A DNA stretch of 64,000 nucleotides, from contig NW_027266330.1 in the NCBI RefSeq assembly GCF_022045235.1, positions 22,196,001 through 22,260,000 on the forward strand, written 5' to 3'. Below the pieces are notes generated by a model. That model did no database searches. It had not been told where the DNA came from and saw only the letters and a program-made list of their open reading frames with translations. The position numbers and the translations under genes are program-made. Positions 1-64,000 of the stretch are shown piece after piece (positions within the stretch are counted from its first letter, which is position 1; every line of letters starts with the position of its first letter). This stretch comes from Haliotis cracherodii (taxonomy: Eukaryota).

Positions 1-184
1 ATAACTATTTCATCACTACCAACTATACGGTCATAATCATGATAATATCAACCAATATGTAATGAACTGCATTAACTGAATACAATAACGGAATAATTTC
101 GCATCTGTTACCACTTCCATTGTATATTCATTGTACTGAATAATCAACATGAACCTTATCTTCTGAACAGCTATTTCATAATGT

Positions 185-547
185 TTGATTTTAATATTCA
201 AACTCATTTCAGTTAAAGCATATCAGACATTCCTGAACACTCATGGCAGAACGACCACCCGTCTGGACTTCCACATGTCCCTTCTCCACTCACTCGTCAA
301 TAACACTCAGGTGAAGAAGAGGACTGGCAGGCCCAGGACCCAGCCTCCTTCCCGACGACTGACCGGACGTCACTTCATGGAAGTGCTGCCTGAAGGGAAG
401 CGGAAACAGTGTGTTCTCTGCAGAAAGAGACAGAGGACCATCGATGGCTCCGCAGGAAAGGTCAGGACCTGGTGTCCTGACTGCCACGTTGGCCTCTGTG
501 CACGCTGTTTCCGTCAGTATCACACAGCTGATCACATTGAAGAGTGA
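185..547 (+). pseudogene. piggyBac (PGBD-type) transposase C-terminal fragment with Cys-rich domain
   Basis: RLDFHMSLLHSL, RLTGRHF and the terminal CVLC...TWCPDCHVGLCARCFRQYH match the piggyBac C-terminal cysteine-rich domain. The coding part probably starts at the acceptor ttcag near 212; the rest lies left of the window. Confidence 0.85.
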
Positions 548-628
548 AAGGCTGTGTGTACTGGCATATGATGGAACATACACTCATGTTCCATCATATC
601 AATCCTTTAAGCAGTTTCCCCATCTGTG

Positions 629-842
629 ACGCCAGAAACCTATGATTGTGGGTTCGAATCCCGGTTCGCCCCGATCATGTTTCTAGGTTTGTCAGCACCA
701 TACCCGTGCTCGTGGGTTTCACCGAAGTGGTAAACGTCTGAGACCTGCATCACTTCGGGCTTTCCTCCAATATTAAGCTGACACGCCGCGATATAACTGG
801 AATAATGTTAAAAGCGGCGTTAAACCCAACTCACTCACTCAC
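629..842 (+). mobile_element. SINE family 1, 5'-truncated copy
   Basis: B-box GGTTCGAATCC, (ACTC)n tail, TSD TCCCCATCTGTG at 617-628 and 843-854. Confidence 0.9.
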
Positions 843-859
843 TCCCCATCTGTGTGCTT

Positions 860-1625
860 CATTGTAAATAACTAGTGAGCGAGTAGGACTGACGCCGCAC
901 TTGCAATATTCAAGCGACATCACAGCGAGATATTGTATATATGTACTCATTGTAAATTTTTCTTATGTGTGTATATATATTAAAGGATGATATTGTGAGA
1001 GAGTATGACGTACATATGTTCATATAATGTTCTCTTTTTATTGTACATGTAATTATTGTGTGTATGTAAGGATCTGTTCGTGAGTAGGACTTCCCACTGC
1101 ATCTGCAATATTCTAGCAACAGCGAATCTTTGTAAATAGATAATAAATATATTGTATATATGTACTTATTGTAAATTTTATAATGTTAATTTTATAATGT
1201 GTGTATATATATTAAAGGATGGTATTGTGAGAGAGTATGACGTAACACCGTATTTGCAATATAACTGCAACATCATGGCGATTCATTGTAAATAGATCAT
1301 TGTCTATTGTATATAATTATGTACTTATTGTAAATGAAATGCTATATATATATATACTTACTGTAAATAGAAAATGGATTTGTGTATATATTAAACGACA
1401 TGTTGGTGCGTGAGTATTATTCAACGCCACATTTGCAATATTCCAGTTAATTCGTGGCGATTCATTGTATATCGATTATTGATCTTTTGTTCACAATTAT
1501 GTACTTCATGTAAATACAGTGAGTATGATTAATGCCGCGTTCAGCAGTATTCCAGCAAAGATGCGGCACTTTTTAAAATTGTTATTGTACATAGTTTATA
1601 TATTATTCACCTGTAAATACAATCA
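860..1625. repeat. Degenerate tandem repeat array
   Basis: Recurring units GAGTA(G/T)GA..ACGCC/ACACC..TTGCAATATT...CATTGTAAATA, about five copies at irregular spacing. Confidence 0.6.
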
Positions 1626-4044
1626 ATAAATATGTATATATGGAGAGATTTGTACATGTGTCTTATATATCTTATTTAAACAGTTACAAGATTTGTGACT
1701 GATGATACTTTTCAAAAGATAAAATAAAGGACATTAAGGACAGTAAGTATAACAGTAAGGACCTTGGAATAAGAAATTATTTTTTCTAAGTTCTTCCCAT
1801 TACAGCCATAAGAAAGTGGCTTATGAAAGTGTGGGTGTACCTCTTGAATATTAACAAAATGTTCAAAAATGTTCACAGATTATTCATGTATGCATTTGTA
1901 AGCATAATTTTTAATTATTAATTGATACATAGAAATCGATTCCTCAATGTTATCATAACCAATGATGTACATATATCTGCACATCTATAGAAGCTAAATG
2001 TTTTTTCTTCTAGTCCTTATAATGATAAACCCTTAAAAATTGCAAATTTCTACTTGTCCGTATTGTACCTCAACTATTGGTCAGTTTGGCAAGGACTACT
2101 GGACAAGTGCCAATTTCAACCGCTGCAACACATGCACGTCTTTGCCGTAACGTATTCTGATCAAGTTCGCTCAACTGACATAATGTAATCCATAAATTTT
2201 AGCGGTAAATGCCACGAGCAAGCGCGGACGTGAGAGAAGACAGCAAGCCGTGAACGAATAGTTACGGCTTGCGCTAATCTGAAATGTCCGTTTTCTTTTT
2301 TTTTTCAAATTCTTCATAGATCACCTTTTTCCAAATTTGTCAAACATTACCAGTTATACATAGTTTGATTTGTATTAAATGTCCGTTGAAATATACTTCG
2401 GATAATGGCATTCATAACAGCTAGTCTACACCTCGTCATGGAAATCATTCGTCAAAAAGTTTCCGACAGAAAGATTAATTATGGAGATCAATTTTGAATA
2501 TACTTTGAACATTTCATGTCAAAAATAACATACACATCCAACTGACTGTAATAAATGTAACAGTTCCTTTTGGGTTTGTGATCAGTGGTTCCATGTCTTT
2601 AATACTGCTTGATGGTCACTCAGTGGCTGGTGATGTAAGCAGGGACGGAATTGGAAATCGGGAAAATATGACTAGATCGCAACGTTAGAATCTTTGATGA
2701 ATCAATGCGTTTATCATCTACAAATTACGACAGATTTCAGACCATCACTAGACACTAAGCTATGCATACAAAATGATGTTCAAATATACTTACTATCTCG
2801 GTTGCTGTCAAAGATGTTATCCAAAGATGTTATATAAAAATCCAAAATCGCACCGCTGAACACGGTCGACGACATTTTGAAATATTCAAAACTAAAGCTG
2901 TCGACAACACAAAAGGCATTTTCGTATTGTTTCTGCTTCATGTGATTTTTTTTGTTCTGTGTTTGTATGATCGTTATTAGATAAAAATGAAAATAAAACA
3001 ACGTTATTTAGGATTCATAAAGATACGAGACTAACTCATTCATTCGTCTGTATGCAAATTTCGTCGACGTGCAAATGGACATGTCCGCCATCGCCCGGTA
3101 GGAGTATTTTCCGTGAACTGATTTACATGAGCCGTGAGGAATACCTTTCGGTGCCAGATAAGTAAAATTATGCCATGCATAAGGGCATGATCTTTGCAGA
3201 TTACCTAGTATAATTTTCTTACTAAAAAAATGAATAATGGCCGAAAAGAATAATGATTTATTGCAATGAAGAAAACACAACACTGCGTATAACTTTTATT
3301 TTGAAATGCGGTTTCGTTCTCTTCTTTTTAAAAGTACGTAATTTTATATTTCATAGTTAAAGTTACACATTACAATTTATATGAGCATGTAGGTAATAAA
3401 CCACAGATTTTAGGGATAAGATTTAATTCCTTACTTATAAATAGTTTTTTTCATTATAATATGCATTATCCGACATGATATGCAAACGATAACGTTATAA
3501 TTTCACTAATTTACGGACAAAATAGCGTCACACATATTTGAACAAATTCGTAATCGACGATTTCGCGGACGATTTTCCACAGAGATGTTTCATTTTCAAC
3601 ACGCTAATCGGGAAACAAACAGGCTTTCGCATAATATTAATATGTTTGGTTTTTACATTCGTGGAGATTTACAACGTGACAAGACGCACAAAGTATCCAG
3701 TGCGCAATGTCAACAAAACAGCCGCCATGGACATTTTGTAAAAAATCGTATATTCAATACGTTTGCCGAGCTAATAACTACTGGTAATCACGTTAATGCT
3801 TTACAATATTTACATAGACAGTTAGGGAAATGGTTGTACTGTTATAGTGTGAAATGTGAAAATTGTGGGTTTTACCGTTGTTACGTTACGTCGTGTTTAG
3901 ACGAAGGTGTGCAGTTTCCAGAACGTCACTCGCAAATAAACTCGGCACAGCGCTAGTACACAGGCTATTATAAGTTGGCAGCCAGAGGGTTAAGGGAGGA
4001 AACTCCGGTCGCACATGTTTACCGCTTTTATGAAACTCACTACG

Positions 4045-4700
4045 TGCTACATTAGGAACGAACCCATGACATTGTTGCCAGATCTGCAACATAATTCTGA
4101 AAGCAAAAAGGGAAACACCAACATACCAAGCAGAAAATCGGTATATTTTGAGACGCCCCTCCTGTTTTCGTTCTCATCATTACGCTGAAAATATAATATA
4201 ACATACATATATCTATATAGGCACAAGGTAGGTATCTCCGTGTGCAGCAATTGTGAATCCGATGCTCGGATTGGCAATGTCAAAGCAAGGTAATTTGACC
4301 AAGAACTTCAACCCAAGCTTCAGGTGTATCGATGATCTGATATCGTTCAATAACAATCAAATAGCCAATTCCCTTACACTGATTTACCTACCTGAACTAG
4401 AAATATAAAAGTGAGAAAATACTCTCTACAAGAATGTATGTCAAGAGGGATGACTTCAACTTTCCATGAGTCAACTTTCCCTTTATCTCGAGCAAAATGT
4501 CTCGACGGTGTCTATTTCACAGCTTTCGAGGTACATCCGACCATGCTTACTCCATGAAGATTGCAAACAGCGCCACGTGATTGTTCCTCAAAAATTGGTT
4601 TGGTCAAAGACCTCTGTCAGTACGATTTTTGTAGGACATGTGGAGGACATTTTCAAATTTGAGCATTAATGAAGCTTCAATTCGACGGAATTAGCCAACT
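4045..4700 (+). pseudogene. Decayed reverse transcriptase fragment (Penelope-like)
   Basis: Fragmentary motifs GTN, FNPSFRCIDDLISFNNN (YIDD box), YLPELEI, YVKRDDFNFP*VNFP and ISQLSRY, with stops and frameshifts. Confidence 0.7.
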
Positions 4701-4829
4701 GACACTGCTTTCAGCTGTTATTTCTTATGAATATGGAGAGAGCCTTGTCTCTTTTATTTGAATTTTATCAACATTGTGATAACATTCTGTGCAAGTGTTT
4801 TGCAAACTGTATTGAATTCTAAGTTTAAA

Positions 4830-5120
4830 CCGACACCAACACACAGCCTGGTTGCTGTCATCTTCGTGTGTACAGAGGAGCTCTGTGGGGCGATGTTTGA
4901 CTGTCAGGTGGAATATTTCCTTCTGTCTGACTGCATCCTTCTGGAGACTTGTGTCTGTGAGGTTGACCTCCCTCTAACATGTAGAGCATGATATCACCCC
5001 GCCAGCTACAGATGTCACACACGTCTCACACACAGCGTGTAGACAGGGCAGTAAGTAGGGGACTGGGCCTTTCAGGGTAAACTGCTGCTGACAGACAGAA
5101 CACTTCGGGAAACTGTCCAT
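4830..5120 (-). pseudogene. TRIM-like RING finger plus start of B-box, disrupted
   Basis: Acceptor tcttcag then ATG at 5120: MDSFPKCSVCQQQFTLKGPVPYLLPCLHAVCETCV...ISCSTC (C3HC4 RING). In-frame TAG at 4976-4974; the frame continues REVNLTD...LLCTHEDDSNQAVCWC (B-box start), then similarity ends. Confidence 0.8.
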
Positions 5121-5437
5121 TCTGAAGACAGAAAACTTGAATGAGTTGCCACTCGGATCCATATTGCACTTGCGCCAACATGAAATGGGCGCCCAAAGCA
5201 TAGAAAGCAAGCCTTTGAAGGTTAAGCTCTACACTGCACATCACTTACAGTGAACAAAGCATTCGGATGTAGAAAAGCGCCATGTGTTAGACCGTTATAA
5301 CCCAAACTGGAAATATACTCTCCCAGTCGATTTCAATCCTGTTTTCTACACATCGTTTGCCATAACAATATAATAATAACTACAGCACTGTAATATTTAA
5401 TCTATAGTTGTACATGTCGTTATTGCAAGTACTTTTC

Positions 5438-5645
5438 GACCCCTGAAGATCCGGTGTGGAAAAAGTCTTCAGCAACCCATGATTGCCGTAAAAAACGACT
5501 ATACTTGTCGTAAGAGGCGACTAACGGGATCGGGTGGTCAGGCTCGCTGACTTGGTTGATGCATGTAATCGTATTCCAGTTGCGTGGATCGATGCTCATG
5601 ATGTCAATCACTGGAGTGCGGCGTTAAACCACAAACAAAATAATC
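5438..5645 (+). mobile_element. SINE family 2 copy
   Basis: GACCCCTGAAGATCCGG...GTCGTAAGAGGCGACTAACGGGATCGGGTGGTCAGG core shared with about 10 other copies in the window. Confidence 0.85.
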
Positions 5646-6429
5646 AAATACTTTTCTATAAAATTTAGACATTGCGGTGATGCGGTCGTAAAATCAGAAT
5701 CGATTATTTCCAGTTTATGGTATAATGTACCATACCTCAAATATCAAATTTTGTGTGTCAAATTCCTGATATTATACCAGACAAATCAACACGTACACTT
5801 TAAATAATTAAGTTTTTATTATCTCTAAGTCCACATCAAAGATGTCAAAAACAGTGTCCTCAACACAATGTACGGTTGCGTTAGCCTCGGTGGTTAAATA
5901 GAAAACATTTTTTATGTACCCCGGTTAAACACCTGTTTCTATCAACCAACTCATACCTGCGCACAGGTATACCGGCTCAAAGCTGATCAGTCCCTATTTT
6001 AATTTCGAGGGTAGGGTACCAACGATCTGTCTACAACAACGCAGAGGCGGTACGCAAACAATGAGAGATCCCTCGCCATACATATAGCGTGGGGCATTTT
6101 TTTCACACGATCACGATATGAAAGAGCGTTCTCAAACGTCATGGGGGGAGAATCAATAGTTATCCCCAACATTGATAGATCCCTCGCCATACATAAAATA
6201 TACATTCACCTATAGCATATATAGCTATAGCTAAAGCGGCAGTATTTTCAAACGTGCCTACACGATGACAATCAAAGAAGCGATCTGAAATGTCATGGAA
6301 GAGAATTAATAGATGATTCCCACCTACATGTTGTCAATAATTGCCCAGTGTCAGCTGGTGCATATAAGCACACGACACGCTTCTATGCAGCGCAACATGA
6401 CAGATCGTTATCTATGTACAAGATAACAC

Positions 6430-7193
6430 TGTAACCAGGAGTTGCACACCCGGTTATAATTATCTATAAATACGTAAATTAAATGCAAGTATATTGATGT
6501 ACATGAATTATATATTACTAAGAAATTGTTAACTTCACTATGAGATGAAATGACTCACGTTGTATACCTATATGTACGAGGAGCGCAGGTGGCGGCCAAT
6601 TATATTTAATTAAATGGTTTTCCATAAAGAATGACAGGGTACACAGTACAGGGATCTCAGAGTCATGTAAAGAGTTAAGGTTGTTACGAGTCAGCCAAGA
6701 TGATTAAGAGGTATTAGTGGGTAGCATTAAACTATACGAATTGTACAAGGGAGGGAACCAGTTTTACTCTTGTAATTGGAAGCTAGATCATATATTAAAG
6801 ACTTAATAGATATGGTAAACCTGAATTCGAAGGTACGAGGTCAGAACCTCGGATAAGTCACAAAGAAGCTGGGTACTACTCAATCTTCATAACAGACTCA
6901 CGTGTTGGTCAAACCTCGTGACGTCATAGTAATTTATCATTAGAAAAGTGTAAGGATAAAATGGGGTGGAAAATCATGATTCAGGAGAACGGTTTGCGGG
7001 ACGCAAGTAGCTAGGTCAGAGGTCACTGCGCTCCTAAGTAATTCAGATTGCTGCCAGTACGTTTGTGCGGTATCTGTTTTACATTCTCCAAACCTGTCTT
7101 AAATAAAACCTATCGCATCTTGAAAACAAGTCGTTTTGTTCCTGCTGTGGTGCCTCCTGATTGCGAAGATCAAGAAAAAGGATCCAGGTTACA
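6430..7193 (+). repeat. 5' LTR
   Basis: TG...CA termini with 6-bp inverted ends; AATAAA near 7102; near-identical to 11236-11999 (two substitutions seen by eye). Confidence 0.95.
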
Positions 7194-7222
7194 AGCTAGA
7201 CAGATCACGAGCCGAAATTTTA

Positions 7223-7240
7223 TGGTGCCGAGACCAGGAT
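7223..7240 (+). promoter_or_regulatory. Primer binding site, tRNA-Phe-like
   Basis: TGGTGCCGAGACCAGGAT resembles the complement of the tRNA-Phe 3' end (TGGTGCCGAAACCCGGGAT). Confidence 0.7.
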
Positions 7241-7304
7241 CTTTGAAAACAAATCTCCAGCCAGGAGCACCCCAGGAACTAAGAATATAATTAGGAAATC
7301 TCTC

Positions 7305-7313
7305 GAGGTAAGT
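7305..7313 (+). promoter_or_regulatory. Putative major splice donor for env mRNA
   Basis: Consensus GAG|GTAAGT in the leader; matching acceptor TTACAG at 8747-8752 directly before ATG 8753. Confidence 0.6.
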
Positions 7314-7611
7314 TTTGCCCTAAATGACTCAATTTGGTCTGCTAGTATATAGTGTGTAGATTTTAGTTACAAAGAAATTAACTAACAAAGAGCGAAGTTA
7401 AGGTAATATATAGATATCAGTAAAATTGAAAAAGAAGGTAATTGATGGAAGTAGAATGAACCCCGGATCCAAGGACCCCAGATCTAAATTAATTAGCGTT
7501 GGAAGGTTTGCGGCTATTGTAGGTAGAATATGCCCGTTTAGCGCGGCGCTAATACAGCCTATTCAGAAGTTAAGCAGAATATGGGAGAAAGAACGAAATA
7601 CAGTTTGCTAA

Positions 7612-8466
7612 AAGTTTGCTAAAAGGGCTAAGAAATGCGAGTTTAAAGTAGGTGATGCAGTATACTACTATGACCCAACCACCTTGTTGGGAGTGTCAGC
7701 AAAACTAACCTCAAAATGGAAACCATACTACAGGATAGTCGAACAGATTTCACCAGTGAATTTTAGGATAAGACACCAGATGACAGGGAAGACAAAATTA
7801 GTACACGCAGAAAATATAAGGGAGGCACATCCCGAAAATACTTGGGATGAGGAAAGGGAACAGTACCAACCGATACTGAATAAGGTTAAGGTAGGGAAGG
7901 CTAGGAAGGAATTACCGGTAAAACTACGAACACAACCCATTAGGAGCGCAAGGTTAAATGTACCTAACACCGGAGGTAGCGGGGACCATGGGAAGGGGGG
8001 AACAGAGCCGCAAGGTTACAGCTCGGGGGAAGAGAGTATGGATACTGACCCCGAGGCAGATTACGACCAACCGGCAGGTGCAAACGATGCACTTGTACGA
8101 GGTCAAGGACCTCTTGACCCGAACGAGGCTGACGCTGAGGAAACAAGGGCCATAAATAATGACGGACTTAGTCTAGACAGTGACAGTTCGTACGACACAG
8201 AAGACGAGTTACCGCTTGTGCATTGGTCAGCCGTTTCCCCTACTGAGAAGACTATAATCGTGGATAGTCCAATGTCATGTAGGGAAGGTCTGAAAAGGAG
8301 GGTGGTCTTATCCCCTCAGGTAAGCGAACAGGAAAAAAGGGCCAGAATGGAGCAGAATTATTCAGACAGTGAAACCGAAATAGAGTTCGACGATTCGGAG
8401 GACGTTTCAGAAACGGAGGACTCTGGACTAACCAGTAAAGTGATGAGACTGATAGGCCTATGGTAA
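7612..8466 (+). pseudogene. pol remnant: integrase C-terminal (GPY/F-SH3-like) module plus long acidic tail
   Basis: KFAKRAKKCEFKVGDAVYYYDP...KLTSKWKPYYRIVEQISPVNFRI...VHAENI is typical of gypsy integrase C-termini; upstream pol is missing. Confidence 0.85.
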
Positions 8467-8752
8467 AGGTCCCAGATGGCAAACTCACGGCTAAATTCAG
8501 TAAGTTGAATGGTCGGAGTAGGTACCTGATTTACTTGAACGCAAGTAATCACGGTTCAGGGCGAAGTCAGGAACGTACTGTCACGCCAAGACAAGTAAAA
8601 CTACTGGTTATGTCTCTGCATACAAGTATAGTATGGCGGGATTAAGGGGGAACTATATATGTATCAGTCTATATAAAATGAATGACAGATGTGCTTGCAT
8701 ATATATATGACGTAATGAATGAATACAAACTTGTTTAAATTGTATGTTACAG

Positions 8753-10912
8753 ATGGTTCTAGGGTATCTCTCAGTGTTAAGCTTTATAAGGATAATTGTA
8801 TTAATGCAGTCAGTTCAACCAGGGAAAGCCTTAGCGGGAGTAAAATTTGTACATTTGAACGATGTGTACGCTTCTTATAGTACCTGGCTAATATCCTTCA
8901 CAGTGGATCTTCGACCCTATGACCGACAACTGAATAAGATTAACGACAATATTCATAGTTTTCGGAATACGGTAAATGCATTAAAAATACCGACGAGCAA
9001 ATACGAGGACGTGACTCAATACATACATAACAGCATTCGGGCCTTACTACAAAAAGAGAGCCAACAGATATTGGACAAATATAACAAGTTTAGAGTTTTG
9101 TATGGAAAACTACAAACTGTTACACGGACGCAAGGCGAACGAAAAAGACAGAAGAGAGCGCTACTGAATGTAGGCGGATTCCTGTCCCAACTATTCGGTA
9201 CAGCAAGTCAGGACGAGATGGATAGAGTTAGGCAGAACATAAATTCCTTAAGAAATAGCCAGGAAAAGGTTATTCATGTATTAGAACGCAGCCTGACTAT
9301 ATTAAACGTTACGAATACAGACATTCAGGTAAACCGAGCAAGTATAAATAGGCTGGGAAATCTTACGGTTACTATGGCTACCAAAACTTATGATTTATAC
9401 GACAAAATTAGTCTGGGAATGAAGCCAGTAATATCCTATACGGAAACCGTAGGTCAAATTCACGCCATGTTTCATTTGTTAAACAATGCAATTGACTCTC
9501 TGGGCGCGACTTTACAAGATATGTTTAATCAAGTGATAAGATGTATACAAGGACAGATATCTAGGACATTGATCCCTGAACATGCCCTACGTAAGGCTTT
9601 GTATACCCTGAAACGGAGGTGACCACCTACGCTAAGACTACCTTACGTGGTGAGCAAGGCTACCTTAAAATTGTATTATCAAAACTTCCAGACTACGCTT
9701 TTACCTGATCGAAATTCTTTCCATGTAATAGTGGCGATACCACTGCTACAAATTTCAGCGTACTTTGAATTATACAAAATAGTAATGGTACCTACTCCAA
9801 ATCTAGTCGGAAATACAACTTACACCTTCCAAACCGAGACTGACTTTTTGGCGATATCACCTGATAAAGGAAAATACACGCTATTAGACAAAGCTGAAGT
9901 TTCATCCTGTGCAAAACGGGATATAGCGTATTGTCCCCTGATTGCGGCTACTTATGTTACCACGATGGTTCCAGTGTGTATAACCTCGCTGTTTTTACAA
10001 AAATCAGATAAAACAAAGGAAAATTGTGAAATCAAAATTAAACCTCCGTCAGACACTCCTATTATTAAATCTTTAGCGAAAGGCAAATGGTTGGTATATA
10101 CTAAGGAAAGATTAGATATTGAATTAGCTTGTCTTCCTCCAAACTCCGATCTACCCACTACTATTTCAGTAGAGGCAGGGGCAAGTGTGATATCTATACC
10201 CATCCGATGCGCTGCACACTCGACTCATTTTAGCTTACCAGTTTATTTGAGGTCTGAGTCGCAATATAAAATTAGACCTAGTTTCCATAAGGAACTAAGT
10301 CTGGAAATGTATACAACGCTGTCGTCAAAATCCACTGCTAAATTAGTAACGACCACTAAGGGACCTACACAGTTTAAGATTCCACCGATAGAACCAGTTG
10401 ATAACAGTGATGAATTACTGGATGAACTGGATAGTGCAGACGAAGATATCGATTTTAATAATGGTGTTCAGTCTAATCCATCAAGTACCTTAACCATTTC
10501 GTATGCCGTTACCGGCGTATGTGTAGTGCTTCTAGTTATACTTATACTAATTATTATATATTCAAGGAGTAAGTGTAGAAGTAGGGAAATTGCTAGCAGA
10601 CAAAGTGATCATGAACGGGTAGAACTGAGAGAGAGAAACCCTAGAACCCACCGAACAGCTCAGGCAGAATTGATTCCTATGACCGAAACAACCACCACCA
10701 CACGATCCCAAGAAGTTTCGCCTAGACCAGCTCCTCGACTAGCAGGTCAGAAGAGAAAACATTCACCGTTTTATCGGGAGAAGATAAGCGAAGAACGAAC
10801 ATCCCGCGATGGAAACTCTGATGAGGAGACCATGCATCTTACATCGGCACCCCTTGATGCACGCAGACAAAACCCAAATAAAGGAACAGGTTCATTCCGA
10901 TTGGTGCAGTAA
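8753..10912 (+). CDS. env: Env-like class I fusion glycoprotein (baculovirus F/errantivirus env-like) with one in-frame TGA at 9620-9622
   Basis: Signal-like N-terminus; furin site RKRQKR then fusion-peptide-like ALLNVGGFLSQLFGTA; heptad region; Cys-rich ectodomain; TM YAVTGVCVVLLVILILIIIY. ORFs 8744-9622 and 9647-10912 share a frame (LKRR*PPTLRLP). Confidence 0.85.
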
Positions 10913-11221
10913 CAACTACCAACTAAATGGCGGGAATTTCAGGGAATGGCGTGTTGCAAGTGGAGAAAGGCCTGTAACTAGAGGCTACGGTGTGGTTAAT
11001 AATTGTGCAGCCAAAAGTGAATGTGTGGCTGGATTATTCGAGGATGAAGATAAAAGAAGGGATAGTGTATTCTAGTGTGAATAGGCCGAGAAATCCCTAA
11101 GAGACTATTCATCAATGCAGACCAAGAACTGTAAACTATTAAGTACCAAAAGAGACAAGTTGTGCTAATGGACTATGAGTATATGCAAGAAAATGTAATT
11201 GTAAATACATTTTCTTACCCT

Positions 11222-11235
11222 AAGAAAGGGAGGAT
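11222..11235 (+). promoter_or_regulatory. Polypurine tract
   Basis: AAGAAAGGGAGGAT abutting the 3' LTR. Confidence 0.9.
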
Positions 11236-11999
11236 TGTAACCAGGAGTTGCACACCCGGTTATAATTATCTATAAATACGTAAATTAAATGCAAGTATAT
11301 TGATGTACATGAATTATATATTACTAAGAAATTGTTAACTTCACTATGAGATGAAATGACTCACGTTGTATACCTATATGTACGAGGAGCGCAGGTGGCG
11401 GCCAATTATATTTAATTAAATGGTTTTCCATAAAGAATGACAGGGTACACAGTACAGGGATCTCAGAGTCATGTAAAGAGTTAAGGTTGTTACGAGTCAG
11501 CCAAGATGATTAAGAGGTATTAGTGGGTAGCATTAAACTATACGAATTGTACAAGGGAGGGAACCAGTTCTACTCTTGTAATTGGAAGCTAGATCATATA
11601 TTAAAGACTTAATAGATATGGTAAACCTGAATTCGAAGGTACGAGGTCAGAACCTCGGATAAGTCACAAAGAAGCTGGGTACTACTCAATCTTCATAACA
11701 GACTCACGTGTTGGTCAAACCTCGTGACGTCATAGTAATTTATCATTAGAAAAGTGTAAGGATAAAATGGGGTGGAAAATCATGATTCAGGAGAACGGTT
11801 TGCGGGACGCAAGTAGCTAGGTCAGAGGTCACTGCGCTCCTAAGTAATTCAGATTGCTGCCAGTACGTTTGTGCGGTATCTGTTTTACATTCTCCAAACC
11901 TGTCTTAAATAAAACCTATCGCATCTTGAAAACAAGTCGTTGTGTTCCTGCTGTGGTGCCTCCTGATTGCGAAGATCAAGAAAAAGGATCCAGGTTACA
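11236..11999 (+). repeat. 3' LTR
   Basis: Direct repeat of 6430-7193. Confidence 0.95.
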
Positions 12000-12076
12000 A
12001 CACTGTGGAAGTGGGTCACGGTGGAGTTGCAAGTTCGATCGGTGGACTGGTAAGTCCGTTCTCGTTGTAAAACAAG

Positions 12077-12236
12077 TGAGTGAGTGAGTGAGTGAGTATG
12101 GTTTTACGGCGCTTTAAGCAATATTCCAGCAAAATTACGGCGAGGGACACCAAAAATGATCTTTACACACTGTGCCCATGTCGGGTCTGTGGCGACACGA
12201 GCTAACGCCTTAACCACAAGGCAACCCGACCGACCC
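12077..12236 (-). mobile_element. SINE family 3 (short tRNA-derived)
   Basis: tRNA-like head GGGTCGGTCGGGTTGCCTTGTGGTTAAGGCG on -, (ACTC)n tail; related copies at 31214 and 53607. Confidence 0.75.
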
Positions 12237-13159
12237 TTGTAAAACGAAAGTAGAAATGTGATGTTGTCACATAATAATAATAATATCCAGGTTCTACAGT
12301 GTGTACCACATTTGGCGTTCCGATAGTATTGTGACATATACCTGCAAGTATTGACCCTGATTATTAAACAGTTGCCTGTGTCGCAGTGCGAGATAAAAAG
12401 CGGAAACAACACACCTACCTGAACAGATGACTTTCTTCACTGTGGCATAAAGGTCACTTCCGGTGATGACGCGAAAGTGCTTCCTTTCTTCAAGTGTGTT
12501 GGAACTGATACATGTTAACAATGTTATTGCTTTTATGCATACTTTTGACACAGACCACCAGGACAGTCTAAAAGCAAGGCCTAAAACAGTTAAAATAAAA
12601 CAGACAAAAAAGCGGGTAACACTAAAAACGGATTGCCGAATATTAAAATGAATTGTGCGTGTCTGGGCAAATGTATCACTCACTCATTACTAAAACTATC
12701 TGACCACTGATTAAATACAAGACCAACCTCTTTTCATCGTTAAACCACACCCACTGCATAGTTTACCTCTGTTTGCACACATGAACCTTTAAAATCATTT
12801 TGACACCCAGCTCATCGTCATGTACATGCAAATACCACGTGTGTGTTCGCTCAGAGGTTCAAGGTTGACAAATCCGAGGGTCATCCGTTTTCAGATTGCA
12901 TACAGCACGAATCGAAAAGGATTGTGATATCCCTGACGGTTATTTAACACCGGTCGTTATCAGCAGTTTTTCAATTATCGGTATGAATTAATGTAGGCCT
13001 GTGAAGTATCCATCTAACATTACTGTACAGGCCACAATCTGACATGCACTGGCTGGTACGTCGCATGAGAAGTCCACGTCATATCTGGCACGTACAGACA
13101 GGTTATATAATTTGAATAGTCAGGTGTGGCAATAGACATGAACCATCCTTCACAATTGA

Positions 13160-13482
13160 GGTGGTGAGGTGAAATGGTGTTTAACGTCGCGTCCAAGATA
13201 TTGCATACACGTGTGTGTGTGGCTTCTTGTACTAGTCCGGACTTATGCCGATTTAATAGTGCTTGACCACTGAGATACCATGCCGCAGTTTAACATGAAA
13301 ACCCCACTCAGAAACAGTTTGCAGACTCCGAGCTGACTAGGCCTGTGTAAGCCATTAATGCCGAGCGTCAGGCAGGGTAACAACAAGTACCATCTTGTAA
13401 CGTCTTTTGGTATGACACGGTCGGGGATCGAACCTCCGACCTTCCGCTCGGACGCTCTACCACTCGACCACTGAAGCGGTGC
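13160..13482 (-). mobile_element. SINE family 4 (tRNA-derived)
   Basis: B-box GGTTCGATCCCC on -; TSD CCTTCACAATTGA at 13147-13159 and 13483-13495; partial relative at about 19428-19640. Confidence 0.85.
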
Positions 13483-13993
13483 CCTTCACAATTGACAGGG
13501 ATGTCACTTCCAGGTGAGTCATTATCTCGGGGACATTGTACAGGTATATCAGCCTTGGGGCAGAAGTATTGATTAATAAATGAGTGTGATAAGATTACAG
13601 CCTTGAATAGTTATAATGAAACTTAGTTTATAATTAATTAATATCATATAAGTTAGGGGGTATACATCCATGAAAAATAACTGCATTGCATGCGTGTCAC
13701 GGTATACGAGACGTGACTGAAGATCCATACAAATAGCAACACGAAATTAATATATGACTTTAAACATATAGTTTTAACAGAACCGAAATATGTCTTTTCA
13801 TTGACTGTTGTGATACGTCCCAGGAAGTCTTACATTTAGATCTGTTTTTATTTCGTCAGCTTTCCTTAACAGCAATTCAAGGGAACGATCCAACGTGTCG
13901 TCATATATGTACTTTCAACAGGGGTGCCTAAAACCTTTTCGTCACGAAACACATGTCGCATGATTGCATGTTGGGTCAGTAGTGCGTTCGATA

Positions 13994-14270
13994 GAGTGAG
14001 TGAGTGAGTGAGTTGGGTTTAACGCCGGTTTAAACAGTATTTCAGTTAATGTCAGCTTAATGTGTGAGGAAAGCCCGGAGTGATGCAGGTCTCAGACGTT
14101 TAGCACTTCGGTGAAACCCACGAGCACGGGTATAGTGCTGATAAACCTAGAAACATAATCGGGGTGAACCGGGATTCGAACCCACAATCATAGGTTTCTG
14201 GTGTGCCCAAGGGACGCAACTCTGCACAGCGAATCGCGGCGCCTTAGACGACTGGGCCACCCTTGCCCCC
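13994..14270 (-). mobile_element. SINE family 1 copy
   Basis: Head GGGGGCAAGGGTGGCCCAGTCGTCTAAGGCG, B-box, (ACTC)n tail. Confidence 0.9.
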
Positions 14271-14454
14271 TCGTTAGACAATAAGTCTGTTTCAACATGA
14301 GATCACGATCCGCCTTTTGTTTGTTTCACAGTTAGTTGAGTCGTCACTTTCTATATAGTGGGATTGTGGCTGACATCAAGTTATCAAAAAAATTCTGAAA
14401 CATATGCACGTATATACAGGTAAACGTCACGCCCATGTATTGTGTGCAATGTTT

Positions 14455-14645
14455 GTCGTAAAAGGCGACTAGATTTATCGTAAGAGTTGACTGGTGGGAT
14501 CGGGTGGTCAGGCTTCCTGACTTGGTTGATGCATGTCCTCTTATCCCAACTGCATGGGTCGATGCTCATGATGTCAGTGACTGGATTTTCTTGATTATTT
14601 AAAGACCGCCGTCATTTATTTGGAATATTGTTAACCAAAAAACAA
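14455..14645 (+). mobile_element. SINE family 2 partial copy
   Basis: Diverged GTCGTAAAAGGCGACTA...GGGATCGGGTGGTCAGG core. Confidence 0.75.
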
Positions 14646-14708
14646 AAATCTTGAATAAATAGTAATTAGCACTGCTTGAAACGCCAACCACATCAGGGAG
14701 AACATATA

Positions 14709-16263
14709 TACTACTCAAAATTTGATAGGATCGTAGATATTTTTCTTAATAAAAATACAAAATAACTGCATAACTGGCAATATTGTGTTCAAGTGAAATC
14801 AAAAACGTCTCCAACACACGTGCACGTGCATTTCATGCCATGGGAAATGCGTTTCACATCACAGTTCATGCTTTTGCTACCATTGCACGATTTCCAATCA
14901 GGCAACGGTGTCTGATTCATTCTGAAACTGTAAACTCAATTGAGTGTTTACACTACGTTTATCTACGCAATGCCCCCCTCAACGTGTAAGGCGTCGCCTG
15001 ACGACAGAACAACTGGGCAGATGTATTGGAATGCTTGATGCTGGCTATTCACAACGTGACGTTGCCAATGCACTAAACGTCAGCCAGAGCGTTGTAAGCA
15101 GGGCCTGGTCCCGACAGCAAAATTTTGGTACAGCAGCACACCGACATGGGGGTGGTCGTCAGAGGTCGACAACCCAACGCCAAGATCATTTTGTGGCTCT
15201 TCAGGCACGACGTCATCCCTTCTGGACAGCAACCAGCCTACGTAACGACCTCCTGAACGCCTCGGGGGTGAATGTGTCCACTCAGACGATACGGAATTGT
15301 CTTCACAATGCAGGTCTCTACTCGAGAAGGGCATGTGTCCGAATCCCCCTGACTGTTCGACACCGGCGGGAGCGATTGAAATGGGCTGAAGATCATGTCA
15401 CTTTGACACGGAACGATTGGGTTCCAGTTCTGTTCACCGATGAGTCCAGGTATTGTTTGGACTTTACAGACAGGAGGCAGCGGGTGTGGCGACGACAACG
15501 TGAACGTTTCCATGATGCCAACATCAGTGAACATGACCGTTATGGTGGTGGTTCCATCATGGTCTGGGGTGGAATCAACAGAGATGGAAGGACAGATCTT
15601 CATGTCCTGGAGAGAGGAACAATGACGGGGGTGAGGTACCGGGATGAGATCCTCGATGTGTACGTCAGACCCTACGCTGGTGCTGTTGGCCTGATGGATG
15701 ATAACGCCCGTCCTCATCGCGCCAGGGTGGTTGAGCAGTACCTTGAGCAGGAGACAATTGTCCGCATGGATTGGCCAGCGCGCTCGCCGGACTTGAACCC
15801 GATTGAGCATGTCTGGAACATGCTGCAGGTTGCCCTTTCACGCCGTAGAGCACAACCCACGACTTTGGCAGAGCTCGGACATGCCCTCGTGGAAGAGTGG
15901 AACAACCTTCCCATTGGGAACATCCGGGTGCTTATTGACAGCATATCTCGACGTTGTCAGGCCGTCATTGATGCAAGGGGAGGTCATACTCGATATTGAC
16001 ACTTCGTCGACTAAGTGTAATGATGGACTATCCCTCATAACTGTGTAATTCTTTCTCTTGTTTGCTGTTAACATTTTTTAATGAAATGCCTTTTGGTGTT
16101 TGCAGATTTCAAACATTCCATATTGATACAAGTTCATGCCGTTCATGAATTTTCATTCATAACATGATTAAACACGTTTCTGAGTCAGAGTCATGTCTTT
16201 TGTTATGTTTGTGGAAACTTACACACATATCACCTAGTGATCCTTATCAAATTTTGAGTAGTA
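14709..16263 (+). mobile_element. Full-length Tc1 (DD34E) DNA transposon
   Basis: TIRs TACTACTCAAAATTTGATA(A)GGATC at both ends, TA TSD, transposase inside. Confidence 0.95.
14970..15999 (+). pseudogene. Tc1 transposase, probably inactivated
   Basis: HTH region, FTDESR, MDDNARPH and SPDLNPIE with 34 residues between D and E. Likely ATG at 14970 is out of frame by one extra C in a C6 run; YAGAVG-LMDDN looks a few residues short. Confidence 0.9.
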
Positions 16264-17254
16264 TATATACACAAAGGACCAGTGACCATTCATTCTTAGT
16301 CATAACTGCAATGTAAATTAGAATATATGAGTTTCATTCATAAACTATAGTTGAAACATATTGTATTACTCTCGCGTAAATACCTCCTATACTGAATAAA
16401 CATATTATTTTCCTTCACTTATATATTTCAACAATTCTGAATTCATACGTTTGAAATAATACTGATAATGCACAGTATATAAATGCATGATTTTGTCGTT
16501 CTATAAATATATTCACCTCATTCGGAATCCTTATCTTATAAAATAAGATAAGTAAACACTTCATAGATATTTTAAGTAATTATACAAGAATCAACGTATG
16601 CACAGTTGAACTACCTTTTGAATAATGGACACCAGGATGTGAGCGTGAAAGTATGTGCCAATACTCTATCCGATTTCCCAATGTGACACATACACCTAAT
16701 TGTTTGTCTGATGTATAGCCTGTATATCAGTATATTAGCCACAATATTAGTGCATCGTGGCTACAACGCCGTCCTACGGTCAGTTTTTATGTGGCCCTTA
16801 TTGCACAACACATGACCCACTTTAACTGCAGCTGTTGTTGTGTACAGCTACCAGTTGCTATTAACAGCTTGAATAACAAGCACTGGTCCATAGACTGCAC
16901 AGATACCGACCACGTTTAGACGGTGAGTATTTAGCCTCTCCCTGAGACAGATAATATTACTTTTGATTGTGATCTTATATGTCTTGGTGAAACGATTTAC
17001 ATATGGTAGTAATATAGTATACATATATGGTAGTATATATGGTATAGTAATATGGTAGTACATATAGGTGTATATATTGTACCTTTAGTTAGAACAGTAC
17101 ATGTGTGGTTAACGTCGGGTTACTTGATGTATGCATACGTGGTCTCGTATGCGGGTGTAGGTTTCTGTCACATTTATGATTAGTGAACTGGGTTTAACAA
17201 CTCATATGTCACGAAGCAGTTGGGACACGCAAACTTGTCTTAAAAAGTAAGGGC

Positions 17255-17650
17255 ATATATGGATGAGATCGTGTGTGCGATGTGCGATGGAGTGGGGGCA
17301 AAAAATGGTGTGACTGTCATAAATCCGGTATGGGATGGGATGGGGTGGAGAAAGTATAGGTATGCATGGGATAGATCGCGTGTGCCGTCTGGTGTGGGAT
17401 GGGACAGGTATTGATGTATGTGATAGATCGCGTGTGTGGTCGGATGTGTGTTGGGGCAGGTAAGGGTATAATGTGACAGGTGCAGTCTGAAGTGGGATGG
17501 GTCAGGTATGGGTGTGAATGTGTGATTGTGTGTGCAGTCTGGTTTTGCATGGGGCAAGTTCGGATGTGTGTGTGTGTGTGTGTGTGAGATAGGTGCAGTC
17601 TCGTGTGTGTGTGGGGGTGGGGTGGGTGGGGGGGGGGGGTGGGGGGGTGG
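17255..17650. repeat. GT/G-rich low-complexity region with (TG)n and poly-G
   Basis: Visible directly; explains spurious His/Thr/Pro-rich ORFs on -. Confidence 0.9.
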
Positions 17651-17965
17651 AAGTTTGATAGACTTGAAACTAACATACCAGCATGATAGCATGATATTTG
17701 TATTTTAATATGTAAGGAAGGAAAACTGATAGCTTTAAGGTATGCTTTGTGTATCGACCATTATATAACAGCGTGTAACAATAAGAACCATAACAGAAGG
17801 AAGTAGTTTATAACGTGAACAATAATACTCGGAACAGCTCTGAGGAAGTAGGATAAACAACTATTAACATGTGACAGGGAAAAATATATTGCAACATCAT
17901 TATTATAATACTTACATACACAGATTGTGTTAGTAGCAGTAAGATGTATCTGATATGAACCACCT

Positions 17966-18243
17966 GAGTGGGTGAGTTGGGTTTTACGTCCCTTTTAACA
18001 GTATTCCAGTTATACCGCGGCGTGTCAGCTTAATGTGGGAGGAAAGCCCGAAGTGATGCAGGTCTCAGACGTTTACCACTTCGGTGAAACCCACGAGCAC
18101 GGGTATGGTGCTGACAAACCTAGAAACATAATCGGGGCGAACCGGGATTCGAACCCACAATCATATGTTTCTGGCGTGTCCAAGGGACGCAACTCTGCAC
18201 AGCGAATCGAGACGCCTTAGACGACTGGGCCACCCGTGCCCCC
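17966..18243 (-). mobile_element. SINE family 1 copy
   Basis: Near full-length match to the 13994-14270 copy. Confidence 0.9.
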
Positions 18244-18640
18244 GATCATACTGTGATAAATCAACGCTGAAGTGTTTACCTTTAAGAGACCCCGATATAT
18301 AAAGTGCCACTCTCGTCGAACATTTTGAAAAAAAGGTAACTGGGACATTAAGCTTCACAGTTATATAGAAACGTGTTTACACATAGATGCCCATTCTGTT
18401 TCAAGGGCTTACATTGTATGGAATACATACTTGTGTGTGCATGTACTTCGTGACTTGTCATGACTATGTCTGGAAACGTGTGCAATCAAATGTCACAATG
18501 TACTCTTGTTGCCCATTTTGCAGTGATATGCTTAAATAGGACACCACATTAACTATATGAATTATGTTCGCTACAGTCAAATACGAACAGACGATGAATG
18601 TGGTTATTGGCAAATCAATCTTCTTCTTTTTTACAGCGGA

Positions 18641-21090
18641 ATGAACACATTAGAAGTTTGCGGACATTGTGGAGAAAAATCCAAGGGTGTTCATCCATCA
18701 TGCACAGGGTATGTTTTCATTTAGATACAGTGAAACATCCTCAAATTACTGCCTCGTGTTTGGTTCGGGTGACAATTACTAAACGATTGTCATAAGAGGC
18801 AATCACTCAAATCGTGATAGNNNNNNNNNNNNNNNNNNNNNNNNNNNNNNNNNNNNNNNNNNNNNNNNNNNNNNNNNNNNNNNNNNNNNNNNNNNNNNNN
18901 NNNNNNNNNNNNNNNNNNNNNNNNNNNNNNNNNNNNNNNNNNNNNNNNNGTTAGTAACGCAACTTTTAACAGTATTCCGGTTATATCACGGTTATTATGC
19001 CCCCTGCAGTTACAGTTGAAATGTTCTTAGAAATAACAGTACCCCATTCAAAAGCACCAAACTAGCGACATGAATAATGATTTGTATATAGTGGGATCCA
19101 TTGCAATACAACCAAGTGTATAACGACACAAACCATATTATGCTGTCCTAATTAATTCAAAATGTGATGATTCATCACGTGAAACAAGTAATGTTGTGAT
19201 AGTCCCTAATTACTTTTATTGATGCTAACTAATGGTTTTAGAAGTTGACGGTTCTGTGTGGTTCTTTGCTTATAAACGAAATGATGTCAGTATGCCAAGA
19301 AAGTATGTGGATATTAACACGTTTGAAGAGACGTTTTTTACTACATGTCCTGGAAAGAATATTCAAGTGAACAAACAAATATATGAATAAACACCTCAGA
19401 AGCTCGACTGGGTCCTGATACTGACAGTGAGATGAAGTGAAATGAGGTTTAACGTCGCATTCATGACTGTTTCACTAAAATAGCGACATGCAACTTTGTG
19501 TGTGGTGGCTTGTGTTAGTACTACATTTATGCCAGATTTATAGAGCTAGCCCACTGAGATACCAACCTGCAGACTAACACTGACACCAACTTTTACACAA
19601 TATACTTATACCGAAATAATCAGTCCGTCCTTTATCTCCATGAGTGAGTGAGTGAGTCAGTATGGTTTTACGCCGCTTTTAACAATATTCCAGCAATATC
19701 TCTCGGGTTGGGAAATATTTATTCCTGCATCACAGCTAAGGGTTATGGGGCTGTCAGTGTGTACATTGATGCCGCAAGCACTGAATGAACTGGTGTCATC
19801 CTTATGTGACATTTGAAATTTACATATAAGCTAACATACCAAAATGAAAATCAAAACCTAAGTAATCATGTATAAGCAGAGAGTAAAATATGTTGCGAGA
19901 GATCTGGTCACGGCTTTTCTGTCTGTTTTAGGAACATTGAAAGATGCCATGCAGCCGTTAAGTTGTTCCAAGACACAATGGCTACCAGCCCGAACATACA
20001 ATTTATGGGAATTCACGTCCACTATCTGTATGGCATCGACAAGAAATTAACTGATCAAGACAAACTCGAGAAAAGGGAGAAACGGAATTTGAAGCTAGTC
20101 GAACTCACAAAGCATATCTCTGCGCTCAGAAATTCTAACGGTGGCTACTTACTTGTTCACATTGTAGGCTTAATTCCAAATGAAAATTACCTTGGTGCTT
20201 TTGACGAGTTTGCAGATGACACCCTGTACAAAATGATAGAAGATGGAAGAATGTTTGAAAGCGTGTATAAAAAAGCAAGGCTTAGCGAAGCTGAAGGATG
20301 CAATCAGTTCCATGATTTCATCAGTATTTTTGTTACAAAAGGCACAGAATTTTCAACAGCTGATTTTAAAACTAAAATATCTTTAGACTGGGGAATAATA
20401 ACCCCTTTACCTATCACAATGAAGAGGTTTGTTGTCGAACAAAACAATTGCAATCACATTCATCGTGAAGAAATTGATTTCAAATTCAATGGTGACTTTG
20501 AAACGATTTCACAATTGCAAGAGAAGCGTGATTTACAACTAAAGGGCTTCATGGAAAATAAACTTAAAGTTGACTGGAAGTTGTTGTCGGGCTATGAAAA
20601 AGCCCGAACAGTTTGGGATGATTTTCGACTGAGGGAGTATGTAAGTGCCTTCACCAAGAACAAGCGGGGTGGATCCTTCCTGCTAGGAATTGGGGAAAAA
20701 GAAAAAGGCAATGATGTGTACAAGTCAAAAGATCTCATTGTCCAAGGAGTGCCACTTGAGGACGAAAATGAGTTCAGAGGCTACCTCGAAGAACTTGTCC
20801 ATGACGAGAGCCTGGTGTGTGACTTTAAGGGGCACACTGATGTTAATTGGGACATAATGGAAGTAAAATGCACCCTTGTACCCCCTAGATATGTGCAATC
20901 AAGTACTACACGTGGTCCGCACACCACGCAGTACTACATTGTCGAGGTACTGGTTCGCCCAATCAATGGAGTAGCATTTTATGACAAAAAGGGGCCTGTA
21001 TCATGCCGAATCATCAACAACATTTGTACCCCTGTTGATGTGAAAACATGGTTCGAAAAGATTGCCATGCCCACACAATCATCGCTTTGA
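18641..21090 (+). CDS. Gene A: stand-alone Schlafen/AlbA_2-like nuclease-domain protein; exons 18641-18708 and 19932-21090
   Basis: ISALRNSNGGYLLV (Schlafen N-lobe xALLNSGGG), EKRDLQLKGF (ExxxxEFK equivalent), EYVSAFTKNKRGGSFLLGIGE (AlbA_2 YVSAFANxxGGxLxIGV). The phase-2 junction joins MNTLEVCGHCGE...CTG|NIERC in frame; exon 1 is conserved in the second copy. Confidence 0.85.
18821..18949. other. Assembly gap
   Basis: Run of N inside the gene A intron. Confidence 1.
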
Positions 21091-21722
21091 TGTTTTACGC
21101 ATGTGTCATTGATAACAAAGCACAGCGTACAATGCATAAACGGAACATGAAGATCAATATGGAGATCAATATGGAGATCAATATATTCTCGTTCGGCAGG
21201 TACATTTGTCATTTTAGAAATATGAAAATCCTGAGAATATTTCCTGCTTGTTCATAAATACCATCAGAACACATAATTCAGTAGTGAGTCTTTGTTTCAA
21301 TAAACAGCTCTTAGTATTGTGTGGACTCCGTGGACCTTGGATTATGTGGACAATATACCATGCATTGCCTTTGAAATTAATGGCATGTCCGTATAACTAA
21401 TACATCATTTGGTGTAAAAAAAAATATGTCCGGTTTCAATGATTACATTTGCATATCTTGCCTTAGGCAATCTTTATCTATTGCACTTATATATGTATAC
21501 ATGTACCTATGTTATTGTATGCTTAAAAATGAATACGATGAAAGTGTACGCATTCAGTATTGCACCACTATTACTCGATTTGACTGTCATGAACCTGCAG
21601 GTTGAAGTTCCAAATAGCAAATTTAACCACTTTTAGTTGGTGAGTGAGTTAGTGAGTTTCACGCTGGTTTGGACACTATTTCAGGCATATGTGTATCATG
21701 ACGGGTTGGCTTTATGTGAAAG

Positions 21723-21987
21723 GAGTGAATGAGTGAGTGAATGAGTGAGTTGGGTTTAACGCCGCTTTTAACAGTATTCAAGTTATATGTGGGAGGAAAG
21801 CCCGAAGTGATGCAGGCCTCAGACGTTTACCACTTCGATGAAACTCACGAGCAGGGTTATGGTGCTGACAAACCTAGAAACATAATCGGGATTCGAACCC
21901 ACAATCATATGTTTCTGGCGTGCCCAAGGGACGCAACTCTGCACAGCGAATTGCGGCGCGTTAGACGACTGGGCCAACCGTGCCCCC
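21723..21987 (-). mobile_element. SINE family 1 copy
   Basis: Matches family consensus with small deletions. Confidence 0.9.
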
Positions 21988-24171
21988 TCATGTGAAAGGA
22001 ACGTGATACAATCTGTCGTTTACCTCTCTGGATAAATTGCGCATTTAGGGCCAATCATGAATTCGAAACAATGATCACTTGTTTCTGAAATAGAGAATTG
22101 CGGTCCCTTAGATAACTGTGATATCCGCGTCCCCGAAGAAGTTCTTGCTAGATATGCTCTACTTCATTCGAAATAAAATGATTTGGGAACTTTGTGCCAT
22201 AACAATATGTGATTCTTTGTTATGGAATGATATATGTATGAAGATGTTGATCACCAATGCTTTATGTAGTAATAAAACTGACGCATTGCCATACGATGAG
22301 TTGAATTAATTTTTCACACAAATAAGAATGCATTCATGTATTCATCAACGCGTAGTCACTTATTACTTACTCGTGAAAAGATCACACGTTTAATAACAAT
22401 ACACCTATAGTACACATTGTGTTATGCCATCACGTGAAAACGGGACTCTTTTGGGGGGCAGCTGGTCATTGGAATTGGCACGGCGGTAGCACTGTGTACA
22501 TATACAATGTCTGCTCTACTCCCGACAGGAACTACCTTTTTTTAACAAAACACCAGTGATGCATAGCGAATACGACTGCATCACAAAAGTATATAATTGA
22601 CATATTTGACTTGAATATGCCAAGTCCGTGAGTTTGTGCAGTTCCCTGTGCAATCTCATTTAAATGAGAAGTTTCTCGCTTCTGCTTAGCAAAGATATGA
22701 GGACATACCATTACGGGTCACGTCAGAACGACCTTTCATCCGACCAGTCAGGGCGTCGCTTACCAGATCAGGAAAGTGAATTTAGAATGTGTTTCGTGAT
22801 CATGCAACTTCGAAACATTTAACACGGGTCATTCCGTAAGATAGTTACGGCTTTACGACTGACACCATAAAATACCAGGCCATCCATTAGCCATTCAAGA
22901 ATGTTCTTTTGTTCAGTTTTCAATTTGTAATCGAAAATTTGTCAAAATAGGTTTCGAAGCGTAGTCACCATTATGGAACCAGTGCCGAAAAGCTCAGGAA
23001 AGCTGCCCTTTGATTGGCTTAGTAGACTTCTTCTCAGTCATTCAAATGGTTGGCCAAAGATTGCGAAAGGTCGGACTCGTAATGGGATGTTCTCAGATAT
23101 ATGTTTGGCGGTAGCTCATGTTTATAAGATTGGCTACCTGTGTTATTTTCCAAATACATCTGAGCTAGAATATACGGACTGTCACCTTGTATTCTTGTAG
23201 TGCAAGCATCGTGGAATTATAAAGGTTCAGAGCATCACAAAGAAACAAAATATCATGTCGAAAGTTCATCACAGCATTAATCGTGGCGTCTACCTACGAC
23301 CTTGAACTTCGTACTGTAAATCAGAGTATCGCCCCTTGGACCAAGTGGATAGTCGTTAGAAATGTCGTCCTCATCTCAACCGACGCAATTTTGTGTCATG
23401 AATCCTTCAAGCTCCGAAATTCAGGTAGTGTATATTGTCGGTAATTACAACCAATTTGATAGCAACATACCATCTGCTAACTCGTATGAAATGACATAGC
23501 GACTCGATTGTCTCGCGGTCTCCCCTCACCTAAGCTGAACCGAGTGGGAAGCTCGATTTTCCGTTAGATGTTTCTAACTTGGTGATAGTCATTTCCTACA
23601 CTATGGGCCAAACTACATTAGGCGGTTGATGATACTCTATCTTCATACAACAGGCTGTCTATGGCCGTTGAAGATGATGGTGACATGAATAGATTCGAAA
23701 CTCACGAGGAAAGTACAACCGAATTGTTAGCCCACTTGAACGCGTTAAGACTTCCGCCTCTAACATTGTTAGTTTTTGGGAAAATGTTCTACTTGTGGTT
23801 CAATATCTTCAAGTTACATGGTATTAAACTGTACTTTTCACGTGAGTTCATAGTGAGCAATAAAATCAATAAAAGTGTGCTTCGTTCCACATAGGATCTA
23901 ACTTGGACAATCTAACAGGATTAATCTTTGCGCGGACATAAAGTGCATTGGTACATTGTGCATTTGAGATTGCTGATGAAATGTGGCTTAAGTAAAAGTT
24001 GATTGTCATGGGATTATGTTTTCAAGTAGAGAATAATCCTCTCATTCCTATCTGCTTACAAAAATCGAAACATACCTTCTTATGGCTTTGTACTGATAAT
24101 ATCATATTACCCCTAACCAGGTCTGAAATGGTCATGGTATACTAGTTTAATGGTTTTTTTTATATTTTCAG

Positions 24172-27100
24172 ATGTCACTTCTTGCAGGCGAAAAGCTTAA
24201 ACACATTGGTGAAAAACGTAAAGATGAAGAGGGGGAAATTGGACAAGTCAAGTAGGAACTATAGTATAGTATCTCTCTTATCTTAATGGTGACTACTTTA
24301 ATTACAGTAGAATCTGTGAGTGTTTGAGTTGGCATTTATCATCATCATCATCATCATCATCGTCGTCGTCGTCGTCATCACCACCACCACCACCACCATC
24401 ATTCGCCTCCTCCTCCTTATCAAAACATCAACATGTTATAAAGCAGATTTAATCGGTTTTCTTCTTCTTCAGGACAAGAAAATTTGAACCCCAAAACTAT
24501 GTATTGGCCCCATATGAGCTCAAGGTACGTTGTGTCCGCTTTTATATTCCAATCATAAAACCATTCACACCATAATAGTGAGCTTAGTCATATCAGTCGT
24601 TTTACATATTGAATAATGTTGTTGTGACCAAGGTTTAGTGGGACTGAAGGTGTGAATGTTTATTTTGTTGTTTACAACAATGTTGTATGTTATTTATATA
24701 CAGTGGCTGATACATACAACAAATGCTTTAATCATGTTACAAAAACATACACACATACACGTACATGCACACATATATTCGCGGAGAATGATTAATTTGA
24801 CTTTTTTCAGACTACCATCTGCCAAGAACAAAAGCACAAATTCGATATTCAAACAAAGGACTTTTTTCTACCATCACTACAACAGATGGGACACAGTATC
24901 AAAGACATACAAGAGTTCTACTGCCCTGGTGGTACGTTCTTTTTCTTCCATTTTCTACTACAAAATAATATTAGATCCGTAAAGATCCCGGGTAGAATAG
25001 ATTTTCAGCTACCCATGCTTGCCATAAATGCAATATTTTTCAAAAAAATTGTTTTAAGGGAAAAAAACCCAGTTGCGCTTCATGTGCGCTGCCCGGTTAC
25101 ACTTCATGGCAGGAATCAATACATCACTTAAAAGGATATGACGTGAACGGTGACGTCATCCATGTTAGCTTTCTGATTAACGCGATTCTCAGCTTGGATA
25201 GCCGCCCGCTCCAGACGTGTTTTGCCCTGTCTCATTTTAGCAACTTAAAACCACCTCCTCCCAAGCCTCCTCCTCTCTACTGATAAAAGGCAACTATGCT
25301 TGTCGTTAGAGGCGACTTACGGGATCGGCTGGTCAGGCTTCCTGACTTGGTTGATGCATGTCATCGTATCCCAATTGCGTGAATCGATGCTCATGATGTC
25401 AATCACTGGGTCGTCTGGTCAAGACTCGATTATTTACAGACCGCTGTCATATAGCTGGGATACTGCTGAGTGTGGAGTTAAACAACAAAAAAAACAAACA
25501 AATCTCATCATATTATTTTTGGGTTCTAAAGTACACGCAATCTCAAGATTGCAACATTTACGGTAAGAAATCAATATATATATATATCTCCAGATGTTTT
25601 ACATTATTATGCCATTCTGGCATGTCCCTCGACACAGACAAATATATAGAGCTACTGTATTTGATATAAATGCCACACACTGAGCCATAGTTACGCATGC
25701 GAATGCTGTTGTAAACTAGTTATATCATTATCATTAATGATTTATACTTACAGGTAAACTAAATGTTGTGCCTCAAAACCTACCCCTGAAACTCAAAAGG
25801 ATTACTGAGAAACTTCAACATTTGCTTCAAAAAGGAAAATATTCTATCATGTCACAAAACAGTTTACTGAAAGAAACTGCTGGCCCAACACTTCATCAAG
25901 GAACAGATGGCTTCGTCTTTATTGCACAAACATTGTGTTTTCCCTTAAATATTGCGTGCAGTGAATTACCATCTGATATTCACTGCGATATTGTACTGAT
26001 GTTACCTTCTCAACCAGCATTTGTACTGACTTTAGTGGAAAAGGACACACCAGAAGCAAGGAAATACAACGTCAGTGTTGCTAGAGGGGTGACAACCTCC
26101 CTCAATAAGTTCATTGATGATGACTTTTCAGCAGTGTTTGGCGTCGTGTGCATGTCTCATCTAGACTCCAGAGACACATTCCAGTCCCATTTAAAGACAC
26201 TTGTAGAATCATGTAGCAAGTTTGTTACGCTTGAATCCCTTTATATGCCAAAAAGGAAATATTTTAAACTCATCACTTCCTTTTGGGCTGCGGTTGCAAA
26301 GGTAGAGCCTGGAGATCAGTTTCCCGACACTAACGTGATTAATTTCTTAACAAGAGAACAGTGCACAGCGTTGGTAGAAAATATGAATTGCAACTATGTT
26401 TTTGTGTCAACACTTCCAAAAAGTGGTGGGACTACTCTGATGTTGGAAGTGGCCAGAAGACTTCAGAATTTTCTACCAACGCATCTCATTGTCAAATCAG
26501 AGAACGACATTTCCAAATACAGGTTAGCAGATCATTTCTCTTTTCACAGTAATGTTAAAACGAATGTACTTTTTATAGTCATTATCATGTGTGTCTGGGT
26601 GTGAGTGTGTGGGAGGTGTGTGTACGTGCGATGCGTTCGTGCGCACGTGCGTGATCGTATGTGTGTGTCTCGTTGTATGTCTAAGTGTTCGCCTCTCTCT
26701 CTCAACTTACATCTTACTTGACTTTAGGAAATGCAACTCACGTGGAATTATCCAGTCTTATGAATAATAATGTCATTTTGTTACTTTTAAAAATCAATTC
26801 TTCCCCATGACTAACAACAAACTAACATGTTTTCATGTACCTTGACAACTGAATCTTGTCACAACGAAAGAGTATTTGTGTGAGGAATGTGTATTGAACA
26901 AAGTGACTTTCCACGTAATCACCATCAAATTAGCATCAAATGTGAACACACTTATTTAGTTTCAGAGGAGATTACCAATTGTGTGAAGAACAAACAGTTG
27001 ATGAACTGACTTATTAATAGCTGTGTGTATTATATTTGCAAGTGTTTTGACATTTCATTAAACGTCAAGACAACCCTTTTCAACAAAAAAGAAAGTTTGG

Positions 27101-30100
27101 TGAGAACTATTGGGTTTTAATACTGCTCCTCATATAGTAGATTTGTTTCAGAAATCTATGTGAGAGGGTTTCAACGACCTTGCAGCCTGAATGTCCTGCA
27201 AATATGACACTGGAATGGAACAGCAGCATACGTAGATGCGAGACAGCAGTTGTCGCAGAAACAATTCTGCCTTTCTACGAGGGCCAAGACCAAACCATGA
27301 AAATCATATGGACCTTCTGTTCAGGTATATTTAAAAAAAATATTTCGCAGAATTAAGAGCTGTATCAGGCTGATTGAGAAGTCTTTGTAGAAAACAAAAC
27401 AAATGTTCCAAAAATTAACCATGTTCTTCAGATTAACAAAAATACAAACTTGAAACAAAGGGATCATTTTGCATAAAATTATGCCTCATCACATTGTGTC
27501 ATATCTTAAACGATTGACTGATAGCTAATTTCACAACTGTGGCATGTTAAAGTTTAAGGAAAGCAGTAGCACCTGCATTTGCCATGCACTGTGATTGCAA
27601 ACTTCAAATAGAAAATGTGTGCTCAAGCATTGCCTATATAGATATATCACATCTGGAATATTTATGATGGTCTCTTTCTACATACCACAGAGTTCTTCAG
27701 ACCACGAATTATGGATGACATACTTGCCCTCTTTGAATCACATCGGCATGTACTTCTTGTCGGATCAGCAGGAGAAGGAAAGACAGTCATAGGCATTCTT
27801 CTTCTGGAACACTACAGATCAAAAGGAATACGAGTAGTACATGCGACCAGTGCCGTGGAAATGAAAAGCGCTATTCAAAACTCTGAAGAAACGTTTATCC
27901 TTTGTGATGACGTGTTTGGGAGGTTCAGGTGCACATTTACGTTAACACCCGATTTGGAAAACATATTCAGTCGGCTTCAAACTAAGACAAACATTAAAAC
28001 GTTATTCACTAGCAGGTGTGATGTTTACGCAGACGCACTTCCGCGTTTAGGGAAGCTTCAGTCACATTTTGCAGGTTCCAGAGAAGTGAATCTTACCGAG
28101 AAAACTCTGACAAGTGAGAAGACCAAAATGTTAGACAGATACTTAGAAGCCACAAACAGGCATATTTCTGATGCTGAAAAACACAGCATAATCTGGAAGC
28201 GAAATATTCATGGATTTGCACACTCATGTCAGTTGTTCGTCACTTTAGGAAAGGAAAACACAAACGCCGAACAGTTCTTTGACAATCCGTTGTATTTTGC
28301 TGGAGAAAGAATTCAACATCTTTTGAAGAATTCGATCATGAAGTGCCTCCTCTATCTCTTAACAGCATTCAAAGGCACACTTGATTTGAAAGATCCTACC
28401 ATTGATTCAAATGAAAAAAGACACATGGTAATGAGTTATGTCAGTTACAGAGAAACATCTATGTCTGAGGTTCTTACCGCTGCCGCAGAGGAACCATACT
28501 TGTTTACAACAGAAGGTTGTGTAAAGTTTTCTCATCCATCCTTTCTTGAAGTAACGTCAAACATCATAGCAGAATCTGACACTGAATTCATCATAAAGTA
28601 TGGACCCCTTGAACTATTTGAAAAGGCAAGAAATATGAGAGAACAAAAGTACAGCATCAGTTTGTCTGAAGACAGTCATTTCATCAAACTAGCAGAACGG
28701 TTTTCACAGGAAATAAAACTTGGTTTATTTGAAAGCTGCTGCCCACATCAACTGCTACAAAGTCAAAGCTTTGTTGATCAAGTTATGTGTCAACTTCCCA
28801 CATCCACAGATGACTTAGCTGTCGAGAAACTATTGTACTGGGCATCTAGCAATGGTTCAGATGTGATGATGAAAGCGTTGTTGCAGAAGTACCCAATGAC
28901 ACGGGAAATGTATCACCATGCAGTTGTGGGCTGCAGCAGATGGGGCAATCATTCTGCACTGGAGTTCATTGTTACCAGTTTAAAACTGACTTCTCGGGAC
29001 ATTGGGGAAATCACTGAAGAAGGGTTGCCATGCCTAATTATAGCAGCCAATCAGAATCACATTGAAGTGTGTAAAGTTCTGATCAAACACCAAGTGGATG
29101 TATACACCACAGATCCACGCATGGGGGCAAATGCACTTCATTGGGCTGCTGCAGCTGGTCACCTTGAGGTTGTGAATCTGCTGTCAAACCACATATCAAT
29201 TGAACGTGAAAGCAATGGGGGAGTTACGCCTTTGTTTGTGGCTGCAGAAAATGGGCACATGAAAGTATTTAAACTTTTACTTGAGAAGGGTGCTGCTATG
29301 AATACACAAATTAAAAGCAGAATTGTGTCATTAACAAATCCAAGAAATGAAGGCCGTGCATTAGTTAAGCAGCTTAATGTATCAGATGAAGGTTTTACTC
29401 CTCTTCATGTGGCAAGTTATGAAGGACAATATGACATTGTAAACCTCCTGATAACTGAAGGAGCTGACGTCAACTTGAAGGCTGAATTGGGACCTCCTGT
29501 AGCTTTTGCTGCAAAAGCAAATGAATCGTGTATCTTTCGTCTGTTCCTAAACGATGTGAGAGTAGATTTCAGTGACGTTATCACTGCAGCATATGAATAT
29601 GGCCGTACTGAAATGCTGAAAGAGGTTGTTCTCCATAAACGGTCACAAGCTAGCGCTATTGCAATAGCAACCTTGCAGGGAGATCTGGAGACTGTGAAGC
29701 ATTTGCTTGAGGAAAATGAAAAAAGTTTAACTTCAAATGTCGAAGGATATACACTTCTCCATCTAGCAGCAACTTTAAGCCATGAAGACATTGTGGACGA
29801 GCTCCTACAAAGAAGGATCGAAGTGAACAAATCTTCTGAAGGTGGATTCACAGCTTTACATGGGGCATCTATTACTGGCGCATCTTCAGTCGTTGAAAAG
29901 CTCATCAATAGGGGAGCAGATGTTGCCCGACTTGCCAATGGTTTCAGTCCTCTTCACTTTGCATCAATGTATGGACAGACAAATGTAGCAAGGGTTTTGA
30001 TACAACATCAAGCAGATATCCAGATGAAAGGTTATCATCAGTGGAGCCCACTTCATGTGGCAAGTATCCACAACCAACCCGACATTGTGCTGCTTTTACT

Positions 30101-30698
30101 GGAACACAATGCTGACATAGAAGCTTTGTCAGAAGACCTGTCAACACCCCTTGTATTTGCTACATATTTGAACAATATGAACATAGCTGATATATTGTTA
30201 GCTCATGGGGCTGACTTACATCCAAGAGGCATGTCATATCACCCTCTTCTAGGTATTGCTCTCCTGGGGCATCCTGAGGCTGCGAACAATTTATTTCAGA
30301 GAGGTGCAAGGGTAGATCATGTAAGTGCAGTTGGAGTAAGCGCCTTACATGGAGCTGCCTACATGGGGGCAATGGATGTCCTAAAATGTCTTCTTGAGAA
30401 TCATGCAAATCCAAACCTGAAACTGTTCGAAGGGATATCACCAAAGGAGAAATCTATCATAACAAAGCATGTGGAGAAATGGTGCAAAAGCACACCTGGA
30501 AAGGATATCAATTTGAGAAGATATGATGGTGGATCTGCGCTCCATGTGGCTGTCGATATGGGTTACACCGACATGGTACGACTTTTGTTAAAATCAGACG
30601 CTGATCGCAATCTCAGGAACTTGAAAAATGAAACTGCTGTGGATATTGCGAGAGAGAAGGAGTTCAGTGACATTGTGAGACTCTTAGAATCGTCCTAG
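24172..30698 (+). CDS. Gene B: Schlafen-linker/pseudo-helicase + STAND-like NTPase + ankyrin repeats (~1400 aa); exons 24172-24251, 24473-24524, 24811-24931, 25754-26522, 27152-27324, 27691-30698
   Basis: All introns GT-AG with consistent phases (2,0,1,2,1); total 4203 nt, open. HCDIVLMLPSQPAFVLTL...ARKY resembles the Schlafen linker; NFLTREQ...VFVSTLPKSGGTTLM resembles the Schlafen helicase Walker A region; LLVGSAGEGKT and FILCDDVFG are Walker A/B of an nSTAND3-like NTPase; many GxTPLHxA ankyrin repeats. Same exon structure in the second copy. Confidence 0.88.
24338..24420. repeat. Compound trinucleotide microsatellite (CAT)n(CGT)n(CAC)n in intron 1 of gene B
   Basis: Visible directly. Confidence 0.9.
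24976..25500 (+). mobile_element. SINE family 2 copy split by an unrelated ~250 bp insertion, in intron 3 of gene B
   Basis: Head at 24976-25026 and remainder at about 25281-25500; absent from the second gene copy. Confidence 0.75.
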
Positions 30699-31213
30699 AG
30701 TAACTGTGACTGCCATCAAATGAATAATGGATAAAGCAACATTAGCACTGGCCAACTGAACATAAAGCTGTCATGATATTTGGCAGCTCTGCTTTCAGAA
30801 TCGATGAGCAAAAGTGACACATTCAATGTAACTAGCTGGTGTTTTAATGACTGATAAAAAGCTGCCTTTATATGTTGCAGCATTGCTTTAAGAATCCACC
30901 AGCCTAGGTTACACAGTCAATACACAAATAGGTAGAGTTTTACCATGGGTAAATTATTTGTGACAAGGTGGTATGCCATTTGTACAGTTGAGTATATTAT
31001 AAACTCTTATCCTGTAAATATATAAACATATTTCTGTTTCCCACCATGTTGTAATTTTACAGGCCTCATTCAATTGTAACTGCTTAAGCCAGACATATCC
31101 TGTCATGTAAAGTATTTCAAAGTGTAATGAAAGATGTGACCACTGTACATCATCATAGGTACATACGTTCGTGGGGTTGCCACTTTTCATGTCAGGATAC
31201 TTTTAATCTTATA

Positions 31214-31367
31214 TGGGGCGGTTGGGTAGCCTAGTGGTTAAAGCGTTCGCTCGTCACAGCGAAGACTCGACAAAGGTACAATGTTTGAAGCCAATTTCTG
31301 GTGTTCCCCGCCGTGATATTGCTGGAATATTGCTAAAAGCGGTGTACGACCATACGCACTCTCTCAC
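31214..31367 (+). mobile_element. SINE family 3 copy
   Basis: GGGGCGGTTGGGTAGCCTAGTGGTTAAAGCG head; flanking direct repeat TTTAATCTTATAT. Confidence 0.85.
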
Positions 31368-31746
31368 TTTAATCTTATATGTTGGTGTACTGTTATTTGT
31401 ATCGAAGGTGAGTCTCCTCCTCTGGATCGAGATTGAGTGAAGTCACATTCGTAATGCTGACACAAGAACATGAAAGAAAAATTAAAGTAAAGAAGTTATC
31501 TTATGACAAAAGCACAGCTTTCATGTTTAGAAATGTTACAGCAACGTCACACGTGAGACACCAAATGGGAAACATGTTTTATCAATGAAGGGATTTTGTT
31601 TCTTTTTCTCTTTTTTAAAAAAAATAGATTTTATTCCATTTCCAAGTACATGTTATCACATATATGTAGCGGGCAAGTACATTTACAATCGAGGTAAAAG
31701 CCATAATAAAATACTATTAATTGAAGACATGTATACATTGTTTGGG

Positions 31747-32003
31747 TGAGTGAGTGAGTTTGGTTTAACACCGCTTTTAACAGTATTCCACTAATATCGC
31801 GGCGTGTCAGCTTAATGTAGGAGGAAAGCCCGAAGTGATGCAGGTCTCAGACGTTGAACACTTATGTGAAACCCACGAGCACGGGTATGGTGTTGACAAA
31901 CCTAGAAACATAATCGGGTCGAACCGGGATTCGAACCCACAATCATTGGTTTCTGGCGTGTCCAAGGGACGCAACTCTGCACAGACTGGGCCACCCGTGC
32001 CCC
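31747..32003 (-). mobile_element. SINE family 1 copy
   Basis: Matches family consensus. Confidence 0.9.
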
Positions 32004-32033
32004 CACACATTGTTTGAAGTAGAGAGTGATTGC

Positions 32034-32228
32034 AAAGGCGACTAACGGTATCGGGTGGTCAGGCTCGCTGACTTGGTTGATACGTGTCATCGATCCCAAT
32101 TGCGTGGATCGATGCTCATGATACCAATCAATGGATTGTCTTGTCAAGATTCGATTATTTACAGACCGCCGTCATATAGCTGGAATATTGCTGAGTGTGG
32201 CGTTAAACAACAAAGCAACCAACCAGCC
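32034..32228 (+). mobile_element. SINE family 2, 5'-truncated
   Basis: Core plus GCTGGAATATTGCTGAGTGTGGCGTTAAAC(AACC)n tail. Confidence 0.85.
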
Positions 32229-32565
32229 AAAGCTTATGAATATTAGCTAGTGTACAGTTTATGCTTGAGATACTAGTCATTGAAGGACTCACCACTTTCC
32301 ACCTTCAGATTGTCGATTAGATCATCAAGGACGATCTTTTTTTCCACATTGAGGTCACATTTCCTCATGACTGACGAGCGAAATTTCAATGTTCTCCATT
32401 CATGCCAGGCACACATTTGACGTTTACAATACTAAAATCTGCAATATCTAAGCGATATAAGTATGTCCATAGGATGTACATCGAAACGTTGCTAAATGCA
32501 ATAAGTAGTTATCCATAAGGTTGTACGTATCCGGGTTACAATAAAACTATATTTATTATATTTTG

Positions 32566-32803
32566 TTTATTTGTTTGTTCTTTAACACAGCACTCAGCAA
32601 TATTCCAGCTTTATGATAGGTATACCAGACGATCCAGTGATCAAGAGCATCAATCCACGCAATTGGGATCGATGACATGCATCAACCAAGTCAGTGAGCC
32701 TGATCACCCGATCCCGTTAGTCGCATCTTAAGACAAGCACAGTCACCTGTTACGGAAAGCATTTGTTGTTGAAGACCTATTATACCCCGGAGCTTCACGG
32801 GTC
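32566..32803 (-). mobile_element. SINE family 2 copy
   Basis: Reverse-strand match from GACCCGTGAAG head to tail. Confidence 0.85.
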
Positions 32804-33259
32804 TTATTTATTATTTATGGGTACTAAGTTACTTCAGCCCGTCATGGTTACAATGCCCCTGGTTTTAATGCCATGCCTTTCTCAAAACGTATTTCCGCAG
32901 TAACCTTTCCTGGTGACAAATGTCACCCTTGTCATAATGCCAATGCCAAGAGTTTTCAGACCAAATGTTTCAATTATCTGGATATAATTCTAATTTCTTT
33001 TTTTATAATTTTCACAACCAATTGGCAATGAAGTCATTCTTTTGCTGATAATTCCCGTTGCTAATACCCACTTGTTGCAATGTTCTCAGGTTTTTTTCAC
33101 GGTCAATCCTCACACGGTCTAATCCCTAAGCAGTTGTCACATGTTTAAATTCATTTCCTGCCACCTGCATCAAGGCACCTAGTATCTACAGCCTTTGATG
33201 CTGTTATCTGTCAATCGTCCCAAGTACCTATACCGTAAACTCAGGCTTTATCATCTGAC

Positions 33260-33513
33260 AGGGTACACGGGTGTACCTGTCGTCTAAGACGCCGCGATTC
33301 GCTGTGCAGAGTTGCGCTCTTGGGCACGCCAGAATCCCGGTTCGCCCTGATTATGTGTCTAGGTTTGTCAGCACCATGCCCGTGCTCGTTGGTTTCACCG
33401 AAGAGGAAAACGTCTGAGACCTGCATCAGTTCGGGCTTTCTTCCACATTAAGATGACACGCCGTTATATAACTGTAATCATTTTAAAAGCGGCGTTAAAC
33501 CCAACTCACTCAC
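33260..33513 (+). mobile_element. SINE family 1 copy
   Basis: Flanked by direct repeat TCATCTGACAG. Confidence 0.88.
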
Positions 33514-33849
33514 TCATCTGACAGACTGCATTGACAATATCCTGACCAATATGAAGTTGATGCCATATTGCCTACGTGAAAACGCTATATCATGGAGGCG
33601 TCTTGAGGCACAAGCGAGGCCTTCTCAGTAGCGATCATACTTGATTGACATACGACACAATTATCAGCGGACTCACGTAACGTATTTAATCTTCCATATA
33701 TCATGCCAGTAAGGTCTGGTTTTCACCTGTCTGGTTATAATGCTACTCCGGTTATTATGCATAGTTCCAAATGAGAACAACGGTCTCACCCAAAAGGATA
33801 TGCAAAGGAATTGGGACATATTCTTATTGAGTGATTAAAGTCTAAATCT

Positions 33850-34652
33850 TTGTAGGGATAAGTTATATGGATGAACAGTTGCTTTATTATATTTGAGAGC
33901 GACGTTTCGGTGTACAAAGTGCAAGTGATGTGATTGGGGTGTATTCAGAATAAAGTGGAGAAGCCTGTTCTGTACACAAGGCGGGTGATATAGTATAAAC
34001 AAAATTAGTATAACTGATTGGAGCCTTAGGTGCGTTTATGTACGGAGGGTTGGTTGGTTGGTTGGTTGTTTTACGCCGCACTCAGCAATATTCCAGCTAT
34101 ATGACGGCGGTCTGTAAATAATCGAGTCTGCAGCAGACAATCCAGTGATTGATATCATGAACATCGATCCACGAAATTGCGATCGATGACATGCATCAAC
34201 CAAGTCAGCGAGCCTGACCACCCGATCCCGTTAGTCGCCTCTTACGACAAGCATAGTCGCCTTTTACGGCAAGCATAGCCTTGATCACTGTTTTTATTAT
34301 TGATTGATGTTGATTACCTCTTGCTGTTTTTGAAGTTTGTAAGGTTGCTTGGAATGGTTTTGATTTATCCCACTGGATGTTGTTGATGGGTTGTCACGGA
34401 TGTTGTCTGATAGAGCTGACTTGGAGTTAACTTTGGAAACTCATCTTAGATGTTTGTTTAACATTATGATCTCGTCTTGCTAGGGTTGAGATGATTCCTA
34501 TCTTGACTTGAGATGGATGGTTAGGGACAGTGTTCTGTGTGGGTTAGTTTGTGGTAAACCGTCGTCTGAAGCTTGTCGATATTGGTTTCTCTACAAGTAC
34601 CTCAAGGATGGGTAGTTGTCGATTAGATTCTTCTTCCATGGTGAACTGCCAC
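33850..34652 (-). mobile_element. Decayed Penelope-like retroelement (RT C-terminus, GIY-YIG remnant, 3' pLTR), interrupted by a family 2 SINE at about 34049-34280
   Basis: Minus-strand QFTMEEESNRQLPILEVLVE, TVYHKLTHTEH, NHPSQVKIGIISTLARR and IQWDK; terminal CCGAAACGTCGC followed by AATAAA. Confidence 0.75.
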
Positions 34653-36063
34653 ACTGCCAGAGTGAGGCACCTAATCGCCAGCACACAAAGTCAGCGATCT
34701 AACCCACTCAGCCACATAGGCTTCCACAAAAATGGAAGTCCGACAACTGTAGTCTAGACCACGTACTTTGAGTACCCCTCTGACAAGTGTAAATTGGCAC
34801 GGCTCTCATGACCGAAAGCGGGACTCAACCCCCCAAAACGTACGAGAATCTGTACTTTACTAAGAACGTGTTATCCTAAATATAACATTTGTTACATTAA
34901 TTTTGAACACTTTCTAAATGGCATTGTGTATTCATATAGCTTGGATGTTGCTGAGTGCAGCGGTAAGCAACAAATAACTAGCTTTATATATACTATACTG
35001 GTATACTAGTATGGTTGTCGTGGTCGGCATATCGACCTTGTTTTTTTCCTTATCGCAGCTGCCGCATGCAACTATAGCAACATATTTAGAGTTTGATCGC
35101 ATTTATGGTAGATAGTCAATAGTCGCAACACACCTTATGGTCCAGATTACTGTAACACACGATGTTTTTCATATTTCATGTGGTTTACATTCGTGTGCTT
35201 TACTTTTTTGTTCAAGAGCTACACGTATGAGTATTAACAGCATTGTGCAAAAAAAATGTGATTATTGAAGACATGTCTTGAGTATAAATGGAGGCTATGA
35301 TATATGGCTGGAGGCTATGATATATGGCCTGTGCCTTTTTTCACTGCTGAACTGATACATTGTCTGATTAGGGTACTCTTTAACTGCTACAAAGTGTCAT
35401 ACACATCATATGTTTTAAGTTTACATATACTCACACGCAAAAGAAACGCAAGTGGTTTTAAGCAAATAGAGAACAAACGCGGAACCATAAATTGATACGA
35501 GTTTTAGCATGTAGTGAAGCCTGATAGTGTTATCAATATTTTTGGTTGCATTTTTGAAGCCCCGAGTAAAACCGCAACATAAAAAACGAACCGCAAAAAA
35601 ACAAATCATTTCAATGAGTATGGGTATCATGCACCCATTTCGAAAATGCACGAACTGTAGTGGGTATAAAACTGTGGCCGATTCTTGGACCTACCTCTCC
35701 TTGGTCAACAATGCCACGCCTAACTCAAATATTCATTCTCCATATCACACGGTCATGCGTGAGTAGTGTACAGTATGGACGGGATTAGCAAACAACCAAA
35801 TCACTGTTTATAGAAACACTTCTCCATATAATTTGAAATAACATAATACAAAGAAGGAAAATAAAATAAAATGAAAATAACAAGAAATATGATGTCCGTT
35901 TATTATTCCACATATGGCACTAATAATAAATATAATACACTAATTAACATGCGCTTATCACACACTCACTACTCATACATGATACTGTGACTAACAGTGA
36001 AATCAACAGTTAGCAGCAGCGTTCAAGAGGCAACGTGGCCTGTGACACAGGATATGTAAATAA

Positions 36064-36308
36064 GGGGGCACGGGTGGCCAAGTCGCCGCGATTCGCTTTG
36101 CAGAGTTGCGTCCCTTGGACACGCCAGAAACCTATGATTGTGGGTTCGAATCCGGTTTGACCCGATTATGTGTCTAGGTTCGTCAGCACCTAGTAAACGT
36201 CTGAGACCTGCATCACTTCGCGCTTCCCTCACACATTAAGCTGACACGCCACGATATGACTGGAACACTGTTAAAAGCGGCGTTAAACCCAACTCACTCA
36301 CTCACTCA
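36064..36308 (+). mobile_element. SINE family 1 copy
   Basis: GGGGGCACGGGTGGCC head and (ACTC)n tail. Confidence 0.88.
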
Positions 36309-36941
36309 CGAATATGCATAATAATTATGTAGTATCCAGTTAACTGATCAAATCAAAACTCCAACATTGTGTTAAGAACACATACATCTAATCTCCAAGC
36401 AAACACCACCTTATTTACCTGCCCCCCTCGTGTCTTACATGGGTAAATTAAAATAACATATAGTTTATTACAGTGTCAAATATTGGACATAATAAAAATA
36501 CATAACATGCTATTTAAGCATGCATGCTATGTAAGGAAAACTACGACGACGTATACATATAAACGTGGTGTCATACAAACATAATACCACATTTACAGAA
36601 ATCTACTACATATGATAAGATTAAAAGTATCTTAACATGATAGTGTCAACGTACACAGCCGTAAGTACGTATGATTATCTACAGTGGTGACATCATTCAT
36701 ACACCTTGAAATGCTTTAAATGACCTGATGTTTCACAATTGAAAGAGAAGTTTAAAATTACAACGTTTTGGGAAATAGAAAGATAGTTATCAATTTACAG
36801 GATAAGAGTTTATAATATTCTCCACAGTACAATTGGCATAACACCAAGTCATAAAGTTAAACATCATGACCGCTTTATGCTCAAGTGGCCAGTGCTAACG
36901 TTGCTTTATCCATTATTCATTTGATGGCAGTCACAGTTAGT

Positions 36942-39900
36942 CTAGGACGATTCTAAGAGTCTCACAATGTCACTGAACTCCTTCTCTCTCGCAATATCCA
37001 CAGCAGTTTCATTGTTCAAGTTCCTGAGATTGCGATCAGCGTCTGAATTCAACAAAAGCCGCACCATGTCGGTGTAACCCATATCGACAGCCACATGGAG
37101 CGCAGATCCACCATCATATCTTCTCAAATTGATATCCTTCCCAGGTGTGCTTTTGCACCATTTCTCCACATGCTTCGTTATGATAGATTTCTGCTTTGGT
37201 GATATCCCTTCAAACAGTTTCAGGTTTGGATTTGCATGATTCTCAAGAAGACATTTTAGGACATCCATTGCCCCCATGTAGGCAGCTCCATGTAAGGCGC
37301 TTACTCCAACTGCACTTACATGATTTACCCTTGCACCTCTCTGAAATAAATTGTTCGCAGCCTCAGGATGCCCCAGGAGAGCAACACCTAGAAGAGGGTG
37401 ATATGACATGCCTCTTGGATGTAAGTCAGCTCCATGAGCTAACAATATATCTACTATCTTCATATTGTTCAGATATGAAGCAAATAGAAGGGGTGTTGAG
37501 AGATCTTCTGATAAAGCTTCTACGTTGGCATTGTGTTTCAGTAAAAGCAGCACAATGTCGGGTTGGTTGTGGATACTTGCCACATGAAGTGGGCTCCACT
37601 GATGATAACCTTTCATCTTGATATCTGCTTGATGTTGTATCAAAACCCTTGCTACATTTGCCTGTCCATACATTGATGCAAAGTGAAGAGGACTGAAACC
37701 ATTCGCAAGCTGGTCAACATCTGCCCCCCTACTGATGAGCTTTTCAACGACTGAAGAGGCGCCAGTAATAGATGACCCATGTAAGGCTGTGAATCCGCCT
37801 TCAGAAGATTTGTTCACTTCGATCCTTCTTTGTAGGAGCTCGTCCACAATGTCTTCATGGTTTAAAATTGCTGCTAGATGGAGAAGTGTATATCCTTCGA
37901 CATTTGAGGTTAAACTTTTCTCATTGTCCTCAAGCAATTGCTTCACAGTTTCCAGCTCTCCCTGCAATGTTGCTATTATAATAGCATTAGTTTCTGACCG
38001 TTTATGGAGAACAACCTCTTTCAGCATTTCAGTACGGCCATATTCATATGCTGCAGTGATAACGTCACTGAAATCTACTCTCACATCATTTAGGAACAGC
38101 TGAAAGATACACAATTCATTTGCTTTTGCAGCAAAAGCTACAGGAGGTCCCAATTCAGCCTTCAAGTTGACGTCAGCTCCTTCAGTTATCAGAAGGTTTA
38201 CAATGTCATAATTTCCTTCATAACTTGCCACATGAAGAGGAGTAAAACCTTCATCTGATACATTAAGCTGCTTAACCAATGCACGACCTTCGTTTCTGGG
38301 ATTTGTTAATGACACAATTCTGCTTTTAATTTGTTTATTCATAGCAGCACCCTTCTCAAGCAAAAGTTTAAACACTTTCATGTGCCCATTTTCTGCAGCC
38401 ACAAACAAAGGCGTAACTCCCCCATTGCTTTCACGTTCAATTGATATGTGGTTTGACAGCAGATTCACAACTGCAAGGTGACCAGCTGCAGCAGCCCAAT
38501 GAAGTGCATTTGCCCCCATGCGTGGATCTGGGGTGTATACATCCACTTGGTGTTTGATCAGAACTTTACACACTTCAATGTGATTCTGATTGGCTGCTAT
38601 AATTAGGCATGGCAACCCTTCTTCAGTGATTTCCCCAATGTCCCGTGAAGTCAGTTTCAAACTGGTAACAATGAACTCCAGTGCAGAATGATTGCCCCAT
38701 CTGCTGCAGCCCACAACTGCATGGTGATACATTTCCCGTGTCATTGGGTACTTCTGCAACAACGCTTTCATCATCACATCTGAACCATTGCTAGATGCCC
38801 AGTACAATAGTTTCTCGACAGCTAAGTCATCTGTGGATGTTGGGAGTCGACACATAACTTGATCAACAAAGCTTTGAATTCGTAGCAGTTGATGTGGGCA
38901 GCAGCTTTCAAATAAACCAAGTTTTATTTCCTGTGAAAACCGTTCTGCTAGTATAATGAAATGACTGTCTTCAGAAATACTGATGCTGTATTTTTCTTCT
39001 CTCATATTTCTTGCCTTTTCAAATAGTTCAAGGGGTCCATACTTTATGATGAACTCAGTGTCAGATGCTGCTATGATGTTTGATGATACTTCAAGAAAGG
39101 ATGGATGAGAAAACTTTACACAACCTTCTGTTGTAAACAGGTATGGATCCTCTGCAGCAGCGGTGAAAACCTCAGACATAGATGTTTCCCTCAAGCTGAA
39201 TTGACTCATTACCATCCGCCGTTTTTCATTTGAATCACTGGAAGGATCTTTCAAATCAAGTGTGCCTTTGAATGCTGTTAAGAGATAGAGGAGGCACTTC
39301 ATGGTCGAATTCTTCAAAAGATGTTGAATACTTTCTCCAGCAAAAAACAACGGATTGTCAAAGAACTGTTCGGCGTTTGTGTTCTCCTTTCCTAAAGTGA
39401 CGAACAACTGACATGAGTGTGCAAATCCATGAATATTTCGCTTCCAGATTATGCTGTGTTTTTCTTCATCAGAAATATGCCTGTTTGTGGCTTCTAAGTA
39501 TCTGTCTAACATTTTAGTCTTCTCACTTGTCACAGTTTTCTCGGTAAGATTCACTTCCCTGGAACCTGCAAAATGTGACTGAAGCTTCCCTAAACGCAAG
39601 AGTGCGTCTGCGTAAACATCACATCTGCTAGTGAATAACGTTTTAATGTTTGTCTTAGTTTGGAGCCGACTGAATATGTTTTCCAAATCGGGTGTTAACG
39701 TAAATGTGCACCTGAACCTCCCAAACACGTCATCACAAAGGATAAACGTTTCTTCAGAGTTTTGAATAGCGCTTTCCATCTCCACGGCACTGGTCGCATG
39801 TACTACTCGTATTCCTTTTGATCTGTAGTGTTCCAGAAGAAGAATGCCTATGACTGTCTTTCCTTCACCTGCTGATCCGAGAAGAAGTACATGGCGATGT

Positions 39901-42696
39901 GTTCCAAAGAGGACAAGTATGTCATCCATAATTCGTGGTCTGATGAACTCTGTGGTATATAGAAAGTGACCATAAGAAACCCCAGATGTGACATTTGTAT
40001 ATGTAGGCAATGACTGAATTTGAAGTTACATATTTGAGAAAGCAAATCAGAGAAATAACACCGTCCTTACATACCCAGGTTTAAAATCTACTGTCCGTGA
40101 CAAATGCAGGTGCTACTGCTTTATCTGTACTAGAACGCGCTGTAGTCTTTGGTGAAATTAGCTTTCAAATTGAAACTCTCTTAAGACTGAACGTGTATAT
40201 GTTGTCATGCGGCAAGGAAAAATCGTTTACAAAACGATACCTTTCTTTTATATTTGTGATTTTGCTAATCAGAAGTGCATGTTTATTTATTGGTACAATT
40301 GTGCTGCAAATATTTTTTTTCGAGTTGCATTGTGAAACATTTCTGAAACATACCTGAACAGAAGGTCCATGTGATTTTGTTGGTTTTAATTGTTTCTGTG
40401 ACAGCTGCTTTTTCGCACCATTCAACTGTCATATTGGCAGGACATTCAGGATGCAAGGTCGTTGTAACACTCTCACATACTTTTCTGAAACAAATGTACG
40501 ATATAANNNNNNNNNNNNNNNNNNNNNNNNNNNNNNNNNNNNNNNNNNNNNNNNNNNNNNNNNNNNNNNNNNNNNNNNNNNNNNNNNNNNNNNNNNNNNN
40601 NNNNNNNNNNNNNNNNNNNNNNNNNNNNNNNNNNNNNCTACATAGACTGTACGTTCATTTTAACATTACTGTAAAAAAAAAGAAATGATCTGCTAACCTG
40701 TGTTTGAAAATGTCATTCTCTGATTTGACAATGAGATGAGTTGGTAGAAAATTCTGAAGTCTTCTGGCCACTTCCAACATCAGAGTAGTCCCACCACTTT
40801 TTGGAAGGGTTGACACAAAAACATAGTTGAAATTCATATTTTCTACCAACACTGTGCACTGTTCTCTTGTTAAGAAATTAATCACGTCAGTGTCGGGAAA
40901 CTGATCTCCAGGCTCTACCTTTGCAACCACAGCCCAAAAGGAAGTGATAACTTTAAAATATTTCCTTTCTGACATATAAAGGGAGTCAAGCGTAACAAAC
41001 TTGCTACATGATTCTACAAGTGTCTTTAAATGAGACTGCAATGTATCATGGGAGTCTAGATGGGACATGCACACAACACCAAACACTGCTGAAAAGTCAT
41101 CATCAATGAACTTATTGAGGGAGGTTGTCACCCCTCTAGCAACACTGACGTTGTATTTCCTTGCTTCTGGTGTGTCCTTATCCACTAAAGTCAGTACAAA
41201 TGCTGGTTGAGAAGGTAACATCAGGACAATATCGCAGTGAATATCAGATGGTAATTCCCTGCATGGGATATTTAAGGGAAAACACAAGGTCTGTGCAATG
41301 AAGATGAAACCCTCTGTTCCTTGATGAAGTGTTGGTTCTAGCAAACTATTTTGTGACATGACATGATATTTGCCTTTTTGAAGAAACAGTTGAAGTTTCT
41401 CAGTGATCCTTTTAAGATTGGTAGGTAGGATGTTAGGTACAACGTTGAGTTTACCTGTAAGTATAAATAATAAAATATAACCATTTTACAATAACCCTCA
41501 GGACTAAGGCTTTACATGTGACATCTACATCAGATACATTAGCTCTATATTTATGTGTCTGTGTCGAGGGACATGCCACATTGCCTTCATAATATAATAT
41601 ATATGTATACATATATGGTGATAACTTACTGTGCATTTTGCAATCCGGAGATTGCAGGAGAATATGAATCAAAAACATTTTTTTTAAATTATATGCCTCG
41701 AAGAAAAAGAGAATATACCTCGAGGGGAGTAGAACTCTTGTATGTCGTGAATACTGTCTCCTATCTGTTGTAGTGTTGGTAGAAAAAAGTCTCTTGTTTG
41801 AATGGTGAATTTGTGATTTTGGTCCGGGAAGATTCTTGTCTGAAAACATGTACAATTAATCATTTACACCAATACATGCGTGCAGTAACGTGTACACATT
41901 TGTGAAAATGTTTATGTGGCACAAACAAAGCTTTCATAACAACTCCTGATAAACTTTATCAGTGTGTTTCAGTAACGACCAGTATTGATGTCACCAACAG
42001 ACTACACATTCACAACATCAGTTACACTAAAAACTGGCCACAACACCGCAACTACATGTGTAAAACAACTGATATAATTAAGCACACTATAAGGTATGAA
42101 TGATATTTTTGATCAGAGTATCCTAAGGATCAAAACCTACCTTAAGCTCAGTTGGGGCCAATGCAAAGTTTTGGGTGTCAAATTTTCTTGTCCTGAAGAA
42201 GAAGAAATAAGGGTCCAATATAGGAAACCATAATCTATGTCATGACAATATTGATGTTTTGATGATGATCATGATGCTGATGATGACAGGTTACATCGAT
42301 GTAATATATAGGCTGTCATTGTGATTTGCAGAAAAGGAAATATATTTCCAGCAGGTCATGTCTACTAGTGACTGAGTTAAGCATAACATAACTGCATTAC
42401 CGCAACCGTGTTTTAAGTGAAAGATGAAGAAAATTGACACAGGATGTATTTTACATCCCTTGTGGTTAAGCTCAAAACATTTCAGACACTCCTCTGCGTG
42501 CTCTTTTCACTGCTGTTTAAAGCATCGTTACAATTCATCTTTAGCATTTACAGATTCGCCTGTGATTAAAATAGACACCATTATGATAAGAGAGATGTGT
42601 ATACAATGATTCATACTTGACTTGTCCAATTTCCCCCTCTCCGTCTTTACGTTTTTCACCAATGTGTTTAAGTTTTTCGCCTGTAAGGAGTGACAT
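36942..42696 (-). CDS. Gene B' (inverted paralog of B, ~1382 aa); exons 42696-42617, 42192-42141, 41839-41719, 41454-40698, 40484-40354, 39949-36942
   Basis: Same six exons and phases as B; indels are multiples of 3 (12 nt in exon 4, 42 nt in exon 5); total 4149 nt, open. Confidence 0.88.
40507..40637. other. Assembly gap
   Basis: Run of N in intron 4 of B'. Confidence 1.
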
Positions 42697-42850
42697 CTGG
42701 AAATGAAATAATCAAGAGTTACATATATCTAGTATTACCATGACCATTTGAGACCTGAAAAAGATTAAGATAATAATTTCAATACATAGCTATAACACGA
42801 TCTGTTTTGACTTTTGTAAGCACACAGTATGTCCTTGTTTGTATGTCAGT

Positions 42851-43082
42851 ACCTGTGAAGATCCGGGGTAGAATAGGTCTTCAACAACCCATGCTTGCCG
42901 TAAAAGGCGACTATGCTTGTCGTAAGAGGCGACAAACGGTGGTCAGGCTCGCTGACTTGGTTGATGCATGTCATTGTATCGCAACTGCATGGATCGATGC
43001 TCGTGTCAATCACTGGATTGTCTGGTCCAGACTCGATTATTTACAGAGTGCGGCGTTGAACAACAAACAAACGAACAAACAA
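42851..43082 (+). mobile_element. SINE family 2 copy
   Basis: Head-to-tail match to family. Confidence 0.85.
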
Positions 43083-43829
43083 ATTGTACGTCAGTAGTCA
43101 GTTAAGACAAGACATGCTTTATTCTCTTGCCGCCTTATGAGTCAACCATGGTGCTTGGTTCGTTTGAAACGTGGAATGACGTGTTTTGAATACTAACATA
43201 GAGTTCCTTCATCGGAGAATTTCAAGCCTATCTGAAAACAATATCCCTGGACAATCCAATGTGAATTAAGCCAGAACTCATAGGCAATCTCAAAAGTGTT
43301 GTGTACCAATGCGTTCCTTTTATTAAAGTTGTCCAGTTAAAAAACAGAGTGGAACTAAACAAAGATAAAGTTTATTGATCACTTGGAGGTCACGTGAAAA
43401 GAACAGTTTACATACTTTAATTTTGAGATATTGAACCACCAGTAAATATTTTTCCTCTTTCTGTATTCTAGATGTAGCAACAGTGTACGAGGCAAGGACT
43501 TTGATGCGTTCATAGTCGGATCCCTTGGAGGATCGAAAATCTTGTGATCATTATTTCTAACAATGATTAGATCAAAACAGCCTTCATGAAAATAGTGTGT
43601 TACATTTCGAATCATGATGAACAATCGAATGGATGCCATAAACTGTATTTGTTTCTTTATAAACCTGTCAGATGTTAGGGCTACTAAAATCATCCTTGTC
43701 ACTGTCCACTTTCCTTCGTTTTTTTTTCCAAGTTACGTTCTAATAAACAAACCAAAAATGAATCTCAGCTTTAACATGATATTGGCCAATAACAAGCAGG
43801 CCCTTTGTTGCCCATTAGATAAACAGGAA

Positions 43830-44109
43830 AGTGAGTGAGTGAGTTTGGTTTGACGCCGCCTTTAACATTATTCCAGTTATATCACGGCGTGGCAGCTTAA
43901 TTATGGAGGAAAGCCCGAAGTGATGCAGGTCTCAGACGTTTACCACTTCGGTGAAACCCACGAGCCAGGGTATGGTGCTGACAAACCTAGAAAATTAGAA
44001 AATCAGGGTGACCCGGGTTTCGAACCCACAATCATAGGTTTCCGGCGTGTCCAGGGGACGCAACTCTGCACAGCGAACTGCCTTAGACAACTGGGCCACC
44101 CGTGTCCCC
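43830..44109 (-). mobile_element. SINE family 1 copy
   Basis: Matches family consensus. Confidence 0.88.
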
Positions 44110-44516
44110 TTCAAAGGCTTCAGGACGGTTTGTCTTTCCTGGTATCTACTTTACGCTTGGCAAATACCCAAAGTTCCACTGCGTTTCACTTATTCATTTC
44201 CACCCACCTGTGACGACTGCACACACTTTGTTATCCTATCTGTATGACTCGCCCCGCTTACCAGCTTTTAATATTAAACGAAATCCTATCTCGACTTTTT
44301 GCACTGCACTCTGTACCCACAATACAACAATGAGAAAGCGAAGAAGGAAGGTGATCGTCGTTCAGAACAAGAAAACAGCGTTATCACTATCCCCCGTGTC
44401 GGGGCACTTAAGAATATTGTTTGTTAAGTGTACTAAAAATCCTTAAGAAGAGATAGGCACTAGGCTAGCTTTATCTCATCAGAATTTGTTTTATTAAAAG
44501 TGAAATTAATACTCAC

Positions 44517-45027
44517 AAAAGGCCCCTTCTCAGGGAATAATAATGTATAATCCCATTTCACGAAGCTGAGCATGCAAAGCTTTATTCATGCGACGTCATT
44601 AGTTTCAGAGAAACGTTGTCCACATTTGTGACACTACACAATAAGTTGAAAAGCATGAAGCAAGGACCATAACTCTGTACAAAAACAATTTTGGCAACAA
44701 TTTTCGAGATCAGTACAGACAAGTATCTCTAATATAAGCACATTCATGAAATTTCAGTAGTTTCTGAGGAAACCTGTCCCCATTTCACGCAGTATGAATT
44801 ATGTTGAAAAGCTGGGAGCAAGGGCCACAACTCTGTAAGAAAATAATTTAAGACACCCTTTTTCGAACTCATTTAAGAACATGGCCAGTAATATTTCTTT
44901 TCCCTAACTTAAATAGAAAATGCGGTTCCTTTGAAAAGCGGACGGAAGGACAGACGGAAGGATGGAAGGATGGGAGAACGAACACCGTTCCCATAATCCC
45001 TGCCCCGCTTCTTGGCGGGGGATAATA
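44517..45027 (+). mobile_element. Non-autonomous Helentron-type element (HINE-like)
   Basis: About 158-bp internal tandem units (AAGGACCATAACTCTGTA / AAGGGCCACAACTCTGTA), GACG/GAAG-type microsatellite, and 3' hairpin CCCCGC-TTCTTG-GCGGGG followed by ATAA. Confidence 0.7.
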
Positions 45028-46147
45028 ACATCACTTGTGACTCATTGTTGTAAAATCTTAATGTCACATAACACCAATAGCTAGGCGGGAAAATCTACAC
45101 ATAATGACGTGCACAAACTGTGAGATATCCGTTGATATGAAATGCACATTTTATAACCCCCACACGTGCATGTACAACGACTGTAGCTAAAATATACACT
45201 CTGTAATATACACACAATGAAAAGAGATTTGACTGAGGAAGAGAATAGGTACTCACTGTCTGAATGTGGTCAGTATATGTGTTGAGGCGATGTTTGTGCC
45301 TCTGTGGGCACTCTCCATGTGTTATGAAAGACGGCTATTAGTGCAGCGTACCTTAGCGCGTACATGTAACGCAAGGCTGCACAGCGACAACGATACATTA
45401 TAACAGCAGCAGTGTGTCGTAGTGTCTATCCGTTTCAAATCCGTCGACGTAAAACGACAGTAGCAAAGTGCTTCACACACGTTGAACTGATATGCAGGCT
45501 ACATACGATGCAACCAAATACATGTATATGTATGTAATCCATTCAGCAATCTGATACTAAATTGACACATAATGTATGTTTGGGCTCTGATTATTGAACA
45601 GTACTTTGTGTACTGATGTGAGAACAGAGACGAACAGCAAGCTGACAAACGGGTGTCCCTTATCACAACTCTATTTTAAATGATACAAAGAGACGAAGGA
45701 AAGTCACTGTTGATTATGTGGCGCTTTGCGGTTTAGTTTTTTAGTTTTGGACAAGGACGATAACTGCTGTTGAGGGATATCAGACAGAGCATGTGTTTGG
45801 ACATGAAATTTGAAAATGTGCATCGGTGAGAATATTAAACTGATGTACTACTGAAATTTGTAAGTACGTGTTATGCATAGCGTTTAGATGTCTCACATAT
45901 GTATGAAAGAAAGTGTAGAAAATATATCCATTTATATAATTACCAACCTGTTGATGTTCTGTGTGCCTGTTATTACCATCTATACCTTATTTTGGACTTC
46001 CTCGGAGTGAGTTGGTAATTTAACAAATTGTGTTTCGTACATGAGTACATGAAAGTCAGTTGTTTCTTTTTTGTATAGTTGCATCTTGAACCTGCTTCTT
46101 GTTCTATACTGATGAGTATTTACCAACCCAACAGTGCGAATTCATGT

Positions 46148-46552
46148 GAGGATAAGCTATATGGTTTAACAACATTACTTCTTTATTGAAAATTAGGTGC
46201 GACGTTTCGGTGTGTAGGTTCTAACACCGTTATCAAGCAAGTGACGTACATGGTTGAGAAGTAGATATACATGTAAGAGGTAGTTTTTTTACACTTGAGT
46301 AGATGGTGTGTGGTGATAATAGCGTGCGAAAGCATGTTATGTAGACATCGAGGGTGATATAACGTGAGACCAGTAGTATAAACAGAACGATTATGACTGA
46401 CTGGACTCTTTGATGAACACGTTCTTATATCTGTACAAGTTCCGCAACCATAGTCTGTAATCAATTGCTTGATAGCAGTGTTAGAACATAAACCCAAACG
46501 TCGCTCCTAATTTGTAATAAAAAAGTGTTCCTCCATATGAGGTATCTTTACT
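46148..46552. mobile_element. Penelope-derived miniature element with inverted pLTR-like ends
   Basis: About 90-bp imperfect inverted repeats (46150-46240 and 46466-46550), each holding a hammerhead-like motif and AATAAA. Confidence 0.65.
46198..46239 (-). ncRNA. Minimal type I hammerhead ribozyme motif (U3-A8 variant)
   Basis: Minus strand UGC-UUGAUAA-C-GGUGU-loop-ACACC-GAAA-CG-UC-GCA: stem I, core, stem II, GAAA and minimal palindromic stem III with UC cleavage site. Confidence 0.7.
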
Positions 46553-47789
46553 TAGTCAAGTTTCTAAATGCCTCTCAAAGATGTACGAATTTATGCAAAG
46601 AGTTTCATTTCTAAAACTGACCGTGTATGCATCATGTTACAGAATTAATCAGTGTGACCAGTGGGAGTCCAATATTTATTGACTTTTAAAATTACAGTTT
46701 GCAATATTAATAATATGAAATATGCTTAAGATGTTTACAAGATTGTACAAGAGAATGATCATGATTCCGAACGAGTTAGATATCCTTGTGGAACGACAAA
46801 AGCAATCATACATTTGTATCCTGCGCATCAACAAGAGAATGAATTATTGACGAGTGATGCAAAATATTCAGTTTGTTTAGTGTCGAGGCATGTGTATACG
46901 ATGCTAAATTCAGTATTTGTCAGTTATATTTTGTGAATGTACTTAAGTCATGTACTTAAGTTCACATTGCAGCTATTTGTAAATGGAAACATCACTGGTC
47001 CGGTGTATATGTAGAATAAAGAGACATGATGATCAATGTTTACGCACAATACTTAAGCATACTTTTACAGTGCCCAAGGCAATGTGACAGAGTTATTTTG
47101 ATATATGTGTCTGCAATATGGGACACCATGCTGTTATCTTGGTTGTCAACATGGTGGAAGGAAGTAATCAGTCGAAACAGGTGCGATGTTGATCGTCTTA
47201 GCCAAGACATAGATAACCCTTCAGGAAACCACAATAACTTTGACTCATTATCTTGTGCAAATCCCAACTCAGCAACTAAAACCCTTACATGTACCTCTTC
47301 AAACCGACCTCAAACCATATACAAGATTACCCTTTCTATACCCTTAATTTACCTGCGTATTCCCAACCACACTTAGGAATACCAAGTACCGCAACTTACA
47401 CACCACATCTGACACATATACACAAGATCACCCACTGCATATTCTTACATAACCCATTTTTCCCAGGTTTACACATGATCACAAACAAGCGCATTCAAAG
47501 GGAAATTTTTTTTTTAACACCAAATGATGTATTAGTTGTAAGGTCAAAGGTAATGCATGGTGTTGTTTACATAATCTGAGGAATAAAAACACAATACCAA
47601 TCGCTGCTTATTGAAACAAAGACTTGGTTTTGAATTATGTGGTCTGATGAACAAACAGGTAATATTTATATTGATATTATTATATTTATATTTAGAAATT
47701 TCATATTGTGAAAATGACAACACATGTACATGTATGTCAATTTATTTTGTGTCTTTATATCAATGAAACTTGTCAAGTTGTGTTAGTCA

Positions 47790-49399
47790 TCAAAACGATG
47801 TTTGTGTGGGCATGGCAATCTTTTCGAACCATGTTTTCACATCAACAGGGGTACAAATGTTGTTGATGATTCGGCATGATACAGGGCCATGTTTGTCATA
47901 AAATGCTACTCCTTTGATTGGGCGAACCAGTACCTCGACAATGTAGTACTGCCTGGTTTGCGAACCATGTGTAGTACTTGATTGCACATATTCAGAGGGT
48001 ACAAGGGTGCATTTTACGTTCATTATGTCCAACTTACGATCAGTGTGCCCCTTAAAGTCACACACCAGGCTCTCGTCATGGACAAGTTCTTTGAGGTAGC
48101 CTCTGAACTCATTTTCGTCCTCAAGTGGCACTCCTTGTACAATGAGATCTTTTGACTTATACACACCATTGCTCTTATCTTTTTCCCCAATTCCTAGCAG
48201 GAAGGATCCACCCTGCTTGTTCTTGGTGAAGGCACTGACATACTCCCTCAGTCGAAAATCATCCCAAACTGTTCGGGCTTTGTTATAGCCCGATAATGAC
48301 TTCCAGTCAACTCCAAGTTTATTTTCAATGAAGCCCTTTAGTTGTAAATCACGTTTCTCTTGCAATTGTGAAATCGTTTCAAAGTCACCATTAAATTTGA
48401 AATCAATTTCTTCATGGTGAATGGGATTCCAATTGTTTTGTTCGACAACAAACCTTTTCATTGTGATAGGTAAAGGGTTTATAATTTCCCAGTCTAAAGA
48501 TATTTTAGTTTTAAAATCAGCTGTTGAAAATTCTGTGCCTTTTGTAACAAAAATACTGATGAAATCATGGAACTGATTGCATCCTTCAGCCTCGCAAAGC
48601 CTTGCTTTCTTATACACGCTTTCAAACATTCTTCCATCTTCTATCATTTTGTAAAGGGTGTCATCTGCAAACTCGTCAAAAGCACCAATGTAATTTTCAT
48701 TTTGAGTTAAGCCTACAATGTGAACAAGTAAGTAGCCACCATTAGAATTTCTTAGCGCTGAGATATGCCTTGTGAGCTCGAAAAGCTTCAAACTCCGTTT
48801 CTTCTTTTTCTCGATTTTTTCTCGATCAGTTAAGTTCCTGTCGATGCCATACAGATAGCGGACGTGAATACCCATAAATTGTATGGGTGTGTCAGGCCCG
48901 CTGACTTGGTTATTACATGTCATCGTGTCCCAAATTCGTGGATCGATGCTCATGATGTTAATCATTGGATTGTCTGGTCCAGATTCGATTATTTACAGAC
49001 CGCCGTTACATAGCTGGAATATTGCTGACTGTTGTGTTAAACAACAAACAAACAAAGCGCTACAACAAATTGGCCGGAATAATTACATCAATAGAATATC
49101 ACATCTGATGCCCATTAACTCACACAAAAGAAATACTGGGTGATAGTAAATATAGAATATTGCAACTGTGTCACGGCAGCCTGCAAATATTCGAGTTTAA
49201 ACCTGCCAACGACTTGCTCTTATGGCAATCATTGAGTATTGTCACCCATGCTACCCCGAACCACACAGCAGGCAGAAAGTTATGGAGGTTTCTATGTATC
49301 TAAAAGAAAACATACATACTCTGTGCAAGCTAAATGGATATCCTTTTCAGTGGATTCAAGTTTCTCTCCACAATGTCTGCATACTTCCAAAGTATTCAT
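47790..49399 (-). CDS. Gene A' (inverted paralog of A); exon 49399-49320 and main exon about 48885-47790; native acceptor replaced by a SINE, possibly a pseudogene
   Basis: Main ORF is open and colinear with A from IQFMGIHV to MPTQTSF*; exon 1 MNTLEVCRHCGE...HLACT with phase-2 GT donor; homology breaks at about 48886 where a family 2 SINE begins. Confidence 0.75.
48890..49036 (+). mobile_element. SINE family 2, 5'-truncated, at the intron/exon junction of A'
   Basis: GTCAGGCCCGCTGACTTGG...GCTGGAATATTGCTG...(AAAC)n. Confidence 0.85.
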
Positions 49400-49430
49400 T
49401 CCTCTGTGAAAAAAAGATTGGATGTCCATT

Positions 49431-49676
49431 TACAGTATTCCAGTCAAATCGCGGCGTGTCAGCTTAATGTGTGAGGAAAGCCCGAAGTGATACAGGTCTC
49501 AGACGTGTACCACTTCGGTGAAACCCACGAGCAAGGGTATGGTGACGAAAAACCTAGAAACATTAATCGGGACGAACCGGGATTCGAACCCACAATCATA
49601 GGTTTCAAGCGTTCCCAAGGGATGCAACTCTGCACAGAGAATCGCGGCACCTTAGACGACTGGGGCACCCGTGCCC
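49431..49676 (-). mobile_element. SINE family 1 copy
   Basis: Matches family consensus, tail truncated. Confidence 0.85.
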
Positions 49677-52600
49677 ACGACAAGGCACGAAGTACATACA
49701 TACATATGTCATCCACACCATGTAAGCAACAGAGTGGAGTGAGTGAGTGAGTTAAAATGTAACGTCACATCGGCAATATTACAACCATATCGTGACGAAA
49801 TAAAAGCATACATTTGATTACAAAGAAATTCCTACTTGTAAAATACCTGTCGCCAAAGGACATTACAATAACTAGAATATCACACACACAGATTTAAAAC
49901 TAGTGGAGAATATATAAAGCAGGAAGTATTCGTTAACAACATAATGTAAAAGTGGTCTAGAGATCGTCAATCACTGAAAGGTGATCACCATACTAGGGAC
50001 CATGGGGACTTATTCAACAGAGTGGAAACAGTATGTAAACATGTTTCTGTATGACGAAAATAGATTAACGCACCAATTACCTTCCTATCAAACAGTATAT
50101 CAGAGTGGCATCTTACTAAGCGGGTCTCTTAAATCTAATCACTTCAGTGTTGGTCTATCACAGCATGAGCAGGGTGTTGCCACGTATCAACATATCAACT
50201 CTTTTTTATCCTCAACATGTACAGTGTCATGGTACGTCAGTCAAGTTGTTCCTTTCATAAAGAATCATTCACTGCACGGCTACACATTCTTACATGACAT
50301 GTAAAGAATGCACAAACCTGGTTTAAAAAGGTCCCAATTATGAAACGGGTATGTGAATTCAAAAGCTACGAGTGATTTGTATAAAGTAAGCCATGCATTA
50401 ATTGTAATTTGATGCAGCCATTTTTTATGATTATTGTATGCCCTAATGCCGTGCGTCAGGCATATTATTATGTAGTTAAATGTGTGTCATCTTACCGCGA
50501 CTGTAGTAGATCGTTCGTCATGCTGTCAATGACTCGTCTGTTTCTAATATTTACAAATTACAAGCTGTCGTAATAAACCTGGCTATTGCAAACTGTCACA
50601 AAATACAACATTCTATCACCCAACAATATACAGTAACGTTTCGTCATTCAGTGAAACATGCGGCCTAGAAATTACTCACCAGCAAAGACTTCATTCAGAA
50701 CATAGATGGCAATGCAAGACAACTCTGTGACGTGGTTACTGACAACCACTCCTGAGATGCTGTACCTTATGTTGCGTGACAACAAGTGATATCGATCGAG
50801 GTGTAATTTAAACCGAGTTGTGTTTGGACTCCTGTTGTTTTTAATAACATTACAATGCAGACAGGAAGTTTCTGGCCGCCTTAGGTAAACAGTCAATTCA
50901 GTAATGTTACGATTGTATAAGAATGACACATAAACTATGTGCATTAACTAGCATGTTGAATAACATGACAGAGATATGGGTAGACGGCATTATGCAATCT
51001 TAACAGACCACTTTATATTTCATTCAAATTTTGGCACCTGGAGTATTTAACTCATTACCTCTGAACGTTATTTTTGAATTTATATAAAAATATATATGTT
51101 TTAAATTGTTTGATAGGCATTACTTAGAAGTTGACGGATGACAAAGTAGACACAATTTATGGATAACAACTTATTTAATACTGTGAAGGAGACGTTTCAG
51201 TGTAGGTCCTTATACCGTTGTCAAGCAAGACTGTCTACTGTGTTTATCAATAACTCGATTATAATATCGTATAACACATATCACTAGTTTGAAATATTGT
51301 ATCCAACATCCGTATCCACCTTGTATGCCTTGGTATTCCAAAAGCAATTATCACCTGTTTGGAACGTCCATATTGAACGGGTAAATATAGCTTCGCAATA
51401 AGCAGCACAGTTCACTGCAGGCGAGGGGAACCCATGGGACAATTGATGCATTGTTATTTGATTGCATTTGCAAAAAAAAACTTTTCTTGTCTGTCTTATA
51501 AATGCAGTTACCATTGGCTACTGGCAAAACCTTAACATAATGACAAGGGAACAAAGGAAGTTACTATTGATTTACTCACAACTTCAATAAGATAATTATG
51601 TTGTTTTGAATGAACACTGCATGTGGAGAATTGCACAATGAAGCGCATGGCTGAATAAGCAATTACTTAATCCATAAATCAAAACACGCAACGGTCGGGT
51701 AATGGCTGTAAATAATATATACTACGTCGAACTTGGTGTAGGCTGTCACGTGTGTGCACAGTGTTTCAATCGATTACCTTATACATAATTCAATACATAA
51801 AAATGATCTGACAACGGCTGTAAATACACTTTAGAAACCATGTCCAACAAAAGTCCTGTATGAGGAGATGGCAGGTAATTTACCGTCATTCTCTGTAAAC
51901 GTTCGTTCGTCGTGGTGTACCTTTGTATAAGAAGAGCGACAGAATTTCTATCCCAATGGAAACTTGTTTCAAATCACTTGATCATATAACCATAGCTTTT
52001 AAAAAGAAACAATGGCGTATGAGGTCACATATCTGAAAATCTCATGTCGTTTCTAACAAAAAAAACAATCAAACAAGAACTCAAATTTCTTGTGATCGAA
52101 CGATACTCTTGTGAGTCAAACACTGTGAGGGATTGTTCTGGCAGACCGCCCATAGTCTACATCAGACTGAGATATGTATTAAAGCCTTTTTATCCGAAAT
52201 ACATTTACACTATCAACAATGAATCCATACTCAGATAAGGTGGCATAATTGACGAGTCTCTCTGTTACCCTCCTCACTTTTAAGGTATTTAATATGATGT
52301 TAAAAAGGAGTTGTGGCAAGAAACAAGGTTTTATCTCACCGGTAACCATGATAGGAACGTCATCTTAGGGACTTTCCCTATTTTCAAATTACCATTGTCC
52401 TTTACTTTTAACAAATTAAATGTAAGACCATTTTTTACAACACCATGGGTAACAAAACCCAATAAACTTGACATGTTTATTCTAACATCTACTGGAGGAA
52501 TGTACTTTTCAATAACTAAGATTGTGGATGATGGCCATGAGTAGCATAACTTTGTAAACTGACGAAAAAAAGAAACTGTACCAAACTGAAAGTTGGAAAC

Positions 52601-52807
52601 GTTGGGTCTTAACCCCGAATAGTGTCACAAAATGTTTGAAAATCAAACAAACACAACCATAACAGTTTGCTGAGTAATGCACATGTTACAAAAGTTTGAA
52701 GTAAAACTTTTGCTACATTTGCTGCATGCCAGCCTACAAAGATATGAATATATAATAAACTATGTACTGGTCATTCACACCCAAACCGTTGGACAGTGAC
52801 AAATAAC

Positions 52808-52965
52808 ATGCTAAGATTAATGGTACTGAAGAAACAGGCCATAGGTATGATACACCAAGAAGCAACGCATGACCAGGTTGCAAGGAGTTTTGGCTGTAGC
52901 CAAATGACAGTCAGCAGGGTGATGGTCCATTATAGGCACACTGTATGGATGGGAGACAGGCGATA
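52808..52965 (+). pseudogene. Decayed Tc1 transposase N-terminal HTH fragment
   Basis: QAIGMIHQEATHDQVARSFGCSQMTVSR parallels RAIGMLQTGTSVAEVARTMGCSRRTV at 58.7 kb. Confidence 0.7.
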
Positions 52966-53129
52966 CGTCAAAGTCCACATCGTTGGTGAGGCCAAAGCCA
53001 TGACTAGCCATGCAGCATAACAATACCCCTGAAAGTCGTGGAGCTTTTGTGTCCAAGAGCATTTTAAAAATATTGAAAGTCCAAGTATTCACAATCACAA
53101 AGACCAGTTTTTGCCTTATATTACAAAAG

Positions 53130-53560
53130 GTGACACCAGACCAATTAGATTCCCTTTTTATGAGCAAAACACCACCCAATAGGAAATAATATTCCAGACA
53201 GGTGCAAGGAATGTTTGAAGCCAACACCACACTTTTCTATAGCTCTTACCGCTTTGCCACAGATTATAGACACCTCAATGCAGTTACCAAACCTATCTGT
53301 TTTTCCTCTACCACCACTGCCAATATCTTTGGTGTGCTTGATTGTAATAGTGGCTTTTGGCAAATGGAATCTGCTTCATTCTTGCCTCCAAAATGCCCCT
53401 ATGGCATTTCTGCAAACCATTTCAGATGCAATAAAGAAATTAATTGGCGTTACATACTAATATATGTAGATGATATAATACTTTCTAAAACACATGAAGG
53501 CAGTTTTCAAAAAGATGAAAGAAGCAGGACTCACTCTAAGACCAAGCAAATGTAAATTGG
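53130..53560 (+). pseudogene. Decayed gypsy-type reverse transcriptase fragment
   Basis: YRFATDYRHLNAVT, FGVLDCNSGFWQ, PYG and LIYVDDII motifs with internal deletions. Confidence 0.8.
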
Positions 53561-53606
53561 AAAGGATTTTCTCACTTCTATTTAATGTACCATGACTTAT
53601 TTAAAT

Positions 53607-53769
53607 GAGTGAGTTAAGTTTTATGCCACTTTTAGCAATATTCCAGCAATATTTCAGCATTATCACAGCCCCCAGAGATAGGCTTCACACATTGTACACG
53701 TCAGGAATCGAACACAGGTCTTCAGCGTGACAAATAAACACTTAACTACTAGGCTACCCGACAGCCCCG
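53607..53769 (-). mobile_element. SINE family 3 copy
   Basis: GGGGCTGTCGGGTAGCCTAGTAGTTAAG head, GGTTCGATTCC-like B-box, ACTC tail. Confidence 0.8.
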
Positions 53770-53977
53770 ACTTCTGTAAGTGGCATTTAGAAGCTGATAT
53801 TATGACCAATAGTTCTATGGATATACCACCTCTTCATTACAAAGAATGCAACGTTTCGGGTTAGATACTAACACCGTTATCATATGCAACCTCTTTATAA
53901 CCATGAATGTGACGTTTCGGGTAAGATACTAAAGTACACACAGAAATGCTAGAAAACTGCTTTTCTGGCTTCATTTA

Positions 53978-54020
53978 TTAACCCCCTGGGTGCCACAGGG
54001 ACATATATGTCCCTCCTCTA
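53978..54020 (+). mobile_element. piggyBac-type terminus
   Basis: TTAA + CCCCCTGGGTGCCAC followed by palindrome GGGACATATATGTCCC; the partner end was not located. Confidence 0.55.
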
Positions 54021-55309
54021 CAACCCTCACTTTGAAGTCGAATATGGAAATACATCACCCACACAACTACACTTTACAGTTTTGAATAAGATGGGAAATT
54101 CGCTGTTCTGTGATATCATCCTCTGGCATTTAAGGCCAAGCAAAAGTACTGAACATGACCTCTGAAAATTAGGTACATCGTAAATTTCGCCATTTTTTAC
54201 ACAGTACTAAATCACCACTCTTGGCGTTATTTACAGCATGTTTTGATTATAAAAAGAGCATATATCAAAATAACGTGAATTGACCTAATCTAGCCTGTCC
54301 TAACTGACATTGTGATTACCCTTAAAATGTACTTTAACAGGTAAAATGATGATAAACTTATTCATTTCATGCATGTATGAAATGTAATTACCTAACACCT
54401 GTCCCGAGGTGATGACCTCACAACGTCAGGTGCATTCTCACAGGTGTAAATGTCACTGTGTTGGGGTTGGTCTCACAATATTGCTGTTATTGTACTTAAT
54501 TGACATGTGTTGAGTATTGGAAGGTTGCGGTTTTGGAATCCAGAAGTATTTGTTGTTCTTGATGGTTTCTTGAGTCAGGGTTACCTTCTGCTCATAAAGC
54601 TTGTACACTATACGCCTTATTACACTGTTTCAAAGCTGTCTAGTATCCTTTAACGTCACAGTTTTGTGTTTGAGACGACCCCTATACCTGTTTTGTTTTC
54701 TTGTCATACCGAAGACTTGGTGATATGAATGGAAAACCCTATAGCTTGGGCTATTCGGTTATAGATAAAAAAAATGTCTTTCTCTCTAAAGTGTAAAGAA
54801 CTTGTGTACATTTCCCAGTACAGACTCCATATCGTGTACAGGCAAAAAGCATTTCCTACAGTACTTTAACGCCGTTATCTTATACAACCTCTTTATTACA
54901 ATGAATGCAACGTTTCAGTGTACTGAAAAGTCGGAACTACAAAATCCATTTCATCACCACATGCTTGTTTGTATTGTTTTGTGACAATGCTGATGATGTT
55001 ATCGATTTCAAATGAACGTCCTGTTGCTTCATTTCTGTCAATGTTGATGAAGTCATTGGCAGTTTTGGTTTTATTTTTGTGAAAATGCAGCATATGTTCT
55101 CATGGCATCTCTCAAATCAGAAAGTGGAATTCATGTTCCTGGGTCAGTAATTTCAGCTGCAGTCAGTTATAATTGGATGACGTCAAACGAGATGTAAACT
55201 GTTCCTGATGGTGGTGGCTGAAACGACATTCCATGCTGGCTTCATCATTGGTAGAGATTGCCTCATATTTACCTGTTGCGCCTCGTTGTTCTTAGTACTG
55301 TCTGGGAGA

Positions 55310-55520
55310 GGTCTCACACGATTCTTTCGATTATAAGCCTTGAATGCACTAATAATGCCCGCATCTATCGGCTAAATATGTGCAGTAGGTTTTGGTTGTA
55401 GGAAATGTAGGTTCACATTTGTCTGTTTTAGATTTGTATAACTCGCAGCATTGTGCACAATATAAACACATGTTTGGCACCTGATCGCATCTGTGTCTCA
55501 AAGGCAATCAACCAATCATG
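55310..55520 (-). pseudogene. pogo/Tigger (DDE_1) transposase fragment
   Basis: HNAASY...NVNLHFLQPKPTAHI*PIDAGIISAFKAYNRK resembles DNAxxH...FLPPNTTSxxQPxDxGIIxxFKxxYR. Confidence 0.7.
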
Positions 55521-56712
55521 GAAGAGGTCAGAGGTCATTCACGCTTTTGTGTTTTTTCTTTAGTGGGTGAACACTTCTTGATAACAATCTCTAACAACAC
55601 AGCGTGGTGCTTCGGATTTTATGTTGACTGTATTCCGTTTCCGTTTCCGGATATCTGGGGTCTGGACAAGCGGGGTTCTACTGCATTATTTGAAATACAT
55701 TATTGGAATTTTAGACATTTGGTGACAGTTTTCATATTTCAAGTGTTGTTTGCATTAACTATTCTTGTGTAGACTGGGCCGGTGGATTAACCTTTGGTGA
55801 AACCCACAAACACAAAGCCAGAAACATAATCGTGGCGAACCAGAATTCGAACCCAGAACAAAGATGGAAGACAAATACTAAAAGACTAAAGACATAAACA
55901 TTTGAGTCCATGATACATACCAAATAACAGACATGGTGCTGTTTTTGCCCGCAACATTTGGTACCGTTTTTGCAAGGTAACTTTCTTGCCGTTTGTGCGG
56001 AGTGCAGTTTTAGCCTGCACCCGTAGACTATTACTTCAAAATGTCATGAATGATATAATAACTTCCATGACAAACGTTGACAGTCCACTATATACAAACT
56101 GCTAACCACAAAGCATACAAAAATTAAACTCTATTTAAACTCTGAAAACGGTTCCAGCAAATATGCAGAAAGAACAAGAATTGAGAATTGAAACAGGAAT
56201 TCATTGCTGTAAAACTGGAATACCTTTTCAACCCCAGAGAGCAATAATGAAAAGTGTTATTTCAAATTATTGGGAAGCTTGAGATGTTAACGTGGTGATA
56301 GTTGACTCAATGACATAAACCTTAAATAATCCCATGTGATTGTGTATTGGTTTCAGCATACTGTAAACATAATATCGCTATCCAGCAAACAGCGTTTAGA
56401 GAATTCTGGTATCGACTTGTCACACCGTCTTATGAGCAACACGTGTGCCCAAGGTAAGTCAATTTCATTGGCATAACCTGCACGTGCACAACATGCATAC
56501 ACCCTCTGTAACAAATCAAATATGTTTGTCCAAATTCTGTGCACCGCCTACTTGTCTCAAACGCGTTTTGTGTGTTGGTTCAACTTATCCTGGATTACCA
56601 GTAGTTTGGATGGATTTGTGAATTTAAACTACAAATATTGAGTTGTCTTTACTCCATATAACTCATAACAATTACGTTTATGTCCAACTATTTGTTTCTG
56701 ACCAGTAAATAT

Positions 56713-57641
56713 CTACCAGTTTGTGTCATGACACAACATCAGGGCAGCGGCTTCACAATCATTGCTTGCTTCTCCTCTGTCATGTTGATGTCGCTGCCCA
56801 GTACAAGTCTCATGATGACAATGGCAGCAGATGGACAATACACCCCAAGCATCGGCCACAGTGTCCAACATCGACACCACTTTGTTCTCCTTCACACCTA
56901 TTAGGACAATCTTCTTCCTGGCGTCATCAAAGACAACGCCGTAATGTAGTGTGGTTGATGCCCCTTCTGTGTTGGTGCACATGCTTCTTACCATTCTTCC
57001 ATGTCCTCCTGCATATCCCGCCATGTGTAGGACAGTGGGAGACGGTCATAGAAGAGGCATGAAGACAGTCGTGTACACTGGGATACCTGTCCCTATCTCC
57101 TTCAGTACAGATACCAACCTCCAGGATGAGTTGGTTGGTTGGTTGGTTTGTTGTTTAACGCCGCACTCAGCAATATTCCAGCTATATGACGGCGGTCTGT
57201 AAATAATCGAGTCTGGACCAGACAATCCAGTAATTAATATCATGAGCATCCATCCACGCAATTGGGATCGTTGACATGCATCAACCAGCGAGCCTGACCA
57301 CCCGATCCCGTTAGTCGCCTTTTACGACAAGCATAGTCACCTTTTACGGCAAGTATCGGTTGCTGAAGACCTATTCTACCCCAGAATCTTCACGGGTCTC
57401 AAGGATGAGCTTGTTCCCGGTGAGTGGTTAATCCAGGCCGACCTTATATTAGTCACCATCTCCCAGTACTAGGGACAGTCAGCCCAGGGAAGGGGGGCAG
57501 TGCTGCAGGTGCCCCAGTACTTCTTCAGTCTCCCCTCCCCTGCAGGTCTGGTATCTGACTCCCTGTTAACCAGGTCTCCTTCTGTGTTGCTGTGGATTGT
57601 GTCAAGATTGGCTCTGTCTTTGTCATACTTCAGATGTACAC
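56713..57641 (-). pseudogene. SPRY/B30.2-like terminal exon, disrupted by a stop and a SINE
   Basis: Acceptor ttgcag at 57642; VHLKYDKDRAN (PRY-like start), *YWEM, YGVVFDDARKKIVLI...WGVLSI (SPRY C-terminal pattern); in-frame TAG at 57471-57469. Confidence 0.6.
57130..57398 (-). mobile_element. SINE family 2, full length, inside the SPRY-like exon
   Basis: Flanking direct repeat AGGATGAG at about 57123 and 57402. Confidence 0.9.
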
Positions 57642-58402
57642 CTGCAACACATGAATGTAGGTTACAAGTGAATAAAACTTCAGACAAATAGTGATAGTAA
57701 ATCTGAAGTATGATGTTTAGATGACAGTGATCGCCAGTGAAAAATGTTCACACAAATAGTCTAACAAAAAACAACCACATTGTAGTAGTAATGACATTAA
57801 ACCCACTGTGTAGGTTATTTTGATCCAGTTTACTTTTGATTAACTGATAGCGAATGTAAAAGTCTGTAAAAGTACAACAAGTAACCAGCTTGTGGTATAA
57901 TATGCTGTGCAATGAGCAGTGGTGTAGGGTAGGTAACTCTGTTGGGTAACTCTTAACGTGCGAGGTATGGAACTTCACCTGCGAAATAACACATGTGCTC
58001 GCCGGGGTCAGCCATCTTAAATCCTATGCACGGCTGTAATATTCCTGAATAAATATTTGAGCCTTCTCAAAACTTCTCATACGACTAATACAACACAGTA
58101 TAGTCCACAGTCATTTAGCTATCACTGAATTAGAGCATTTAATTGTATTCTATCTACATTAGTGGATGATGCGACTGTGTCTGAACTATTTTCTGTTGAG
58201 ATTCTTAACTACTTATTCAAAATATTGAGTAGCATGATAATAGGCATAGGAATCACCGCGACGTTCCTGCTCAACATCCGCTTATAATAAAGATACGGGT
58301 GAACGCGGTGCAGCGAGAAATTGTATAGGAAACAGGCGTAATTATTGTTTAGATTGAGCTCCTGTCCACCTGAACTAATAGACAGGCGGCGGCCAATTTA
58401 TA

Positions 58403-59416
58403 TACTGAACCAAATTAAAAACTTTACAATCCTAATCCTGACCAGTTATCATTGTGGGCCCTTATTGTGTATTTAAACAGTAATGGCCACGTATTGTCTT
58501 CAGATAACACCCGTTTTTGTGCAGGTGGATCGATCAAAATCATGTGCACAGCACTCTAGTGGCAAAAGTGGTTTTTCACGTGCAACTGGTCACGTGGTCA
58601 TAATACCGCGCGTGTTTTCAGCCATACTTGTTAGCAGTCATTAACAAATAAAGAAAAACACAAGAAAACAAAAGTCTTTACGGCCATTTGTCATGCCACG
58701 CCTTTTTAAATGTGCAACGTGAACGTGCCATCGGCATGTTGCAAACGGGAACGTCCGTAGCTGAAGTCGCAAGGACGATGGGTTGTAGTCGACGGACTGT
58801 TTATGATTTACAGACGCGTCTACAGCAAACGGGTACCACCGCTGATCGCCCTCGGCCAGATCGACCACGTGTGACGTCACATGCAGAGGATCGTCAGATT
58901 GTCTTACGTCACCTCCGTAACCGATTTTTGACGGCTACATCAACCAGAGATGAACTGTTTAGGGGTAGACTGAGTGCGCAAACTGTTCGAAACCGTCTGA
59001 GAACTGCTCACCTTCAAGCACAACGGCCATACTGCGGGCCGATTCTGACTCAATTACACAGACGTCAACGTCAATTGTGGGCTCAGCGACACTTACGGTG
59101 GACTCAGAGGAATTGGAATCAAGTCTTTTTCAGGGATGATTCCCGATTTAATCTTCGATTTGCTGATGGTAGGGCGAGGGTGTGGAGGCGCCGTCATGAA
59201 CGTTACGCCCAGTGTTGTGTACAGGAAGTCGACAGATTTCGAGGCAAAAGTGTCATGGTGTGGGGTGCTTTCTGTGGCAATGCACGTTCCAGGCTTCTTG
59301 TCATCCGTGGCAACCTCAACGCTGCTGCTTACCGCGACCAGGTACTGTCACCAGAACTTCTGCCTTTTATGGCAGCTTATGGACCCGGTTTGATCTTCCA
59401 ACATGACAATGCCAGA
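58403..59416 (+). mobile_element. 3'-truncated Tc1-like transposon
   Basis: TA + TACTGAACCAAA left end; ATG 58693 (MPRL) out of frame by one base in a T run; HTH, FRDDSRF, VMVWG and FQHDNAR, then similarity stops before the catalytic E. Confidence 0.85.
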
Positions 59417-60058
59417 TCTCGATCCCTGATGATACACAAGATGAGATCTACAGGATAACAGATTGACACCTTACCTGTTATTGCAGGATTGTACCATAAT
59501 CGATTTATCTGTGCTTCAAGACATCCCAGGGTGGGGGGCGTACCTCGACACAAACTCACTCGAGGCTGAGTCACGGGAATATCTCTACACACCCATGACC
59601 ACATGTAGTAAGTATGGGATAAAGACGCTATTAACATCTTTCCTTGTGAAAAGTAGGGTCATTGTAAGTTCACAGCTATACATGCGACACTCTATACATT
59701 ATCATATTTCATGTATCAAGGTGAAATCTAGGTGCAGTAGGGGAGCGGTGTTAGGCCAGAACAAACACAATACACTATATGTGTTGAAAAGAGCGACATG
59801 ATTGGGCGGGTGGTCAGTCTGGTGTCACGGTTGTTTAGAAATGATGTTAATCAATATACGAACCATGATATCGCCATGATATATCAGTAACAATGTTTGT
59901 TTTTTAAGTTCATTTTCAATCCTCAAATTAATTACATGTCATTCATAAAATAGGCAAATGTGTATGGTTTAACATGCCTGTGAGAAAACTTGATTTGAGA
60001 GAAAATAAGTAGCATAGGTAAGGCTTCTATTGCTTGGTGAAACTCATGAACTTATATA

Positions 60059-60233
60059 CAGTAAACCAAGGCTATAACGAACTCGAAGGGACCACTAATT
60101 TTAGTTCGTAATAACCGTAGTTCGTTATAAGCATATACACGACATTTATACAACAAATGGTCGGAACTGAAAAATAAGTTCGTTATATCAGTGAGTTCGT
60201 TATATGCGTGTTCGGTATAACTGTAGTTTACTG
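60059..60233. mobile_element. pogo/Tigger-type MITE
   Basis: CAGTAAAC...GTTTACTG termini, TA on both sides, repeated TTCGTTATA/TATAACGAA subterminal motifs. Confidence 0.8.
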
Positions 60234-61579
60234 TATTGTGCCGGCTGTCGAGCGTACCCGCCTTATTCCTGCACGATGCCTCCGCCAAGTACCTGTAGTG
60301 ATATCCCATAACTTCATTGAACACGCCCATAGATCAATCCGCATACAGTCCGTACCACATGACATACGATTTATGTATTATGGATTGTGATAGTATCTTT
60401 GACTTGAAACTTGGGTATGCAGTTCTATTATGGCTTTTTGATACTGAGATAACTAGGGAATAGAGGTGGGCCGAGTTCTACTGTCATGTAACGTCCTATG
60501 CTTGTTCAGTTGTCGCCACTGACTTCTACATGCCTGAACAGGGCTATGTTGTACATTACTATAATGTGTGTTTTGTGACATTGGTGTAAGTACTTGACCG
60601 TGACAAATGAAACAATATTTTGCTGTATACTGGAGTTTGCAGGTAAGGAGATGTTGAATAAGCCTACATATATTTGCCTTTGTTGCCAACGGCCATGTTA
60701 CCCACCTGATATGGCTTAGTACATGTTTGTAATGTTCATTCATATTCATATGTCATATGTATAAATTATCTAGATGTGGACGCTTTGGTAAATATGTGCT
60801 TACCGCAACAGACATTGTGGTCTTAACACTGTGGCAGTATTGCTTTCGAAATGATGGTAAAGCATGGTTCTTTGTGAAACTGAATGTCTGCATCAAATAT
60901 TGTATTATCCATCAACTACTCTGCTTACTGTATTCATAAATATTACTTATGGCATATCTCATGTTATAAACCACGTGGTGAAGATACAGGTGGTAAGACA
61001 TTAAATCGCACGCGAGACGTCATTTATTTTGCAACAACGAGGCATAACTGAAGCAATCTCCTGAGAGCGAGAGATATTTACAAACCATTTATTAACAAGA
61101 TAGTCACACGCATCAAATTCGGTTTGCACTCTGTATAGGTTATGCATAGAGCTTCTACAGACATTATAAAATCGAGCTATATCCATTTACAATGTACGAA
61201 TACCGATCAACAGATCGAGGGTCCCTATCAACGTGAAGCACCCGCCTACTTTCGCACTTTTCAATTTGATTTAACGTAAAAGGATAAGCGTGGTGAAATG
61301 AAGTCAGTTTAAACTATCTGGACAGATATCTAGACTTACTTGGGATGATCCGGTTGTGCCATCAGTGGCCCCTTCGAAGCGTATTTTGTGGCACTGTTTC
61401 GGGAGTCGTTTGTTCACGACTCCACCAGATCACTCAAAGTGAACACTTCCGATACAATTCATTGAAAATTCCGAAGAAGTGTGCCTGACTTCTGATTTTG
61501 TGGCCCAAAATATCCCAAATGTGAACAATGTTGTTATGTATTTACACTTACATACATATTTAACGTGGGTAATAAATAA

Positions 61580-61724
61580 AATACCACACTCATTCTCGTC
61601 AGATACCATTGTTACGAACGTGTAAACTTTCAGTGGTACCTTACATCGCTTTCGCGCGGTCAGATACCATAGAAAGTCCACTCGTGTCGTAAAAATGGTA
61701 TCTAACGAGAATGAGTGTTGTATT
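61580..61724. repeat. Imperfect inverted repeat (MITE-like hairpin)
   Basis: AATACCACACTCATTCTCGTCAGATACCATT / AATGGTATCTAACGAGAATGAGTGTTGTATT. Confidence 0.75.
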
Positions 61725-61909
61725 CTCTAGTATGTGTATCAATGTCTGGGTGGAGGTGTACGTGCTACAACCTAAAAGATCCAACTTTTCTCCCATTTTG
61801 ATTTTATAAGCCTGTTGTAAAGAGAGTCACCAGACTGTCAGATTATTCTTATCTATGATCACTGGTTTGACATAAACATTCCCATGCTCGTGGGTGTCAC
61901 TAAGAGTTA

Positions 61910-62145
61910 GACCTGTGAAGATCCGGGGTACAATAGGTCTTCAGCAACCCATGCTTGCCATAAAAGGCGACTATGCTTGTCATAAGAGGCGACTGCCGAG
62001 ATCGGGTGGTCAGGCTCGCTGACGTGGTTGATGCATCCCTATTGAGTGGATCGTTGTACATGATGTCAATCACTGGACTGTCTGGTCCACACTCATTATA
62101 TAGCTAGAATGTTGCTGAGTGCGGCGTTAAAAAAACCAAAAGCAA
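61910..62145 (+). mobile_element. SINE family 2 copy
   Basis: Head-to-tail match. Confidence 0.85.
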
Positions 62146-62767
62146 ACACAAAGAGTTACTGTGGAACACTTCCTCCTCTGTTGGCCTGCACGGAGTTCCT
62201 CCATAAGTAAGCTGACACTATTATAAATGCTCAAAGCGGCGATTCAGTCGTTTCACGCATTTGCTTGTATTCCCATAAATATCTAAGGGTTTGCCAAGCC
62301 ACATAAACACATGCACAGAAGATATCTTATAAAACCCTAAACAGGCCATGGTTTATTATTAAACACAGTCATTAATAGTCAGTTGAAAGTCATATTGAGT
62401 AAACAGTTTAATTTGCTGTTTTTTAAACGAAATCTTACATTTCCCACATGTATGTTTCAATGAACGATCAAGTCTTTAAGCATAAAATGAGTGGCCCACT
62501 TCAACACATGTTATCAATCGTAGGCTGAGCTGAGTATCTCATTGTGGGAAAATACAAGAGAGTGTTGACATTGGTTTATCTGAGCTACGATTAGACTCGG
62601 GAACTGACCTACCCGGATAAGAAGGCATAACTAGGTTATCGCCCAGGACGTATTTCACAACAGCAGGTAACACTAAATCCTTGTTAAAACCACAAGAGCC
62701 TTCCAACATGTGGATGGTGGACAAGGCTATTGGTTGGACTGCGAACACTACATACACGGTATGTATG

Positions 62768-63040
62768 GCCCGTGAAGATCCGGGATAGAATACATGTAGG
62801 TCTTCAGCAACCCATGCTTGCCGTAAAAGGCGACTATGCTTGTCGTAAGAGGCGACTAACGGGATCGGGTGGTCAGGCTCGCTGACTTGGTTGATGCATG
62901 TCATCGATCCTAATTGTGTGGATCGATGCTCATGATATTAATCACTGAATTGTCTGGTCCAGACTCGATTATTTACAGACCGCCGTCATATAGCTGGAAT
63001 ATTGCTGAGTGCGGCGTTAAACAATAAAACAAACAACCAA
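62768..63040 (+). mobile_element. SINE family 2, full-length copy
   Basis: Complete head, core and (AAAC/AACC) tail. Confidence 0.9.
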
Positions 63041-64000
63041 ATCGTACAACATTTCAAATTACCTCTTCTCTACACTTGCACTGATCCTCCATGCGCTGAT
63101 TGATATCAGCTACGGCAGGTGGTAAAATATCGCTGGTATAATCAAGTGTCGCCGTGTCGCTCTGACTTATAGTGAATCGCACATCGGTGAAGAGTTCTGT
63201 CCTTTATCTATGACAGGATTTTATGATCTCGGGATATAAAAAAATCTCTGATTCACCCTGTTTATGATCCTAGTTCAGCCAGTTGTGATAAGTGATCGTG
63301 GTTTTCATCAAAGGGACAGGGTATCTGACTGCCGTTATACTGATTGTCCTTTAAGCTTGATTCAAAACTAACATAAACCGACTCCGTGGTCTTGTGGTAG
63401 GGTGTCTGCCCGGGGCGTATCCTTGCCAACCGGCGACATCCTTTAAAGCCCCACCCTGACTATAAATAGCCAGCAAGGTGTCGATGTTTCAGTTGCGAAC
63501 AATGACTGACAATGTAAACACAACCGAGTGTCGGGAGAAGTTTTTTGAAAACCATACGGGAACCAGGTCACTATTGACCGTCAAACTTCGTAACAGCTTG
63601 AATGACAAACCATGGATACAACAAATGGCTCCATACCAAGATATAAGTCAATAGAGTTTCTGTAGTTTTATCATGAAAAATTGAATCGATCGTGTTTGGC
63701 GTCTTCATCAATTACAGTGGGCGGAGCTTATTTACGGTTGCGCTATAAATAGCCAAGCACATGGTCATGTGTACATGTCTCACGTTCATTGTGGTCGAAA
63801 TTGTGTTGTTTATGTTTATTTTTACGGTAGAACAGCAGCAGAACGTCAGTTTCGGTTAATGTAACAGTAACGATACTTAAATACGAAATTGACGACACGA
63901 TTCTTTCAGTTCAATCCGACAATTACAGATATTTGTTTAGTTTTGGTCATTTGCATTCAATAGTTAGATCGGTGCCACACAATAATCAGATTATATTTAT

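Follow-up and report, generated by a model that had tools for sequence, protein, structure and literature searches.

What kind of element remains when a young LTR retroelement is stripped of gag and most of pol but retains an env, a wreck of one insertion or a member of a lineage that moves with outside help, is the question raised by a locus in the 64,000-nucleotide stretch analyzed here (the window). A gypsy-type LTR retroelement occupied positions 6430-11999 on the plus strand, and the boundaries given in the initial annotation of this DNA were exact. The 5' LTR (6430-7193, +) and the 3' LTR (11236-11999, +), each 764 bp with ends TGTAAC...GTTACA, differed by 2 mismatches and no indels; this divergence of 0.26% (2/764) bore out the reported near-identity, supported a recent insertion and also bounds assembly error. 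The clean target-site duplication was likewise found, with the same four bases, ACAC, at 6426-6429 and 12000-12003. A primer-binding site (PBS) of the tRNA-His(GUG) type lay at 7223-7240 (+), with one mismatch to the tRNA end as given in a table of PMC13524379, and a polypurine tract of 13 purines lay at 11222-11234 (+), one base 5' of the 3' LTR. Both had been reported and both were present, although the PBS did not adjoin the LTR but followed a 29-nt spacer (7194-7222, +). TG...CA LTR ends, PBS, polypurine tract and short duplication are hallmarks of Ty3/gypsy elements (Metaviridae), and the proposed gypsy affinity and non-insect host, likely a mollusc, were supported. Rfam gave no match in the window, and a tRNA-Trp called by ARAGORN at 15778-15853 was set aside as likely false, lying inside a transposase ORF.

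The 4042-bp interior consisted of a leader, an integrase tail and an env, confirming that gag-pol was missing. What was left of pol was the integrase C-terminal tail (7612-8466, +; Pfam Integrase_p58_C, PF22938, E 2.7e-07), which carried an acidic extension, lacked a start codon and catalytic core, and was 51-55% identical to the proteins P0151-P0153. When 54 related full Pol proteins were compared with the element, 53 matched it, every match falling within 7474-8370; no match was obtained for protease, reverse transcriptase (RT), RNase H or the integrase core. In P0188, the closest full Pol, the order is protease-RT-RNase H-integrase, which is deleted in the window copy; the C-terminus of P0188 matched the window tail, which lies last, before env. 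In the relatives L001, L003 and L004, pol was also followed by an env homologue. The leader matched no ORF of three related loci tested, and the tail compared with viral contigs gave 8 pattern matches and no relative. The LTRs, PBS, leader and polypurine tract were thus all kept while gag and enzymatic pol were gone, the profile of a non-autonomous LTR element. An F-type env downstream of pol places it with errantiviruses in the operational sense of PMC13524379; lacking intact ORFs for gag, pol and env, it counts as a defective derivative and not as an intact member.

The leader was joined to out-of-frame integrase scraps in a junction zone (7395-7623, +) that included an 11-nt tandem duplication (7602-7623, +). 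The integrase remnant was broken near 7551-7623, and the top profile segment in this zone was 7551-7589. A longer patchwork of scraps in 7420-7611 (a zinc-finger piece at 7509-7523, then 7527-7538 and 7551-7599) was rejected: its chain score beat all 150 controls with P0153, but was reached by 4 of 300 with P0151 and 116 of 300 with P0152, and, when a profile of 54 sequences was used, by 12 and 20 of 300. Among these scraps only 7551-7599 appears reasonably secure.

The env-like frame of about 720 codons in the initial annotation (8753-10912, +) proved to be an F-type env but not an open frame. Codon 290 (9620-9622, +) was a premature stop that split it into 289 codons from the ATG at 8753 and a further 429. 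Read with X at the stop, it matched Pfam Baculo_F (E 2.6e-23); it also matched the fusion protein of PDB 9w4c (E 3.3e-05) and, in Foldseek, the F proteins of CuniNPV (E 1.5e-23) and RSV (E 2.1e-11), so the proposed check against Baculo_F came out in favor of homology. A signal peptide, a furin site RQKR (9146-9157), a fusion peptide, a cysteine-rich region, a transmembrane helix at about 10493-10567 and a long tail were recognized. The stop lies upstream of this anchor, leaving a 289-residue anchorless product. Baculo_F, furin site and fusion peptide are shared with baculovirus F and paramyxovirus-type class I fusion proteins, but identity to these was 11-15%, with no sign of recent viral capture. 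A word-index search with the whole env returned nothing among 8000 candidates; when the C-terminal half was used in a full HMMER scan, 966 proteins were returned at E<=0.001, the best 31-34% identical, and none of 10 looked up bore a name.

Contigs of the runs X1, X6 and X14, the last RNA-like, were compared with the window; Logan contigs collapse variants, and their depth does not equal copy number. In each of the three runs, the contigs that covered the codon lacked the stop. It therefore appears private to the window copy or its immediate line, and programmed read-through was rejected on the same ground. A splice donor (7305-7313, +; GT at 7308-7309, a consensus match by eye) and an acceptor (8751-8752, +) directly 5' of the env ATG are predicted from sequence; no spliced joint was listed among the run contigs. 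Donor, intron sequence and acceptor were all retained, and a retro-copied spliced env mRNA was rejected as the origin of the window copy.

That an enveloped gypsy element outside insects would be a surprise was not supported: 46 mollusc errantivirus elements, all ENV_F, are already described (Chary and Hayashi, eLife 2026, PMC13524379). Like Tcro_errantivirus_1, Gmag_1 and Scin_1 of that study, the window element has an F-type env after integrase and a His-GUG PBS at some distance from the LTR, and the first 12 bases of its PBS are those of the Tridacna crocea errantivirus_1 PBS. The spacer was 0-21 nt in the 10 His-PBS mollusc elements of the supplement, against 29 nt here. Compared through the published table, those 10 have intact gag-pol-env and interiors of 7.6-8.4 kb, in contrast to 4.0 kb and a stopped env. 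Truncated elements were removed in that study, so a form of the window type would have been omitted.

Sequence from another animal, X6, bore directly on the age of the deletion. Record 16 of this run aligned to 7395-7650 with no gaps and 7 differing letters, and so spans both the 11-nt duplication and the point where the integrase core is missing. The junction is thus common to the window and a diverged contig; among the run contigs neither a second locus with its own flanks and target-site duplication nor a full-length helper was seen. An allele of the same insertion should differ as much as the two LTRs do from each other; the junction differed by 2.7% (7/256) versus 0.26% (2/764; P 0.0014), and with records 17 and 18 added the comparison was 21/1073 versus 2/764 (P 0.0006). 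A shared but more diverged junction indicates that the deleted form is most likely older than the window insertion. The two window LTRs also had differences in common when set against the majority LTR contigs (0.7% for X1; 1.2% plus 7 gap letters for X6), indicating a template that was already diverged by the time of the window insertion. The deleted form would most likely have retrotransposed in trans. We put at about 0.7 the probability of the following reading: a Ty3/gypsy element of errantivirus type has suffered an internal deletion, its F-type env is broken, and it likely belongs to a non-autonomous sublineage, probably mobilized by the Gag and Pol of helpers.

The strongest alternative, though an unlikely one, is that an old full-length insertion lost gag-pol in place, that its LTRs were later gene-converted, and that the copies in X1 and X6 are alleles of that one insertion. 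Such conversion would leave the pattern observed, but it must have spanned all 764 bp, indels included; decay without conversion has P of about 0.001. Junction-zone depth in X1 was close to that of the flank (7.07 vs 6.31), which fits a single copy and decay in place, and record 7 of X1 extends about 209 letters past 12106, as would be expected of a filled allele; the run contigs listed included no empty-site joint. About two-thirds of the X1 tail depth belonged to another arrangement, which would fit full-length copies. In X6, the right-flank contig was 6% divergent against 2.7% for the junction, and the left flank was almost uncovered (depth 0-2.2), both of which argue against a shared locus. 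The depth of the X6 junction contig (54.8) matched that of the tail contigs (61.7 and 51.3) and exceeded that of the right-flank contig listed (21.2) by a factor of 2.6. Much of this junction depth could, however, come from a single homozygous locus.

The proposal of an env-only satellite complemented in trans survived in its first half, mobilization in trans, to which the diverged X6 junction points; the supply of an envelope was not supported, given that env stops short of the transmembrane helix here and is frameshifted in the dominant contigs of X6. Receptor interference, the other role proposed, likewise drew no positive support from these data. A broader version, which we consider improbable, is a two-part errantivirus in which gag-pol-less derivatives are kept since some express envelope for helper particles, the window copy being a dead member. 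It would be consistent with an X6 env contig depth about three times that of the tail (149-207 vs 51-62), stepping between 8467 and 8744, with the retained donor- and acceptor-like sites, and with X14, which covered LTR and env but neither 7417-8340 nor the left flank. However, the dominant X6 env contigs carried 4-nt insertions at 8905 (depth 169.6/169.6) and 9570 (154.5/206.7), frameshifts indicating that broken-env copies are abundant. Env depth in X1 (22-24) was about that of the tail (20-28); helpers in X1 thus probably bear an env of their own. The X14 pieces were 1-5% different from the window copy. Among the 40 of 346 rows listed, differences from the majority favored third codon positions in env (12/21, P 0.02) and in the integrase tail (6/10, P 0.08). 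The bias in env would suit an env donor; more generally it indicates divergence in coding lineages, hence recombination or conversion, rather than a deleted line simply drifting neutrally. It is equally doubtful that the family divides its labor, with nested gag-pol-less satellites, open members supplying F envelope to helper particles and the window copy as a freshly killed member; this would make it a two-part endogenous retrovirus of a mollusc. The contig depths do hint at shorter derivatives that also retain the env region.

Vertebrates have soluble restriction envs without a membrane anchor, and a secreted 289-residue product with signal peptide, F2 and fusion peptide could in the same way block entry of related elements or viruses; such host co-option is very improbable, since the stop was absent from the X1, X6 and X14 contigs and so is not fixed, the insertion is young, no transcript of the window copy was seen in the runs compared, and small RNAs of X20 lay on the strand opposite to the element. 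No RNA run was listed in the run search among those on record as carrying the element, and the frame was not the fixed, conserved and open one expected of a domesticated env, which would also be expressed from its locus: it was stopped, its stop was unshared and its insertion was young.

In the reading we prefer, the deletion and its adjoining small lesions would have arisen in an ancestral element, whose LTR-driven RNA was copied in trans. Full-length helpers would have supplied Gag and Pol for packaging, reverse transcription and integration, and through this copying the LTRs would have become identical again; the window copy, or its immediate line, would have acquired the env stop. Most likely the env region was carried along because it lay outside the reach of the deletion or because a cis signal resides in it, and not for making envelope. 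Because its F-type env is cut by a premature stop, the window copy is likely a passenger and not a working envelope donor. EAV-HP is a pol-deleted precedent. In work on the non-autonomous Athila elements of Arabidopsis (PMC2410132), pol-less LTR elements with an env-like ORF are mobilized in trans and recombine with autonomous families, as may hold here; those elements keep gag, have ORFs under purifying selection and carry a plant-type env-like gene, whereas the window element has lost gag and has a stopped env. Defective D-type ERVK[2-1-LTR] elements of cattle are likewise copied in trans and may outnumber autonomous ones, according to PMC10924933; they belong to a vertebrate betaretrovirus-like clade in which mobilization was measured directly, while here we infer it.

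On present evidence the element is neither a new kind of element nor a working envelope. F-type env on mollusc gypsy elements is already published; what is new is a deletion junction bridged in a diverged contig from another animal. Enveloped gypsy elements of molluscs have been recently active and are likely spawning helper-dependent derivatives, a layer omitted by design from surveys of intact elements. Should the env region be present in all derivatives, even those with a dead frame, a packaging or export signal may reside there, and the family would then be a natural deletion map of the cis signals in a non-insect errantivirus.

The boundaries of the gypsy-type errantivirus derivative were exact (6430-11999). 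Its two LTRs, 764 bp each (6430-7193 and 11236-11999), differed at 2 sites with no indels, a 4-bp TSD was present on both sides, the PBS began at 7223 and a 13-nt purine run lay upstream of the 3' LTR, confirming the near-identical LTRs, TSD, PBS and PPT reported in the initial annotation. The LTR-LTR divergence of 0.26% (95% interval 0.03-0.95%), used for dating as had been proposed, gave an insertion age of 0.13-1.3 million years if the rate is taken to be 1e-9 to 1e-8 per site per year, which may not hold for the host. Gene conversion between the LTRs could also make the insertion look young. No second copy of the element was found elsewhere within the 64-kb window.

A very high-copy SINE-like repeat (12067-12260), found at many further places in the window, adjoined the 3' LTR, and 1.2 kb from the 5' LTR lay a short frame (4974-5228, minus strand) whose cysteine pattern, judged by eye, resembled that of a RING finger. 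Two intronless nSTAND3 NTPase-ankyrin genes that were 96% alike formed an inverted pair at 27642-30698 (+) and 36942-40025 (-). A Schlafen/AlbA_2-like ORF and an ORF without a Pfam match were each duplicated in inverted orientation, in a nested arrangement (19876-21090 (+), 47790-48992 (-), 25741-26604 (+) and 40655-41485 (-)), and together with the STAND-ankyrin pair they made up an immune-like cluster; the nearest Atlas cluster of the Schlafen-like ORF was mostly Mollusca, the match being weak and below the recognition threshold. Two Tc1/mariner-type transposase ORFs (14944-15999 and 58652-59458) and two assembly gaps (18821-18949 and 40507-40637) were also present.

The first 12 bases of the PBS were identical to those listed in the supplement of PMC13524379 for Tridacna crocea errantivirus_1, where the PBS is typed as His-GUG and has one mismatch. 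This PBS type, along with the Mollusca-dominated cluster closest to the neighbouring Schlafen-like ORF, makes a mollusc the likely host. All 46 mollusc rows of that supplement were ENV_F, and 10 of them carried a His-GUG PBS with interiors of 7569-8444 bp (median 8031). The PBS was separated from the LTR end by 29 nt (7194-7222), compared with 0-21 nt in these 10 elements, whose LTR ends were BLAST-defined. The interior here was 4042 bp, so that approximately 4 kb is missing, as much as gag and the greater part of pol would occupy. The region 7612-8466 matched Integrase_p58_C (Pfam), with 51-55% identity to three proteins, and 53 of 54 related full Pol proteins (the best 54 of 115) matched the element, always inside 7474-8370. 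The best of these relatives (P0188) had the gypsy order protease-RT-RNase H-integrase, and an env homologue was located downstream of pol in three of six related loci. Just upstream of the integrase tail, a fragment of integrase lay out of frame (7551-7599) and 11 nt were duplicated in tandem (7602-7623); additional integrase scraps were suggested there, with mixed statistical support.

When read with an X at the break, 8753-10912 matched Baculo_F (E 2.6e-23) and PDB 9w4c (E 3.3e-05). In the encoded protein a hydrophobic peptide follows an RQKR furin site, and a signal peptide, a transmembrane helix and conserved cysteines are also present. A structure model built from 85 sequences (mean pLDDT 78.8) matched the folds of baculovirus F (E 1.5e-23) and RSV F (E 2.1e-11), showing that the proposed fusion-protein homology of env holds. 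Rank 9 of the fold search was A0A145VUZ2, an uncharacterized abalone herpesvirus protein with an F-like fold (E 9.7e-19, 11% identity). The roughly 720-codon frame described initially is thus an F-type env region, but broken by an in-frame stop at codon 290 (9620-9622), 300 codons upstream of the membrane anchor. In insect errantiviruses, env mRNA is spliced; donor-like (7308) and acceptor-like (8751) sites suggest that it may be here, and no 7308/8751 joint was found among the listed matches of run contigs and reads to 5800-12700.

Four of 23 sequencing runs (X1, X6, X14 and X20) were compared with 5800-12700, a comparison that rests on 40 of 346 differences and 24 of 2815 pieces listed; contigs collapse variants, and depth is not copy number. 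The possibility that the deletion was unique to this copy was made unlikely by a contig of X6, from another animal, which spanned 7395-7650 with no gaps and 7 differing letters, showing that the integrase-core loss and the 11-nt duplication are common to X6. Divergence between alleles of one insertion should not exceed that between its two LTRs (2/764), whereas the X6 junction differed at 7/256 (P 0.0014) and three X6 contigs at 21/1073 (P 0.0006). Among the contigs listed, interiors differed from the window by 1.29% in X1 (three contigs, omitting two approximately 11% divergent ones treated as an older subfamily) and 1.55% in X6 (six contigs), and LTR contigs by 0.7 and 1.2%, respectively, indicating that the template of the insertion already differed from the majority. 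The older X1 subfamily was about 89% identical over 10285-11099 (41/361 differences), and one contig skipped 10805-10983. The junction shared with X6 most likely existed in a common ancestor that predates the insertion. Its depth in X1 was about single-copy, and no second locus with it was found among the contig pieces listed.

The simplest reading of the shared junction would be that deleted RNA was retrotransposed in trans, and we consider such copying likely (probability about 0.7). The mobilization half of the trans-complemented env satellite proposed initially is thus supported, but the env is stopped. A bias of the differences towards third codon positions (env 12/21, tail 6/10, among the 40 of 346 listed) suggests an exchange of 3' parts with coding helpers, putative full-length elements supplying Gag and Pol; if this occurred during co-packaging, it also implies mobilization in trans.

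The codon-290 stop was private, being absent from the covering contigs of X1, X6 and X14, so the env product is not the reason for its retention in this copy. The dominant X6 env contigs carried 4-nt insertions at 8905 and 9570, which shift the frame. Env depth in X6 (149-207) was about three times that of the tail (51-62), climbing stepwise across 8467-8744 (51, 107, 147, 170), which suggests several abundant shorter derivatives without the integrase tail, their env region kept but dead; in X1, the two depths were about equal. X14, RNA by guess only, covered the LTR and env (from 8416) and left 7417-8340 and the left flank uncovered; its pieces differed by 1-5% from the window, indicating that another member was their source. 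Only 25 of 21.6 million X20 small-RNA reads were placed (9034-12036), with all depth on the minus strand, opposite to the element, and 11 beginning at 10688, which hints weakly at silencing by piRNAs or siRNAs. Retention of env is better explained by a passenger state or a cis signal than by a role as envelope donor; other members may have such a role.

According to PMC13524379, F-type env gypsy elements are established across animals, molluscs included, and truncated elements were excluded from that survey. Pol-less Athila elements keep env and are mobilized in trans (PMC2410132), and helper-dependent defective ERVs occur in cattle (PMC10924933). Our literature search, with subscription papers and Repbase mostly outside its scope, found no gag-pol-less, env-keeping subfamily of invertebrate errantivirus, and such a subfamily may tentatively be new. 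The element itself is real and young; it derives from a known class of mollusc errantiviruses but is defective, with its envelope gene broken.

Follow-up and report, generated by a model that had tools for sequence, protein, structure and literature searches.

A split Schlafen locus in Haliotis cracherodii places the core in one open frame and the linker in a second, ahead of an nSTAND3 NTPase and ankyrin repeats

The window, that is, the whole stretch of 64,000 nucleotides analysed here, comes from Haliotis cracherodii, where it occupies C67:22196001-22260000, and carries the same locus twice, with the second copy inverted relative to the first. In the first copy, all features of which lie on the plus strand, a short 5' coding exon (18641..18708, GT donor at 18709) encodes a zinc-finger-like CxxCG...HxxC peptide. 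The following intron contains an assembly gap of 129 N (18821..18949), which is crossed by no coding frame and touched by no exon of the A or B models, and which may conceal an exon. Downstream lies the core exon of gene A (19932..21090), comprising an N- and a C-lobe with the segments LQEKRDLQLK (20515-20544) and LLGIGEKEK (20680-20706) and ending in TGA. The NCBI model of A (P0001, 409 aa) contains a complete two-lobed Schlafen core. Two first coding exons have been assigned to it, each of phase 2 and compatible with exon 2: the alternative exon 19232..19302 (MVLEVDG...PRK) of P0001, whose peptide is without similarity to the N-termini of the family, and exon 18641-18708, chosen in the preliminary description. 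The second version agrees with the H. rufescens orthologue P0118 (MNTLEVCSHCGEK..HLACTE/NIERC). An AATAAA located 209 nt past the A stop (21299..21304) may, judging from the sequence only, direct polyadenylation of the A product.

The searches were run exon by exon or through NCBI protein models, never with joined spliced models. For A, a single-sequence search against the PDB gave no match, and the AlbA_2 domain predicted for it appeared in Pfam as a borderline SLFN_AlbA_2 match. The assignment comes instead from profile and fold. A profile of 40 A-family homologues matched the SLFN11 N-terminal domain at 1e-19 and SLFN14 residues 17-353 at 2.5e-15, and also matched SLFN12, SLFN13 and SLFN5. 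The AF2 model of A (pLDDT 89.5) gave Foldseek matches in the PDB of which the best 25 were all Schlafens, with a top E-value of 8e-16. A therefore has the fold of the Schlafen core (~330-350 residues), and the earlier statement that it holds this region and nothing further of a Schlafen holds good.

The description of A as a nuclease fared less well. The active site of pig SLFN11 consists of E204-E209-D248, with K211 as the lysine invariant in active members, and the substitution E209A (E214 in human) abolishes RNase activity (PMC10359600). The corresponding residues of A in P0001 numbering are E221, Q226, K228 and E279. The three-carboxylate RNase cluster with its lysine is thus incomplete in A, as Q226 stands at the E209 position, and a glutamine is found there in both copies of the window. 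Across the A family, E221 and K228 are invariant and E279 remains acidic, while at the E209-equivalent position 25 of 40 members have Q and the other 15 have E. Because Q226 replaces the catalytic glutamate, an RNase effector role of A appears doubtful. RNA binding without canonical RNase activity has been described for mSLFN2 and hSLFN5 (PMC10359600), and by analogy A may behave in the same way.

Protein B is represented by the NCBI model P0003 of 1403 aa, whose exons (18700-18708, 24172-24251, 24473-24524, 24811-24931, 25754-26522, 27152-27324 and 27691-30698) sum to 4209 nt and have GT-AG at all borders. The exon at 24172..24251 carries a conserved ATG (MSLLAGEKLKHIGEK...), with the acceptor AG directly 5' of it. 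It is followed by two small exons, 24473..24524 (TRKFEPQNYVLAPYELK) and 24811..24931 (TTICQEQ...DFFLPSLQQ...), the latter kept in paralogues. Exon 4 (25754..26522) encodes a Schlafen linker of the SWADL type and then the first strand, P-loop and helix of the helicase, with a Walker A lacking its lysine (STLPKSGGTT, 26407-26436). Exon 5 (27152..27324) connects this dead P-loop stub to the STAND NTPase, and the last exon (27691..30698) contains the nSTAND3 NTPase, a helical region, a long ankyrin array and the stop. Additionally, an open exon of 21 codons (23362..23424, MSSSSQPTQF...SSEIQ followed by GT) is in frame with exon 24172 and homologous to the first coding exon of the H. rufescens B isoform X1 (P0108); this homology identifies it as a putative proximal alternative start of B.

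The beginning of B had been described as the part that follows the core in long Schlafens, and this proved correct. As a single sequence, B exon 4 matches SLFN5 residues 424-627 (E 0.002). A profile built from 24 paralogues of the exon gave matches limited to SLFN5, SLFN11 and SLFN14, and all 12 significant PDB matches of its structural model (pLDDT 83.6) are Schlafens, the best being SLFN5 at 4.6e-9. The linker-domain fold (SWADL / SLFN_GTPase-like), with a colinear Schlafen match, covers B residues about 89-344. The expected Schlafen linker was absent from the Pfam results, as hmmscan of exon 4 returned no family even at E 10; it emerges from profile and fold instead. The nearest ESM Atlas clusters carry PF21026, which serves as a lead only. 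The SWA(V)DL signature is not present in the B linker, where the motif position reads AQTLCFPL, and at the Walker A position of the helicase B has PKSGGTT where SLFN5 has PGSGKT. Within the P-loop stub, paralogues of 35-40% identity show strong conservation of the segment TTLMLEVARRL. Judged by these alignments, the glutamine at site 2 of A and the lysine-less P-loop of B are conserved family states and not random damage.

The remainder of B was likewise identified as proposed, with both nSTAND3 and ankyrin repeats recovered by Pfam. The NTPase belongs to nSTAND3 (PF20720; 64.3 bits against a cut-off of 27.2) and has an intact Walker A (GSAGEGKT, 27762-27785) and Walker B (FILCDDVFG, 27894-27920). 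The C-terminal array, at last-exon residues about 440-980, matches Ank, Ank_2 and Ank_3-5 with E-values from 1e-48 to 1e-80. Pfam shows no NACHT, NB-ARC or LRR on B, which is thus not an NLR in the strict sense, and the term NLR-like refers only to its likely way of working. Nor do A and B make up a long (group III) Schlafen: a stop follows the core, the Walker A lysine is missing and no helicase lies downstream.

The relationship between the two genes is closer than the adjacency first reported. They are same-strand neighbours, as stated, with a core-to-linker spacing at this locus of 3-4.7 kb, but the start of B lies upstream of A. The last 9 nt of exon 18641-18708 (ATG CAC AGG, 18700-18708) encode the MHR that opens P0003 and are its only possible origin. 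The B orthologue of H. rubra (P0117) opens with a whole exon homologous to 18641-18708, and the A orthologue of H. rufescens (P0118) opens with the same exon and ends at the same stop as A. In the annotated proteins of three species, coding starts in exon 18641-18708 for A-type and B-type products alike, a model that rests on NCBI protein models, perhaps partly ab initio. Since this exon lies upstream of A and opens both products, A would be located within the first intron of B, and it probably shares the promoter and first exon of B. In the present copy, the frame set by the ATG of the zinc-finger-like peptide reaches the donor in phase 2 and does not match that of exon 24172; reading continues into this exon only from the internal ATG at 18700. 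No exon of this type was found between the core and linker exons of seven paralogous loci.

The colinearity of A (409 aa) and then B (1403 aa) with SLFN5 (core, linker from ~424, Walker A) raises the possibility that the two are parts of one protein, joined by splicing, readthrough or recoding past the stop into a long Schlafen with its helicase replaced. An H. rufescens paralogue (P0029) is indeed a fused core, linker and ApoL protein, and at one paralogous locus (C67:13.2 Mb) the core frame would continue in frame through the stop. Against this, the stop is a conserved feature. In both window copies and in seven divergent paralogues (30-40% identity), the core closes with a conserved W-F/W-Y motif and the stop lies 6-11 codons past it; TGA and TAG stops occupy the same place across nine loci. 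There is no usable in-phase donor ahead of the A stop, P0118 terminates at that same stop, and the homologues of A, grouped in 93 clusters, are no longer than 798 aa. Readthrough, as suggested by the C67:13.2 Mb frame, was rejected because loci L004/L005 have a second in-frame stop one codon on and the window has a TGA within 20 codons. Selenocysteine insertion or other recoding was rejected because the stops differ in kind, with TGA here and TAG at locus L003. We consider a single protein highly improbable.

Splicing beyond the stop was also considered from a paralogous locus at which H. rufescens models begin inside or 17 nt past the core frame and use a donor 40 nt past its stop, so that core and linker exons are co-transcribed there. 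A comparable donor just past the A stop was sought in the window and rejected; the first good donor lies 109 nt downstream (between 21199 and 21200), is out of phase with exon 24172 and is preceded by a stop.

The second copy lies on the minus strand. It contains A' (47793..48923, P0002, 377 aa) and B' (36945..42696, P0004, 1382 aa), both open and the latter with the same exon plan as B; the pair is therefore kept together and open in a second copy, as the preliminary description had it. Here, the original 5' part of A' and its acceptor have been replaced by a SINE-like insertion. The zinc-finger-like exon of this copy is located at about 49319-49398 (minus strand), and with the 5' end of A' broken, the link of A' to the shared exon may have been lost. 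A second assembly gap (40507-40637) falls within an intron of B'. Orthologues of both copies are present in H. rufescens. B orthologues with open frames were found in H. rufescens, H. rubra and H. asinina, and an A orthologue in H. rufescens only (P0118). For H. rubra, H. asinina and H. rufescens, the comparison drew on LOC numbers and on the N-termini of the proteins. Comparison of the two copies gave a dN/dS of 0.61 for A and of 0.29-0.36 for B, and purifying selection acts on both copies.

These data bear on the view that the copies are decaying duplicates of a broken Schlafen gene in the course of being lost, with frames open by chance. The relaxed ratio of A, the SINE at the 5' end of A' and the loss of the catalytic glutamate and the Walker A lysine would fit such decay. 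However, A and B have kept open frames in each copy and in orthologues from other species (B in three, A in H. rufescens only), the B ratio is about 0.3, and the glutamine and the lysine-less P-loop recur as family states. We regard decay as a very remote prospect.

The arrangement is not singular in this genome. Of the 107 core exons detected, at least 66 are followed by a linker exon of the same strand at a distance of no more than 12 kb (median 2.0 kb), and only four are preceded by one; 41 of the 107 core exons and 14 of the 80 linker exons have no detected partner. The full order of core, linker and nSTAND3 (with ankyrins) also occurs at C6:21.84 Mb and C6:38.28 Mb, at ~27% identity, and at least two further loci in the genome thus end in nSTAND3. 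Other paralogues (P0102-P0104) have the linker ahead of quite different tails; P0103 and P0104 gave no match in single-sequence searches of the PDB. Overall, the observations made in the preliminary description (core in A; linker, STAND NTPase and ankyrins in B; a second copy) were confirmed and its anatomy stood in every part, whereas the wording as two adjacent genes needs revision and the reading of A as a nuclease is weakened. Literature searches found no account of split Schlafens in molluscs, nor of any protein that joins a Schlafen linker to STAND and ankyrin modules.

The size of the family also informs the question of whether A and B are partners. They may be two functionally independent genes, with A an ordinary short (group I-like) Schlafen and B a STAND-ankyrin receptor whose linker is a scaffold or leftover; adjacency and shared 5' sequence would then be left over from a single ancestral gene and from tandem duplication. 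NCBI annotates A and B as separate genes, A with a different first exon (19232), and B has its own proximal first exon. The partnerless exons counted above and the varied tails of P0102-P0104 point the same way. Independence is difficult to reconcile with colinearity at 66 loci with both frames open, with the conserved position of the stop, or with the strong conservation of TTLMLEVARRL in the supposedly dead stub. The recurrence of the three-part order at distant loci and the sharing of the 5' exon in annotations from three species also argue against it. On this evidence, independent genes seem rather unlikely.

Among known proteins, vertebrate SLFN5, SLFN11, SLFN13 and SLFN14 have the same module order as A and B together (two-lobed core, SWADL linker, P-loop). 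They differ in being one polypeptide, whereas in abalone core and linker are divided by a stop, the SF1 helicase has shrunk to a lysine-less stub with nSTAND3 and ankyrins in its place, the SWAVDL motif is not kept (AQTLCFPL) and the second catalytic glutamate is a glutamine. Mouse Slfn1 and Slfn2, of the short group I, resemble A in being core-only with ~400 aa, but A has a CxxC..HxxC head, would lie inside its partner's first intron and belongs to the core-then-linker family of at least 66 loci. In bacteria, bNACHT34 couples an N-terminal Schlafen RNase to a NACHT/STAND NTPase with a C-terminal sensor (bioRxiv 10.1101/2022.07.19.500537). Together with Avs/AVAST, it offers a precedent for Schlafen-STAND-sensor coupling, although the bacterial NACHT systems fuse the core itself to the NTPase, while in abalone the fusion involves only the linker, and the core is made as a protein of its own. 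The systems also differ in their NTPase (nSTAND3 in B, NACHT in bNACHT34) and in their host, animal rather than bacterial. Metazoan HEPN_DZIP3-nSTAND3 (P0009) and nSTAND3-ankyrin (P0008) proteins share the NTPase family and the repeat tail of B, and an RNase-type N-terminal module is a recurrent theme in metazoan nSTAND3 proteins. In contrast to these relatives, the N-terminus of B is a Schlafen linker with a dead P-loop, which is no effector domain by itself.

Taken as a whole, the locus is best explained, with moderate probability, as a member of a split-Schlafen family in which A and B form an overlapping transcription unit and B docks free A. In this family, a conserved stop closes the core frame precisely where core and linker meet, and the linker with its lysine-less P-loop opens a second frame 1-6 kb downstream on the same strand; here and at no fewer than two other loci, this second frame extends into an intact nSTAND3 NTPase followed by ankyrin repeats. 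Splicing of exon 18641-18708 to the core exon, with its own stop and AATAAA, would yield A, a short Schlafen with a CxxC..HxxC head. Splicing of the same exon to 24172, skipping the core exon, would yield B, which could also start from the proximal first exon at 23362. B would then act as an NLR-like switch, its ankyrins sensing a ligand and its NTPase driving oligomerisation. In SLFN5 and SLFN11, the linker packs against the core within one chain, and the N-terminal linker of B could be the surface on which free A docks. In this way the sensor would collect an RNA-binding Schlafen core or set it free. With a glutamine in place of the essential second carboxylate, A may act by binding RNA or tRNA instead of by canonical cleavage. 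Two runs of complex prediction for A and residues 1-400 of B each gave a score of 0.00, a value that counts neither for nor against binding. A stronger form of this proposal, which we put forward only tentatively, is a programmed two-product locus, in which one promoter and first exon would give either a free core or a linker-headed sensor, the linker would capture the core in trans, and at least 66 loci would pair an RNA-targeting module with many sensors.

To our knowledge, work on Schlafens has been confined almost entirely to mammals and treats them as single-chain restriction factors that cleave tRNA. The abalone family presents a Schlafen protein cut at the core/linker boundary, with both halves still open in dozens of loci and several species and the helicase exchanged for a switch of the NLR type that bears a repeat sensor. 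Should the halves come together again, they would provide a natural system for asking how the linker affects the core, and would be the first animal case found of the Schlafen-STAND coupling known in bacterial NACHT defence proteins. A shared first exon, together with a core exon that either serves as the last exon or is skipped, would be an unusual co-regulation of two partners. If two-product loci and capture in trans are true, they would describe a modular invertebrate immune repertoire arising from split-domain complementation.

The three large open exons on the + strand between 18.6 and 30.7 kb of the window (G000:C67:22196001-22260000, Haliotis cracherodii) comprise the core exon of A (19932-21090), exon 4 of B, which encodes the linker (25754-26522), and the last exon of B, which encodes nSTAND3 and ankyrins (27691-30698). 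An inverted duplicate of the locus, 86-90% identical, lies at 36.9-49.4 kb. NCBI protein models map exactly onto the open exons: P0001 (A, 409 aa), P0003 (B, 1403 aa), P0002 (A', 377 aa) and P0004 (B', 1382 aa). B is assembled from seven coding pieces totalling 4209 nt, with canonical splice sites throughout. A compound trinucleotide microsatellite (ATC, GTC and ACC runs, 24340-24400) occupies the B intron that separates exon 24172-24251 from exon 24473-24524.

Pfam returned only a borderline SLFN_AlbA_2 match for A, and its single sequence gave no match in the PDB. Through phmmer against 1.84 billion representatives, 93 clusters of relatives were recovered, nearly all of 330-450 aa. A profile of 40 of these matched the pig SLFN11 N-terminal domain (1e-19), as well as SLFN14 (residues 17-353), SLFN12, rat SLFN13 and SLFN5. 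The AlphaFold2 model of A (pLDDT 89.5) has Schlafens as its best 25 PDB matches, the top one at E 8e-16. On these results, A is a whole two-lobed Schlafen core, and it ends where the core of vertebrate Schlafens ends.

The preliminary description had called this region a Schlafen/AlbA_2 nuclease. The Schlafen core is upheld by profile and model, while the nuclease is not established, because Q226 replaces a residue essential for RNase activity. The active-site segment reads E221-x4-Q226-x-K228, with E279 as the third site, and in the 40-member profile alignment Q226 aligns with pig SLFN11 E209 (human E214), where alanine abolishes RNase activity (PMC10359600). Of the 40 members, 25 have Q and 15 have E at this site, and the remaining three active-site positions are invariant or nearly so. 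An active tRNase is an improbable role for A.

In B, exon 4 alone aligned with human SLFN5 residues 424-627 (E 0.002); the colinear match starts at the SWAVDL region and extends as far as the helicase Walker A, which reads GLPGSGKT in SLFN5 and TLPKSGGT in B. A profile of 24 paralogous linker exons matched only SLFN5, SLFN11 and SLFN14 in the PDB, and the predicted model of the exon (pLDDT 83.6) matched only Schlafens at E <= 0.001, SLFN5 being best (4.6e-9). As no more than a lead, PF21026, the Pfam linker family, is assigned to the closest ESM Atlas clusters. The lysine-less P-loop is not local decay: nearly all linker paralogues share PGSGATT or a similar sequence followed by the strongly conserved TTLMLEVARRL. 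In the last exon, nSTAND3 (64 bits, cut-off 27), which includes GSAGEGKT and FILCDDVFG, precedes a long ankyrin array. The anatomy first proposed for B, a Schlafen linker and helicase start before an intact STAND NTPase and ankyrins, was right in every part; the Pfam check suggested with it gave nSTAND3 and ankyrins in B, and in A only the borderline match.

A six-frame search of the whole assembly recovered 80 linker exons and 114 core-exon matches, the latter representing 107 distinct exons. On the same strand, 66 of the 107 core exons are followed by a linker exon at a distance of no more than 12 kb (median 2.0 kb, minimum 836 bp), and only four have one upstream; the core and linker pair is the rule of a family. 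The core ends in a conserved W-F/W-Y motif, and the stop of its frame falls 6-11 codons past that motif, both in the two window copies and in seven paralogues of 30-40% identity. This conserved position favours a genuine, inherited stop over a chance stop within an intron. Linker-first annotated proteins lacking the core, with differing tails, are found in H. rubra and H. rufescens (P0102-P0104), and H. rufescens P0029 (XP_048251734.1, 798 aa) is still a fusion, with the core, a linker-like segment and then an Apolipoprotein L domain in one chain. In some core-type paralogues (P0011, P0016, locus L005:9-), the core is preceded by a CxYCG head and some 190 aa of repeated 'IP.G(F/Y)(E/D)CV' units.

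The order core, linker, nSTAND3 with ankyrins recurs at C6:21.84 Mb (L027, G000:C6:21843500-21853499, +), with ORFs for the Schlafen core (600-1796, 398 aa), the linker (2751-3911, 386 aa) and nSTAND3 plus ankyrins (5993-9652, 1219 aa). A further locus at C6:38.28 Mb (L028) has core, linker and a 450-aa nSTAND3 ORF, in which ankyrins were not detected. Since the NTPases of these two loci are only ~27% identical to that of the window locus, the Schlafen-STAND association is old and repeated.

The B model starts MHR-MSLL. Within the window, MHR can be encoded ahead of a GT donor at a single site, 18700-18708, which forms the 3' end of exon 18641-18708. That exon lies upstream of A, and its product is MNTLEVCGHCGEKSKGVHPSCT, a CxxCG..HxxC peptide. 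In H. rubra, the B orthologue P0117 starts MNSLVVCTHCGEKLERTEQGIHSAC and runs straight into B's next exon; in H. rufescens, the A orthologue P0118 starts MNTLEVCSHCGEKLEYTETDIHLACTE|NIERC, the homologous exon spliced to the core exon, which is precisely how A had been modelled from the sequence alone. Splice phase fixes frame continuity: exon 18641-18708 finishes in phase 2, and exon 19932 starts with a codon third base. The assembly gap at 18821-18949 lies within the intron downstream of exon 18641-18708, is crossed by no coding frame and may contain a hidden exon. The same N-terminal motif is present on core-type proteins (P0013, P0011, P0016) and on a linker-type protein (P0102), and seven paralogous loci proved to have no CxxCG..HxxC exon between the core exon and the linker exon. 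A proximal first exon of B (23362-23424) is open in the window, and H. rufescens isoform X1 uses it. AATAAA lies 209 nt past the A stop. From the annotated protein models, we read A as lying inside B's first intron, sharing B's distal first exon and having its own stop and AATAAA; a shared transcription unit for A and B is probable. At the paralogous locus at C67:13.2 Mb (L003/L009/L010, G000:C67:13184000-13212000, -), H. rufescens linker-type models start 17 nt past the core stop (MHRKQQR) or, alternatively, 41 nt before it in another frame, and use a strong donor, AAG|GTTAGT, 40 nt past the stop, which suggests core and linker ORFs on one mRNA.

Comparison of the two copies gives a dN/dS of 0.61 for A and of 0.29-0.36 for B. 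Each copy of B has its own H. rufescens orthologue (P0108 for copy 1, P0107 for copy 2), and A' is orthologous to P0118, so the duplication predates the split of the two species. A SINE-like insertion in copy 2 (48891-49056, -), resembling 25332-25498 (+), has taken the place of the A' core exon's acceptor and first ~20 codons, so that A' begins with repeat-derived codons and lacks the NIERC... segment that copy 1 and P0118 retain. A SINE-like repeat of ~250-280 bp, its copies 71-90% alike, occurs around and inside both gene copies (17965-18243, 21733-21991, 31743-31984, 36064-36309, 43830-44110, 49424-49680). A second assembly gap (131 N, 40507-40637) lies in the B' intron between exons 4 and 5. 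Elsewhere in the window, three ORFs in a row at 7684-10912 (+), with Integrase_p58_C and Baculovirus F protein matches, resemble the remains of an LTR element carrying an F-type envelope gene, and Tc1/mariner-type transposase ORFs are present at 14944-15999 (+; HTH_Tnp_Tc3_2 and DDE_3) and 58688-59458 (+; HTH domains only).

In vertebrate Schlafens, the linker packs against the core within one chain. Here, B would work like other STAND proteins, its repeats sensing a ligand and its NTPase switching and oligomerising, and its N-terminal linker would dock free A, which, given Q226, may bind RNA instead of performing canonical cutting. A functional partnership of A and B is an evenly balanced prospect, and direct docking of linker and core is a more doubtful one. 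Among described systems, those that come closest are long vertebrate Schlafens, whose single chain carries the same modules and a live helicase; short mouse Schlafens, which consist of the core only; bacterial bNACHT34, which fuses a Schlafen to NACHT; and nSTAND3 proteins with other heads. No description of a core plus linker-STAND-ankyrin arrangement was found in the literature searched. The H. cracherodii genome contains many units like the one in the window.

Follow-up and report, generated by a model that had tools for sequence, protein, structure and literature searches.

A Schlafen split at its core/linker boundary in Haliotis cracherodii, with a linker that may dock a free nuclease-fold chain onto a putative sensor

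The closest described counterparts of the locus reported here are the subgroup III Schlafens, such as human SLFN5 and SLFN11, with which it shares the core fold, the linker fold, the first helicase lobe and the order of these domains. Furthermore, the gene in the window (the whole 64,000-nucleotide stretch of DNA that was analysed) and the one full-length Schlafen of the genome share a phase-2 intron after strand 2 of the lobe. In contrast to subgroup III Schlafens, the abalone locus has a separate core ORF, no second helicase lobe and foreign C-terminal tails, has lost the Walker A lysine and the Walker B DE, and carries E-x4-Q-x-K in place of E-x4-E-x-K. The Schlafen linker itself has been termed "of unknown function" (PMC8789055). 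SAMD9/SAMD9L and bacterial Avs9, the latter composed of AlbA_2, SIR2, STAND and TPR (PMC12680541), also combine a Schlafen-type nuclease, a STAND NTPase and a repeat sensor. They are single chains with TPR and no Schlafen linker, whereas abalone has a separate two-lobed core ORF, nSTAND3 and ankyrins. Prokaryotic Schlafens likewise pair one nuclease type with many sensors, but as covalent fusions (PMC13056530), whereas the abalone sensors are joined to the linker and stand apart from the nuclease. With respect to its tail, the window protein resembles the nSTAND3-ankyrin NLR-like proteins (PF20720) in its intact Walker A and B motifs and ankyrin tail, and differs from them in that its N-terminal slot is filled by a Schlafen linker module. 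In the integrated decoys of plant NLRs a catalytically dead host domain is fused to a STAND protein, and the window module is likewise a dead domain on a STAND protein; unlike in those decoys, no separate effector domain or helper partner was found in the window, and the module is common to non-STAND proteins.

The window contains two copies of the locus, the second inverted relative to the first, with the following features:

18637..18708, + strand: e0, common upstream exon (N-termini of P0040 and P0022)
19932..21090, + strand: Schlafen core exon (AlbA_2, both lobes), stop-terminated, motif E-x4-Q-x-K
23201..23424, + strand: optional 5' exon of the linker-STAND transcript, with a start at 23362 (MSSSSQPTQ; P0020)
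24172..24251, + strand: coding exon 2 (MSLLAGEK...)
24473..24524, + strand: coding exon 3
24811..24931, + strand: coding exon 4, in which the Schlafen linker begins
25754..26522, + strand: exon 5, with linker, anchor helix, RecA-lobe strands 1-2 and lysine-less Walker A
26341..26361, + strand: anchor helix NFLTREQ, in exon 5
26410..26436, + strand: lysine-less Walker A TLPKSGGTT, in exon 5
27152..27324, + strand: exon 6, with RecA-lobe strands 3-5, degenerate Walker B (TAVVAET) and a phase-1 donor, ending at the lobe boundary
27691..30698, + strand: exon 7, with nSTAND3 NTPase, helical region and ankyrin repeats
27762..27785, + strand: GSAGEGKT, intact Walker A of nSTAND3
27903..27920, + strand: CDDVFG, intact Walker B of nSTAND3
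36942..42696, − strand: linker-RecA1-nSTAND3-ankyrin gene, inverted second copy (P0002), with exons 42617-42696, 42141-42192, 41719-41839, 40698-41454 (repeating NFLTREQ and TLPKSGGTT), 40354-40484 and 36942-39949
47790..48923, − strand: Schlafen core ORF, second copy (P0039), its 5' end adjoining a dispersed repeat
49320..49403, − strand: e0, second copy

The original prediction had overlooked both the nuclease exon upstream and two exons at the 5' end. The seven-exon model reproduces the database protein P0001 exactly.

Our main reading, to which we assign a probability of about 0.5, is that a Schlafen has been split at the core/linker boundary into a free nuclease-fold chain and a second chain of linker, dead lobe, nSTAND3 and ankyrins, with the linker likely docking the nuclease onto a putative sensor. 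The nuclease half is a separate stop-terminated exon located 4.7 kb upstream. The reading frame of e0, MNTLEVCGHC..., runs on into this exon, and the last 9 nt of e0 spliced to 24172 give the MHR start of P0001; since e0 is preceded by an acceptor, it is not the first exon. Database gene models from three species begin both products at e0, suggesting that the two arise from one promoter, and models from four species start the linker protein without the core. Among the paralogs for which coding starts were mapped, all starts lie between core and linker, a result that does not bear on shared exons of the 5' UTR.

Transcript evidence comes from contigs of sequencing runs that we presume to be RNA, none being recorded as such, and is confined to the joints listed. 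A 5026-nt contig joins 25753-26519, 27149-27321 and 27688-30853 without gaps in contig coordinates, bearing out the predicted splicing of exons 5 and 6 to 27691, and in a second run a 173-nt gap-fill corresponds to exon 6. The 5026-nt contig begins at the 23201 exon and contains no core sequence, so the spliced STAND transcript omits the core exon, which is also absent from P0001, and a further contig extends past the core-exon stop to 21717, into the 3' UTR. These observations bear on whether the split is partly an effect of annotation, with minor splicing or read-through yielding a SAMD9-like core-linker-STAND-ankyrin single chain as the working form. The exons are arranged as in an intact Schlafen, core, linker and ApoL are fused in the model P0109, a strong donor (score 10.4) lies where the core of locus L051 ends, 7 of the 26 core ORFs have a possible donor, which counts against a strict split, and core-linker joints were judged among the read joints listed. 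However, no GT was found between the last Trp codon and the stop of the window core, the other 19 core ORFs, both window copies included, lack a donor scoring at least 5 from the last helix Trp to the stop, and both the contigs and the four-species models described above keep the core apart; we therefore consider the single chain very improbable. The core ORF was also tried as exon 1 of the STAND gene and rejected, given its stop codon and lack of a donor. Longer relatives in which the core is fused were sought in a search that is weak by its own account, and none was found.

The split coincides with a domain border in the structure models of core and module. The core model (residues 1-365) matches SLFN13 (5yd0, residues 11-351) with Z 23.8 and rmsd 3.4 over 297 aligned residues, a two-lobed core fold, compared with Z 8.9 to SAMD9. 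A phmmer search of the core against the PDB was blank, whereas a profile search matched. Active-site residues are kept in the cores (E 22/24, R 24/24, K 24/24, E240 23/24); within the catalytic E-x4-E-x-K, E and K are retained and the middle residue is Gln in 22 of 24 and Glu in 2 of 24. Gln also occupies the second catalytic Glu position in the genome's full-length Schlafen. In SLFN11, E214A abolishes activity (PMC9482658), so the Gln counts against the main reading and RNase activity of the abalone cores is putative. PF09848 had no match in the genome, although one full-length Schlafen exists there.

The Schlafen origin of the module is supported by structure modelling. Residues 47-401 of P0001 (6-355 of the module model) align with SLFN5 342-684 (Z 20.0, rmsd 3.5, 294 aligned), covering the whole linker, with its SWAVDL/GTPase-like fold, and the whole first helicase lobe, and phmmer matched the SLFN5 structure 7ppj at E 0.0021. 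Pfam PF21026 did not match P0001, on which Pfam reported only nSTAND3 and ankyrins, and Pfam found nothing relevant on exon 5; the abalone exon-5 profile failed to reach PDB Schlafens, whereas single sequence, fold and hhalign succeeded. Profile alignment places VSTLPKSGGTTLML opposite VHGLPGSGKTVLA of a full-length Schlafen, Gly taking the place of the lysine (prob 98.3), so the lysine is indeed missing in both copies, and its loss is family-wide (42 of 46 exons). Only the first lobe of a two-lobed SF1 helicase is present, with SGGT for GK[ST] and VVAET for DE, and the SWAVDL position reads AQTLCF in the window linker. About 90 aa beyond Walker A the helicase does stop, yet this is where the first RecA lobe naturally ends and not a point inside a domain. 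Nor is the helicase part a decaying stump: the lobe is complete and folded, and exon 5 is under purifying selection (dN/dS 0.09-0.26 in four deep paralog pairs). Decay into a pseudogene was rejected, since in four species the frames are open and dN/dS is below 1. The lobe has probably been retained because it caps the linker structurally, as in SLFN5, in which case ATP would be unneeded. P0001 is not an AlbA_2-SIR2-STAND-TPR single chain, as its N-terminus folds as a Schlafen linker.

The tail was correctly read as carrying intact STAND NTPase motifs, matching Pfam nSTAND3 at E 3e-18 (PF20720, 66.6 bits against a cut-off of 27.2), and the genome contains 52 nSTAND3-ankyrin relatives. As predicted, the last exon is 3008 nt long and preceded by a phase-1 intron, indicating exon-scale joining of the STAND-ankyrin tail. 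However, the proposal that this exon replaced the helicase in one step does not hold, because the second lobe and the Walker A lysine are already absent in a sister SPRY-bearing clade and in tail-less relatives. Judging from these sequences, the lysine loss predates the STAND fusion, and STAND was gained more than once on the linker module (AU p 9e-5).

Across the genome, a core ORF lies less than 12 kb upstream on the same strand for 73 of 80 linker exons, and on the opposite strand for none of the 80. Abalone linkers carry nSTAND3-ankyrin, SPRY, RING/B-box, AIG1 GTPase or PH-SH2 tails. Among the best matches of a library search the linker lies within the first 200 residues, and it lies near residue 400 in only 5 of 85 matches, including three proteins from anemone or hagfish that are named as Schlafens. 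Core and linker could nevertheless be retained together through a shared promoter and block duplication alone, and it is conceivable, if doubtful, that linker and RecA1 form an autonomous N-terminal signalling or scaffolding domain, associating with itself or binding another host protein or nucleic acid, while the core is co-transcribed as a passenger and acts by itself, as subgroup I Schlafens do. Modelled by itself, the module gives a confident fold (pLDDT 86.7), two modules stand in tandem in the SPRY proteins P0006, P0008 and P0041, and in 8 of 12 pairs the exon-5 part of the lobe is better conserved than the linker; in addition, no core ORF was found within the 10-18 kb retrieved upstream of three linker loci that keep the lysine. 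Against an autonomous domain, the cores are open and keep their active-site residues beside diverged linkers on many contigs, and several relatives (P0094, P0098, P0102 and P0103) dispense with the lobe and retain the linker.

An integrated decoy, in which the module baits a pathogen anti-Schlafen protein and thereby triggers the STAND ATPase, had been offered alongside an adaptor. Catalytic loss is typical of decoys and is seen in the module, a real full-length Schlafen is available in the genome for mimicry, and comparison of the two copies shows fast evolution and indels in exon 6 (dN/dS 1.2, interval 0.4-4.6). However, exon-5 dN/dS is below 1 in all 12 pairs, the lysine loss is older than the fusion, and SPRY, RING/B-box, GTPase and PH-SH2 proteins begin with this module too. 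In the STAND protein it sits in the N-terminal (effector) slot with no other N-terminal effector, and the 64-kb window yielded no helper-type partner, both copies being alike. The decoy is improbable, and less likely than a docking adaptor.

We infer instead that the linker serves as a docking adaptor between a swappable sensor and the free nuclease, which supports the adaptor role first suggested for the module. The ankyrin repeats would sense a ligand, the STAND domain would oligomerise, and clustering of the linkers would bring bound cores together. SLFN11 cleaves tRNA only as a dimer, and therefore the gathering of cores would switch on tRNA/rRNA cleavage and translation arrest. Purifying selection between the two copies is evident in linker, STAND and ankyrins (dN/dS 0.30, 0.29 and 0.29). 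Counting against docking, the core-contact motif YPxSY is half kept (TLESL in the window; S 16/17, L 14/17) and dN/dS of the core between the two copies is 0.62. The predicted core-module complex scored 0.01, a value obtained with alignments unused and the partner fold uncertain that speaks neither for nor against docking.

More tentatively, this arrangement may extend to at least about 66 abalone loci, at each of which one transcription unit may produce a free Schlafen RNase or, when the core exon is skipped, a linker-tagged sensor, the linker plugging the RNase in trans into STAND-ankyrin, TRIM-like, GIMAP-like and SH2 sensors as a split, convergent counterpart of SAMD9/Avs9. A natural family that keeps the linker, drops nuclease and helicase, and adjoins a free core ORF (73/80) makes the linker directly testable as a coupling domain. 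Abalone would provide an animal example of Schlafen nucleases coupled to many sensors, hitherto shown mainly in bacteria, and a large family of immune genes that lacks annotation is indicated in these farmed and endangered molluscs.

The window is animal DNA and carries one cassette in two inverted copies sharing 86-90% identity in long blocks. The exon-5 protein matches two NCBI "uncharacterized" Haliotis cracherodii proteins, P0001 (100%) and P0002 (88%), one for each copy, with relatives in H. rufescens, H. rubra and H. asinina. A seven-exon model of copy 1, with intron phases 0, 2, 0, 1, 2 and 1, translates exactly to P0001; mobile-element sequences also lie in the window.

Exons of copy 1 and mobile-element sequences in the window
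18700-18708 (+), exon 1
24172-24251 (+), exon 2
24473-24524 (+), exon 3
24811-24931 (+), exon 4
25754-26522 (+), exon 5
27152-27324 (+), exon 6
27691-30698 (+), exon 7
182-547 (+), end of a Cys/His-rich ORF, presumably resembling a piggyBac transposase C-terminus
7612-10912 (+), retroelement-like remnant, two ORFs with a stop codon between: integrase C-terminal domain (PF22938), then envelope-like Baculo_F (PF12259)
14944-15999 (+), Tc1/mariner-type transposase with a complete 351-aa open frame (Pfam HTH_Tnp_Tc3_2, DDE_3)
58652-59458 (+), partial frame that looks similar to the 14944-15999 transposase

One run guessed to be RNA yields a 5026-nt contig that connects 23200-23424, 25753-26519, 27149-27321 and 27688-31200, the last three blocks being contiguous in the contig record; its 243 unplaced bases are compatible with exons 2-4 (253 nt in the window). 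In a second run, likewise guessed to be RNA, 26519 is bridged to 27688 by 173 bases. By the contigs of these two runs the splice into 27691, on which the original prediction depended, is real, and so is the STAND-fusion gene, whose expression in spliced form is seen in related contigs. The Walker A motif without its lysine and the intact nSTAND3 motifs are also as that prediction described.

Residues 47-401 of P0001 were modelled with AlphaFold from a 33-row alignment (pLDDT 86.7), the C-terminal end forming five strands with helices between. The model has a Schlafen fold, matching residues 342-684 of SLFN5 (7ppj; Z 20.0, rmsd 3.5, 294 aligned) and 362-703 of SLFN11 S753D (Z 16.2), whereas the top non-Schlafen structure reached only Z 7.8; Foldseek gave the model E 1.2e-14. 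According to PMC8789055, the SLFN5 linker spans 337-552 and the C-terminal ATPase lobe 685-891, and the linker serves as anchor for the N-lobe. Because the model aligns to 342-684 and that lobe begins at 685, the module is, as modelled, the Schlafen linker plus the complete first helicase lobe, ending at the lobe border. The "helicase stump" first proposed here thus keeps its Schlafen origin and dead Walker A, but its first lobe is complete. Walker B is degenerate too (TAVVAET vs KHIIVDE in the alignment). For human SLFN5 and SLFN11, too, ATP hydrolysis is absent in vitro (PMC8789055, PMC9482658, PMC11615386).

The genome contains at least 80 linker-exon matches. Walker A was reached in 46 of 47 exons examined, and its lysine is missing in 42 of the 46; the four that keep it are a full-length Schlafen on C80 and three loci on C4, of which two are linker-plus-lobe loci and the third is a linker with a STAND exon downstream. 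The full-length gene (L087-L091, G000:C80:35420837-35430126, -), the only one found in the genome, has intact GPPGGGKT and DEAQ motifs, a second lobe, an intron that splits the core, and the core motif E-x4-Q-x-K. It shares the phase-2 intron after strand 2, and a single terminal exon encodes the remainder of lobe 1 together with the whole of lobe 2. The two linker-plus-lobe loci (L067 and L069, G000:C4, 26.62 and 26.72 Mb) have an intact GKPGSGKT and no core ORF in ~17 kb upstream; their relative P0079 ends at strand 5, and they are possibly intermediates.

In a quick module tree (61 rows from 58 of the 87 proteins in hand, fragments omitted, midpoint root, SH-aLRT support only), the window's module has as its sister group (SH-aLRT 98) a clade in which most proteins end in SPRY. 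Since that clade also lacks the Walker A lysine and ends at the same strand, and the full-length gene holds the rest in one last exon, we infer from this midpoint-rooted tree that the lobe-bearing last exon was first shortened at the lobe border and that tails were acquired afterwards. The earlier idea that a terminal STAND exon replaced the helicase is therefore not supported as a single step. Among 48 hits scanned, Pfam tails comprised nSTAND3-ankyrin, SEA-ankyrin, SPRY (weak), RING/B-box, AIG1 GTPase, PH-SH2, CARD (weak), NHL (weak) and ApoL, and 18 of the 48 had no Pfam family. Near-identical modules carry unlike tails (P0058 STAND-ankyrin vs P0059 AIG1; P0081 ankyrin vs P0085 GTPase). Most of the 52 nSTAND3 matches in the genome have no nearby linker hit; L111 (G000:C67:22359918-22360583), ~100 kb beyond the window, is another, distant nSTAND3 ORF with a 1363 aa open frame. 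In a quick, long-branched tree of 24 of these matches and 8 proteins, a single clade of 12 linker-associated domains, excluding one locus 19 kb from a linker that was set aside after tree inspection, was rejected (AU p 9.4e-5), and therefore STAND tails were likely gained several times.

The nuclease-fold core is encoded separately. A single-exon ORF at 19932-21090 is predicted to fold as a complete Schlafen core (model 1-365 on SLFN13 11-351, Z 23.8); it closes with a stop, with no GT after the last helix Trp, and a contig from a guessed RNA run passes this stop and runs on to 21717. A genome-wide census took in 110 of 117 core matches, the other 7 being second pieces of ORFs already counted. 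In it, 73 of the 80 linker exons follow a same-strand core less than 12 kb upstream, which by hand count makes 66 different cores, and none of the 80 has an opposite-strand core at that distance. Of 26 cores checked, 19 had no donor scoring >=5 and 7 did, on a rough matrix that scores true donors here at 5.9-9.6. The linker lies near residue 400 in 5 of 85 library hits, all five carrying AlbA_2 (Pfam) and including anemone and hagfish Schlafens and the fused P0109; 7 of the 10 hits with taxa looked up are Haliotis. A hidden fusion of core and linker is very improbable. P0109 is one database model with an abalone-type core, linker and apolipoprotein-L domain.

The sole ATG-CAY-Arg-GT site before 24172 ends a 72-nt exon, e0 (18637-18708), upstream of the core. 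Because the H. rufescens core-only model P0040 and the H. rubra linker-STAND model P0022 both begin with e0, the latter continuing in the frame given by a direct e0-to-24172 join, these gene models make one transcription unit with two mutually exclusive products likely. NCBI's model of the window core, P0038, has a different first exon, at 19232. When e0 is part of the long product, its ATG starts an upstream ORF, 109 or 29 codons long and out of frame, which, speculatively, might damp the sensor. A zinc-binding N-terminal extension is suggested by the CxxC...HxxC that e0 encodes and by the CxxC at the start of many core exons of paralogs. A dispersed repeat at 48881-49056 (-) lies over the second core exon at its 5' end, and the database model of that core, P0039, starts inside the repeat; the H. 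rufescens relative P0040 retains the e0 start. In core ORFs L045 and L046 the N-lobe contains a charged insertion of 50-85 aa.

Between the two window copies, dN/dS by pairwise counts, which are not site tests, was 0.30 for the linker, 0.38 for the exon-5 lobe, 1.23 for exon 6 (interval 0.39-4.63), 0.29 for nSTAND3, 0.29 for the ankyrins and 0.62 for the core; the exon-5 lobe gave 0.09-0.26 in four deep paralog pairs and 0.80-0.89 in two close pairs. That the module is an autonomous scaffold acting on its own is possible but doubtful, and its service as an integrated decoy, or pathogen bait, as originally put forward, is unlikely.

In its working this system resembles SAMD9/9L and Avs9, which combine nuclease, STAND and repeats (PMC12680541), and also bacterial Schlafen-sensor fusions (PMC13056530), but the split Schlafens belong to neither; two features set them outside Schlafen subgroup III. 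Searches of mainly open-access literature listed nothing on split mollusc Schlafens, which domain surveys may already mention, and the one mollusc paper notes only up-regulated Schlafen transcripts in infected mussel gills (PMC7772429). The larger pattern to which the window's gene belongs looks unreported.

We give roughly even odds (about 0.5) to docking, in which the linker would hold the core on a sensor and clustering of that sensor would switch the core on. In SLFN5 the N-lobe of the core grips the linker, and docking is proposed because the split coincides exactly with this non-covalent contact, the linker is the only part that stays constant, and the core is retained next to it. Against docking, the core-contact motif is half kept, 22 of 24 cores have Gln for the second catalytic Glu, as does the full-length gene, and co-retention could follow from linkage by itself. 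Were the docking reading correct, clustering of sensors would activate the docked cores, in parallel with SLFN11, for which the Schlafen papers cited above describe tRNA cleavage by the dimer only.
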